Assembly (NCBI RefSeq): GCF_004102945.1 | Contig: NZ_CP019384.1 | Location: 600,001-632,000, forward strand | Direction: 5' to 3' | DNA length: 32,000 nt | Source: Candidatus Velamenicoccus archaeovorus | GTDB taxonomy: Bacteria; Omnitrophota; Gorgyraeia; Velamenicoccales; Velamenicoccaceae | Shown: positions 1-32,000 of the stretch, piece after piece | Position numbering within the stretch: the first letter of the stretch is position 1 | How the letters are laid out: the number at the start of each line of letters is the position of its first letter | Translations under genes and position numbers: made by a program | Notes under the pieces: generated by a model | Seen by the model: only the letters and a program-made list of their open reading frames with translations | Told to the model about the DNA's origin: nothing | The model's database searches: none

Positions 1-8
1 TCGGGATA

Positions 9-1211
9 ATGCGATTGGACAACTTATCTTTTTCTGTCCTTCTTGATCCTAAAGCAAAAACATTAAATAGAAATAAATATAAGCAGTTAGTCGATAAAAA
101 AATATCTCAAGAATATGGGCACATCCCGAATAAACTATTAACCTATATCAGTCGCCTTACTCATATTTCTTATAGAAATATTTTAAAAGAGTTTGTTTCG
201 AAATATTCTGCTCTTCCAAAGCGCAAGGACATCTCGGAAGAAGAGTATAATTTGGTTGACTCTACAATAAAGAAAATATTCGATAATAAGAAATTTCATT
301 ATTCTTCTGAGCAGTATTTAAGATTGAAATATTACGAGCCTTTGCTTAAGGGAACCAGAGAGCACTACTTGCATTCTTTTCAGGTTATGTTATTAGGGTG
401 TGTAATAATCGATGAATATTATGTTGAATTTGAAAAATATTATAAGAATATATTTCCTAGAGAAAAAAATTTCTCAATCGAATATGTGTGGCTAATAACC
501 TCTATATTTCATGATATTGGTTATCCTTCGCAAAAAGCAAGTAGTTTAATCGGTGATCTTTATGGGTATAGCGAAGACATAGAAGTGGCGGGATTGGACA
601 GAATTGCTGATAAAAGTGATTATCTTCAGGCTGCAATACAACTCCAATCTTTTCTTAGACACTGTTGTTGTAAACGTATCCTTAATAATTGGACTCCTGA
701 AATATTAGAAGATGCTGATTCAACAATTAAAGACATTTTAAGGGAACATCTGATAAAACATAAATCTCATGGGGTAACGTCTTGTTTTCAGTTTCTTACG
801 AGAGTTTTGCGTGAATCAAAGGCTGTAAATAATCGCCCAACAAGGCCATTAATTGTTACTCATGTTATCCCTGCAGTGGCTTCCATAGCATTACATGATA
901 ATAGAATTTGGAAAGAGTTCAGAAAACAAAAGATTTTCCCGATAAATATCAATAGGTTCCCTTTTGCTGTGCTTCTGATTTTTCTAGATAGTCTTCATGA
1001 TTGGAAAAGAAATAATTCTAATGAAGAAACACCTGAGTTTGCCATCTTTGAAGGTTTCGAATTTGGCACAGATTATATTGAAGTAAAGGTCAAATGGGCA
1101 AATCCAGAGCAGTTGGCGAGAAAATTACCTGAATATAAAGATGTAATGAATACCATAAAATTTAATGGAATTAAACTAAAATTACCAGATATTTTATTAA
1201 ATAAAAAATGA
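9..1211 (+). CDS. HD-domain superfamily protein (putative metal-dependent phosphohydrolase), function unknown
   Basis: 400-aa ORF with ordered His/Asp motifs typical of the HD fold (HYLHSFQ, SIFHDIGYP, HKSHGVTS, IALHDN, LDSLHDW). Its TGA stop (1209-1211) overlaps the ATG of the next gene (ATGA). There is no in-frame stop between the window edge and the ATG at 9, so the 5' end may lie upstream. Confidence 0.55.
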   Translation: MRLDNLSFSVLLDPKAKTLNRNKYKQLVDKKISQEYGHIPNKLLTYISRLTHISYRNILKEFVSKYSALPKRKDISEEEYNLVDSTIKKIFDNKKFHYSSEQYLRLKYYEPLLKGTREHYLHSFQVMLLGCVIIDEYYVEFEKYYKNIFPREKNFSIEYVWLITSIFHDIGYPSQKASSLIGDLYGYSEDIEVAGLDRIADKSDYLQAAIQLQSFLRHCCCKRILNNWTPEILEDADSTIKDILREHLIKHKSHGVTSCFQFLTRVLRESKAVNNRPTRPLIVTHVIPAVASIALHDNRIWKEFRKQKIFPININRFPFAVLLIFLDSLHDWKRNNSNEETPEFAIFEGFEFGTDYIEVKVKWANPEQLARKLPEYKDVMNTIKFNGIKLKLPDILLNKK

Positions 1212-2314
1212 GTAAAATTTTATTAGTCGAACCGAATTTTCCCATTCCAGCTAAAAGTAAAAATCATAGGGACTTCTTGCCTGTGGGATTGTTGAAGCTT
1301 GCAAGCTTTCATAGGAATAAAGGAGATGAGATAAAATTAATCAGAGGCAACCAGTATTTTGATGATTTTTACCCCAGTCAAATCAAGATAACATCGCTTT
1401 TTACTTATTGGTCTAATTATGTATGGGATAGCGTTAAGTTTTACAAGGAGGCTTATCCTAAAGCAAAGATAGTCGTTGGGGGGATTTATGCTTCGTTAAT
1501 GCCTGAGCATTGCAAGCAGTCAGGATGCGATGAGGTTTTTGTTGGTGTTGATGAAAGGGTTGAGAAATTCAAGCCTGCTTACGATTTAGTTGATGTTGAC
1601 TATCAGATTGCACATACGAGCAGAGGATGTCTCAGAAAATGCAAGTTTTGCGGAACATGGAAGATTGAGCCGGAATTTATTTCCAAAAAAAGCATAAAAG
1701 ATGAAATTTGTAGTAATAGGATAATCTTTTATGATAATAACCTATTGGCTAATCCGCATATAAAAGAAATACTTGAAGAGCTAAAAAATGCAAAACACAA
1801 TGGAAGGGTTGTTTACTCTGAAAGCCAGTGTGGGATCGACGGGCGGTTGCTTACTTCCGAGGTAGCTAAATTACTCAAACAAGCGCGTTTTCTGAACCCT
1901 CGCATAGCTTGGGACCATGGGTATAGCCAAAAAAAGATGATAAAGAAACAGATAGATATGCTTGTAGCTGCCGGCTACCCAAGAAAAGAAATTTACATTT
2001 TTATGATTTATAATTTTGAACAGGATTACCATGAGATGGTCAAAAAGCTTAATCAATGCCAGAGGTGGGGGGTCCAAATCGCTGATTGCAGATACAGGCC
2101 TTTAAATCAGATATCAGAACATTATAATCCTCGAAAGAGGCAAATGAGTGATGAGTATTACATCCATCCCAGATGGACTGATAGGCAGATAAAGTTGTTC
2201 AGGAGGCGAGTAAGGAGGCAAAATATTAAGGTGAGACATGGCTTCTCCTTTTATAGCAAAAAACTCGAAAGGTTAGGCGCAAGAAAGAAGCGTGCAGAGT
2301 TGATGAGCAAGTGA
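1208..2314 (+). CDS. radical SAM enzyme with N-terminal B12-binding-like domain
   Basis: CxxxCxxC iron-sulfur motif in HTSRGCLRKCKFCGTW. The N-terminal KILLVEPNFP...FLPVGLLKLASF resembles the Rossmann-like B12-binding domain of class-B-type radical SAM proteins. Translationally coupled to the upstream HD gene. Confidence 0.75.
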   Translation: MSKILLVEPNFPIPAKSKNHRDFLPVGLLKLASFHRNKGDEIKLIRGNQYFDDFYPSQIKITSLFTYWSNYVWDSVKFYKEAYPKAKIVVGGIYASLMPEHCKQSGCDEVFVGVDERVEKFKPAYDLVDVDYQIAHTSRGCLRKCKFCGTWKIEPEFISKKSIKDEICSNRIIFYDNNLLANPHIKEILEELKNAKHNGRVVYSESQCGIDGRLLTSEVAKLLKQARFLNPRIAWDHGYSQKKMIKKQIDMLVAAGYPRKEIYIFMIYNFEQDYHEMVKKLNQCQRWGVQIADCRYRPLNQISEHYNPRKRQMSDEYYIHPRWTDRQIKLFRRRVRRQNIKVRHGFSFYSKKLERLGARKKRAELMSK

Positions 2315-2355
2315 ATAGATAACCTGGAGTACTTTGAGAAATCAGGAAGGTAGAA

Positions 2356-2790
2356 ATGCTATATTTTGCTTATGGCTCAAATATGAATAAAAAGCAAATG
2401 AAAGAACGATGTCCAAGCAGCAAATTCATCAAGCGGGCATATGTTGAAGGTTATGAATTTGTCTATGACGGCTATTCCCAGAGCAGAAAGGGTGCTGTAG
2501 CTAATATCATTAAATCAGAAAACGAGAAAGTGTGGGGCTGTCTTTTTGAGATTAACGAAGATAATCTTTCAGCTTTAGATTGTTATGAGGGTTATTTCAG
2601 CAGGGTGTATGACAAAAAAACGATAATGGTTAAGGACGATGAAGGCAAGAGTCATAGCGTCATTGTGTATTTTAGAACAGGCAAGGAAGTGGGTGTTCCT
2701 CATGAGGATTATCAATGTGATGTTATTCAGGGAGCTAAAGATTGCGGGCTACCCGAAGATTATATCAAGAATGTCCTTAATGCAAAGTAA
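2356..2790 (+). CDS. gamma-glutamylcyclotransferase / AIG2-like family protein
   Basis: N-terminal MLYFAYGSNMNKKQMKERCP is the YGSN-type signature of the GGCT/AIG2-like fold, and LDCYEGY provides the conserved Glu region. GGAAGG RBS upstream, 42 nt after the radical SAM gene. Confidence 0.75.
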   Translation: MLYFAYGSNMNKKQMKERCPSSKFIKRAYVEGYEFVYDGYSQSRKGAVANIIKSENEKVWGCLFEINEDNLSALDCYEGYFSRVYDKKTIMVKDDEGKSHSVIVYFRTGKEVGVPHEDYQCDVIQGAKDCGLPEDYIKNVLNAK

Positions 2791-2959
2791 CTTATTTATT
2801 GTCAATGAATAATAGACGTCTCTACATACGTACCTTCGGATGACGAATGGTTGGAAGTCTACAGGACGACATTGCGCTTCCTCAAAGAGCTTTTTCAGGA
2901 TGAGGCGTCCCGTAGCACTAAGAAAAAACAGACCGAAGGTCCTAGTACCACACTTCCCG

Positions 2960-3001
2960 AAAAAAAATGATGGCTGAAATCAGGCTGTCATTTTTTATTT
3001 T
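2960..3001. terminator. A-run / imperfect hairpin / T-run, bidirectional terminator-like element
   Basis: AAAAAAAATGATGGCT-gaaatc-AGGCTGTCATTTTTTATTTT. The stem needs several G:U pairs. It lies between the AT-rich left operon and the transfer region. Confidence 0.35.
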
Positions 3002-3183
3002 CGGGAGGTGCAAAGTTGAAGATAAGGTTATTCTCTGATAAGTTCTGCAAACGGTTAAAGTTATCTGGTTTTTCTATATGTCAGCATGATCTTTGGTTAG
3101 AACATAGATCAGGAAAGCAGGAATCTTTATGTCCTCAAGCCTAATGGGTTGGGGACTTTTTATTTAAGGGAAAGGTACCGAGA

Positions 3184-4557
3184 ATGATCCCCATGGGAAT
3201 ATCTCCTACAGAAGCGGCATTCGAGGTAGTCGGCTTGGTCAATGCCAAGTCGATCATGGACTATCTGTTCATTAATACAAAGACAGGAGCCGCTGTTTTT
3301 TTGATAGGGTTATTGTTTTCTCTGTGGACCGCAGTCAAAGAAGCCGATTATTCATGCCTGTGGGGTTATGTTTTCATGTACTTCGCCTTGCTGTTTATTT
3401 TTATCAAGCCCATGGCGAATATTGCGAATGCTACATCCACCATGGAACAGGCTGGCTGGAATGAAAGCACCACCCAGCAGATCCTGCAAAACACCTTTAT
3501 CGATACCGGAAAGACACAAGCTGGATCTTTAGGGCTCGTTTTTATAAGCCAGGTCTATGATTCCGTTGTTTATGGCACGGTCAGCGCCATCACCCAGGTT
3601 ACCCAGCAGCAGGATTTTAACTATCTCAATAATCCTTTTATCGTAAATAAGGTCTCTTTGTATTTGGGGCATTTTAGCGCTCGTGGCATCACGAAGGATC
3701 CGGTCCTTCGAAAGGACATGGAGGATTTTCTTAAGAACGACTACCCGCAGGCATTGGGAAGGATGCTGAACAACAGCAACGCGCAGACGCAAATAACCAA
3801 GAAATGGTGGCCGGGGGATGAGGATGTAGTGGCGAATTACGACTCTGCTCAACGAAAGAGATGGGAGAATCTGGACTCTCGGCTGAACGACTACATCAAA
3901 AAACAGATCGACACATGGGGATTGGCAGGCACATTTGTCAATCTGTTTGTAGATTATAAGGCTTTAAAGATTTCGTTGCTTTCCAGCGAGATTGGAAAAT
4001 CAGCTGCTCAAATAGCCTCTGGCGAGGCTGGCTATGGCATAAATCCTCAAGGGATTTCCTTGAGCTTGCTTGCTAGAAAGGCGACGGGTGCCTTTGCCTT
4101 TCTAGGTTCTACGGTAGGCCAGTTTTTCTCAAGTTCTTTGGCTGAGTTTATGATCAAGGCCCTGCCTTATTTGGAAGGGTATGCTGTCATGATCATCTAC
4201 AGCCTTTTTCCTTTTACGCTTCTTTTGTGTCTGTTGTTTAGGACCCCAGAGATCCTTAAAGAGTATTTCATCTATCTTTTCTGGGTTAAGTCCTGGGTGA
4301 TTATCTGGGCGCTTATCCATTACGCCTCTCTTTACATGGCCGCGCTACAGGCCAAGTTAGCCTCTGGCACCACCAGCTCTTGGTTTTTCGAGAGGCCTTA
4401 TTTTAATACGGTGACAGGAGTCCTTTTGGTTATGTCTCCAGGCATCGCCTGGTTTATGACCAAAGGTGTGTTGACCGGCATAGGTGAGGCAGCTTCAGCC
4501 TTGACTGTTCATGCGGACAAAGGAACCGGAAAAGTTAGTTCTAAATTGGGAGTTTAG
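3184..4557 (+). CDS. polytopic membrane protein, TraG_N / VirB6-like conjugal transfer protein (tentative)
   Basis: 457 aa. Hydrophobic helices lie at the N-terminus (AAVFLIGLLFSLW, VFMYFALLFIFI) and the C-terminus (AVMIIYSLFPFTLLLCLLF, WVIIWALIHYASLYMAAL, VTGVLLVMSPGIAWF), flanking a soluble region of about 250 aa. This matches the topology of the F TraG N-terminal domain. The call rests on context within the T4SS cluster. Confidence 0.45.
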   Translation: MIPMGISPTEAAFEVVGLVNAKSIMDYLFINTKTGAAVFLIGLLFSLWTAVKEADYSCLWGYVFMYFALLFIFIKPMANIANATSTMEQAGWNESTTQQILQNTFIDTGKTQAGSLGLVFISQVYDSVVYGTVSAITQVTQQQDFNYLNNPFIVNKVSLYLGHFSARGITKDPVLRKDMEDFLKNDYPQALGRMLNNSNAQTQITKKWWPGDEDVVANYDSAQRKRWENLDSRLNDYIKKQIDTWGLAGTFVNLFVDYKALKISLLSSEIGKSAAQIASGEAGYGINPQGISLSLLARKATGAFAFLGSTVGQFFSSSLAEFMIKALPYLEGYAVMIIYSLFPFTLLLCLLFRTPEILKEYFIYLFWVKSWVIIWALIHYASLYMAALQAKLASGTTSSWFFERPYFNTVTGVLLVMSPGIAWFMTKGVLTGIGEAASALTVHADKGTGKVSSKLGV

Positions 4558-4700
4558 AGGACAAATTAATGCACATTTTAATTGGTGAAGAATTGGGAGG
4601 GTATCTAAATTATTTTAACAGGCTTACGCGGACAATTCCGGCACGGCTTTTATCGCGCATCCTGTTGAGCTATGAGCGCATTATGCCATTTTCCCGCGTC

Positions 4701-4741
4701 AGCCTTCGGGTTGTATTTTCCCAACCTCTTTGCCGAAGGCT
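4701..4741. repeat. nested inverted repeat in the 264-nt gap upstream of the Replic_Relax/T4CP genes (candidate oriT or operator)
   Basis: AGCCTTCGG (4701-4709) pairs with CCGAAGGCT (4733-4741). An inner GGTTG (4709-4713) pairs with CAACC (4722-4726). Confidence 0.3.
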
Positions 4742-4821
4742 ACCGCATGTTTCTTCCGCCCAATCCCCCAAAAATCCATTCACCCCACCCCCACCCAGGG
4801 GGCCAATAGAAAGGCAGGATT

Positions 4822-5586
4822 ATGAAGAGAGGTAGAATCACTCAAGAAGAACAAGCGCGCAGGATTAAACTTCTGGCCGGCTTTTTATTTACTTTTAGAT
4901 ACGCCACAAGAACCCAGATGGAGACATTCATTCAGCTGATCGTAAATATATCTCATACGCGTTGGCTGATAGATTATTCGCTCAAAAAGGACTTTGTGAG
5001 TGTTTACTATGAGCCCTTATTAAGGACAAAAATCTACTATCTGGGTCCCAAAGGCAAGCAACTCATCTCCCAGGAGGCCATGATCGAATACTACCATTTT
5101 GAGAAGAGCTATGCCGGGATCAATACCTTTGCTCATCAGAATGCCACAGTAGAGGCCTTCTTCATGTTGAAAAGCCATCTTAATATCCAGGAATGGATCT
5201 GTGAATGGGCCCTGCGGGTAGGAAAAGAACCCCGCGAAAAGATACCCGATGGCCTGCTGGTCCTTCCGGATGGAACAAGGGCAGCCCTGGAGGTAGAGAC
5301 CAGGTACAAGAAGCTCGATGTTTTAAGATACTTCGTTAAAAGATACCACTATGACATCACCAGGGTCTCCAGGTATGACTGCGTCCTGGTCATTTCCGCA
5401 AGCAGGTTAAATTACGAGGGGCTGAAAACCCGGCTTTACAACATAGCTCCTGAGCTTTGCGCGAGCAGGTTCTTCCTGAGTGACCTGGGCATGCTTGAGC
5501 AGGGGATGTGTTTTTACCAGAACAAATTGATCCATCTGGAAGATGCCTTTGGAATATTAAGGCAAAATGGGGAGAAGAAGCCATGA
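4822..5586 (+). CDS. replication-relaxation (Replic_Relax) family protein
   Basis: N-terminal winged-helix-like pattern (LLAGFLFTFRYATRTQMETF ... IYYLGPKGKQLI) and a C-terminal IPDGLLVLPDGTRAALEVETRYKK acidic motif typical of this family. The TGA stop overlaps the ATG of the coupling protein (ATGA at 5583-5586). Confidence 0.5.
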   Translation: MKRGRITQEEQARRIKLLAGFLFTFRYATRTQMETFIQLIVNISHTRWLIDYSLKKDFVSVYYEPLLRTKIYYLGPKGKQLISQEAMIEYYHFEKSYAGINTFAHQNATVEAFFMLKSHLNIQEWICEWALRVGKEPREKIPDGLLVLPDGTRAALEVETRYKKLDVLRYFVKRYHYDITRVSRYDCVLVISASRLNYEGLKTRLYNIAPELCASRFFLSDLGMLEQGMCFYQNKLIHLEDAFGILRQNGEKKP

Positions 5587-7847
5587 ATAAGGGCTTAAGT
5601 TTTAAAAGCGTGTTTATAAGGCTGCTATTGCTGCTGCCGTTCCTCTACATGGGTATTGGCTGGGCCATAGGCCTAAATTATGCCAGAAAGGGCCTTGTTT
5701 TGGGACCTTATCCGGATATCCCTGTTGTCGTCAAAACAAGCCTGTTTGGATCTTCGCTTGAGGATATATCCGGAGCAGCTGGATTGGTGACCCTGGCGCC
5801 ACCAGGAGCCAGCATGGGTAGTGATGATTCGATGCATTTTAACATACAGGGATATTTTGAGGTTCCGGAAAGCTGGGTGTTTGATTTTCCACCCAGCTAT
5901 GAGAAAGGCCCTGGATCCGGCCTAGGCAGAAGCTTTCTTTTGACCGGAAGCTATGGACGGGCCCAAGCGTATGAGCTGAAAACTCCTGGTCACTCCATAG
6001 GGAGTTTGTCCGTCAGCCAGCTGTATGATTTTTTAAGGGCCACAGGAAGAACCGGGGACATGGAGAAGTTGAGGCCGTACCTCGTTCTTGAGAGGTTCCA
6101 AGAGAAATATCCCTGGGTTTTTTCTGACACTGTGCTTTTGTCCAGGACTATGGGAAACGTCTTTTCTAAGAATCTCATTCCCTATGACATCCTGGGTTTA
6201 GTGGGGTTGTTTGTCTTGGCGATAGCCTTGAGCGCAAGGAACATTTGGTTGTGGCTGTATTATCTCTACTGGGTCTCTGCCTATTGGCTCGCCAGGATCG
6301 GCTTCCATAATCCGAATTTTGCTTTTAGCCCTGAAGGCTGGCAGGTTATCGTTTGGAGCTTCTGGCACGGGTTCATCCAAAAAGAAGGCAGACTCTTTTT
6401 GGTCTGTGCCGTAGGGTTGTCAGCCGTTCTTTTTGGGATCCTGGGGTTTTTGTATCTGGTTAAACACGTTCTGCCGCGCAAGAAACGGGAGCTGGAGGAT
6501 TTTCTGAAGATAGATAGGGATATCCAAAAGAGAAAGGAGCTCTCTATTGAGAGCGTTGAATTCAAGAAGGTGCATTACGACATCGAAAGAAAGCTTATTC
6601 GATACAAGAAAACAGACAAATACTTTTTAGGCGTCTCTGATGAGAAAGAGGATGTTGTCCTGGATGAGAATATCCTCAACCACCATCTGCATGTCTTGGG
6701 TTCTACAGGCAGCGGCAAGACCTCACTGGTCGTCTTGCCGCTGGCCAGACAGGCCCTGGATAAGCTGAGAGGGTGTTGTTTCATAGACTTCAAGGGAGAT
6801 GAGGTCTTCAAAAAATATGTCCAGAAGAAAGCCTGGGAGAATAAGAAGAAGTTTTACTACTTCAGTATCGATCCTAATGAGGTATCCATCGGCTACAACC
6901 CGCTGTCTTCAGGGGATGTCCTTTCCAAGGTCGACAGAATCATGACTGCCCTTGAGTTGATCTATCAGGGGCCGGCCGGTTTTTATTCCAATGTCCAGGC
7001 CATGACTTTTGTCGAACTCTTGAAAAAGATGGCCGCGCAAAAACAGGAGATAAATTTCCTTCATGTTAAGGAAGACCTGGATGATCCGCGTTTCCTTATG
7101 TCGGTTGACGTCAGAAGCCAGGAGGTCAAGGGGCTATTGGCCGCGATCTCCTGGATCGCGGAAGTTGAGGTCATTAACCGCGATCAACTGGATTTATCCG
7201 AGGTGATCAAAAAGGGGGGCGTGGCGTTCTTTGCCTTAAAGAGCCAGGTGAATACCAGGCTTGCCGAGGCCATAGGCAGGATGCTTATTATCGATTTGAA
7301 ATCCCAGGCTGTTTTGCGCAAGGAGACGGATCAGCCTTATTTTATCTTCATCGATGAATTTCAGAATCTGGCGTGTTCGCACTTCGTTGATGTGATCTCC
7401 AAGGTCAGGAGCGCCAATCTCTGCCTGGTCTTGTCCAACCAGTCGCGGGGGAATTTGTCAAGTGTCTCAGGGGCATTTGAGAACGCGATTTTTACCAATA
7501 CCGCGACTAAGGTCATCTTTGCCCAGGAAGACCCGCTTGATGCAAGATTCTGGTCTGAAAAGACCGGGCAAACCACCTACCAGGACAAGAGCGTCTTCCA
7601 GGTGGACACAATGGCAACGGATAACAACGGCGCCAGGCTTGACGGCTTAAGGTCTGCGCAGGGCAATATCCATACAGCCAAGAAGAAATATGTTTCAGAG
7701 AACGTGTTTTTGAGGCTGCCCTTTGCCAAATCCGTGATCTTCTCCCGCGGGAAACTCACCCGCATAGCGAACCACGAGTTTTTATTTAACAAGGCAGAAA
7801 GGGATAGACTCATATCCCTGCCGTTCGAAAATAAGGAGAGCAGGTAG
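5583..7847 (+). CDS. traD: type IV secretion coupling protein (TraD/VirD4 family ATPase)
   Basis: Walker A VLGSTGSGKTSLV and Walker B YFIFIDEFQNL. N-terminal TM helices (LLLLLPFLYMGIGWAIGL, LVGLFVLAIALSA, LWLYYLYWVSAYWLA, VCAVGLSAVLFGILGFLYLV). Start chosen at ATG 5583 (GGGGAG RBS, ATGA coupling) rather than the ORF-track start at 5508. Confidence 0.8.
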   Translation: MNKGLSFKSVFIRLLLLLPFLYMGIGWAIGLNYARKGLVLGPYPDIPVVVKTSLFGSSLEDISGAAGLVTLAPPGASMGSDDSMHFNIQGYFEVPESWVFDFPPSYEKGPGSGLGRSFLLTGSYGRAQAYELKTPGHSIGSLSVSQLYDFLRATGRTGDMEKLRPYLVLERFQEKYPWVFSDTVLLSRTMGNVFSKNLIPYDILGLVGLFVLAIALSARNIWLWLYYLYWVSAYWLARIGFHNPNFAFSPEGWQVIVWSFWHGFIQKEGRLFLVCAVGLSAVLFGILGFLYLVKHVLPRKKRELEDFLKIDRDIQKRKELSIESVEFKKVHYDIERKLIRYKKTDKYFLGVSDEKEDVVLDENILNHHLHVLGSTGSGKTSLVVLPLARQALDKLRGCCFIDFKGDEVFKKYVQKKAWENKKKFYYFSIDPNEVSIGYNPLSSGDVLSKVDRIMTALELIYQGPAGFYSNVQAMTFVELLKKMAAQKQEINFLHVKEDLDDPRFLMSVDVRSQEVKGLLAAISWIAEVEVINRDQLDLSEVIKKGGVAFFALKSQVNTRLAEAIGRMLIIDLKSQAVLRKETDQPYFIFIDEFQNLACSHFVDVISKVRSANLCLVLSNQSRGNLSSVSGAFENAIFTNTATKVIFAQEDPLDARFWSEKTGQTTYQDKSVFQVDTMATDNNGARLDGLRSAQGNIHTAKKKYVSENVFLRLPFAKSVIFSRGKLTRIANHEFLFNKAERDRLISLPFENKESR

Positions 7848-7869
7848 TATGTTCAATTTTTGAACATAC
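7847..7869. promoter_or_regulatory. perfect 10-bp inverted repeat GTATGTTCAA-ttt-TTGAACATAC
   Basis: Read directly. It begins at the last base of the T4CP stop codon and lies 41 nt upstream of the pilin-like gene. No T-tract follows, so an operator is as likely as a terminator. Confidence 0.4.
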
Positions 7870-7909
7870 CAAACGAGGCTTATCAAACAGAGAGGAGGTT
7901 TTAAAAGCT

Positions 7910-8233
7910 ATGCAGACGAATTTTATTGCAAAAAGGAGTGCATTAAAGATGTGTGCTGTCCTGTGTTTGGTTTTGGGCTTATTCCTGATGCTTGCGCCTT
8001 TTGTCTTAGCGCAGGTGGATACGAGCCAGGAACAGCAGATTGTCAGTGATTTTGCCACTTTTATCATTAACATCCTGACCGGGCCTGTGTCAAAGATCTT
8101 GAGTGCGACCCTGCTCATTGGAGGGGTGGTTGCGCTTTTAAACGGAAAACAGGGGATGGCTATCGCCTGCGGTTTCGGGTTCATGATCCTGATGTTTATA
8201 CCCAAGATCCTCCAGGGGTTGTTCAAAACATAA
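7910..8233 (+). CDS. T4SS pilin-like small membrane protein (VirB2/TrbC/TraA analogue, TIGR03745-like)
   Basis: 107 aa with a signal-like N-terminus ending VLAQ, then two hydrophobic helices (IINILTGPVSKILSATLLIGGVVALL, IACGFGFMILMFIP). It is the first gene in the F-type order pilin-L-E-K-B-V-C. Confidence 0.5.
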   Translation: MQTNFIAKRSALKMCAVLCLVLGLFLMLAPFVLAQVDTSQEQQIVSDFATFIINILTGPVSKILSATLLIGGVVALLNGKQGMAIACGFGFMILMFIPKILQGLFKT

Positions 8234-8541
8234 TGAAAAAGTGTGTCCGTACTATCGATAGGCCTTTGCTTCTTTTTGACCTGGAACCAGAAGACGTGGG
8301 GATCCTGGCCTTGGCCAGCGGATTCATGATCATTTTCTTTGATCCGTTTTATGCAGGTACGGTTTTCTTTGGGGGATGGGTGGCTTTTAGGTTAGTCAAG
8401 CAGGGCAAACCCCAGGGGTATCTCACGCACCTGTTCTATAAACACGGAGTGAGGATCAAGGGTTTAATCGAGCCGCCGAAGCTTGTTCAGAGGTATTCGG
8501 TCTTTGGAGGAGGTGATCGCAATGCAGATGCAGAGTTTTAG
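8233..8541 (+). CDS. traL: TraL/VirB3-like T4SS protein (TIGR03750-like)
   Basis: IDRPLLLFDLEPEDVGILAL followed by a TM helix and KQGKPQGYLTHLFY matches the TraL pattern (xLDxPxxxxxxxxDE, then G.l.h..Y). The ATG overlaps the upstream stop (TAATG). Confidence 0.55.
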   Translation: MKKCVRTIDRPLLLFDLEPEDVGILALASGFMIIFFDPFYAGTVFFGGWVAFRLVKQGKPQGYLTHLFYKHGVRIKGLIEPPKLVQRYSVFGGGDRNADAEF

Positions 8542-8713
8542 TCTTTTGGAACTGGCATTGATCGTTTTGATGATTGTTTTTTATTTTCTGCCAACCCTAG
8601 TTGCGTACTTCAGGCAGCATAAGAACATTCTGGCTATTTTTGTGCTGAATCTTCTTTTGGGCTGGACTGTTTTGGGATGGGTAGGTTCTTTGGTCTGGTC
8701 GGTGATGAAATAA
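8522..8713 (+). CDS. Imm_superinfect-family small membrane protein
   Basis: 63 aa. YFLPTLVAYFRQHKNILAIFVLNLLLGWTVLGWVGSLVWSV carries the family hallmark (GWT..GW....W). GGAGGAGG RBS 8 nt upstream. The start lies inside the 3' end of the TraL-like gene. Confidence 0.7.
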   Translation: MQMQSFSLLELALIVLMIVFYFLPTLVAYFRQHKNILAIFVLNLLLGWTVLGWVGSLVWSVMK

Positions 8714-8760
8714 ATTCTATAAGTGCCAGGAGTTGATTCAAAAGGACTTTAATGGATTCG

Positions 8761-8788
8761 TTGATAATCCAAGCTTAAATGTTATAAT
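8761..8788 (+). promoter_or_regulatory. sigma70-like promoter TTGATA-N16-TATAAT upstream of the NYN gene
   Basis: TTGATA at 8761-8766 and TATAAT at 8783-8788, about 54 nt upstream of the ATG at 8842. Confidence 0.5.
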
Positions 8789-8841
8789 GTGCCAAGTCCA
8801 ATGTAACCAGGAAATGTCCATGAATCCGGTCGAGGTTAACT

Positions 8842-9516
8842 ATGAAACACTCAGAATTTATTAGCTTACTGGATACAAACAAAGAGACAAGCGTCATTGC
8901 CTATCTGGATTTGAGTAATATGTTTCATTGGCAGGATACGCTAAAATGGCAGTTTTCCATTTATCGTGTTATTAAACAATTGCTATCGATTAAACAAATT
9001 AAAGAGGTGCGGGTTTATTACGGCTTAAATGAACGCGAGATGGAGAAATCCCAGCGGTTCCATCAACGGATGAGAGAAAGCGGAGCGATCCTCGTTACCA
9101 AACCAGTAAAATGGATAAAAAAAGAAATCGGCAAAAGCCTTTTTGTGAAGTCATTTACTCTTAATCGTCTTGATCAAAATGCTCATTCGAAGTTAGATGA
9201 GTTCATTAATTATTTGCAAGAGAAGCAACTAAGTATTGAGGAGCCAAAGTGCAATTTCGATGTTGAAATAGCGCTGGATATGCTTGACGCAATAGACAAG
9301 GTGTCTGGTATTTTGCTTTTTTCCGGAGATTCTGATTTGCACGAGCCGTTGGCGAGGCTAAAGCTTAAAGGAAAAAATATTTATGTTTTTGGGGTGAGAG
9401 GACAGGTCGCGCGAGAACTTTGGAATTCCTGCGCGAAGTATATTAATTTTGGAAAGTGGTATGAGGGCCCTAGAAAGCGAAAATCCCGACCACAAGGATC
9501 GGGACCGCGTGTTTAG
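8842..9516 (+). CDS. NYN-domain (LabA/DUF88-like) predicted ribonuclease
   Basis: The three acidic NYN motifs occur in order: AYLDLSNMF, NFDVEIALDMLD, LLFSGDSDL. The C-terminus is a basic tail (PRKRKSRPQGSGPRV). Confidence 0.7.
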   Translation: MKHSEFISLLDTNKETSVIAYLDLSNMFHWQDTLKWQFSIYRVIKQLLSIKQIKEVRVYYGLNEREMEKSQRFHQRMRESGAILVTKPVKWIKKEIGKSLFVKSFTLNRLDQNAHSKLDEFINYLQEKQLSIEEPKCNFDVEIALDMLDAIDKVSGILLFSGDSDLHEPLARLKLKGKNIYVFGVRGQVARELWNSCAKYINFGKWYEGPRKRKSRPQGSGPRV

Positions 9517-9599
9517 GCAGGTCTGTTTCCAGCCTGCACATACAATATGCCACAACCTATGGTTTCTGTCAAGGTCTTTTTTGAGTGGTGTAAAAAACC

Positions 9600-9627
9600 T
9601 TGACAATCTTGAATTATAGTATATAGT
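9600..9627 (+). promoter_or_regulatory. sigma70-like promoter TTGACA-N16-TATAGT
   Basis: TTGACA at 9600-9605 and TATAGT at 9622-9627. The -35 lies inside the right arm of an inverted repeat, GTCAAGGTCTTTTTT (9568-9582) / AAAAAACCTTGAC (9592-9604). Confidence 0.45.
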
Positions 9628-9633
9628 AATTTT

Positions 9634-9735
9634 GTAAGTTAAAAGTTGGAACAAATTTGAAGTAAGCAGTCCTATTGGAACAACCAAGGGGCTGGTTTCT
9701 GAGGCAAAACCTCAGAAGCCAGCCCCTTTTTATTT
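9634..9735 (+). ncRNA. candidate ~100-nt sRNA or terminator-containing leader (promoter to intrinsic terminator)
   Basis: Bounded by the promoter at 9600-9627 and the terminator at 9688-9735. Contains the direct repeat TTGGAACAA twice (9646-9654, 9675-9683). No convincing ORF. Confidence 0.3.
9688..9735 (+). terminator. strong rho-independent terminator
   Basis: GGGGCTGGTTTCTGAGG-caaaa-CCTCAGAAGCCAGCCCC forms a 17-bp stem with one G:U pair, followed by TTTTTATTT. Confidence 0.75.
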
Positions 9736-9745
9736 GCCCAAAAAC

Positions 9746-10369
9746 ATGTTCAATTCACAAGAAAACAACGGAATGGGAAAACGCTCGGGTTTCCTTGAAA
9801 AATGGGCCTGCGCTGAACAGAGCAGCGCCTTCCTGGGGATCACTCTTTACGCCTGCATAGCCTTCTGTCTCGTTCTTCTTATCACGGTGTTTAAGTTATC
9901 CACAAGGCCTCAGGCTATTTACTATATTCCAAGCTCGCATGAGGCTGGGATCGCTTATCCCAACCAGATAGGAAAAGAGGCTGTTTGTAGCTTTGCCTCA
10001 AACTGGCTGCTGGACCGCAATAACTTCACTCCCGTGACGGTCAAGGATACCTATATAAGGGCCATGCGTTACATGGCGCCGGCGCTTCTTTCAAGAACAA
10101 AGGCCGGCCTTGAAGATGAGGTCGCGCGTGTTCTGCGCGACAATATCTCATCCTTATTTTCTTTAAGCAAGGATCCGCAGCTGGAGGAATCGGGCAAGGA
10201 TTTCAAGGTGACATTGACCGGAGAAAAGTCGCTCTTCATGGGCAAAGAAAAACTGGATGACCGTAGCCTTCGCTATACGATTACCCTGGAAAAGGTTTCT
10301 CCGGTTCAAAGCAACCCTTACGGCCTGGTTATTGCAGGGGTAAAACAAGAACAGATAGGGGAACAATGA
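9746..10369 (+). CDS. traE: TraE/VirB8-like bitopic T4SS protein (TIGR03746-like)
   Basis: A single N-terminal TM helix (ITLYACIAFCLVLLITVF) is followed by a soluble domain. Its position between the TraL-like and TraK-like genes matches the F-type order. The start is uncertain (TTG 9734, ATG 9746 or ATG 9773) and none has a good RBS. Confidence 0.45.
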   Translation: MFNSQENNGMGKRSGFLEKWACAEQSSAFLGITLYACIAFCLVLLITVFKLSTRPQAIYYIPSSHEAGIAYPNQIGKEAVCSFASNWLLDRNNFTPVTVKDTYIRAMRYMAPALLSRTKAGLEDEVARVLRDNISSLFSLSKDPQLEESGKDFKVTLTGEKSLFMGKEKLDDRSLRYTITLEKVSPVQSNPYGLVIAGVKQEQIGEQ

Positions 10370-11112
10370 GAACATCCATCGCAGCCTTTCGTCCTTTTAG
10401 CATATTTTGCGCTCTGTTGATCGTTTTTGGATTGGTCCTGACAGATGCGTTTGGAGAGTCTGCGGCTGTTAACGGCGCCGAAGATGCCATACCTTTGCGG
10501 TTGAAAACCGGCATGGTGACGCAGGCAGAGTTTCCTGAAAAGATCGCGGACGTCACTAAGAGCGTTTCTTCGGATTTCCTCGAGGTAGAGACTCTGGGCA
10601 ACAGGATGTTTTTGCTGCCGCTTAAAAATTTTGATTCTTATCTTCATGTCGTCACAGAAGACAACATCTCTTATTGCTTGCATTTGATCATGGATAACGT
10701 AGAGGCGCCTACCTGTATTGAAATTAAAAAAAGAACTCAATCCAAAGAGAAAGTCCAAGGCTATGGGGTTATGAACACGGTTGAGCTGATGAAGGTGCTT
10801 TTAAAGGGAGAAGAGCCGCCAGGGGCAGCTATCGCAGGGTCCAGCGGCCAGGAGGTCTTCAATAACGGGGTCTTCCGCATATCAACGGATAAGGTTTATG
10901 AGCTTGGAGGCGGGGCCAAAGCGCTGGTGTTGCGTTTTGAAAACCTAATGGATAAGCCCATTGTGCTGCCTATAGAGAATATAGAGCTACCGGGGTTAGT
11001 CGCAGTCAGCGTGGATGCCCAGGTTTTAGGGCCAAGGCCCCGCACCCAGGCTAAAAACAGTTCCAGTTCCATGACAAAGGCCTACATGATCATTGAGCCG
11101 CAGGATCAGTAA
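10366..11112 (+). CDS. traK: TraK/VirB9-like periplasmic T4SS protein (TIGR03749-like)
   Basis: Signal peptide (FCALLIVFGLVLTDAFG). A beta-rich N-terminal domain follows the TraK pattern (LRLKTGMVTQAEFPEKI...LEVETLGNRMFLLPLK...LHVVTEDN). ATGA overlap with the upstream gene. Confidence 0.5.
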   Translation: MRTSIAAFRPFSIFCALLIVFGLVLTDAFGESAAVNGAEDAIPLRLKTGMVTQAEFPEKIADVTKSVSSDFLEVETLGNRMFLLPLKNFDSYLHVVTEDNISYCLHLIMDNVEAPTCIEIKKRTQSKEKVQGYGVMNTVELMKVLLKGEEPPGAAIAGSSGQEVFNNGVFRISTDKVYELGGGAKALVLRFENLMDKPIVLPIENIELPGLVAVSVDAQVLGPRPRTQAKNSSSSMTKAYMIIEPQDQ

Positions 11113-11122
11113 GGAAATATCC

Positions 11123-12355
11123 ATGATCAAAATCTCGTTTAAGGGCATTCCGGGCTTTAATGTCATGGCATCGATGCTAGCTCATAAGCCGCGGCTGGTT
11201 ATTTTAGCGGCCTGTTGCTTGGCTATCGTTCTAGGATTCTTGGCTTTCACAGGCGTCAAAGAGACCAAAAACATCAAGAAAAGCCTTATAGCATCTGATC
11301 TTTCTAAGGCAAAAAACAGCCCTGAAGATAAAGATGTCGGCGTCCTTGTAGGCTCTGTGGATACCAAGACATATGTTTCCCGCATTGAAAAACAATACTA
11401 TGACATAGCCTCTCGCCAGGATAGTAGCGAAGCGCACCTGGGGCAGCTTGAAAAAGACATAGCTATCCTGCGAAAGAACCAGTCTGAGGTAAGCAAGATT
11501 GTCATGGATCTTGATAAAAGGGTGACGATTGCGCTGTCCGAAAGCATGAATTTAGGCAAGTCGGGCTCCCAGGAGAATCAGGAGGGCAGTGGTGAAGGGA
11601 TTCTGGGTAATTCGTTGTCCGGGATAACTCCCGTAAAGCCCGCGATGCGCCTGGAGATGGCTAAAGTCAATGAGATTAATGAAGAAGCCAATGCTGAGAA
11701 AAAAAGATACGTTTATCTGCCGTTGGGGAGTTTTGTCAAAGGCACTCTTTTGACCGGCGTGTATGCGCCTGTGAACGTCAATAATCCTTTGCCTGTCTTA
11801 ATCAGCGTGGACGAGGCTTTTTACGGCCCTAATAATACAAGGGTCCCCCTAAAAGGGGCTTTTGCCATTGGTAAGGCCATAGGTGATGTTGTTTCCAAGA
11901 GGGCCATTATTCAGATTGTCGGCTTTTCGATTGTGTTGCCTGGAGGCAACACTTTTGAGCATGAGGGTAACTTAGGGTATCTGACAGACGAGACCGGCCG
12001 CCTGGGTATTCCAGGAGAGCTGATTTACAACACAGGCAAGCAGTTATCTTTAAGCTTCCTCTCGGGGTTTTTGGCAGGAGGAGCTGAGGCGCTCTCTCAG
12101 GCCCAGACGACAAGCGTGGTGGGCGCCTACGGCCAGACTAGCCAGAACGTCACAGGAAACACAGGTAATTACGCCATGTTCTCAGGGTTGGCTAACAGCG
12201 CCCAGGGCATGGCCTCGTACTATCAAAAACAATTGGAGGCCATGATCCCTGCCATAAAGATCGAGGCAGGCACAAAAGTGACTTTGGTCATCCAGAAAGG
12301 AGTGGAAATTGAAGGCCTTAAAGCTTCTGTTGACGATTTCGATTATGTTGATTAG
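11123..12355 (+). CDS. traB: TraB/VirB10-like T4SS protein (TIGR03752-like)
   Basis: N-terminal TM helix (LVILAACCLAIVLGFLAF), a coiled-coil segment, and a C-terminal domain matching the TraB pattern (YLPLGSFVKGTLLTGVYAP...PVLISVDEAFYGPNN...GYLTDETGRLGIPGE). ATG 11123 with an AAGGAA RBS is preferred over TTG 11093. Confidence 0.6.
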   Translation: MIKISFKGIPGFNVMASMLAHKPRLVILAACCLAIVLGFLAFTGVKETKNIKKSLIASDLSKAKNSPEDKDVGVLVGSVDTKTYVSRIEKQYYDIASRQDSSEAHLGQLEKDIAILRKNQSEVSKIVMDLDKRVTIALSESMNLGKSGSQENQEGSGEGILGNSLSGITPVKPAMRLEMAKVNEINEEANAEKKRYVYLPLGSFVKGTLLTGVYAPVNVNNPLPVLISVDEAFYGPNNTRVPLKGAFAIGKAIGDVVSKRAIIQIVGFSIVLPGGNTFEHEGNLGYLTDETGRLGIPGELIYNTGKQLSLSFLSGFLAGGAEALSQAQTTSVVGAYGQTSQNVTGNTGNYAMFSGLANSAQGMASYYQKQLEAMIPAIKIEAGTKVTLVIQKGVEIEGLKASVDDFDYVD

Positions 12356-12713
12356 CTCCGGCTGCGCGGCTTCCCATAAGGTGGTTGTTAGCGGCGCCCA
12401 AGATAAGGTGATGGACGCGTATCTTTCAGCAGTGAGTTCAGGCAGGCGCGACTCTGCTGATTTTATAAGAGACAAGCTGAAGATTGATAAAGCATTTGGA
12501 TATGTCGCGCCTTATACGCCTGTCATCAAGCCTGCGGATGTCAGGCTTGTCTGGATCCCTGCTCATAAGTCAAAAGAGGACAAAGATACCCTGGTGGCCG
12601 GCCACTGGATATACGTCATAGTGCGGGAACCGGGTTGGTTCATCGATTCCCAAAAACAGGATAAAGCAAAGATCCCTTTATTGGTTCCTTATAAGGAAAC
12701 CAGCGCGAAATGA
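12309..12713 (+). CDS. traV: TraV-like conjugal transfer lipoprotein (TIGR03751-like)
   Basis: Lipobox MKALKLLLTISIMLISSGC. TTG start with a GGAG RBS. It sits immediately before the VirB4/TraC gene, as in F-type systems. Confidence 0.5.
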   Translation: MKALKLLLTISIMLISSGCAASHKVVVSGAQDKVMDAYLSAVSSGRRDSADFIRDKLKIDKAFGYVAPYTPVIKPADVRLVWIPAHKSKEDKDTLVAGHWIYVIVREPGWFIDSQKQDKAKIPLLVPYKETSAK

Positions 12714-15244
12714 TCAAAACCCAGACCCTTGAGTCTTTTTTTGAAGAAGGCAGGTCTTTTATAGAGCTTCTGCCTTATCACACCCATGAAAACGGCTTTT
12801 TCGTGCTTAAAGACGGAAGCCTGGGCCAGATATGGGAGATTTCGCTTATCGAAAGCGAGACTAAATCCGCAAGCCACCTGGAGGAGTTGAGCCGGTCCTT
12901 GGAAGGGATTCTCTTGAGGCTTCCTGAAGATATGGTCAGTTGCCAGGTTATCCTTGTCTGCGACAACGGAATTGGCAAGAGGCTAAAAGCATATGAGGGC
13001 CAGTCAGGTGTTTTCGACAATGAGATCATCAGAAGCTCAAGTGAGAGCAAAATAAAACACCTCGAAGAAGGTAGGCATGGATTTTTTGAACAGGCGATCG
13101 GCGCCTTCTCCTCCAAGAGGATACGCTGTTTTTTCACCCTGAGGTATTTCCCGACGTGGGTATATCCGGCCTTTGGCGATAAGGTCCGCTTTTATTTTAC
13201 AGGCAAAGATACGATCGGAAGAAAGATCGAGCAGGATTTCCTGGTTTACTGCCAGACCATTGCCAGATTCTGCGAAGTCGTCGAAGGGGTCTTTAAGGCC
13301 TCTGAGATCAGCTATTTGAAAGTGGATGAGAAAGAGTTGCATGAGTTCTTGTATTTAATGCTGAACCCCAAACACAGTCAGGGTATGAGAGTGCCTGATT
13401 TAAGGCAAGATGGATATATGGCTGATCAGGTTTTGTACAATGCGCCAAGGGTTTCAGGGGAAGGCTTCGAGTTTGAGGATAGATTATTTCAGGTCGTGAC
13501 CTTGAAAGAGCTGCCTTTAAACACAGAGCCGGGCATGTTCAGCGCTGAGATCGTCCGGGGGATGCGTTTTTCCATGCTGGATATGATGAAGGATTTCACC
13601 ATGGTGATCAACTTCCATATTCCCAGGCAGGAAGAGGCCTTAAAGAGGATCAAGATGCAGAAGGCCTTTGCCTTCCTGCAACGCTCGACGTATTTCGGAG
13701 ATAAGTCCATCGAGGCCCAGGAGAAAAAGGAAGAGCTGGATTCTGTCGTCAAAGAGACCTTCAGCTCAGGCCACAAAATCATCTATCCCCGGATTCATTT
13801 TATCGTGTCCGGCGAAAGCCAGGAGTCCTGCAATAACCTGACCGATAACATGTTGAACGCTTTGTCTCGTATGGGTGCCGAGGGCTTGAAAGAAGAGATC
13901 ATCGCCGGATCACTTTTCTTATCATGCCTGCCTTTATGCTTCGACCATCATTATGAAAAATTCATCAAGCGCACCAGGCGTATAGTTTCAGACAATCTTG
14001 CCGACATGCTTCCATTGTACGGATCGGTCCGCGGGACCCAGGCGCCGGCCCAGCTGTACTTAAACAGAAGAGGCGAGCCTGTGTTCTGGGATTTTTTTGA
14101 TTCCAACACAAACCCGCACACGATTGTCATCGGCGCCTCAGGCTCAGGCAAGAGTTTTTTCGTGAATGACTTCATTCTTCAGAACGCGCGCCTGGATTCG
14201 CATTTCTTTGTTTTGGACAAGGGGGATTCCTATAAGAAGCTCTGTTCGGTCCTAGGTGGCCAGTACATAAGGTTTGAGCTCAATGATCCCGTGACCATCA
14301 ATCCTTTCTTAAAAGTGCCTGACGCAGAACACTTGGCGTTCCTGGTGACGATGCTCTCCCAGATGTGTTCAGGCGGCGATGAAAGGGAAAGGTTGTTGCG
14401 CGAACACGAAGGCGTGCTTCAGCAGGCGATCTTGGCCGCCTATAAGGGCAAGACCAAAGATCAGGAACTGGTCCTGTCGGATGTGGTTGAGAAGCTTAAA
14501 AGCCACAGCTGCAACAGGAAACTCGGGGTTGGCGAAAGCATCGGTATAAAGCTTGCCCTGAAGCTCAGGTCTTTTACCAAGGAAGGTCCTTTTGGCAAGT
14601 TCTTCGACGGGAAAAATCAGTTCAGCCTTGGCGCCAAGTTTACTGTCTTTGAGCTGGGGAATTTAAGCTCACATCAGGACCTGCAGGTGGTGGTTCTTTT
14701 GAACATCATGTATTTCATCACGCATTTTGTCTCGCAGTCCGAAATGAAGCCCAAGCGCAAATTTCTGCTTATAGATGAGGCCTGGAGTTTACTCAAGCTC
14801 CAGAACACGGCTGACTTCATCACCAATTCGTTTAAGACCTATCGCAAATACAGGTGTTCCTGTTGCGCCATAACGCAGGAGATCACGGACTTAATAGGAA
14901 AGGAATGCGGTATTGCCATCCAGGCCAACGCAGCCAACAAGGTATTTTTAAAGCAGGAGCCTAATGTCATTGACTCCCTGAGAGGCTTTGCATCGTTGTC
15001 CGATAAGGAAATTGAGCTCTTGAAGTCCGTTGAGACCCAGAAGGGGAGGTTCTCGGAGGCCCTCATGATTTCGGATTCATCCCGCGGCGTCATCCGTCTT
15101 GTGCCCGATCCTTTTCTTTACTGGCTGGCCACAAGCGATGCCAAGGACAACGCCTACCTGGAGGAGAAGGTGAAAAAATTCGAAGGCAGGTATTTGGAGG
15201 CGCTTTCAGAATGCGCCAAGGAGAAACCTTATGGCTTACGCTAG
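12710..15244 (+). CDS. traC: T4SS ATPase TraC/VirB4 family (TIGR03744-like)
   Basis: 844 aa. Walker A VIGASGSGKSFFV and Walker B KFLLIDEAWSLL. ATGA overlap with the upstream lipoprotein gene. Confidence 0.85.
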   Translation: MIKTQTLESFFEEGRSFIELLPYHTHENGFFVLKDGSLGQIWEISLIESETKSASHLEELSRSLEGILLRLPEDMVSCQVILVCDNGIGKRLKAYEGQSGVFDNEIIRSSSESKIKHLEEGRHGFFEQAIGAFSSKRIRCFFTLRYFPTWVYPAFGDKVRFYFTGKDTIGRKIEQDFLVYCQTIARFCEVVEGVFKASEISYLKVDEKELHEFLYLMLNPKHSQGMRVPDLRQDGYMADQVLYNAPRVSGEGFEFEDRLFQVVTLKELPLNTEPGMFSAEIVRGMRFSMLDMMKDFTMVINFHIPRQEEALKRIKMQKAFAFLQRSTYFGDKSIEAQEKKEELDSVVKETFSSGHKIIYPRIHFIVSGESQESCNNLTDNMLNALSRMGAEGLKEEIIAGSLFLSCLPLCFDHHYEKFIKRTRRIVSDNLADMLPLYGSVRGTQAPAQLYLNRRGEPVFWDFFDSNTNPHTIVIGASGSGKSFFVNDFILQNARLDSHFFVLDKGDSYKKLCSVLGGQYIRFELNDPVTINPFLKVPDAEHLAFLVTMLSQMCSGGDERERLLREHEGVLQQAILAAYKGKTKDQELVLSDVVEKLKSHSCNRKLGVGESIGIKLALKLRSFTKEGPFGKFFDGKNQFSLGAKFTVFELGNLSSHQDLQVVVLLNIMYFITHFVSQSEMKPKRKFLLIDEAWSLLKLQNTADFITNSFKTYRKYRCSCCAITQEITDLIGKECGIAIQANAANKVFLKQEPNVIDSLRGFASLSDKEIELLKSVETQKGRFSEALMISDSSRGVIRLVPDPFLYWLATSDAKDNAYLEEKVKKFEGRYLEALSECAKEKPYGLR

Positions 15245-15683
15245 GAGATTTTTTATTTTATTGTTTCTTCTGTCATTGGCCGGCTGCTGCAGTCTTGCTT
15301 CAAAAGTCAAGAAGGAAAGCGATTATGAACAAGGCTATAGAGTCGGCGTCAAAGAAAATATCCATGATTTTGCGCAAAGCTTCTACGGCAATGAGTTCCC
15401 TTATTTTTACTGGCAGAGCCCCATTGTCCAGAATGTAGTCATGCCAGCTCATATTGAAAATGGAATATTCATCCCTGAACACAATGAGCTGGTCATGATT
15501 GAACCGGGCCAATGGAGAAAGAGATTCGGCTACTCGATCAGGGGTGCGAAGAATAAGTCGGACAAAACAGAAGGAGAGGATTATGCGCTCAAGTATTTTG
15601 ATTTTGATAGCAGGGATATTACTGTGTTTCCCGAATCCTACGCAGGCGATAAACCAGGAAACGAAGTCAAAGATTCTCGTTAG
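15231..15683 (+). CDS. small lipoprotein next to the secretin (candidate pilotin / PilL-position protein)
   Basis: Lipobox FILLFLLSLAGCCS. 150 aa. Overlaps traC by 14 nt, and the inferred secretin start by 101 nt in a different frame. Confidence 0.45.
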   Translation: MAYARRFFILLFLLSLAGCCSLASKVKKESDYEQGYRVGVKENIHDFAQSFYGNEFPYFYWQSPIVQNVVMPAHIENGIFIPEHNELVMIEPGQWRKRFGYSIRGAKNKSDKTEGEDYALKYFDFDSRDITVFPESYAGDKPGNEVKDSR

Positions 15684-17127
15684 CGAGTGGCAAGCGGCAA
15701 AATCAGATGCCGGCGTTTCCGGGGATAAGCAAATCTCAGCGGCCGCAGACGAGGTTAAAAAAGATACGAAACCGGCTGGATTGCCGCCAGTCTTCTCAAA
15801 AAAGATCACCTTGAGGGCAAACAGTGTCAGCATAAGGACGATCTTAGGCAGGATAGGCGAGTTGACAGGATTGAACGTGGTTTATGACCCCGAATTCAAC
15901 TCAGATACGGTCGTGGCCCTGGATGTACAAGATGCGTCCATATGGCAGGTGCTGAGCGACGTCCTTTTTCCCTTATCAAGCAGCTTCAAGGTCAAAGACA
16001 AAAGTCTCATCATCGTCGCCAGGGAAACCCGGGTCTTTAAGCTGAGTTTGCCTCCGGGGAGCCAGGATTTTAGCGATACGGTGAGCAATGAGTCGTGGAC
16101 GAATCCGGAAGGCAATACCTCAAACAACACAGGAACTTTGTCCGGCGCCACCTCCAATATGAGCGTCAAAGTAGGCGCCAAGGTCTTTGTGGAAACCAAG
16201 GAGGGCAGCATCTCTTTCTGGAAGGATATGGAGACCAACCTTTCGAAGATGATTTCTGCAAGAGGAAAATACTCTTTTAACAAGCCTGCGGGTTTAGTCG
16301 TGGTTTCGGATAATCCGATCTGCCTGGACGAAATAGGCCGATACATTGACCTGGTCAACGCCGAAAGCAGCAAGCAGATATTGATTGAGGTCAAGGTGCT
16401 GGAAGTGAGCTTATCCCGACAGAATGCCGGCGGCATAGACTGGAATGCCATCTATAAGAACTTGGCCGGTATCAAAAAACTGACCCTCAGCTCTAATTTT
16501 ACGGGTCAGAGCATCGCGTCAGGAAGTCTTTTTACCTTGAGTGCGGCCAGTCCGAAGGATGATTCGGGAACCGGATCAAACGGTTTAAGCGTCTTGATCC
16601 AGGCGCTTGAAAGCCAAGGGAAGGTTGAGGTGATTTCGCAGCCCAAGGTCATGCTTTTGAACAACCAGTCCGCCATGGTCCAGGTCGGGACCGTGACGAG
16701 TTATGTTTCCAACACGACGACCACAGCCACACAGGCAGGCTTGGTGGCGACAAGCGCCAATACGGACCAGGTCCAGGAAGGCGTGACTTTAAGGCTTATG
16801 GCCAGTATTCGGCATGACGAGATCCTCGTGCAGCTGACTCCCGTGGTGACGACCTTGGATCAGATCAGGAGTATCAGCATGGGGAGCGGTGTTACCATAG
16901 AGGCGCCTAAGACGTCCACCCGGTCCATGCACACGCTTGTCAAGATCAAGGACGGCCAGACCATCGCTGTCGGCGGCCTGATCACATCCAATGACACCAA
17001 AAGCAAGCAAGGCATACCCGTTTTAAGCGAGCTTCCATTCGTGGGGAGGCTCTTTGAGTTTAAGAATAAATCCCTGACCAGGACCGAGCTGGTCATCTTT
17101 ATTACTCCTAAAATACTGCCGCGATGA
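15583..17127 (+). CDS. secretin (type IV pilus / T2SS outer-membrane channel, PilN/PilQ/GspD family)
   Basis: Signal peptide MRSSILILIAGILLCFPNPTQA after a GGAGAGG RBS. N0-like domain (ITLRANSVSIRTILGRIGELTGLNVVY). C-terminal secretin domain (LIQALESQGKVEVISQPKVMLLNNQSAMVQVGT ... DGQTIAVGGLI...GIPVLSELPFVGRLFEFKNK...ELVIFITPKIL). Confidence 0.85.
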   Translation: MRSSILILIAGILLCFPNPTQAINQETKSKILVSEWQAAKSDAGVSGDKQISAAADEVKKDTKPAGLPPVFSKKITLRANSVSIRTILGRIGELTGLNVVYDPEFNSDTVVALDVQDASIWQVLSDVLFPLSSSFKVKDKSLIIVARETRVFKLSLPPGSQDFSDTVSNESWTNPEGNTSNNTGTLSGATSNMSVKVGAKVFVETKEGSISFWKDMETNLSKMISARGKYSFNKPAGLVVVSDNPICLDEIGRYIDLVNAESSKQILIEVKVLEVSLSRQNAGGIDWNAIYKNLAGIKKLTLSSNFTGQSIASGSLFTLSAASPKDDSGTGSNGLSVLIQALESQGKVEVISQPKVMLLNNQSAMVQVGTVTSYVSNTTTTATQAGLVATSANTDQVQEGVTLRLMASIRHDEILVQLTPVVTTLDQIRSISMGSGVTIEAPKTSTRSMHTLVKIKDGQTIAVGGLITSNDTKSKQGIPVLSELPFVGRLFEFKNKSLTRTELVIFITPKILPR

Positions 17128-18302
17128 ACTACCTCATTCTTGATTCAGACATTTATTACGAGACAGGCGAAAAGTCCGGAAGGATATCCGGGCAGGATAT
17201 CGGGACGGTTTTTACCGGCGAGGACAAGACCGTCTCGGTTGCAGTTGTAGAGACCCTTCAAAAACACCTGGCCGCACCCCAGAAGGATACCTTCAGCCGT
17301 GACCAATTGATAGCCGAAAGCTTTGGCTCCGAATACGTCACGCAGTCAGAACAGATAGGGAATAACTTCTTTCAGGTCATTGCCATTGAGAAGGCCAAGG
17401 TCAACGAGATCTACAAATGTCTTGGTTTTGAAAACGTCCGGCGTATTGTTCCTTACGCTGTGGCTTTGAGGGAATTCCTAAAGATCAACAATCTCTTGGA
17501 TGTCGAAAAAAGGGTCATTTTCCTGGATTACCTGAACCCTACGGTGCTTTTGACGATTTTCCACGAAGACGCATTTACCACACCCAGGCGCCTTGCCTTA
17601 AACAACCGCATTCCAATAGAAATCACGCGCAGCCAGGAGAACTACAGGAATCTCAATAAGGACGCAAACGGTGTTGATTTTCTGATTATCACCAATTCAA
17701 AGGACATTAAGGATAAGATTGTTGCAAGCGGCCTTGAGGCCAATGAAAATATCACTCTGGTTAAGGATCCTTATCCGGCTTTGACAGGTCTTAGGCAAGG
17801 CAAATTCAGCATGCACTATCTCCTGCCCGAGCAATTTATCCGCCTAAGGCGGGCAAAAGAGATAAAGAAGCGTTTCCTGAGCCTCGGAGTTATGGCTGCA
17901 ATTCTTAGCGTATTTCTGGCCGTGTTTGCTGTCTCATTTGGCATTAATAAGGACAGGAGGCTTGCATTAAAGGATTTGCAGCTCAAAGAGCGGTCCGAAA
18001 GCGAAAAGTTAAAACAGGCTTATACGGCAAAATACAGAGATATGGTCAGACGTGGAGTGAAGATCAATTTCGACGATTACCTCGAGTCCTTTATTAACGC
18101 GGTACCTGATGAATACAAGATAGAGTCCATTGTCATGAGGAAAATATCATCCGGAGTTTTTCGGTTTGAGGCGGTTGTGTTGGCAGATGATGATAGGTCC
18201 TGCTCTGCTTTCGTCCTGCCGCAGCATTTCAGGCAGGCCAAGACAGAGAATATTCTGGTCAAAAGCAATCCCGGAGTTCGTGTGATGTTGGATATCTTCT
18301 AA
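17124..18302 (+). CDS. GspL / PilM-PilN-fusion-like bitopic assembly protein (IncI PilO position)
   Basis: A cytoplasmic domain of about 260 aa, a single TM helix (FLSLGVMAAILSVFLAVFAVSF), then a periplasmic domain of about 110 aa. ATGA overlap with the secretin gene. Confidence 0.45.
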   Translation: MNYLILDSDIYYETGEKSGRISGQDIGTVFTGEDKTVSVAVVETLQKHLAAPQKDTFSRDQLIAESFGSEYVTQSEQIGNNFFQVIAIEKAKVNEIYKCLGFENVRRIVPYAVALREFLKINNLLDVEKRVIFLDYLNPTVLLTIFHEDAFTTPRRLALNNRIPIEITRSQENYRNLNKDANGVDFLIITNSKDIKDKIVASGLEANENITLVKDPYPALTGLRQGKFSMHYLLPEQFIRLRRAKEIKKRFLSLGVMAAILSVFLAVFAVSFGINKDRRLALKDLQLKERSESEKLKQAYTAKYRDMVRRGVKINFDDYLESFINAVPDEYKIESIVMRKISSGVFRFEAVVLADDDRSCSAFVLPQHFRQAKTENILVKSNPGVRVMLDIF

Positions 18303-18321
18303 ATGGAAGGAGGTGGAATCA

Positions 18322-18549
18322 ATGTCGATTTATTACGGAAAACTCAGCCGCAAAGTTGGCAAGGAGGGAAAAGAATACTTTGTGGGTCGGGCAGGCGGGA
18401 TCCCTGTCAGGGCAGCCTGGGGAAAAAAGAAGGAAGACGACATCTGCATCTTTTTGGATGTCGATAGGATTAATTTCCTGGCAAAGGGCGAGAAGGCAAA
18501 TGGCGCCGGCGAAGAGGCAGGTGCCGGGGCAGAGGAAAATCAGGCGTAA
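18322..18549 (+). CDS. small hypothetical protein (weak DUF736-like pattern) with an acidic Gly/Ala/Glu tail
   Basis: 75 aa with a GGAAGGAGG RBS 8 nt upstream. AGGIPVRAAWGKKKEDDICIFLDVD loosely resembles the DUF736 core (AGG..iGAAWkK......yLsvkLDD). Confidence 0.35.
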   Translation: MSIYYGKLSRKVGKEGKEYFVGRAGGIPVRAAWGKKKEDDICIFLDVDRINFLAKGEKANGAGEEAGAGAEENQA

Positions 18550-18562
18550 TGATAAGTCGAAG

Positions 18563-18605
18563 AGCTCATCCGGTGCGTTTAGGGCCGGATGAGCTTGGAG
18601 GTTTT
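18563..18605 (+). terminator. perfect 11-bp hairpin inside the pilus operon (terminator or attenuator)
   Basis: AGCTCATCCGG (18563-18573) pairs with CCGGATGAGCT (18585-18595), followed by TGGAGGTTTTT. Confidence 0.4.
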
Positions 18606-18620
18606 TAAGAAAACAAAGCC

Positions 18621-19106
18621 ATGAAAACTATCACATTTCTTTTTGCGGCGGCAATTTTGTTTTTATCCATAAAAATATGGGGCCTTGACCAGGACTCGAG
18701 CCTGCTTAATATCCGGCTAAAAAAAGCCCGGGAAGAGATCAGGGCGATCGTTCTGAAACAAAACAGTCTTAGCGTCTATAGAGATGAGCCAGCCCTGCCT
18801 TTGGACCAATGCTATCTGCAAGTTTACAACGACATCAAGGAAATAGCCGCCTACTACGATGAGATCTGTGATGTCAAGATCGTCGGAGCCAAGGAGCTGG
18901 TGGCTATAAAAGAGTTTTCTAAGCCGTCTGGCTATGAAGGGATAAGATATCTCGACGTCCTTAGCCGGTTTACTTTAAGTGAAAAGACAGGGCATTCTTT
19001 GTTGTGCATGTTTTATGGCTTAAGCCAAGCCGGGCCGATGGAGATCCTGGGGGTTGATATGGAAAAAAATATTGTTACTCTGACCATGCGTCTTTACGGG
19101 ATTTAA
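18621..19106 (+). CDS. PilO/GspM-like inner-membrane assembly protein
   Basis: 161 aa. N-terminal TM helix (ITFLFAAAILFLSIKIWG), a short coiled coil, then an alpha/beta domain. Size and position fit GspM/PilO. Confidence 0.4.
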   Translation: MKTITFLFAAAILFLSIKIWGLDQDSSLLNIRLKKAREEIRAIVLKQNSLSVYRDEPALPLDQCYLQVYNDIKEIAAYYDEICDVKIVGAKELVAIKEFSKPSGYEGIRYLDVLSRFTLSEKTGHSLLCMFYGLSQAGPMEILGVDMEKNIVTLTMRLYGI

Positions 19107-19123
19107 GAAAGGAGGATCTCCTC

Positions 19124-19744
19124 ATGAGAAAACTTTTGATTTTATCTCTAATCTTCGTCTTCGGTATGGGCTTAAGGCTTGTTTGGGCCAGCGACGATAA
19201 CCTTCTGGCTGTGGATGTCTCTCGTCAGGAGAAAAAAATTCCTCCGCGGGAAAACAAGGTCTTTTCGACACAAGAAACGCCCAAGAATAGTGCGTCTGTT
19301 GTTTCGGGGCAGAGGGATGAATTTGCCAAAGATTTGGAAAAAATAAAGGCTTTCCATGAAGCGATGAACGACAAGCGTCATGCCGTAGAGATGATCCGGC
19401 TCGATCTTGAGAAAGAGAGTCTTCTCTTGAAGGAAAAACAGGCTCAGAAGCAGATATACGACATCGACAACAGTCTGCCGTTGGTTAAAAAAGAGGAGTT
19501 TCAGAAAAGTGATCTGTCGGGAGGGCTCAAGGTTTCCGGGGTTGATCCTTCGGATGTCAGGCTCTTGATGATCGTGATCGCCGGAGGCCTGAAAGAAGGG
19601 ATTCTTACTTTGAAAGGCACGCCCTACAGGTTCAAAGAAGGCGATTGTGTCGCCTCAAAGCTGACTGTCTCAAAGATCACAAGGGATACGCTTACGCTCA
19701 AGCAGCCGGATCAAACGGAATTTACGCTGAACTTCATGGATTAA
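19124..19744 (+). CDS. PilP/GspC-like assembly protein
   Basis: N-terminal signal/anchor (LLILSLIFVFGMGLRLVWA), a coiled-coil linker, and a C-terminal beta-domain (ILTLKGTPYRFKEGDCVASKLTVSKITRDTLTLKQ) like the PilP/GspC HR domain. Confidence 0.4.
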   Translation: MRKLLILSLIFVFGMGLRLVWASDDNLLAVDVSRQEKKIPPRENKVFSTQETPKNSASVVSGQRDEFAKDLEKIKAFHEAMNDKRHAVEMIRLDLEKESLLLKEKQAQKQIYDIDNSLPLVKKEEFQKSDLSGGLKVSGVDPSDVRLLMIVIAGGLKEGILTLKGTPYRFKEGDCVASKLTVSKITRDTLTLKQPDQTEFTLNFMD

Positions 19745-19747
19745 AAC

Positions 19748-21388
19748 ATGGCTATAGAGAAGATAGGCGATATCCTCCTTAAAGCCCGCAGCGTCACAAA
19801 AGAAGAGCTGGACTATTGTTTTGCGATCCAGAAGGGCCTAAAGACGGATGAGAAGATAGGTAAGATCCTCAGGTATTTTAACTTTACAACAGACAAGGAG
19901 ATCGCCTGTGCCCTTGCCTATCAGGTAGGGTGGAAGTATTTTGACAAGAAATACGTGATTGACCTTGAGACAATCGATGGGATCGGTCTTGAGTTTTTCA
20001 AGCAAGAATCTTTTGTTCCTGTGAGGACTGACGAAGGCCTGGCGTTTGTCTTTGCGCATCCTTTTGCCGTCGCTGCCACGGATTGTTTGTCGAAATACGG
20101 CTTAAGTGATAAAGACTGCTACGTTGGCAGCGAAAACCAGGTCCGTTATCACCTCGATTGTCTTTCCAACCGCAAAAAGGCGGCCGAGATAGAAAAAAAG
20201 ATAGGCCTTATTAAAGAGCAGGGTCTCATCGGCAATGAGCTTAAGGAATTGGCGGACGCTCTTCTGGATGAAGCGATCATCCAGGGCGCAAGCGATATCC
20301 ACATCGAGCCTGAGGAAAAGATAAGTACGGTGCGTTTCAGGATCGACGGGATGCTTTATTTTCGGCTGGCGATCCGACCCGATGTGCACAATAATCTTGT
20401 CAACATCATATTCAGCAAGGCGGATATCACGGTCAGCGATTTTTTGAAGTTCCACGATGCCAGGTTCCAGCACAACTATTCAAACCACGCGGTTGATGTC
20501 AGGGTCTCCTGCATTCCTTCGTCCCACGGCCCGGCCCTGGTGCTTCGTCTCCTGGACGTCACGAGGTCGCTCATCACTTTGGAACAGCTGGGATTTGACA
20601 GGACGCATTTTGATTGCATACGACGCATTGCGCAGAAGCCACACGGCATTATCATCATGGCCGGTCCCACAGGATCAGGCAAGACAACGACGCTTTATGC
20701 CATCTTAAACGAGCTTAAGTCCGTCTCAACGAAGGTGATCACGATCGAGGACCCGGTGGAGATAAAGATGCCGCTTGTCAATCAGGTCCAGATTAACGAG
20801 AAGCAGGGCATCACGTTCGCAGGCGCCACCCGAGCTTTTTTGAGGCATGATCCAAACATCATCTTGATCGGGGAGATTAGGGACAGGGATACAGCCCAGG
20901 AAGCCATCCGTGCAGCCATTACAGGCCATAGGGTGCTTTCGACATTGCACACGAACACGGCCGTTGATTCTATTTACAGGCTTCATGACTTAGGGGTTGA
21001 TCTGCCCTATATCTCAAACAGCATTTTGGCTGTTATCTCGCAAAGGCTGATCAGGAAGCTATGCTCATCCTGCAAGAAGAAAGTCACGGTCAAGAAAGAG
21101 AAGTGGCCGGCATTCTTTAAAGAACAATTCAAGGAAGACAAAAGCGAAATCCGCGCCTACAAAGCCGTCGGCTGCGACCATTGCCAGGCAGGTTACAAAG
21201 GCCGCACTGTCATTGCGGAGATTCTGGAGTTTGATCCGGAGATTAAAAGCATAGTTGCGTCAGGACGACTCGAGTCACTTCATGATAAAGAGAGGCAAAA
21301 GTCGCGCCTTGACCTTGGCCAGGATGCAGCCAGGCTTATTCTTTGCGGCGTGACCTCTTTTGAAGAGGCAGAAAGGATCATCGGATAG
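19748..21388 (+). CDS. type IV pilus / T2SS assembly ATPase (PilB/GspE family)
   Basis: T2SSE_N-like N-terminus (IGDILLKARSVTKEELDYCFAIQK...KIGKIL). Walker A GPTGSGKTTT. Asp/His boxes (IGEIRD, VLSTLHTN). Tetracysteine motif CSSCKKK...CDHCQAGYKGR. Confidence 0.9.
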   Translation: MAIEKIGDILLKARSVTKEELDYCFAIQKGLKTDEKIGKILRYFNFTTDKEIACALAYQVGWKYFDKKYVIDLETIDGIGLEFFKQESFVPVRTDEGLAFVFAHPFAVAATDCLSKYGLSDKDCYVGSENQVRYHLDCLSNRKKAAEIEKKIGLIKEQGLIGNELKELADALLDEAIIQGASDIHIEPEEKISTVRFRIDGMLYFRLAIRPDVHNNLVNIIFSKADITVSDFLKFHDARFQHNYSNHAVDVRVSCIPSSHGPALVLRLLDVTRSLITLEQLGFDRTHFDCIRRIAQKPHGIIIMAGPTGSGKTTTLYAILNELKSVSTKVITIEDPVEIKMPLVNQVQINEKQGITFAGATRAFLRHDPNIILIGEIRDRDTAQEAIRAAITGHRVLSTLHTNTAVDSIYRLHDLGVDLPYISNSILAVISQRLIRKLCSSCKKKVTVKKEKWPAFFKEQFKEDKSEIRAYKAVGCDHCQAGYKGRTVIAEILEFDPEIKSIVASGRLESLHDKERQKSRLDLGQDAARLILCGVTSFEEAERIIG

Positions 21389-22606
21389 ATGCACTACAAA
21401 TATAGCGTCCTTTCACAGACCGGCAATGAGATAAGCGGCACCGAACAGGGCTCTTATCAGGCGATCAGAGACAAGCTAAAGAATAACAATTTTCACATTT
21501 TGTCCCTGGAGCCTGATCTTATCAAGTCCATCGAATTTTATCTGAAAAGAAAACGAATCAAGGCCCAGGCTCTGGCTGAACTTTTTGAGGACCTTTCGAA
21601 TACCCTAGAAACCGGCCTGAGCATGAATGAGGCTATTATGACGCTTGAGGAATCCTCAGTCGAGCCTGTCTTAAAGGAGGCCCTTTCACGGATCAATGCC
21701 AGTCTTTCTAGGGGCGCTTCCTTGACTGAGGCTTTCAGCCGGACAGAAGTCTTTCCCTGGCAGGTTCTCAATATGGTCCGGGTCGGCGAGAAATCCGGAG
21801 GCCTTGAGCGCGTATTCAGGGATCTGGCAGGCTATTTTTCCAGGGAAGCGGACTTTTTACGCAGCTTAAAAGGCGCCTTGGTTTATCCTGCGGTCGTCTT
21901 CTGCCTGCTTGTCGTTGTCATGTTCTATGTTTCTTTCCAGGTGATTCCGCACTTGGAGGCACTCCTGCCGATAAAGGAAAACGCCTGCTTTGCCACGCGC
22001 CTGCTTTTGTCTTTGAGCCATGGCCTGAGGTATTATTGGTTCATGTATTTGGCCGTGCCTGTTGTTTTGGCCTTCTTTTATTCGAGGCTTAAAGTAAGCC
22101 AGGTCGAGCGTATAAGGGATTTTTATTACAGGATTCCAGTATTAGGCCCCTTGATAAAAGACGTGGCTTTCAGCTTTTTGTTCTCTAACCTTGCGATCCT
22201 GCAAAGAAACGGCATCAGCGTCATCGAGGCCCTTTCCCTGGTTCGCGATACATCTTTTGACAAGTTCTTTGCCGAAAAGATTGCCAAAGTTAAGGATACC
22301 GTTATCAGTGGGTTAAGCCTTTGGCAAGCCTTAAAGCGCGATGCGTTTTTTCCCAAGCCTGTCTGCTCAAGCATCAGAAAAGGCGAGGAGATGGGCAACC
22401 TTGACAAATATCTCGAGAGCCTGGCGGATTCATATTTCAAGAAGGTGACGAGGCGCATCGATGCGCTCTTGGGTTTTATCCAGCCGGCATTTTTGATGCT
22501 TTGCGGGCTTCTTCTCTTATTCATCGTGTGGGCGTTCGTCATACCGGTCTACAGCAATCTTTCGAATATAGCGGGTGGGAACCAAATTCTAAAAGGAGGT
22601 GGGTAA
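21389..22606 (+). CDS. type IV pilus / T2SS platform protein (PilC/GspF family)
   Basis: 405 aa with a duplicated GspF-type repeat (LSNTLETGLSMNEAI.. and LAILQRNGISVIEAL..) and three TM helices. Starts one base after the ATPase stop. Confidence 0.85.
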   Translation: MHYKYSVLSQTGNEISGTEQGSYQAIRDKLKNNNFHILSLEPDLIKSIEFYLKRKRIKAQALAELFEDLSNTLETGLSMNEAIMTLEESSVEPVLKEALSRINASLSRGASLTEAFSRTEVFPWQVLNMVRVGEKSGGLERVFRDLAGYFSREADFLRSLKGALVYPAVVFCLLVVVMFYVSFQVIPHLEALLPIKENACFATRLLLSLSHGLRYYWFMYLAVPVVLAFFYSRLKVSQVERIRDFYYRIPVLGPLIKDVAFSFLFSNLAILQRNGISVIEALSLVRDTSFDKFFAEKIAKVKDTVISGLSLWQALKRDAFFPKPVCSSIRKGEEMGNLDKYLESLADSYFKKVTRRIDALLGFIQPAFLMLCGLLLLFIVWAFVIPVYSNLSNIAGGNQILKGGG

Positions 22607-23031
22607 TGAGGAACAAGAAAGGGTTCACGTTGATCGAACTGGTTCTGGTCATCAGTATCATCGCGCTCTTGATTATGGCCGTGGGTCTGGCGTCTGGCGT
22701 CAGGGAAAACGCCAAGATCCACTCAGCCGCAGAGTCCGTTAAGTCTTTAAGGACGGCCGCGGAAAGCTACATCGCTTCAGGTAATATGACGTATGAAGGG
22801 ATCGTAATTTCCGGATTACAAACTGCAGGCTATTTACCCGAGAGTTTTTCGCCGACAGGGTCAAATCCGTGGGGAGGGGATTATACGGTTATGCCTAATG
22901 CGGATCCCAACAAGGTGGATATCTCCTTGACACAGGTCAGCGAGTCGGGGGCGGTGCGACTTTCTGCTTTGTTTGCCAACAGCGCGACAGCAACAAGCTA
23001 TTCTTCCGGAACATGGACCGCGACATTCTAG
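22606..23031 (+). CDS. type IV prepilin (likely major subunit)
   Basis: Class III signal MRNKKG/FTLIELVLVISIIALL (Gly-1, Phe+1, Glu+5). AAAGGAGG RBS. The ATG overlaps the upstream stop (TAATG). The ORF-track start at 22501 is rejected. Confidence 0.85.
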   Translation: MRNKKGFTLIELVLVISIIALLIMAVGLASGVRENAKIHSAAESVKSLRTAAESYIASGNMTYEGIVISGLQTAGYLPESFSPTGSNPWGGDYTVMPNADPNKVDISLTQVSESGAVRLSALFANSATATSYSSGTWTATF

Positions 23032-23483
23032 AAACTGAGGGTTTCAGCTTAATTGAGCTGAGCCTTGTTTTCGCGATAGCTGTCATACTTCTGGGGGTGG
23101 CTTTTTATTCTGCTGCCAGAATGAGACAGGCTGTTTTGGCCAAAAAAACGATCCAGGAGATGGATGTCTTGGCGGATGCAAGCGTTCAATATTATCTGGG
23201 GAACGGGGCGTGGCCGCAGGATGCGGCGGACCTGCGGCCCGCCCACCTCAGTCCTGAGGCAACGGGCATTAATCCTTTTGGCAATGTCTATACCATAACA
23301 GGCGGCGTCTCAAGCGTCACTATTTCGACAGCGCTGCCAAAAGGGCTCATAATGTCTGAAAATTTTGGCAGTGAGATTGTGGTTCAGAATCAAGGCGCCA
23401 ATGATCTGGTTAGCGTCACAAGATCCGTTGAAAGCACGGCGTGGGGATTGCAGTATGACAAGAAGAATATCTTTCATCAATAA
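23013..23483 (+). CDS. type IV minor prepilin / pseudopilin
   Basis: MDRDILETEG/FSLIELSLVFAIAVILLG prepilin signal with Glu+5. Confidence 0.7.
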   Translation: MDRDILETEGFSLIELSLVFAIAVILLGVAFYSAARMRQAVLAKKTIQEMDVLADASVQYYLGNGAWPQDAADLRPAHLSPEATGINPFGNVYTITGGVSSVTISTALPKGLIMSENFGSEIVVQNQGANDLVSVTRSVESTAWGLQYDKKNIFHQ

Positions 23484-24288
23484 AACGGGATTTTCCTTAA
23501 TCGAGCTGTGCATTGCGATGGGGGTTTTGGCCATTCTTGCCTCATCCATCACGCCGGTCTTTATCAAAAGGGTTCAGATTAAGGCAGCGGAAAAGACCGC
23601 GCTTGAAATGGCGAATATCCAGCAGGCAGCTTGCGCTTATTTCATTTCAAACGACGCATGGCCCGACAATATCCAGGTTTTAGGAGCCGCAGGCTATATC
23701 AATCCCGACTGGACGGCGAATAATCCCTGGCAAAATGCCTATAACATTTCATCGACGGCTACAGGTTTTAGCGTAACGACTATTGTGCCTCAGGAATGGA
23801 CCGGTCTGGTCGCAAGAAATCTGCCTACGAGCTCGGTATCTGGAGGATTTGTAACAAGCATGGTTTCGGTGCCCGGGGCTATGTTAAATGAATCGCTTCC
23901 CGCAGGTGCCATTGTCATTTGGTCTGGGACTGTTGCAAGTATTCCTTCAGGATGGCAGCTCTGTGATGGGACCAATGGCACGCCTGATTTAAGGGACAGG
24001 TTTGTGGTTGGGGCAAGCCAGGATGTGGGAAACATGCCAGAGACTAATGTTTCAGGGGTTTTGACCAAGACAGGCGGAGAGGCCAAACATACCATGACCA
24101 TTGCCGAAATGCCGCCGCATTCGCACTCTTACCGCTGGTGGAATGCATGGTATTTTTCAGGAAGCAGCGAGCTGGGTGCAAAAGGCACCTACGATGACAA
24201 CCACCAGACAAGCGTGGTCGGCGGTGGGCAGCCCTTCAATGTGCTGCCGCCTTATTATGCTCTATGTTTTATCATGAAGATGTCTTAA
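23455..24288 (+). CDS. prepilin fused to a C-terminal phage tail-collar (receptor-binding) domain; candidate pilus-tip adhesin
   Basis: MTRRISFINKTG/FSLIELCIAMGVLAILA prepilin signal. The C-terminus PAGAIVIWSGTVASIPSGWQLCDGTNGTPDLRDRFVVGA...GGEAKHTMTIAEMPPHSH...GGGQPFNVLPPYYALCFIMK matches the phage tail collar / MdpB-type signature. Start ATG 23455, not 23365. Confidence 0.75.
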   Translation: MTRRISFINKTGFSLIELCIAMGVLAILASSITPVFIKRVQIKAAEKTALEMANIQQAACAYFISNDAWPDNIQVLGAAGYINPDWTANNPWQNAYNISSTATGFSVTTIVPQEWTGLVARNLPTSSVSGGFVTSMVSVPGAMLNESLPAGAIVIWSGTVASIPSGWQLCDGTNGTPDLRDRFVVGASQDVGNMPETNVSGVLTKTGGEAKHTMTIAEMPPHSHSYRWWNAWYFSGSSELGAKGTYDDNHQTSVVGGGQPFNVLPPYYALCFIMKMS

Positions 24289-24354
24289 GATTCAGGGGGT
24301 TGTTGATTTTAGGTTCGAGGCAGGATGTTCGAGTGGATTTTTATGATCAGCGGT

Positions 24355-24867
24355 TTATATTCCCAGAGTCTTTTTTACGTCTTTTATCAATAGATACATA
24401 TGAAGCGGATCGATGGGCGAGGGTTCGAAGCCGAAGTGTTCATAGAAAGATTTGGCTCGTTCGTTTTTCGCATGGACCAGGATAGCCCGGCCGCCGATGC
24501 TGTCGGCTGCAGCGACGATGCGCACGAGCGCATCCCAAAGTAAGGCCTTGCCTAAACCAGTGCCTCGTGCGGTTTTGTCAGTCGCCAGACGTGCAAGAAT
24601 AACGACTGGAACGGGATAATTGGCCAAACCTTTGCCGATGCGTTGTGGGGCTTCAAGTTTGCTTACCGAACCGGGGGTAAGGGTGTAGTAGCCGACTACC
24701 TGATTGTTTTTGGTCGTGACGTAGGTCCTGGAAGCGCCGTTTTGGTTATTGATAAGCGCGTACTTTTTCAGGTAGCCGTTGAGAGATTCGTCTCCGCAAT
24801 CGAATCGATCGATGGCGTGAGCCCCCTGAAGCAGGGCAGGTGAAGTAAGAGAAGATCCTTCACTCAT
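24355..24867 (-). CDS. tacT: GNAT-family acetyltransferase toxin (TacT/KacT/AtaT-like)
   Basis: 170 aa. FDCGDESLNGYLKKYA, SRTYV, GYYTLTPGSV, ILARLATDKTARGTGLGKALLWDAL and AKSFYEHFGFEP are the hallmarks of DUF1778-associated GNAT toxins. It overlaps the upstream antitoxin gene by 8 nt. Confidence 0.85.
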   Translation of the reverse strand: MSEGSSLTSPALLQGAHAIDRFDCGDESLNGYLKKYALINNQNGASRTYVTTKNNQVVGYYTLTPGSVSKLEAPQRIGKGLANYPVPVVILARLATDKTARGTGLGKALLWDALVRIVAAADSIGGRAILVHAKNERAKSFYEHFGFEPSPIDPLHMYLLIKDVKKTLGI

Positions 24868-25135
24868 GAAAAATGCTTCGTCCTTGAAAAAGTTTCTTGA
24901 GTGCTGGAATTTCCTTGGCTGGCCTGTCCAAAGCGATGCAGAAGGCTTTCCACTGGGCCTGAGGCAGCTGGAAGTGGGCCTTGTCAGCCACCAGATCTTC
25001 CGCTTCTCTTAGAGCGCTAGCCAGAACAAAGGCTGATAGTTTCTGGTGACGAAGGGAAGCTGCGTACACAAGGAGATCCTTTTGGGAGTCTTCAATGCGT
25101 AGATCAATGCGTTCATTTTTTTGTGCTAGTGCCAT
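24860..25135 (-). CDS. tacA: DUF1778 (TacA-like, RHH) antitoxin
   Basis: 91 aa, MALAQKNERIDLRIEDSQKDLLVYAASLRHQKLSAFVLASALREAEDLV... . AAGGAGG RBS on the minus strand. Only this 3' part of the 314-aa minus-strand ORF (24860-25804) is credible. Confidence 0.8.
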   Translation of the reverse strand: MALAQKNERIDLRIEDSQKDLLVYAASLRHQKLSAFVLASALREAEDLVADKAHFQLPQAQWKAFCIALDRPAKEIPALKKLFQGRSIFHE

Positions 25136-25187
25136 TGGTTTATCCTCCTTCTTTGTGGCAATATAAATATAACATATAGTACACACA

Positions 25188-26114
25188 TTGTCCATACAAA
25201 ATTTAAAATACTTCAGGATGGCCATTATCTTGGTTTTATTGCTGGTTCTGTGCTTTGTTTGCGGCAGGGCATATGCGCTTGAGCTTAGCGATATCCCAGG
25301 GATGATCGATTGGAGTTGTCTGGATTTAAAAGTCATCGGGACCTGCGTCGGGCCTTTCGGCATCCCGGGCATTGTCATTATGTACTGGGAGCCGGCGCTT
25401 CTCATCGAAACCGTCAAGCAGCCCGGCGATACGATTATCGGATCGCTCAAACCCGAATTCCAGAATCTTACGGCCCAGGCAGTCAAGAATTTTGCCAAAA
25501 GCATCGCTGGATCATCCATACTTGCTTCCAGCGGATCAGGCTCATCAAAGATAGAGGAGACAAACTTGCAGTTCAACGAGGCGCATGTGTATGCGTTTCC
25601 TTTTGGGGATGAAATCATGATGTCTTTAGGCATGACGTGTCCGGACAAGCTTCCAACAGGCTTTTTTATTAAATATCTTTCGGAGCTCGATTCTTTGGAG
25701 TGGCGCATAGGAGTCACGGAAGTCCTGAATCCCAAAAGCATGGCTTCAGCTGCAAGCGGACCGGCCTGCGCTGCAATATCCGGTTTTATGGAGGACTTGT
25801 GCATGGGGTATTGGGGAGCAACTTACCCCAGGCGAGGCTTCTTTACGCACCAGAGCCAGGTCGTAGGAAGCGCGGCCGCGGCTATCCGGGCTGTGAGTAT
25901 TGCTTCAGCTCTCAATGTCCCAGGACACGTTGTCTTAGAGACAACGGGGTTTGTGCCGTCTTTTGGAAATGACAAGCTGCAAATGATTTATCCGGTTGTT
26001 TCTGGATGCATCAAAATAGGCCAGAATCCGGCACTCTGGGAATCCGGAAAATTATCCGCAAACGGCAAGTACCTATGGGTCTACTGGAGAAGAAGAATAT
26101 GCTGCGTGTATTAG
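25188..26114 (+). CDS. traU: TraU-like T4SS periplasmic protein (TIGR03756-like)
   Basis: Signal peptide (AIILVLLLVLCFVCGRAYA). Cys-rich (WSCLDLKVIGTCVGPFG, MTCPD, GPACAAISGFMEDLCMG, SGCIKIG). Position before the DUF1525/TraF/TraH-like genes. Start is TTG 25188 or ATG 25218. Confidence 0.5.
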   Translation: MSIQNLKYFRMAIILVLLLVLCFVCGRAYALELSDIPGMIDWSCLDLKVIGTCVGPFGIPGIVIMYWEPALLIETVKQPGDTIIGSLKPEFQNLTAQAVKNFAKSIAGSSILASSGSGSSKIEETNLQFNEAHVYAFPFGDEIMMSLGMTCPDKLPTGFFIKYLSELDSLEWRIGVTEVLNPKSMASAASGPACAAISGFMEDLCMGYWGATYPRRGFFTHQSQVVGSAAAAIRAVSIASALNVPGHVVLETTGFVPSFGNDKLQMIYPVVSGCIKIGQNPALWESGKLSANGKYLWVYWRRRICCVY

Positions 26115-26611
26115 TTGTTGGTTTCTTTATATTCTCGCTGGTTGTGCCTTTGGGTTTTTGCCAGCAAAGCGATTGCAGCGAATGCTCTAAAGACGCGGTT
26201 CTATTGAATCCTGCTTTGAAAGAAAAAATAGAGGCGATAGAGAGGCAGGCTTATAACAGACTGGAAGGCAGCGGGAAAAATCAAGGTTCCTCGATAACTT
26301 TGTTCATTGATTCGGATCACGGGTTTTCAGGCGGCGCCATAGAAGTTCTTGCCAGATTCAAGCAGGATAATCCAAGTTGGAGGGTTAAAACTGTTATCGA
26401 ACCCGGCAGCAGAAACCTCAAGCAGACGCTGCTTCGCAACCGAAATTATTTCAACAGTGGTATGGAGTTTGATATCGATCTTAACGGCAACCTGGCAAGA
26501 AAGTTTGGTATTGATAGGACTCCGACCTACGTCGTTTTCCACGAAGGCAGGCATTATAAGACTACAGACCTGTCCGATCTTAATGAAGCCATTGCCAAAC
26601 TTAATAAATGA
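26099..26611 (+). CDS. DUF1525 / TIGR03757-like conjugative element protein
   Basis: Signal peptide MLRVLVVGFFIFSLVVPLGFC. The C-terminal LARKFGIDRTPTYVVFHEGRHYKTTDLSDLNEAI matches the DUF1525 pattern (A..lGi...PavVfd...vvyG.tDv..A). Confidence 0.5.
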   Translation: MLRVLVVGFFIFSLVVPLGFCQQSDCSECSKDAVLLNPALKEKIEAIERQAYNRLEGSGKNQGSSITLFIDSDHGFSGGAIEVLARFKQDNPSWRVKTVIEPGSRNLKQTLLRNRNYFNSGMEFDIDLNGNLARKFGIDRTPTYVVFHEGRHYKTTDLSDLNEAIAKLNK

Positions 26612-27339
26612 GATGTCTCTTTGTATTGATTGTTTTATTTGTTTATGCGCCTATGGCCTGCGGCCAGGGGCTGTTTCAATATGAGAGGATTGATTTTTTT
26701 AAGGAACCGGATGCACAGAAAAATACTGTCTTAAAACCAGCGCAAGATTCTTTTGAAGCCGTTGAGAATGAATGGGCTGAGCCTGTTATCAGCCCTTCAG
26801 GCAAGATGACTATTTACCTGCCGCCTAAAGAGGTCAGGGATTTCCTTGATAAGCCTGATCCTGAAAATGCAAAAGCATATCTGGAATGGAACTTAAACAG
26901 GATCAGAAAATTCATCAGAGCACAGGAGATGCTTGCCAAAGAGGCGAGGATACTTGGTCAGCCGAGGGGAAGAGATAATTTGACCGATACGGATTCGCAA
27001 AAGACAGGTTCGTCGACGAGCATTGCCGGCGATGCTCTCCCTCAGGGTGATTACCTGTTTTTCTTTATGCTAAAAGGGTGCCCAGTTTGTCAAAAAGAGG
27101 CCCGGGTTGTAGAAAACATCTATCTCACCCATCCTGAAATCAAAGTCCAGGCTTTCGCTGTCGGTTATAGTGATGACGACTTGAGGGAATTCATGTTTCC
27201 GGCAACGCAGGATAGAGGGATGAGCACATTATTTAAGGTCAATTCTTATCCGGCCATCGCTCTGTTTAACAGCAAAAGAGAAAAGTATTTTATTTCAGGC
27301 TATGTGGACAAAGAGAAAATATTAAAATTATTCAAATGA
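26608..27339 (+). CDS. traF: TraF/TrbB-like thioredoxin-fold conjugal transfer protein
   Basis: Signal peptide. CxxC active site in FFFMLKGCPVCQKE, followed by a thioredoxin-like beta-alpha pattern (YPAIALFN). ATGA overlap with the upstream gene. Confidence 0.55.
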   Translation: MRCLFVLIVLFVYAPMACGQGLFQYERIDFFKEPDAQKNTVLKPAQDSFEAVENEWAEPVISPSGKMTIYLPPKEVRDFLDKPDPENAKAYLEWNLNRIRKFIRAQEMLAKEARILGQPRGRDNLTDTDSQKTGSSTSIAGDALPQGDYLFFFMLKGCPVCQKEARVVENIYLTHPEIKVQAFAVGYSDDDLREFMFPATQDRGMSTLFKVNSYPAIALFNSKREKYFISGYVDKEKILKLFK

Positions 27340-28613
27340 AAAGGGCTCTCCTGGTATTGATCTTTGTTTTCATCGCTACCTGTGTAAGTTATGCCGATAT
27401 TTTTACGAAAGACGACTCATTACCTTACACCATAGAGAGTGTGGTTTCGGAAGACAGGTCCGGGTTCTATTACAGGGGAGGCGTTGACTACAATCCTCCT
27501 GTTGCACCGGAGGAGCCCGGCGTTGGCTATTCCATTGTCAGCGGATCAAAAGGGTGCAGCGGATTTGATTTTGCTTCGAGTTTCACCTCGCTTTTCTCCC
27601 AGCAGATATTAGAAGACTATTTAAAGGGTATATCCAGCGCTGCCATGGCGGCTGCGCCCATGCTGCTTTTGGAGTATGTGTCGCCGACCTTGGCTGATAT
27701 CGTCAAGCATTTCAATGCCATGACGAATATGAGGCTGGGCTTAAGATATGCCCAGTGTGAGGATATTGAAAAGGCAGCAGGCACGTATATCGATAAGTTA
27801 AGGAAAACAAGCGAAGACGCATGCGTCAAGGAGAAAGTGGCCCAAGGCTCTGATATTGACTCAGCGCTTAAGGCCTGCAAAGGTCAAAGCGATCCGTTTG
27901 CATATCTGAAGAACACAGACGGAATTCCTTTGCTGCAGGGAGGCAAGATAGACGTTATCTCCGATATCTTAAAGAAGATTAACATACCTCAAGACAGGAA
28001 AGATTTCGTTAAATCAGTTGTTGGTGAGACCACCATCACTTCTTCACAGATCGAGAATCGCAAGGGACAGAAGTCGATCTATAGCGTAAATGAAGACTTC
28101 AGGAATAGTGCTATGACGAAACTTGCGTCCTTGGTGGATGGATATGTAACGTCAAAGAGCATTTCAGAGGATATATTAGAAGAGATATCTCTGCCGAATA
28201 ACCCCATAGTTGACGAGCAGATTAAAGAGATTGTCCTTATGCCAAGGGCCAAGCAATACATAGCCATCGCAAAAATAGCCTCTGATATAGCCTATTTTAA
28301 GACCATCGCCAAATACCGTCAGGCCATGGATGATCTGTTGGAGGCGATGCGCGCGCCGGATCTTGATGATGTACAACGAGGAGTTTTGGAGGGGGATTAT
28401 AACGCTTTAAAAGAAGAACTCGAAAGATTTAAGGAAGAAAGGCAGATCTATAAAAATTATAATGAAACCTTGTTCGGCATTTTATCAGAAGCCGAGAAAG
28501 AGAAGCTTAATATCATCATAAAAGACGATGGAACGGATTCGTATTTTAGCGATAGCAATGAAAAACAGGATAAAAATGAGATATACTTACCCGCATCCAA
28601 AAATAAAGAATAA
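27336..28613 (+). CDS. traH: TraH-like T4SS protein (TIGR03755-like)
   Basis: Signal peptide. GSKGCSGFDFASSFTSLFSQQILEDYLKGISSAAMAAAPMLLLEYVSP parallels the TraH motif (GCGGIDlf.GSFSFIn.eql...l..I..nA.gyaf.LAl...cP). C-terminal coiled coil. ATGA overlap with the upstream gene. Confidence 0.6.
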   Translation: MKRALLVLIFVFIATCVSYADIFTKDDSLPYTIESVVSEDRSGFYYRGGVDYNPPVAPEEPGVGYSIVSGSKGCSGFDFASSFTSLFSQQILEDYLKGISSAAMAAAPMLLLEYVSPTLADIVKHFNAMTNMRLGLRYAQCEDIEKAAGTYIDKLRKTSEDACVKEKVAQGSDIDSALKACKGQSDPFAYLKNTDGIPLLQGGKIDVISDILKKINIPQDRKDFVKSVVGETTITSSQIENRKGQKSIYSVNEDFRNSAMTKLASLVDGYVTSKSISEDILEEISLPNNPIVDEQIKEIVLMPRAKQYIAIAKIASDIAYFKTIAKYRQAMDDLLEAMRAPDLDDVQRGVLEGDYNALKEELERFKEERQIYKNYNETLFGILSEAEKEKLNIIIKDDGTDSYFSDSNEKQDKNEIYLPASKNKE

Positions 28614-28759
28614 TACACATCAGAGACTCTTTTCTTATCCAAATAAAAATCTCATCAAATCCATGAAAAATCATTGGTTTCCTTCCTATTTGTAGTATAT
28701 AAATAATCAAGCCTTACAATCCAGAGTTTAAAGGAATAAATCCCGGACTTTAAAAAAGT

Positions 28760-28810
28760 AAAACCTTCGTGTGGCAGAAAGTATCTGCTGTGCGAAGGTT
28801 TTTCATTTTT
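28760..28810 (+). terminator. rho-independent terminator after the transfer operon
   Basis: AAAACCTTCG ... CGAAGGTTTT outer stem with an inner GCAGA/TCTGC stem, followed by TTTCATTTTT. Confidence 0.6.
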
Positions 28811-28828
28811 ATATAGGGCATTTTTGGG

Positions 28829-28857
28829 TTGTGCAAAGCTGCCTCATGAGTTATAAT
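28829..28857 (+). promoter_or_regulatory. sigma70-like promoter TTGTGC-N17-TATAAT for the R-M locus
   Basis: TTGTGC at 28829-28834 and TATAAT at 28852-28857, 27 nt upstream of the HTH gene ATG. Confidence 0.45.
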
Positions 28858-28883
28858 TTGTAACATATTATTATAAGGAGAAT

Positions 28884-29057
28884 ATGGCTAAATTGATCGA
28901 AACATATACAGTTGAAGAAGTTGCTAAAGCCCTAAAAACTACATCCATATACTATAAGACGCTAAGCTGAGAAAAGAAAATCCCGGCTTTTAAATTCGGC
29001 GGTCAGTGGAGATTTCGGAAGGATAAGATAGACACTTGGACTAAGAAAAGCAGATAG
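28884..29057 (+). pseudogene. excisionase-family (HTH_17/AlpA-like) small DNA-binding gene interrupted by an in-frame TGA at codon 29
   Basis: AAGGAG RBS. MAKLIETYTVEEVAKALKTTSIYYKTLS-TGA-EKKIPAFKFGGQWRFRKDKIDTWTKKSR-TAG. Both halves together reproduce the canonical motif (tveEvA..L.vs..tiy.....g.iPa.kiGgqWRF....id.W). TGA at 28968-28970. Confidence 0.7.
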
Positions 29058-29109
29058 TTTTACAAAATAAATGTAACTGCCAGCAATCGGGCAGTTTTGG
29101 AGAATAAGC

Positions 29110-30682
29110 ATGACAAATAATAACAATACGACTAAAGAACAGGAACGCGCCGAACTGCACCGCGCTATTTGGCAGATCGCCAACGATTTGCGCGGTAGCG
29201 TGGACGGCTGGGACTTTAAACAATATGTTTTGGGAATGCTTTTTTATCGCTTCATCAGCGAAAATCTCACCAGCTACATCAATGAAGACGAGCGGCGCAG
29301 TGGCAGTAAAGAGTTTGATTACGCCAAGCTCACGGATAAAAAAGCGGAGTTCGGCCGCGTTGATACGGTAAAAGAAAAAGGGTTCTATATCTTGCCCAGC
29401 GAGCTTTTTGTCAATGTTTGCTCTAAGGCGCGTCAAGACGCCAACCTTAACGAAACGCTGGCCAAGGTACTCCGCAATATTGAAAAATCGGCCAAGGGTT
29501 CGGACAGCGAGGATGACCTAAAAGGTTTGTTTGATGATCTTGATGTAAATTCCAGCAAGCTCGGCAATACTGTGGAAAAAAGAAACCAAAAACTGGTGAA
29601 GCTTTTGGAAGCGATCGGTGACCTGCGGCTGGGAAATTATTACGATAACACGATTGACGCCTTTGGCGACGCCTATGAGTTTTTGATGACCATGTACGCT
29701 TCCAACGCGGGAAAATCCGGGGGAGAATTTTTTACCCCGCAGGAAGTGAGTGAACTGTTGGCCTGCTTGGCGACCGTTGGAAAGAAGGAAGTCAACAAGG
29801 TCTATGACCCGGCTTGCGGTTCCGGTTCGCTTCTTTTGAAGTTTGCCAAAATTCTCGGCAAAGAAAATGTAAGAATGGGATTCTTTGGACAGGAGATCAA
29901 CCTTACCACCTACAACCTCTGCCGTATCAATATGTTTTTGCACGACATCAACTACAATCATTTTGATGTTGCCCACGGCGATACACTGACCGACCCAAAG
30001 CACTGGGATGACGAGCCTTTCGACGCCATCGTTTCCAATCCGCCGTATTCCATCAAATGGGAAGGTGACAGTAATACGCTTCTTATAAATGACCCGCGCT
30101 TTTCACCGGCAGGAGTATTGGCGCCAAAGAGCAAGGCAGATCTTGCCTTCACCATGCATATGCTTTCTTGGCTTTCTACCAGCGGCACAGCGGCAATCGT
30201 TGAATTTCCCGGAGTGTTGTATCGTGGAGGTGCTGAGCAGAAGATCCGCAAATATTTGGTTGATAACAACTACATCGATACCGTGATCCAGCTCCCACCT
30301 GATCTTTTTTTTGGCACGACTATCGCTACCTGCATTATCGTGCTCAAAAAAAGCAAAAAGGATAACAAAACCCTGTTTATTGACGCTTCAGCCGAATTTG
30401 TGCGCGGTGGAAACAAAAATAAGCTTACTGAAGAAAACCGCGCCAAAATAATGGAGGCGTTTACCAAGCGTGCAGACAAAGCGCATTTTGCCAAATTGGT
30501 AAGCAACAAAACCATTGAAGAAGATGACTACAACATCACGGTCTCCAGTTATGTGTTGCAAAAAGATACCCGTGAGGTTGTTGATATCAAAAAACTCAAC
30601 GCCGAGATCAAAGGCATCGTTGCACGGCAGAACGAACTCCGCACGGCAATTGATGAGATTGTAGCTGATATTGAGGGTAGCC

Positions 30683-30690
<8 letters not shown>
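29110..30690 (+). CDS. hsdM: type I restriction-modification system methyltransferase subunit HsdM
   Basis: HsdM_N pattern ([36 protein letters not shown]), SAM-binding motif I ([13 protein letters not shown]) and catalytic motif IV (IVSNPPYS). Confidence 0.95.
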
Positions 30691-31366
<676 letters not shown>

Positions 31367-31863
31367 GGGGACTGCCATTACAGCAAAGGAAGCGACAGGT
31401 GGAAAAATTCCGGTAGTTGCCAATGCGCCTAAAGCCATTTATTTTCATGGTAAAAGTAACAGAAGTGGAGAAACAATCGTTATTGCTAGATCTGGAGCTT
31501 ATGCTGGGTTAGTCAGTTTCTGGGATGAACCGATCTTCCTCACTGATGCATTCAGCGTTCATGTGGAGTCTACTTTGCTCAAAACCAAATTTGTTTATTA
31601 CTTATTGAAGCAAAAACAGGAAACTATCCACTTCATGAAGAAAGGTAGTGGAGTGCCGCATGTTCGAGCAAAAGAGTTTGAATCTTACCGTATCCCCATT
31701 CCTCCTGTCGCCGAACAAGAGCGCATTGTTACCATTCTCGATAAATTTGACACACTGGTAAATGATATTTCTGTCGGCTTACCGGCGGAAGTGAACGCCC
31801 GGCGCAAACAATACGAATACTACCGGGACAAGTTGCTTACTTTTAGTCCATTGGAAGAAGAAT

Positions 31864-32000
31864 ATGCCAAGCAATAAAAAATACAATTTAGTAGCGGAAA
31901 ACCCGCAAAGCACCGTGGTGGCGGAATATACACCTCAGTATCGTACCGCAAAGGCGTACCAGAGCGAGGCGGAACTGGAGCGCGCTTTTATTGAGCAGTT
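31864..32000 (+). CDS. hsdR: type I restriction enzyme R subunit HsdR, N-terminal fragment (continues beyond the window)
   Basis: ATG 31864 overlaps the hsdS stop. [45 protein letters not shown] contains the SEAELE..FI.Q motif common at HsdR N-termini. Its position after hsdM-hsdS also fits. Confidence 0.6.

Follow-up and report, generated by a model that had tools for sequence, protein, structure and literature searches.

A cluster of type IV pilus genes is nested in the F-like type IV secretion (conjugation) operon of Candidatus Velamenicoccus archaeovorus. In the window (the whole 32,000-nucleotide stretch analyzed here), traC (12710-15244) and traU (25188-26114) flank eleven same-strand pil genes. 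They code for a lipoprotein and a secretin, then for a PilM-PilN fusion, the product of a small conserved ORF and two bitopic proteins, and finally for a GspE/PilB-type ATPase, a GspF/PilC platform and three prepilins. The mating-pair-formation operon encloses the filament genes, which are also coupled to it in translation; 54 of 56 distinct relatives share the arrangement, far more than chance would give. The pilus and secretion machines have been inherited as one unit, and they are probably also expressed as one. Literature searches retrieved no published description of this nested arrangement.

Gene content of the nested locus

The conjugation module, integrated in the chromosome, occupies ca. 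25 kb from TraG_N to TraH (about 3159-28615) in a chromosome-sized contig of 1.97 Mb; its DNA homology to relatives starts at position 3159 and stops at 28615. The features are as follows.

3184..4557, + strand: TraG N-terminal-domain protein (VirB6-like), which opens the conserved module (Pfam TraG_N 53.4 bits, cut-off 36.1)
4822..5586, + strand: Replic_Relax/MobC-family protein (weak; Pfam, NCBIfam), possible DNA-processing accessory
5508..7847, + strand: type IV coupling protein, TraD/VirD4-like (TraG-D_C, TrwB_AAD_bind and T4SS-DNA_transf above cut-off)
7910..8541, + strand: VirB2/TrbC-like conjugative pilin (7910-8233) and TraL (8233-8541), weak Pfam matches (TrbC E 0.0035, TraL E 0.003)
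9734..15244, + strand: TraE, putative TraK, TraB/TrbI, TraV, TraC/VirB4 ATPase (Pfam TraE, TrbI, TraV, TraC_F_IV, P-loop_TraG)
15231..15683, + strand: lipoprotein, 150 aa, LAGC lipobox; candidate pilotin or PilL analogue
15583..17127, + strand: secretin with signal peptide (PF00263, E 3e-37)
17124..18302, + strand: PilM-PilN fusion, 392 aa, GspL/MshI-like architecture (AF2 model, Foldseek)
18313..18549, + strand: small soluble protein, 70-78 aa, role unassigned (conservation)
18621..19106, + strand: bitopic protein, 161 aa, N-terminal membrane helix
19124..19744, + strand: exported or anchored protein, 206 aa (conserved; sub-threshold family matches)
19748..21388, + strand: assembly ATPase, GspE/PilB family, tetracysteine motif, MshEN-like N-terminus (T2SSE PF00437, E 3e-107)
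21389..22606, + strand: platform protein GspF/PilC (T2SSF PF00482, two stretches, E 9e-47)
22606..23031, + strand: major prepilin (pilin 1), 141 aa, 6-residue leader MRNKKG|FTLIE (N_methyl, PilS)
23013..23483, + strand: second prepilin (pilin 2), 156 aa, ...ETEG|FSLIE (conserved)
23455..24288, + strand: third prepilin (pilin 3), 277 aa, pilin domain plus phage tail-collar/gp10_C-like C-terminal domain (N_methyl motif; Collar/Gp10_C)
24355..25141, - strand: GNAT toxin (24355-24867) and TacA antitoxin (24860-25141) (Pfam)
25188..28613, + strand: TraU, 201-aa protein, TraF/TrbB-like thioredoxin-fold protein, TraH; module end (Pfam TraU, TraF, TraH; NCBIfam)
28760..28802, + strand: strong terminator-like hairpin 3' of traH, 19-bp stem then T run

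The lipoprotein gene starts 14 nt before the end of traC and is preceded by an AAGGAGA ribosome-binding site, as read from the sequence; the lipoprotein and secretin genes overlap by ~100 nt, and the platform and pilin 1 genes by 1 nt (TAATG). The overlaps, the common strand and the domain matches agree with the initial annotation, which had placed a filament operon inside the mating-pair operon at 15231-24288. Its interval was right, but it counted ten genes where there are eleven, and it called the operon complete, whereas neither a prepilin peptidase nor a PilT-type (retraction) ATPase was found in the cluster. It also missed the minus-strand GNAT/TacA pair that separates the last pilin from traU, so that the pil genes do not abut traU in the window. 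Apart from the window, this pair was seen solely in relatives at 79-89% identity, while the distance between pilin 3 and traU elsewhere is 6-90 nt in most loci; it is a recent lineage-specific insertion, outside the ancestral operon. Lying on the opposite strand, the pair breaks the presumed single transcript in this window.

Among the transfer proteins, the product of the first gene matched the NCBIfam TraG model only over positions 319-458 of 922 and is missing the C-terminal half with which F TraG stabilises mating pairs. The MobC-like protein scored 24.2 bits in Pfam against a cut-off of 25.3 (NCBIfam MobC_subf, E 3e-6), and its gene is kept in relatives having the coupling protein, whose best NCBIfam match is SXT_TraD. 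The VirB2/TrbC-like pilin and TraL are 70-94% conserved in relatives. TraC contains PF11130 and PF19044, and TraU contains PF06834; the 248-aa "TraK", assigned from its position, matched no Pfam or NCBIfam family. The 201-aa protein after TraU is weakly TraW- or thioredoxin-like, TraH best matches the ICE-family model TIGR03755 in NCBIfam, and no module ORF matched the TraN family. The window yielded no canonical relaxase, integrase or oriT, its sole candidate being the sub-threshold Replic_Relax/MobC-like protein; conjugative DNA transfer is therefore only presumed.

Within the pil cluster, the lipoprotein matched no family in Pfam or NCBIfam. The secretin resembles MshL, PilN and BfpB: in NCBIfam it scored 223.6 bits with MshL (cut-off 250.2), 163 with PilN-T4b, 143 with GspD and 125 with PilQ, and structures in the PDB ranked in the order BfpB, GspD, PilQ. 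The 392-aa protein, which has no Pfam or NCBIfam match, was modelled by AF2 (pLDDT 68) as an actin-like domain in the cytoplasm, a single long helix (membrane or coiled) and an alpha/beta domain in the periplasm, and its best Foldseek matches were to PilM (3jc8_Ma and 5eou, E 7e-6 to 1e-5) with low TM-scores of 0.23-0.29. The small ORF that follows is a real gene, being 45-90% conserved in all relatives with TraC identity of at least 60%; it is absent in the deep clade. PilO-like and PilP-like roles were assigned from topology and sub-threshold matches. The 161-aa protein (34-72% conserved in relatives) can be called PilO/GspM-like by topology and position and matched no family, including those of Pfam and NCBIfam, while the C-terminal beta domain of the 206-aa protein is weakly GspB/PilP-like, with sub-threshold T2SSB matches in all 4 family members matching it (E 0.003-0.16) and a TcpS match (E 0.016).

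NCBIfam scores of the ATPase were 382.6 bits for GspE and 381.7 for PilB, each below its own cut-off (630 for GspE), and its PDB scores were 307 bits for GspE, 253-271 for PilF/PilB and 129 for BfpD. The platform protein reached 210.7 bits with NCBIfam GspF, below the cut-off of 424. A class III signal, G|F(T/S)LIE, is present in each of the three pilins. Pilin 1 exceeded both Pfam cut-offs (N_methyl 32.5 bits, PilS 26.3 bits) and is 74-94% identical among relatives whose TraC identity is at least 68%; the prepilin motif of pilin 2 is weakly matched (TIGR02532, E 0.058), and both gave weak N-terminal matches to GspG and GspH in NCBIfam.

Collar was detected in 31 of 35 pilin 3 homologues and Gp10_C in 11, and their alignment revealed a conserved frame with a hypervariable core in the C-terminal domain; the core varies between elements. 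In the AF2 model (pLDDT 70), the N-terminal half matches gonococcal pilin by Foldseek, and the best match overall was the tail fibre of phage Pa223 (E 4e-6, with a TM-score of only 0.15-0.18). Pilin 3 is presented as a putative tip adhesin, with a presumed location at the tip.

Conservation in relatives

The lipoprotein (36-93% identity) and secretin genes directly follow traC at 54 of the 56 distinct related junctions, at TraC identities of 47-95%, so the nested arrangement, whose presence in relatives the initial annotation had proposed to check, is conserved. It is found in dozens of elements of Omnitrophota, an uncultured phylum; the named relatives are all Omnitrophota MAGs. Every relative of sufficient length keeps the order traE-K-B-V-C-lipoprotein-secretin-...-pilin3-traU-x-traF-traH. 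The identity of pil genes to their counterparts in the window follows the TraC identity (Spearman 0.68-0.83; TraB, 0.71), which indicates that the pil genes co-diverge with the tra genes as tightly as TraB does. There are 191 homologues of the 392-aa protein, the named ones all from Omnitrophota but for one labelled Deltaproteobacteria and one unclassified bacterium, and this family was seen only in the nested tra/pil context.

The flanks of the module vary among genomes while its boundaries are constant, and several copies occur per MAG; together, these features point to a mobile element in the chromosome-sized contig. Other intergenic spots of the module hold variable cargo. The window carries the coupling protein and the MobC-like gene, as does every relative with a TraC identity of at least 60% whose upstream region is visible. 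Several deep-clade relatives keep the type IV secretion core and the pilus between housekeeping genes, with no coupling protein within the 10-kb flanks, a hint that at least some members of the family serve a purpose besides or instead of conjugation.

Proposed role of the pilus and alternative explanations

We favour, with moderate confidence, the view that this is an Omnitrophota-specific F-like secretion system family with a dedicated secretin-dependent type IV pilus fixed in its mating-pair-formation operon, and that the pilus serves mating. The pil genes and traC would share one transcript, which ancestrally would run on into traU-traH; the physically coupled hybrid apparatus that the initial annotation raised is at most a conjecture. 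The ATPase, the platform, the PilM-PilN fusion and its two bitopic partners would polymerise pilin 1 through the secretin, probably assisted by the small lipoprotein. Pilin 3, and perhaps pilin 2, would sit at the pilus tip, where the variable core of the phage-tail-collar-like receptor-binding domain would decide which cells are bound. F-like systems obtain mating-pair stabilisation from TraN and the C-terminal domain of TraG; here, the pilus would substitute for these by catching and holding recipient cells, in a role analogous to that of the thin pili of R64, TP114 and PAPI-1. Most likely, the pilus supplies mating-pair formation. Because the leaders are short (G|F) and no peptidase is encoded, the prepilins would be processed by the host PilD; nearly all Omnitrophota have type IVa pilus systems of their own (PMC10066038).

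An alternative that we consider unlikely, if worth keeping in sight, is that the secretion core and the pilus form a composite cell-contact machine used mainly for attachment to a host or prey and for delivery or uptake, with conjugation only one use or an ancestral one: the tail-fibre-like tip would dock the pilus on a target, and the secretion channel would then move protein or DNA. It sees Omnitrophota as predicted epibionts or predators, and many host-interaction traits are known in the phylum (PMC10066038). Five deep-clade loci (L024, L026, L027, L093 and L105) keep intact TraG_N-like, VirB2-like and TraL-E-K-B-V-C genes together with pil, between housekeeping flanks and with no upstream coupling protein. 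In L024 and L027, which have the same flanks, the flanking KdtA and LpxK are 65% and 63% identical and TraC and the ATPase 67% and 64%, as expected of a vertically inherited locus under selection. However, site-specific integration could also give shared flanks, split genes occur in the deep clade, perhaps through decay or an error of assembly, and the absence of the coupling protein holds within 10-kb flanks only. Moreover, the window and its relatives with TraC identity of at least 60% have the coupling and MobC-like genes, and these relatives show the traits of mobile elements, differing flanks and several copies per genome.

It is still less probable that the eleven genes form, rather than a surface pilus, a type II secretion-like exporter with a short pseudopilus, secreting a protein that mating or the host cell requires. 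Among named families, GspE and GspF score best with the ATPase and the platform, and the GspL-like architecture of the 392-aa protein, the T2SSB matches of the 206-aa family and the GspG/GspH matches of pilins 1 and 2 fit such an exporter, but the equivalogs fall far below cut-off (GspD 143 vs 351, GspE 383 vs 630, GspF 211 vs 424), and the secretin is nearer to MshL, PilN and BfpB than to GspD. The pilins number only three, with GspI, J and K missing, pilin 1 scores above the cut-off of the PilS model for type IV pilins, the large receptor-binding-type domain of pilin 3 with its hypervariable core suits an exposed fibre tip, and the module holds no conserved candidate substrate gene. The nesting could finally be functionally meaningless, a pil island having recently landed by accident between traC and traU in a single element. 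That gap tolerates insertions such as the toxin-antitoxin pair, and cargo varies at other intergenic spots of the module, yet this explanation has hardly any probability left: the recurrence of the pil genes at the same position across such divergent relatives, their translational coupling to traC, their co-divergence with the tra genes and the restriction of the 392-aa family to the nested context already contradict it.

Comparison with known systems

Unlike the F-like module described here, PAPI-1/pKLC102-type ICEs (pilL-pilV2), in which a type IV pilus promotes transfer, have their pil genes in a separate, R64-like (type IVb) cluster and a secretion system of the G type (MPF_G). They are contrasted by description; the PilL (conj_PilL) and PilV families of Pfam and NCBIfam had no match in the pil cluster, and the likeness is in TraH, with its ICE-family model. 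With MPF_F systems (F, SXT/R391, the Desulfosarcina BuS5 plasmid) the module has in common TraL, E, B, V, C, U, F, H, TraG_N, a TraD-like coupling protein and the order traL-E-K-B-V-C. It differs in having no TraN-family match and no C-terminal half of TraG, in its uncertain TraW and TrbC, and in the eleven pil genes between traC and traU. In the nearest plasmid-borne F-like system, which has 25% TraC identity and no pil genes, traH lies directly 3' of traC. Identity to TraC proteins of the plasmid database is 25-28% at most.

The filament itself matches no named subtype. It is MSHA-like in its secretin (best with MshL), the MshEN-like N-terminus of the ATPase, the MshI/GspL-like PilM-PilN fusion and the short prepilin leaders; unlike the MSHA and T2SS/T4aP group, it has all equivalog models below cut-off, no MshM/MshN-type genes, another gene order and three pilins only. 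The initial annotation had judged it closer to T2SS/T4aP than to R64, which is borne out by the ATPase, the platform and the PilM-like fold but not by the secretin, pilin 1 (PilS) or the gene order.

IncI1 R64 and IncI2 TP114/R721 have plasmid-borne type IV pili serving conjugation. The earlier description of the R64 pil genes as a separate cluster needs qualifying: the thin pilus genes pilI-pilV, too, lie inside the transfer region, on the same strand, between traBCD and rci/traE. In our locus, by contrast, the cluster lies between the core genes VirB4/TraC and TraU, coupled to traC, and the secretion system is F-like rather than MPF_I. The ATPase is far nearer to GspE/PilB than to R64 PilQ (30% identity) or BfpD, and homology between R64 PilO2 and the 392-aa protein was undetectable; with the lack of a published description in the literature searches, this sets the cluster outside any ICE pil clade already described. 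PilM, PilT and PilU genes, shufflon and rci are absent, and the prepilin leaders are short, with G|F. The gene order mirrors R64 pilL-N-O-P-Q-R-S-V (lipoprotein, secretin, ~400 aa, ~150 aa, ATPase, platform, major pilin, tip adhesin pilin), and the secretin and PilN share 29% identity. Precedents for pili that govern the specificity of conjugation are R64 PilV and TP114, where the variable C-terminus of the tip pilin determines the recipient (PMC9045228, PMC9881135). Pilin 3 has no PilV-N match, and no inversion repeat was found; a PilV-phage tail collar fusion from one bacterial genome, proposed as a repurposed phage receptor-binding module (PMC9881135), differs in its shufflon PilV N-terminal domain and programmed inversion, and shares with pilin 3 a pilin N-terminus joined to a PF07484 tail-collar domain amid pilus genes.

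Gene content and limits of the module

The initial annotation described a complete type IV filament operon of ten genes nested in a T4SS operon. The ORF map and family scans upheld a same-strand block of filament (pil) genes at 15231-24288, between the TraC/VirB4 and TraU genes, and gave eleven genes rather than ten. Block and neighbours are listed below in the order in which they occur.

Genes of the pil block and its neighbours (window positions; same strand unless indicated)
12710-15244: TraC/VirB4 gene, left neighbour of the pil block
First gene of the block: lipoprotein, 150 aa, with an LAGC lipobox
Second gene: secretin (PF00263, 128 bits, E 3e-37)
Third gene, 17124-18302: 392-aa protein, putative PilM-PilN fusion
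18313-18549: soluble 78-aa protein (70-78 aa in the family), without family match, between the genes of the putative PilM-PilN fusion and the 161-aa protein
Fifth gene: 161-aa bitopic protein
Sixth gene: 206-aa exported protein
Next: GspE/PilB-family ATPase (PF00437, 359 bits, E 3e-107)
Next: GspF/PilC platform protein (PF00482, 159 bits, E 9e-47)
Last three genes: prepilins with G↓F(T/S)LIE signals (MRNKKG↓FTLIE, ...ETEG↓FSLIE and ...NKTG↓FSLIE)
24355-25141, opposite strand: GNAT-toxin/TacA-antitoxin pair
25188-26114: TraU gene, right neighbour

As can be seen in the sequence, the ATG of the lipoprotein gene lies 14 nt within traC and is preceded by an AAGGAGA ribosome-binding site, and the platform gene stop shares one base with the pilin 1 gene start. 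The lipoprotein and secretin genes overlap in different frames by ~100 nt (15583-15683), an unusually long overlap that is kept family-wide. All three prepilins carry a class III signal peptide (G at -1, a hydrophobic residue at +1 and E at +5), with N_methyl matches for pilins 1 and 3. The filament operon is not complete as claimed: family scans gave no match to a Peptidase_A24-type prepilin peptidase in any module ORF, and the module has no retraction ATPase gene; R64-type PilT/PilU genes and rci were not found in it either. The short G↓F leaders, together with the lack of a peptidase, suggest that the prepilins would be processed by a host PilD; type IVa pilus systems are nearly universal in Omnitrophota (PMC10066038).

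The toxin-antitoxin pair between the last pilin gene and traU, which had escaped the initial annotation, interrupts the operon in the window and is a weak point of the single-operon view. It is a recent insertion, since it was found only in the window and in relatives 79-89% identical to it, whereas in most other loci the end of the pilin 3 gene is 6-90 nt from traU. The start codon of traU is overlapped by a promoter-like site of the pair (25194-25166; TGGACA, 17 nt, TG-TATATT), and expression of traU-traH must therefore depend either on read-through of the pair in the antisense direction or on a new promoter. The promoter scan, which returned 18 sites compared to 20.0 ± 4.5 in shuffled sequence, was used solely for this site.

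Upstream of the pil block, the gene order is TraG_N, a weak Replic_Relax/MobC-like protein, a TraD-like coupling protein, a VirB2-like pilin, TraL and an Imm_superinfect protein, followed, before traC, by an NYN-domain protein, TraE, a putative TraK, TraB and TraV. Downstream are TraU, a 201-aa protein, a TraF/TrbB-like protein, TraH, a strong hairpin terminator and a type I restriction-modification system. The F-type proteins TraC/VirB4, TraU, TraH, TraF, TraE, TraB, TraV and TraG_N all scored above Pfam cut-offs; TraL matched at 18.2 bits (cut-off 24.4), TraW at E 0.006 and the VirB2-like protein at E 0.0035. The "TraK" ORF had no family match in Pfam or NCBIfam, and no ORF matched TraN in the family scans. 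The TraG of the window is the N-terminal half only, and its match to the F TraG model of NCBIfam (922 positions) is confined to positions 319-458. The coupling protein scored 43.5 bits with TraG-D_C (cut-off 22), and its top NCBIfam match is SXT_TraD.

Since DNA homology with relatives starts at 3159 and stops at 28615, we define the conserved module as the stretch from TraG_N to TraH. Beyond these borders, the flanks are unrelated from genome to genome (the module is flanked by radical-SAM and GGACT genes in the window and by a FeoB-like gene in the related locus L088). At the left border, G+C climbs from 33-39% to 44-50%; the left flank (1-3158, G+C 33-39%) encodes a B12-binding radical-SAM protein and a gamma-glutamyl cyclotransferase-like protein and has no homology to any related locus. 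The module is chromosomal, because an identical TraC protein is recorded on a 1,974,201-bp contig. To its right, at 29110-31877, lies the restriction-modification system, whose specificity gene is split; Methylase_S was matched by both of its ORFs, 30671-31366 and 31563-31877.

Type of the filament

The filament was classified by comparative HMM and PDB scores, and judged by these it appears to match no named subtype. The ATPase scored equally, and far below both cut-offs, with the GspE (383 bits, cut-off 630) and PilB (382 bits, cut-off 676) models; among solved structures, GspE gave 307 bits and PilF/PilB gave 253-271, whereas BfpD, an ATPase of the type IVb group, gave no more than 129. The ATPase is 30% identical (130 bits) to R64 PilQ. 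The top model for the platform protein was GspF (211 bits, cut-off 424). The secretin matched MshL best (223.6 bits, cut-off 250.2) and the type IVb PilN model TIGR02520 second (163.3 bits, cut-off 287.65), scoring 143 bits with GspD (cut-off 351) and 125 bits with PilQ (cut-off 284); among structures BfpB was best, and R64 PilN is 29% identical.

No sequence-family match was found in Pfam or NCBIfam for the lipoprotein and the 392-aa, 78-aa and 161-aa proteins. In the AlphaFold model of the 392-aa protein (pLDDT 68), PilM was matched by Foldseek at E 7e-6, with TM-scores of only 0.23-0.29, and the rest of the model consists of one long helix followed by a small alpha/beta domain. This model, which like that of pilin 3 is of moderate confidence, points to a PilM-PilN fusion of the GspL/MshI type. 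The 392-aa family has no detectable relation to R64 PilO2 (hhalign probability 0.1%). The labels PilO-like for the 161-aa and PilP-like for the 206-aa protein are provisional and come from topology, position and sub-threshold T2SSB and TcpS matches. Pilin 1 passes the PilS model (PF08805, 26.3 bits, cut-off 22), and its leader of six residues with F at +1 is type IVa-like. The gene order parallels R64 pilL-N-O-P-Q-R-S-V.

A type II secretion system does not fit well, the GspD, GspE and GspF models scoring below their cut-offs and the pilins being three only, with no GspI, J or K match past the N-terminal motif. Nor does a type IVa pilus fit, on account of the PilQ and PilB scores, the apparent fusion of PilM to a PilN-like part and the lack of PilT. 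As for an R64/IncI-type type IVb pilus, the major pilin is of the PilS type, but a PilN-family secretin, PilO2 and a PilQ/BfpD-type ATPase were not recovered.

At the N-terminus of the ATPase (19748-19930, residues 5-59), the MshEN-like motifs KIGDILLKARSVTKEELDYCFAIQ and KIGKILRYFNFTTDKEIACALAYQ, of 24 residues each, stand in tandem; the MshEN match is 19.8 bits (cut-off 23.1) and that to NF053729 has E 3e-4. The N-terminus could be a c-di-GMP input, but for the K that the motifs have at the place where R is usual.

In an alignment of 35 pilin 3 homologues, the pilin domain is conserved, and so is the motif IWSGTVASIPxGWQLCDGTNGTPDLRDRF that comes after it; ~100 hypervariable columns then separate this motif from the end of the proteins, LPPYYALCFIMK, which is again conserved. 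A phage tail Collar domain was detected by Pfam in 31 of the homologues and Gp10_C in 11. The best match of the pilin 3 AlphaFold model (pLDDT 70) was a Pseudomonas phage tail fibre (E 4e-6, with a TM-score of only 0.15-0.18), and its N-terminal half was matched by gonococcal pilin. PilV-N was not matched in the family, and a search for a shufflon-type inversion system or inversion repeats near pilin 3 found none. One PilV-tail-collar fusion has already been reported (PMC9881135).

Conservation of the module in related loci

The 392-aa protein has 191 homologues, and the named ones are nearly all from Candidatus Omnitrophota MAGs. A scan of one genome per species retrieved 17 loci, all in Omnitrophota MAGs or ENA bins labelled Planctomycet-, and a metagenome scan that used a TraC alignment retrieved 80 further loci; all of these relatives (designated by L-numbers) are MAG or metagenome contigs. 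Single MAGs contained two or three diverged copies (L013, L014 and L016 in one MAG; L018 and L020; L009 and L021), which fits repeated acquisition or mixed bins.

Gene order was compared by tblastn of every window protein against all loci. In every locus that was long enough, the order traE-K-B-V-C, lipoprotein, secretin, 392-aa, 78-aa, 161-aa and 206-aa protein genes, then ATPase, platform, pilins 1-3, traU, 201-aa protein gene, traF and traH is constant. The lipoprotein and secretin genes are located directly 3' of traC in 54 of 56 distinct junctions (duplicates removed), at TraC identities from 95% to 47%, and thus the nested layout seen in the initial annotation is kept in relatives. Of the two exceptions, L096 is uninformative, since its traC is followed by a toxin-antitoxin pair of the RelE type and then by repeats in which the contig ends; L094 has unrelated genes 3' of traC and may be a true exception or a truncated element. 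The identity of pil genes to those of the window correlates with TraC identity (Spearman 0.68-0.83; TraB control, 0.71). Since the pil-TraC correlation is as strong as that between TraB and TraC, the T4SS and pil halves have diverged together. A one-off accidental insertion of the pil genes was rejected on this co-divergence and the conserved junctions.

Several genes show patterns of their own. The 70-78-aa protein (18313-18549) is kept in all relatives with TraC identity of at least 60% and is absent from the deep clade, i.e., the relatives with the lowest TraC identity (47-51%). The major pilin (22606-23031) is 74-94% identical where TraC is 71-89% identical, which is unusually conserved for a major pilin. 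The superinfection-immunity family gene (PF14373; 8483-8713) overlaps the end of traL, is kept in the module and could have an entry-exclusion function. Located in the interval from the Imm_superinfect gene to traE, the NYN-domain gene (8842-9516) has counterparts (L053:6188-6859, L065:1-489 and L083:326-997) of 92-94% identity in elements with TraC identities of no more than 70-73%. Other elements carry 4-5 kb of different cargo at this position, which thus resembles a hot spot for cargo exchanged among elements. The region of the hairpin terminator downstream of traH (28720-28809) recurs in the cargo spot of another locus (L084:4145-4232, 77% over 92 nt) and may be a small repeated element.

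Function of the module and comparison with known systems

The most likely reading, and the one we lean towards, is that of a conjugative module with a dedicated pilus made together with the T4SS. Its pil and tra genes would be co-transcribed, and the pilus would capture recipients via a tail-fibre-like tip presumably formed by pilin 3 and stand in for the missing stabilisation functions of TraN and the C-terminal half of TraG, a role that may be analogous to that of the thin pili of R64 and TP114 (PMC9045228). The occurrence of the module in differing chromosomal contexts and in several copies is as expected of an integrative and conjugative element. One weak point of this reading is that no relaxase, oriT or integrase with attachment sites was seen within the 32-kb window, beyond which the element may extend; the nearest relaxase-like candidate in the window is the sub-threshold Replic_Relax/MobC-like protein, and the window contains no tRNA gene.

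One can also imagine a composite contact-and-transfer machine for host or prey interaction, which we consider unlikely. The deep-clade loci retain the T4SS core and pil genes with no coupling protein seen within their flanks, and in L024, L026, L027, L093 and L105 housekeeping genes are immediately upstream. L024 and L027 have common flanks, in which genes for a TPR protein and a pilin precede the module and kdtA and lpxK follow it, and the divergence of these flanks is similar to that of the module; the flank genes are thrS-infC-rpmI-rplT in L026 and nrdB-like and hemH-like in L093. However, L089, with TraC in the same identity range, does carry a coupling protein, and its absence elsewhere in the clade covers 10-kb flanks only. 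The deep-clade locus may be a domesticated, non-mobile version of the module: a vertically inherited chromosomal locus without a coupling protein, which would serve cell-cell docking and transfer or uptake in an epibiotic or predatory life rather than selfish conjugation. The broader proposal, that T4SS core and pilus are one co-evolved composite machine ancestral to much of Omnitrophota and later domesticated in some lineages, is conceivable but doubtful. Component genes are split in two deep-clade loci, the platform gene in L026 (18141-20392, by a DUF1016/YhcG gene) and the secretin gene in L027 (12847-14383, two ORFs), which may reflect decay or assembly error. A T2SS-like exporter is improbable in view of the type of secretin, the set of pilins and the presence of an adhesin domain.

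The module may be the main conjugation apparatus of Omnitrophota, a phylum whose gene-transfer machinery is barely described. The main Omnitrophota surveys treat type IVa pili, Tad pili and T2SS-like loci, but no conjugative T4SS. The layout offers a natural case for studying how two large envelope machines are co-assembled, and it suggests that F-type TraN/TraG stabilisation could be replaced by a pilus whose tip binds receptors in the manner of a phage. The pilus genes have diverged together with the operon across an element family of Omnitrophota, which are uncultured, very small and probably dependent on hosts. Given the relatives without a coupling protein, a T4SS-pilus machine that has been domesticated is a possibility.

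Near-identical DNA was not found in plasmids and E. coli genomes, and tblastn against plasmids gave distant matches only (TraC at most 28% and ATPase at most 41% identical). The closest T4SS in the plasmid collection, that of a Desulfosarcina plasmid (TraC 25% identical), has traL-E-K-B-V-C followed directly by traH and traG, without pil genes. In R64 (NC_005014), the pil cluster is likewise inside the transfer region. A type IV pilus is recruited for mating in the conjugation systems of R64, TP114 and PAPI-1, and the pilus there is a separate genetic module. Full-text literature searches found no description of a nested pilus-T4SS layout. What is new here is the placement of the pil genes amid core structural genes of the T4SS and their translational coupling to traC (the VirB4 gene); the F-like context without TraN or the C-terminal half of TraG, combined with a mosaic filament and a tail-collar adhesin; and the conservation of this arrangement across a family that is, as far as seen, confined to Omnitrophota.

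Follow-up and report, generated by a model that had tools for sequence, protein, structure and literature searches.

PilV and PilV2 adhesins sit at the pilus tip, bind the LPS of the recipient and set recipient specificity (PMC9045228, PMC10654706, PMC5297154, PMC10516633). A fusion of PilV with a tail collar domain (UCP91044.1, in CP084655.1) was described by Milman et al. (2023, NAR; PMC9881135), and these authors proposed that a phage tail domain has been repurposed for recipient specificity in conjugation. Modular pilins are also expected at the filament tip, and the catalogue of Raynaud et al. (2021; PMC8179133) lists 29 fusions of a pilin with Peptidase_S74 as well as, in its Dataset S1, the architecture IPR012902-IPR007001-IPR011083; the plain pilin-collar architecture is missing from this InterPro-based catalogue. 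Trimers of CofB (ETEC CFA/III) and TcpB (V. cholerae TCP) have been proposed to cap the pilus and to initiate its assembly (PMC6048534, PMC10120004, PMC9565799, PMC8179133). Besides, the tip modules of phage and PVC fibres are trimeric and recognise targets (PMC9509320, PMC10097599), and HxH pairs have been reported to bind Fe2+ in the fibres of T4, JUB59 and probably SU10 (PMC9509320).

Here we report on a gene in a stretch of 32,000 nucleotides of the genome of Candidatus Velamenicoccus archaeovorus (hereafter the window), in which the original prediction had read a prepilin fused to a phage tail-collar receptor-binding domain, possibly used to choose mating partners or surfaces. The fusion is real, conserved in 118 homologues and under purifying selection.

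The gene, its start and its prepilin signal

The gene codes for a product of 277 aa. Three pilin genes overlap in a cluster of secretin, ATPase and platform genes located between traC and traU, and this gene comes last among them (Table 1). The overlap with the upstream pilin gene is 29 nt. At the N-terminus, the leader MTRRISFINKTG is followed by the mature part FSLIELCIAMGVLAILASSITPVF. Across the homologues M1 is invariant, and a 12-aa leader was found in 112 of the 116 homologues with a recognisable motif, Gly-1 also being kept in 112; the ATG at 23455, a start that had been flagged for checking, is thus upheld.

The class III signal with Glu+5 claimed for this protein is indeed there, as a short hydrophilic leader with Gly, F+1 and E+5 is followed by a hydrophobic stretch (alpha1-N). 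NCBIfam TIGR02532 gave 20.5 bits, which passes the cutoff of 16.3, and Pfam N_methyl gave 20.4 bits, just below the gathering score of 21.2; the latter profile was found in all 32 of the 32 family members (E<=0.01). A prepilin peptidase of the host presumably cleaves the leader and methylates residue +1, and no Peptidase_A24 or prepilin peptidase was detected among the scanned ORFs of the window. A scan for promoters and terminators around the gene yielded no signal above the shuffled expectation.

Table 1. Coordinates of the pilin-collar gene, its parts and its neighbours in the window (nt, positions within the window).
Feature	Position	Strand	Evidence
TraC / VirB4 ATPase of conjugative T4SS, upstream flank of pilus cluster	12710..15244	+	
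Secretin (PilN-like)	15499..17127	+	Pfam Secretin 2.8e-37
Three conserved accessory ORFs (392/161/206 aa) at PilO/PilP-type positions	17124..19744	+	Syntenic in L001-L007
Pilus assembly ATPase (T2SSE / PilQ-like)	19748..21388	+	Pfam T2SSE 2.6e-107
Pilus platform protein (T2SSF / PilR-like)	21389..22606	+	Pfam T2SSF 8.9e-47
Major pilin, PilS type, start GTG 22603 or ATG 22606	22603..23031	+	PilS PF08805 27.1 bits (cutoff 22); N_methyl 33 bits
Minor pilin, 156 aa, paralogue of the pilin module of the 277-aa protein	23013..23483	+	
Gene for a modular minor pilin (277 aa) with pilin module and tail-fibre tip ('collar') module	23455..24288	+	
Class III leader peptide, aa 1-12 (MTRRISFINKTG), Gly-1 last	23455..23490	+	TIGR02532 above cutoff; leader conservation
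Pilin module, aa 13-140: F+1, E+5, hydrophobic alpha1-N, helix 15-66, small beta-sheet	23491..23874	+	AF2, Foldseek, PDB pilins, paralogy
Short variable Pro/Gly-containing linker, aa 141-147	23875..23895	+	Entropy peak, pLDDT dip
Conserved N-terminal half of collar base, aa 148-190 (LPAGAIVIWSGTVASIPSGWQLCDGTNGTPDLRDRFVVGA)	23896..24024	+	Pfam Collar residues 151-173; 9QGO/6OV6/9NXK alignments; entropy 0.2-0.8 bits
Hypervariable distal tip cassette, aa 191-260, including HxH motif	24025..24234	+	Entropy, insertions, mosaic pairs, discordant dS
HxH motif HSH, aa 222-224	24118-24126	+	Alignment
Conserved C-terminal strand of collar base, aa 261-277 (FNVLPPYYALCFIMKMS)	24235..24285	+	Aligned to 9QGO, 6OV6, 9NXK C-termini; family-conserved
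GNAT toxin and TacA antitoxin pair between the pilin-collar gene and traU, outside pilus system	24355..25150	-	
TraU-like T4SS protein, downstream flank of pilus cluster	25188..26114	+	

The pilin module and its linker

The original prediction had placed a linker of about 130 aa between the N-terminal helix and the collar; this part turned out to be the globular domain of a pilin. In the AF2 monomer model, helix 15-66 and strands 97-138 reach a pLDDT of about 80-87, and Foldseek matched the fold to 1AY2 and to C. difficile PilA1 with a probability of 0.99-1.0. The family profile matched PDB pilins at 1e-4, and the module is 31% identical to the upstream minor pilin (E=1e-14). As far as residue ~138, the protein forms an entire globular pilin domain, a paralogue of that minor pilin. 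The linker itself measures about 7-10 residues (~141-147) and coincides with a dip in pLDDT; the entropy peaks there too, with 1.6 bits over residues 141-150. With a pilin module, a short linker and a module that is not specific to type IV pili, the protein is a modular pilin in the sense of Raynaud et al. (2021).

None of the plasmids in PLSDB held the full pilin-collar fusion (0 records at a coverage of at least 80%), and the matches there were to the pilin module only, as the last pilin of the pilus cluster on Pseudomonas megaplasmids. This Pseudomonas pilin has a C-module different from the one studied here. The same carrier pilin module bears other C-modules in 89 of the best 150 cluster representatives, and in P0184 and P0188 it is fused to Peptidase_S74, a tail-fibre trimerisation chaperone. 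A remote relative of the carrier pilin, P0208, carries the end of Shufflon_N.

The collar module and its HxH motif

The C-terminal module spans residues ~145-277 (~130 aa), and a check of its assignment as a collar domain against PF07484 gave a divided answer. In the window protein the scores remain below the Pfam gathering thresholds, with 16.6 bits against 24 for Collar (PF07484) and 17.3 bits against 27 for Gp10_C (PF21939), but among 32 family members Collar was found in 29 (best E=1.5e-5) and Gp10_C in 10 (best 3.3e-9). Against the PDB, phmmer with the window protein matched 9QGO at 4.4e-11 and 6OV6 at 4.1e-10, and the family profile matched 9QGO at 1.5e-15, 6OV6 at 2.5e-14 and 9NXK at 8.9e-12, from residues 132/145/155 to 275/276. 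These entries are the Photorhabdus PVC fibre (Pvc13; 9QGO), the receptor-binding protein of phage JUB59 (C24; 6OV6) and the fibre gp60 of phage Pa223 (9NXK). Structure prediction, which had also been called for, was confident in the pilin part and led by Foldseek to the fibre tips 9NXK (2.3e-5) and 6OV6 (1e-4), but the collar part of the AF2 monomer model is of low confidence (pLDDT 36-77; pTM 0.43). Despite the sub-threshold Pfam scores, we consider the C-terminal module, on the strength of these alignments, to be clearly homologous to the solved trimeric tail-fibre tips.

In the phage collection, 318 matching records were annotated as tail fibre or tail collar, and the top match by coverage x identity was the tail protein of a Methanosarcinales virus. 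The suggestion that the module was borrowed from phage comes down to homology with phage fibre tips. The nearest collar relatives are cellular Sec-signal proteins and not phage genes, so that the transfer may have run in either direction; a Nitrospirae MAG, for instance, has the tip type of the window on a Sec-signal protein that is not a pilin (L017, 68% identity). Related collar proteins in the Omnitrophota-type genomes adjoin RHS-like giant proteins (L021).

The HxH motif is present in 118 of the 118 family members, in one to four copies and in the C-module only, and in the family profile it aligns with AHTH of 9NXK. The three best solved homologues were each deposited as three identical chains, and gp60 of Pa223 has been described as a trimer. 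By analogy with related fibres, in which HxH holds a metal on the axis of the trimer, the tip of the protein studied here is probably homotrimeric, and its HxH histidines would likewise bind a metal. For a trimer of this symmetry to sit on a helical filament, the linker of about 7-10 aa would have to take up the axial offset between the subunits.

The family, its hypervariable tip and selection

The search for other pilin-collar architectures yielded 117 homologues besides the window protein, of 255-300 aa and with the same architecture, in NCBI, JGI, ENA and Logan assemblies, next to UCP91044.1 from the literature. The family of 118 full-length homologues is limited to Omnitrophota-type MAGs. 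Within it, conservation is seen in the pilin and in the base of the collar, and hypervariability at residues ~191-260: the entropy amounts to 1.3-3.0 bits at residues 191-260 compared with 0.2-1.2 elsewhere, and 55 of the 57 insertion/indel columns fall at positions 209-261. Mosaic pairs occur in both directions: scaffolds that are 95% identical carry tips of 10-31% identity, and in the reverse case scaffolds of 67-70% identity carry tips of 91-93%. Between L002 and L003, dS is 0.81 for the tip and about 3 for the scaffold.

Pairwise omega was about 0.05-0.14 for the scaffold and 0.06-0.44 for the tip. Both modules are under purifying selection, and the gene is functional. Positive selection by point mutation was rejected, as pairwise omega is <0.5 throughout, and the diversity of the tip is for this reason better explained by cassette exchange. 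As the mosaic pairs show, tip cassettes have been exchanged between lineages, as would be expected for a receptor-binding tip; the receptor-binding role anticipated for the module is in line with a distal part that is hypervariable and exchanged as a cassette. Programmed variation of the shufflon or DGR type was rejected as well, since no significant families of inverted or direct repeats were found at 22600-25300 or in the whole window.

The pilus cluster and the probably conjugative T4SS around it

The machinery of a type IV filament (T2SSE, T2SSF, Secretin and a PilS-type pilin) lies directly upstream of the gene. The T2SSE ATPase is the sole such ATPase in the pilus cluster, from which a retraction ATPase is absent, and the three accessory ORFs gave no match in Pfam or NCBIfam. 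The more distant loci L011, L016, L018 and L020 lack the upstream minor pilin. T4SS genes around the cluster include TraE, TraB, TraC, TraU, TraG_N, a coupling protein and relatives of the ICE-type families TIGR03755/03756. The order traC, pilus genes, pilin-collar gene and traU is kept in about 16 MAG loci, on contigs of up to 631 kb and down to 38% identity; the TraU-like gene follows immediately 3' in L002-L008, and the GNAT/TacA insertion was seen in the window and L001 only. The sole relaxase-like match, Replic_Relax with 24.2 bits, is below its cutoff of 25.3, and the search for tRNA and att sites found no tRNA within the window. A preprint on mobile elements of Omnitrophota holds nothing on this pilin. 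This T4SS is integrated in the chromosomes of Omnitrophota and, as a whole, probably serves conjugation there.

Proposed function and alternative explanations

The gene encodes a bimodular minor type IV pilin, and we lean towards the view that this pilin acts as a PilV-analogous tip adhesin on a conjugative element, for which we infer a role in setting partner or surface specificity. In the mechanism proposed here, the prepilin peptidase would cleave the leader, and a few copies of the protein, most likely three, would initiate pilus assembly and would come to lie at the filament tip because they start it. Their alpha1 helices would be held in the filament core, and their C-terminal modules would intertwine into one homotrimeric fibre tip which, like the solved homologues, would be stabilised by a metal ion at HxH. 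The loops of the variable distal part may bind a structure on the surface of the partner cell, probably a glycan or an outer-membrane component, and the pilus would then pull the donor and the recipient together, or hold them so, for the T4SS to transfer DNA. With another tip cassette the element would be retargeted, much as phages are by exchanging tail fibres.

A wider picture can be put forward more tentatively. In an uncultivated phylum, an entire family of conjugative elements may top its mating pilus with a phage-fibre tip that is made of three subunits and stabilised by a metal, and may swap the tip cassettes with other elements, secreted fibre proteins and possibly phages; the partner range of these ICEs might evolve like the host range of phages and from the same pool of modules, and the same carrier might display S74-chaperoned giant fibres. 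If true, this would provide a sequence-defined handle on partner choice by a mobile element in the widespread, uncultivated and small-celled Omnitrophota, and it would point to one common pool of receptor-binding tips for conjugative pili and phage fibres. A conserved scaffold with a swappable tip would also be a natural platform to retarget conjugative delivery, for which PVC tail fibres set a precedent. Moreover, a homotrimeric capping geometry, built from a known trimeric fold, is predicted for a type IV pilus.

It is unlikely, in our view, that the main task of the pilus and its collar-tipped pilin is to attach a tiny Omnitrophota cell to a host, prey or surface in an epibiotic or parasitic lifestyle, with the T4SS as a device for the exchange of effectors or DNA in that interaction rather than for classical conjugation, and an adhesin that picks hosts and not mates. 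Such a role would agree with the restriction of the family to MAGs of the Omnitrophota type, a phylum in which cells are very small and probably depend on hosts, with the location of related collar proteins beside RHS-like giant proteins (L021), with the weak assignment of the relaxase and with the tail protein of a Methanosarcinales virus as top match in the phage collection. On the other hand, traC and traU lie on either side of the gene in all syntenic loci, together with the coupling protein, TraG_N and ICE-type markers. The cargo varies by locus, with toxin-antitoxin and type I R-M genes in some only, which is typical of mobile elements, and the phylogenies of scaffold and tip are discordant, which is to be expected if elements encounter one another in shared hosts.

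We find it more improbable still that the main task of the protein is to initiate assembly or to cap the pilus, as TcpB or CofB would, and that the collar binds no receptor directly but is only a structural plug for trimerisation or a docking site for a secreted partner protein. A structural plug is not expected to have a hypervariable, indel-rich and horizontally exchanged distal region on a conserved base, and the homologous modules of phages and PVCs are target-recognition tips (PMC9509320, PMC10097599). Nevertheless, some subunit must prime assembly, the protein is one of just two minor pilins and the sole one in L011, L016, L018 and L020, and the CofB/TcpB trimers bind secreted CofJ/TcpF, not host receptors directly (PMC6048534, PMC10120004, PMC9565799). 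The roles of initiator and adhesin are compatible and not mutually exclusive. Finally, an artefact of annotation or assembly, such as a misplaced start, two genes joined by a frameshift or a contig that is chimeric, has a negligible probability and is refuted, in spite of the Pfam scores of both modules below gathering thresholds in the window protein and the absence of this exact protein from the assembly index, by the 117 further full-length homologues with the same architecture, the invariant M1 and conserved leader, the purifying selection on both modules and the identical gene order in 16 independent MAG loci.

Comparison with known systems

Read as a tip adhesin, the protein would, with fair likelihood, be functionally analogous to the PilV adhesins of R64, TP114 and PAPI-1, to which it is not homologous. 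The parallel with PilV drawn in the original prediction stands with respect to position: like PilV of R64/IncI1 and TP114/IncI2 and PilV2 of PAPI-1, the protein comes from the final pilin gene in a PilS-type cluster to which a conjugative T4SS is linked, and has a conserved N-terminal and a variable C-terminal part. The parallel does not extend to descent, as detectable sequence homology to R64-type PilV is confined to the generic pilin N-terminus, nor to a shufflon, as no alternative C-terminal segments with inverted repeats and no Rci-type system were found at 22600-25300 or in the whole window. Membership of the PilV family was rejected because Shufflon_N (PF04917) had no match in the window protein at E<=1 and hhalign against a Salmonella plasmid PilV gave a probability of 2.5%. 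Besides, the variable part is a tail-fibre tip fold, the host phylum is Omnitrophota, and the T4SS beside the gene is of a distant F/G type and not I-type.

UCP91044.1, too, joins a prepilin to a phage tail collar domain at the C-terminus, and its gene lies in a group of pilus genes; it differs in having the Shufflon_N (PF04917) constant region of PilV, and its variation comes from programmed inversions. With its 277 aa the window protein is far shorter, it lacks Shufflon_N and inverted-repeat cassettes, and it varies between genomes, through cassette exchange. The pilin-collar fusion on a conjugative element is therefore a further variant of a principle that is already published, and the advance is incremental, since modular pilins, the PilV-collar fusion and trimeric tip pilins are all in the literature.

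With CofB and TcpB, the protein shares the order of a pilin module, a flexible linker and a beta-rich C-terminal part, which forms a homotrimer in CofB and TcpB and probably does so here. The C-terminal domains of CofB and TcpB are H-type-lectin or beta-sandwich folds, not tail-fibre tips, and have CofJ and TcpF as partners. Both proteins, structures of which are deposited in the PDB, were absent from the PDB sequence matches (E<=10 or E<=1) and from the 50 Foldseek matches listed; the resemblance is architectural only. Modular pilins such as PilB (vWA) and PilC (lectin) of S. sanguinis also present an adhesive module on a short linker on a small pilin module, and differ from the window protein in the effector module. 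Because the grafted collar module is predicted from its homologues to be obligatorily trimeric, a three-subunit tip would be expected here and not a single capping subunit.

The phage and PVC tips (T4 gp10/gp12, JUB59 C24 6OV6, Pa223 gp60 9NXK and Photorhabdus Pvc13 9QGO/8ON5) carry the homologous module, with the conserved first strand IPxGWxLCDG..PDLR, the last strand LPPYYAL.FIMK, HxH motifs and a variable centre. In phages and PVCs this module sits on a trimeric shaft joined to the baseplate or tail, whereas in the protein described here it follows a type IV pilin module that forms a helical filament.

A complete pilin joined to a tail-fibre tip module

The 277-aa collar pilin (N-terminus MTRRISFINKTG|FSLIELCIAMGVLAILASSITPVF) is encoded by a gene overlapping the preceding one by 29 nt, and an invariant M1, together with a 12-aa leader conserved among the homologues, supports the start at 23455. 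The class III prepilin signal of the original prediction was recovered, since the NCBIfam domain model TIGR02532 was passed (20.5 bits, cutoff 16.3) and Pfam N_methyl, slightly under threshold in the protein itself (20.4 vs 21.2 bits), matched all 32 of the 32 aligned relatives. The "linker of about 130 aa" thought to follow the signal and N-terminal helix is instead a full small pilin fold. In the AF2 model a long helix (residues 15–66) is followed by a small beta-sheet reaching to about residue 138 (pLDDT ~80–87); Foldseek pairs this region with type IV pilins (probability 0.99–1.0), and the minor pilin of 156 aa encoded directly upstream shares 31% identity with the module (E=1e-14). Based on these results, we conclude that the protein comprises a small complete pilin, a true linker of ~7–10 residues and a tail-fibre tip module, and thus is a "modular pilin" as Raynaud et al. 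2021 (PMC8179133) use the term.

Both Pfam signatures of the C-module were subthreshold (Collar, 16.6 bits, cutoff 24, residues 151–173 only; Gp10_C, 17.3 bits, cutoff 27, residues 181–268), so that a strict Pfam test alone would have "failed" the collar assignment, which stands on homology to solved fibres. The protein matched 9QGO (4.4e-11) and 6OV6 (4.1e-10) with phmmer, while a profile of 32 homologues matched 9QGO (1.5e-15), 6OV6 (2.5e-14) and 9NXK (8.9e-12), with alignments that begin near residue 145 and run to the C-terminal end. 9QGO was deposited as "Tail fiber protein"; according to papers citing these PDB entries, it figures in a structural study of a contractile injection system (a Photorhabdus PVC), 6OV6 is receptor-binding protein C24 from prophage JUB59 of Bizionia, and 9NXK is gp60, the trimeric tail fibre of phage Pa223. 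A Foldseek search with the AF2 model recovered the same solved fibre entries (2.3e-5 and 1e-4). The C-module has 318 matching records in the GenBank phage collection, 223 of them at ≥80% coverage of the module, and these carry tail fibre or tail collar annotations. The top-ranked match (BK063672.1, 26614–27057; 40% identity, 5e-18), a tail protein, comes from a virus assigned to Methanosarcinales. The collar part was poorly predicted in the AF2 monomer (pLDDT 36–77), as would be expected if the module folds solely as an intertwined trimer. We regard the bimodular architecture, and with it the predicted fusion of a prepilin to a phage tail-collar module, as almost certain.

Diversity and exchange of the tip

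Searching 5.8 billion proteins gave >7000 matches, the best 120 of which were nearly all full-length (~277 aa), 50–91% identical and almost all unnamed metagenomic sequences. Among 118 aligned full-length members, column entropy was ~0.2–1.2 bits over residues 1–190 and 261–277 (the scaffold), with small peaks in the leader (1.3 bits) and linker (1.6 bits), and 1.3–3.0 bits over residues 191–260 (the tip); 55 of the 57 insertion columns fell at positions 209–261. Scaffold and tip histories are discordant, some pairs combining 95% identical scaffolds with tips of 10–31% identity and reverse mosaic pairs combining scaffolds of 67–70% with tips of 91–93%. Synonymous divergence between the homologous loci L002 and L003 was 0.81 in the tip and ~3 in the scaffold. 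Within one tip type, purifying selection acts on both parts (omega ~0.05–0.14 in the scaffold, 0.06–0.44 in the tip). A local shufflon or DGR was rejected as the source of tip diversity because no repeats of either type were found in the window; together with the discordant histories and purifying selection, this argues for cassette exchange. A non-pilin protein with a Sec signal, from a Nitrospirae MAG (L017), also bears the tip type of the window (...HTMTIAEMPPHSHSYRWWNAWYFSGSSE...) at 68% identity; the tip module thus circulates among different carriers.

The non-pilin collar proteins of L017 (region 9620–11224) and of an Omnitrophota MAG (L021, region 6162–16470) have a Sec signal and a common 'INYQG.LTD' N-domain; the former adjoins a collagen-repeat protein, and the latter lies between two giant RHS/YD-like proteins.

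In every family member the HxH motifs, one to four in number, are confined to the C-module and absent from the pilin module; the HSH of the window aligns with AHTH of the Pa223 fibre. In the fibres of T4 and JUB59, HxH pairs are reported to bind iron at the trimer axis, and the same has been proposed for SU10 (PMC9509320).

The carrier pilin

Searched alone against 1.84 billion cluster representatives, the pilin module (residues 13–140) found 112 at E<=1e-10. Among the top 150 representatives, 40 have the collar module, 89 of at least 200 aa have other C-terminal modules, and 22 are short. The metagenomic proteins with other C-modules include P0174, P0184, P0188 and P0208. Giant C-terminal regions (1190–1833 aa) occur among them, in P0184 and P0188 with Peptidase_S74, and the 492-aa P0208 contains the end of Shufflon_N, the region known from PilV. 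Peptidase_S74 is the self-cleaving intramolecular trimerisation chaperone of tail fibres, spikes and endosialidases. In Pseudomonas megaplasmids, a related pilin with a different C-module is again the last gene of the pilus cluster. Such varied C-modules on the same pilin suggest that it serves generally to display adhesive domains located at the tip and often trimeric.

In the pilus cluster of one such megaplasmid, L080 (NZ_CP083368.1, 7498–13011), the last pilin (339 aa; ~33% identity in the carrier module) has an unrelated C-module, and a run of radical SAM/SPASM genes follows downstream to 24480; the window, too, contains a radical SAM-like gene of the B12-binding kind (1208–2314).

The pilus cluster and its conjugative element

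The cluster order (Table) confirms the PilV-type place of the collar pilin, as last pilin gene after a PilS-type pilin.

Table. Features of the window
Feature	Position	Strand	Remarks
Radical SAM/B12-binding-like gene	1208–2314		cargo-like; with gamma-glutamyl cyclotransferase-like neighbour, 1208–2790
NYN-domain nuclease	8842–9516		cargo-like; between coupling protein and traE
Secretin	15499–17127		first of cluster
Three conserved ORFs	17124–19744		392/161/206 aa; no family assignment
T2SSE ATPase	19748–21388
T2SSF platform protein	21389–22606
PilS-type major pilin			after platform protein; PF08805 above threshold
Minor pilin			156 aa; directly before collar pilin
Collar pilin	23455–24288	+	277 aa
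GNAT toxin/TacA antitoxin	24355–25150	-	between collar pilin and traU
HsdM and HsdS (type I R-M)	29110–31366		after T4SS

The three ORFs matched nothing in Pfam or NCBIfam and occupy the places of PilO/PilP-type accessory proteins; neither a prepilin peptidase nor a lytic transglycosylase was found among the ORFs of the window that were scanned. The cluster is inserted within conjugative T4SS genes, with TraG_N, MobC/Replic_Relax-like, a TraD-type coupling protein, TraE, TraB and TraC upstream, and TraU, TraW-like, TrbB/TraF-like and a relative of the ICE marker TIGR03755 downstream. Every T4SS protein scores far under the equivalog cutoffs, pointing to a distant F/G-type relative. Only the window and its closest relative, L001, have the GNAT/TacA pair inside this array; it is absent from L002–L008.

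Scanning one genome per GTDB species gave 16 loci with the same prepilin-collar gene, in Omnitrophota MAGs, some labelled Planctomycetes. Wherever the flanks were covered, the order was traC, secretin, ..., ATPase, platform, PilS, (minor pilin), collar pilin, traU, ..., TIGR03755, and traC...collar pilin...traU was retained down to 38% identity. Contigs of 220–631 kb indicate chromosomal integration. In the more divergent L011, L016, L018 and L020, the separate minor pilin gene is missing and the collar pilin, directly after the major pilin, would be the sole minor pilin.

MAGs labelled Planctomycetia/Planctomycetales (L001, with a homologue of 87% identity, L006, L012, L016, L019 and L020) hold the same element as Omnitrophota MAGs, reflecting either a taxonomic labelling problem of the assemblies or cross-phylum spread.

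Proposed role

The modular pilin with its phage-fibre tip is real, conserved and functional, and a role as adhesin in partner choice is the reading we favour, with some reserve. After cleavage of the leader, three copies would start pilus assembly and remain at the tip, where their C-modules would form one intertwined, metal-stabilised fibre tip. Its variable loops may attach to a structure on the surface of the partner, and the pilus would then stabilise donor–recipient contact for the T4SS. This mechanism draws on the trimeric state of all solved homologues, on CofB/TcpB, minor pilins of type IVb pili that form trimers and sit at the tip (PMC6048534, PMC10120004, PMC9565799), on the tip location expected of modular pilins (PMC8179133), and on the PilV/PilV2 adhesin precedent (PMC9045228, PMC10654706, PMC5297154, PMC10516633). 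For a gene standing in a conjugation-linked pilus operon, it is unlikely that the pilus attaches these small cells to a host or surface instead of serving mating. Still less probable is a protein acting mainly as assembly initiator or as dock for a secreted partner, which would be compatible with the adhesin reading. An artefactual fusion is refuted.

Comparison with known systems

The idea of a collar-tipped pilin for recipient specificity is already known, Milman et al. 2023 (PMC9881135) having proposed the same repurposing for a Shufflon-PilV and tail-collar fusion among pilus genes. In contrast to that fusion, the carrier here is a small non-PilV pilin without any shufflon, diversified through inter-genomic cassette exchange and located on a distant F/G-type element of Omnitrophota. 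Raynaud et al. 2021 (PMC8179133), in their catalogue of modular pilins, list pilin-S74 (29 proteins) and two architectures containing a collar; the plain pilin-collar architecture is absent from it, probably because the family scores under the threshold for both signatures. Membership of the PilV family was rejected, as the collar pilin lacks defining features of PilV. PilV and PilV2 adhesins bind recipient LPS in R64, TP114 and PAPI-1 (PMC9045228, PMC10654706, PMC5297154, PMC10516633), and by analogy the collar pilin, outside their family, plausibly works like PilV.
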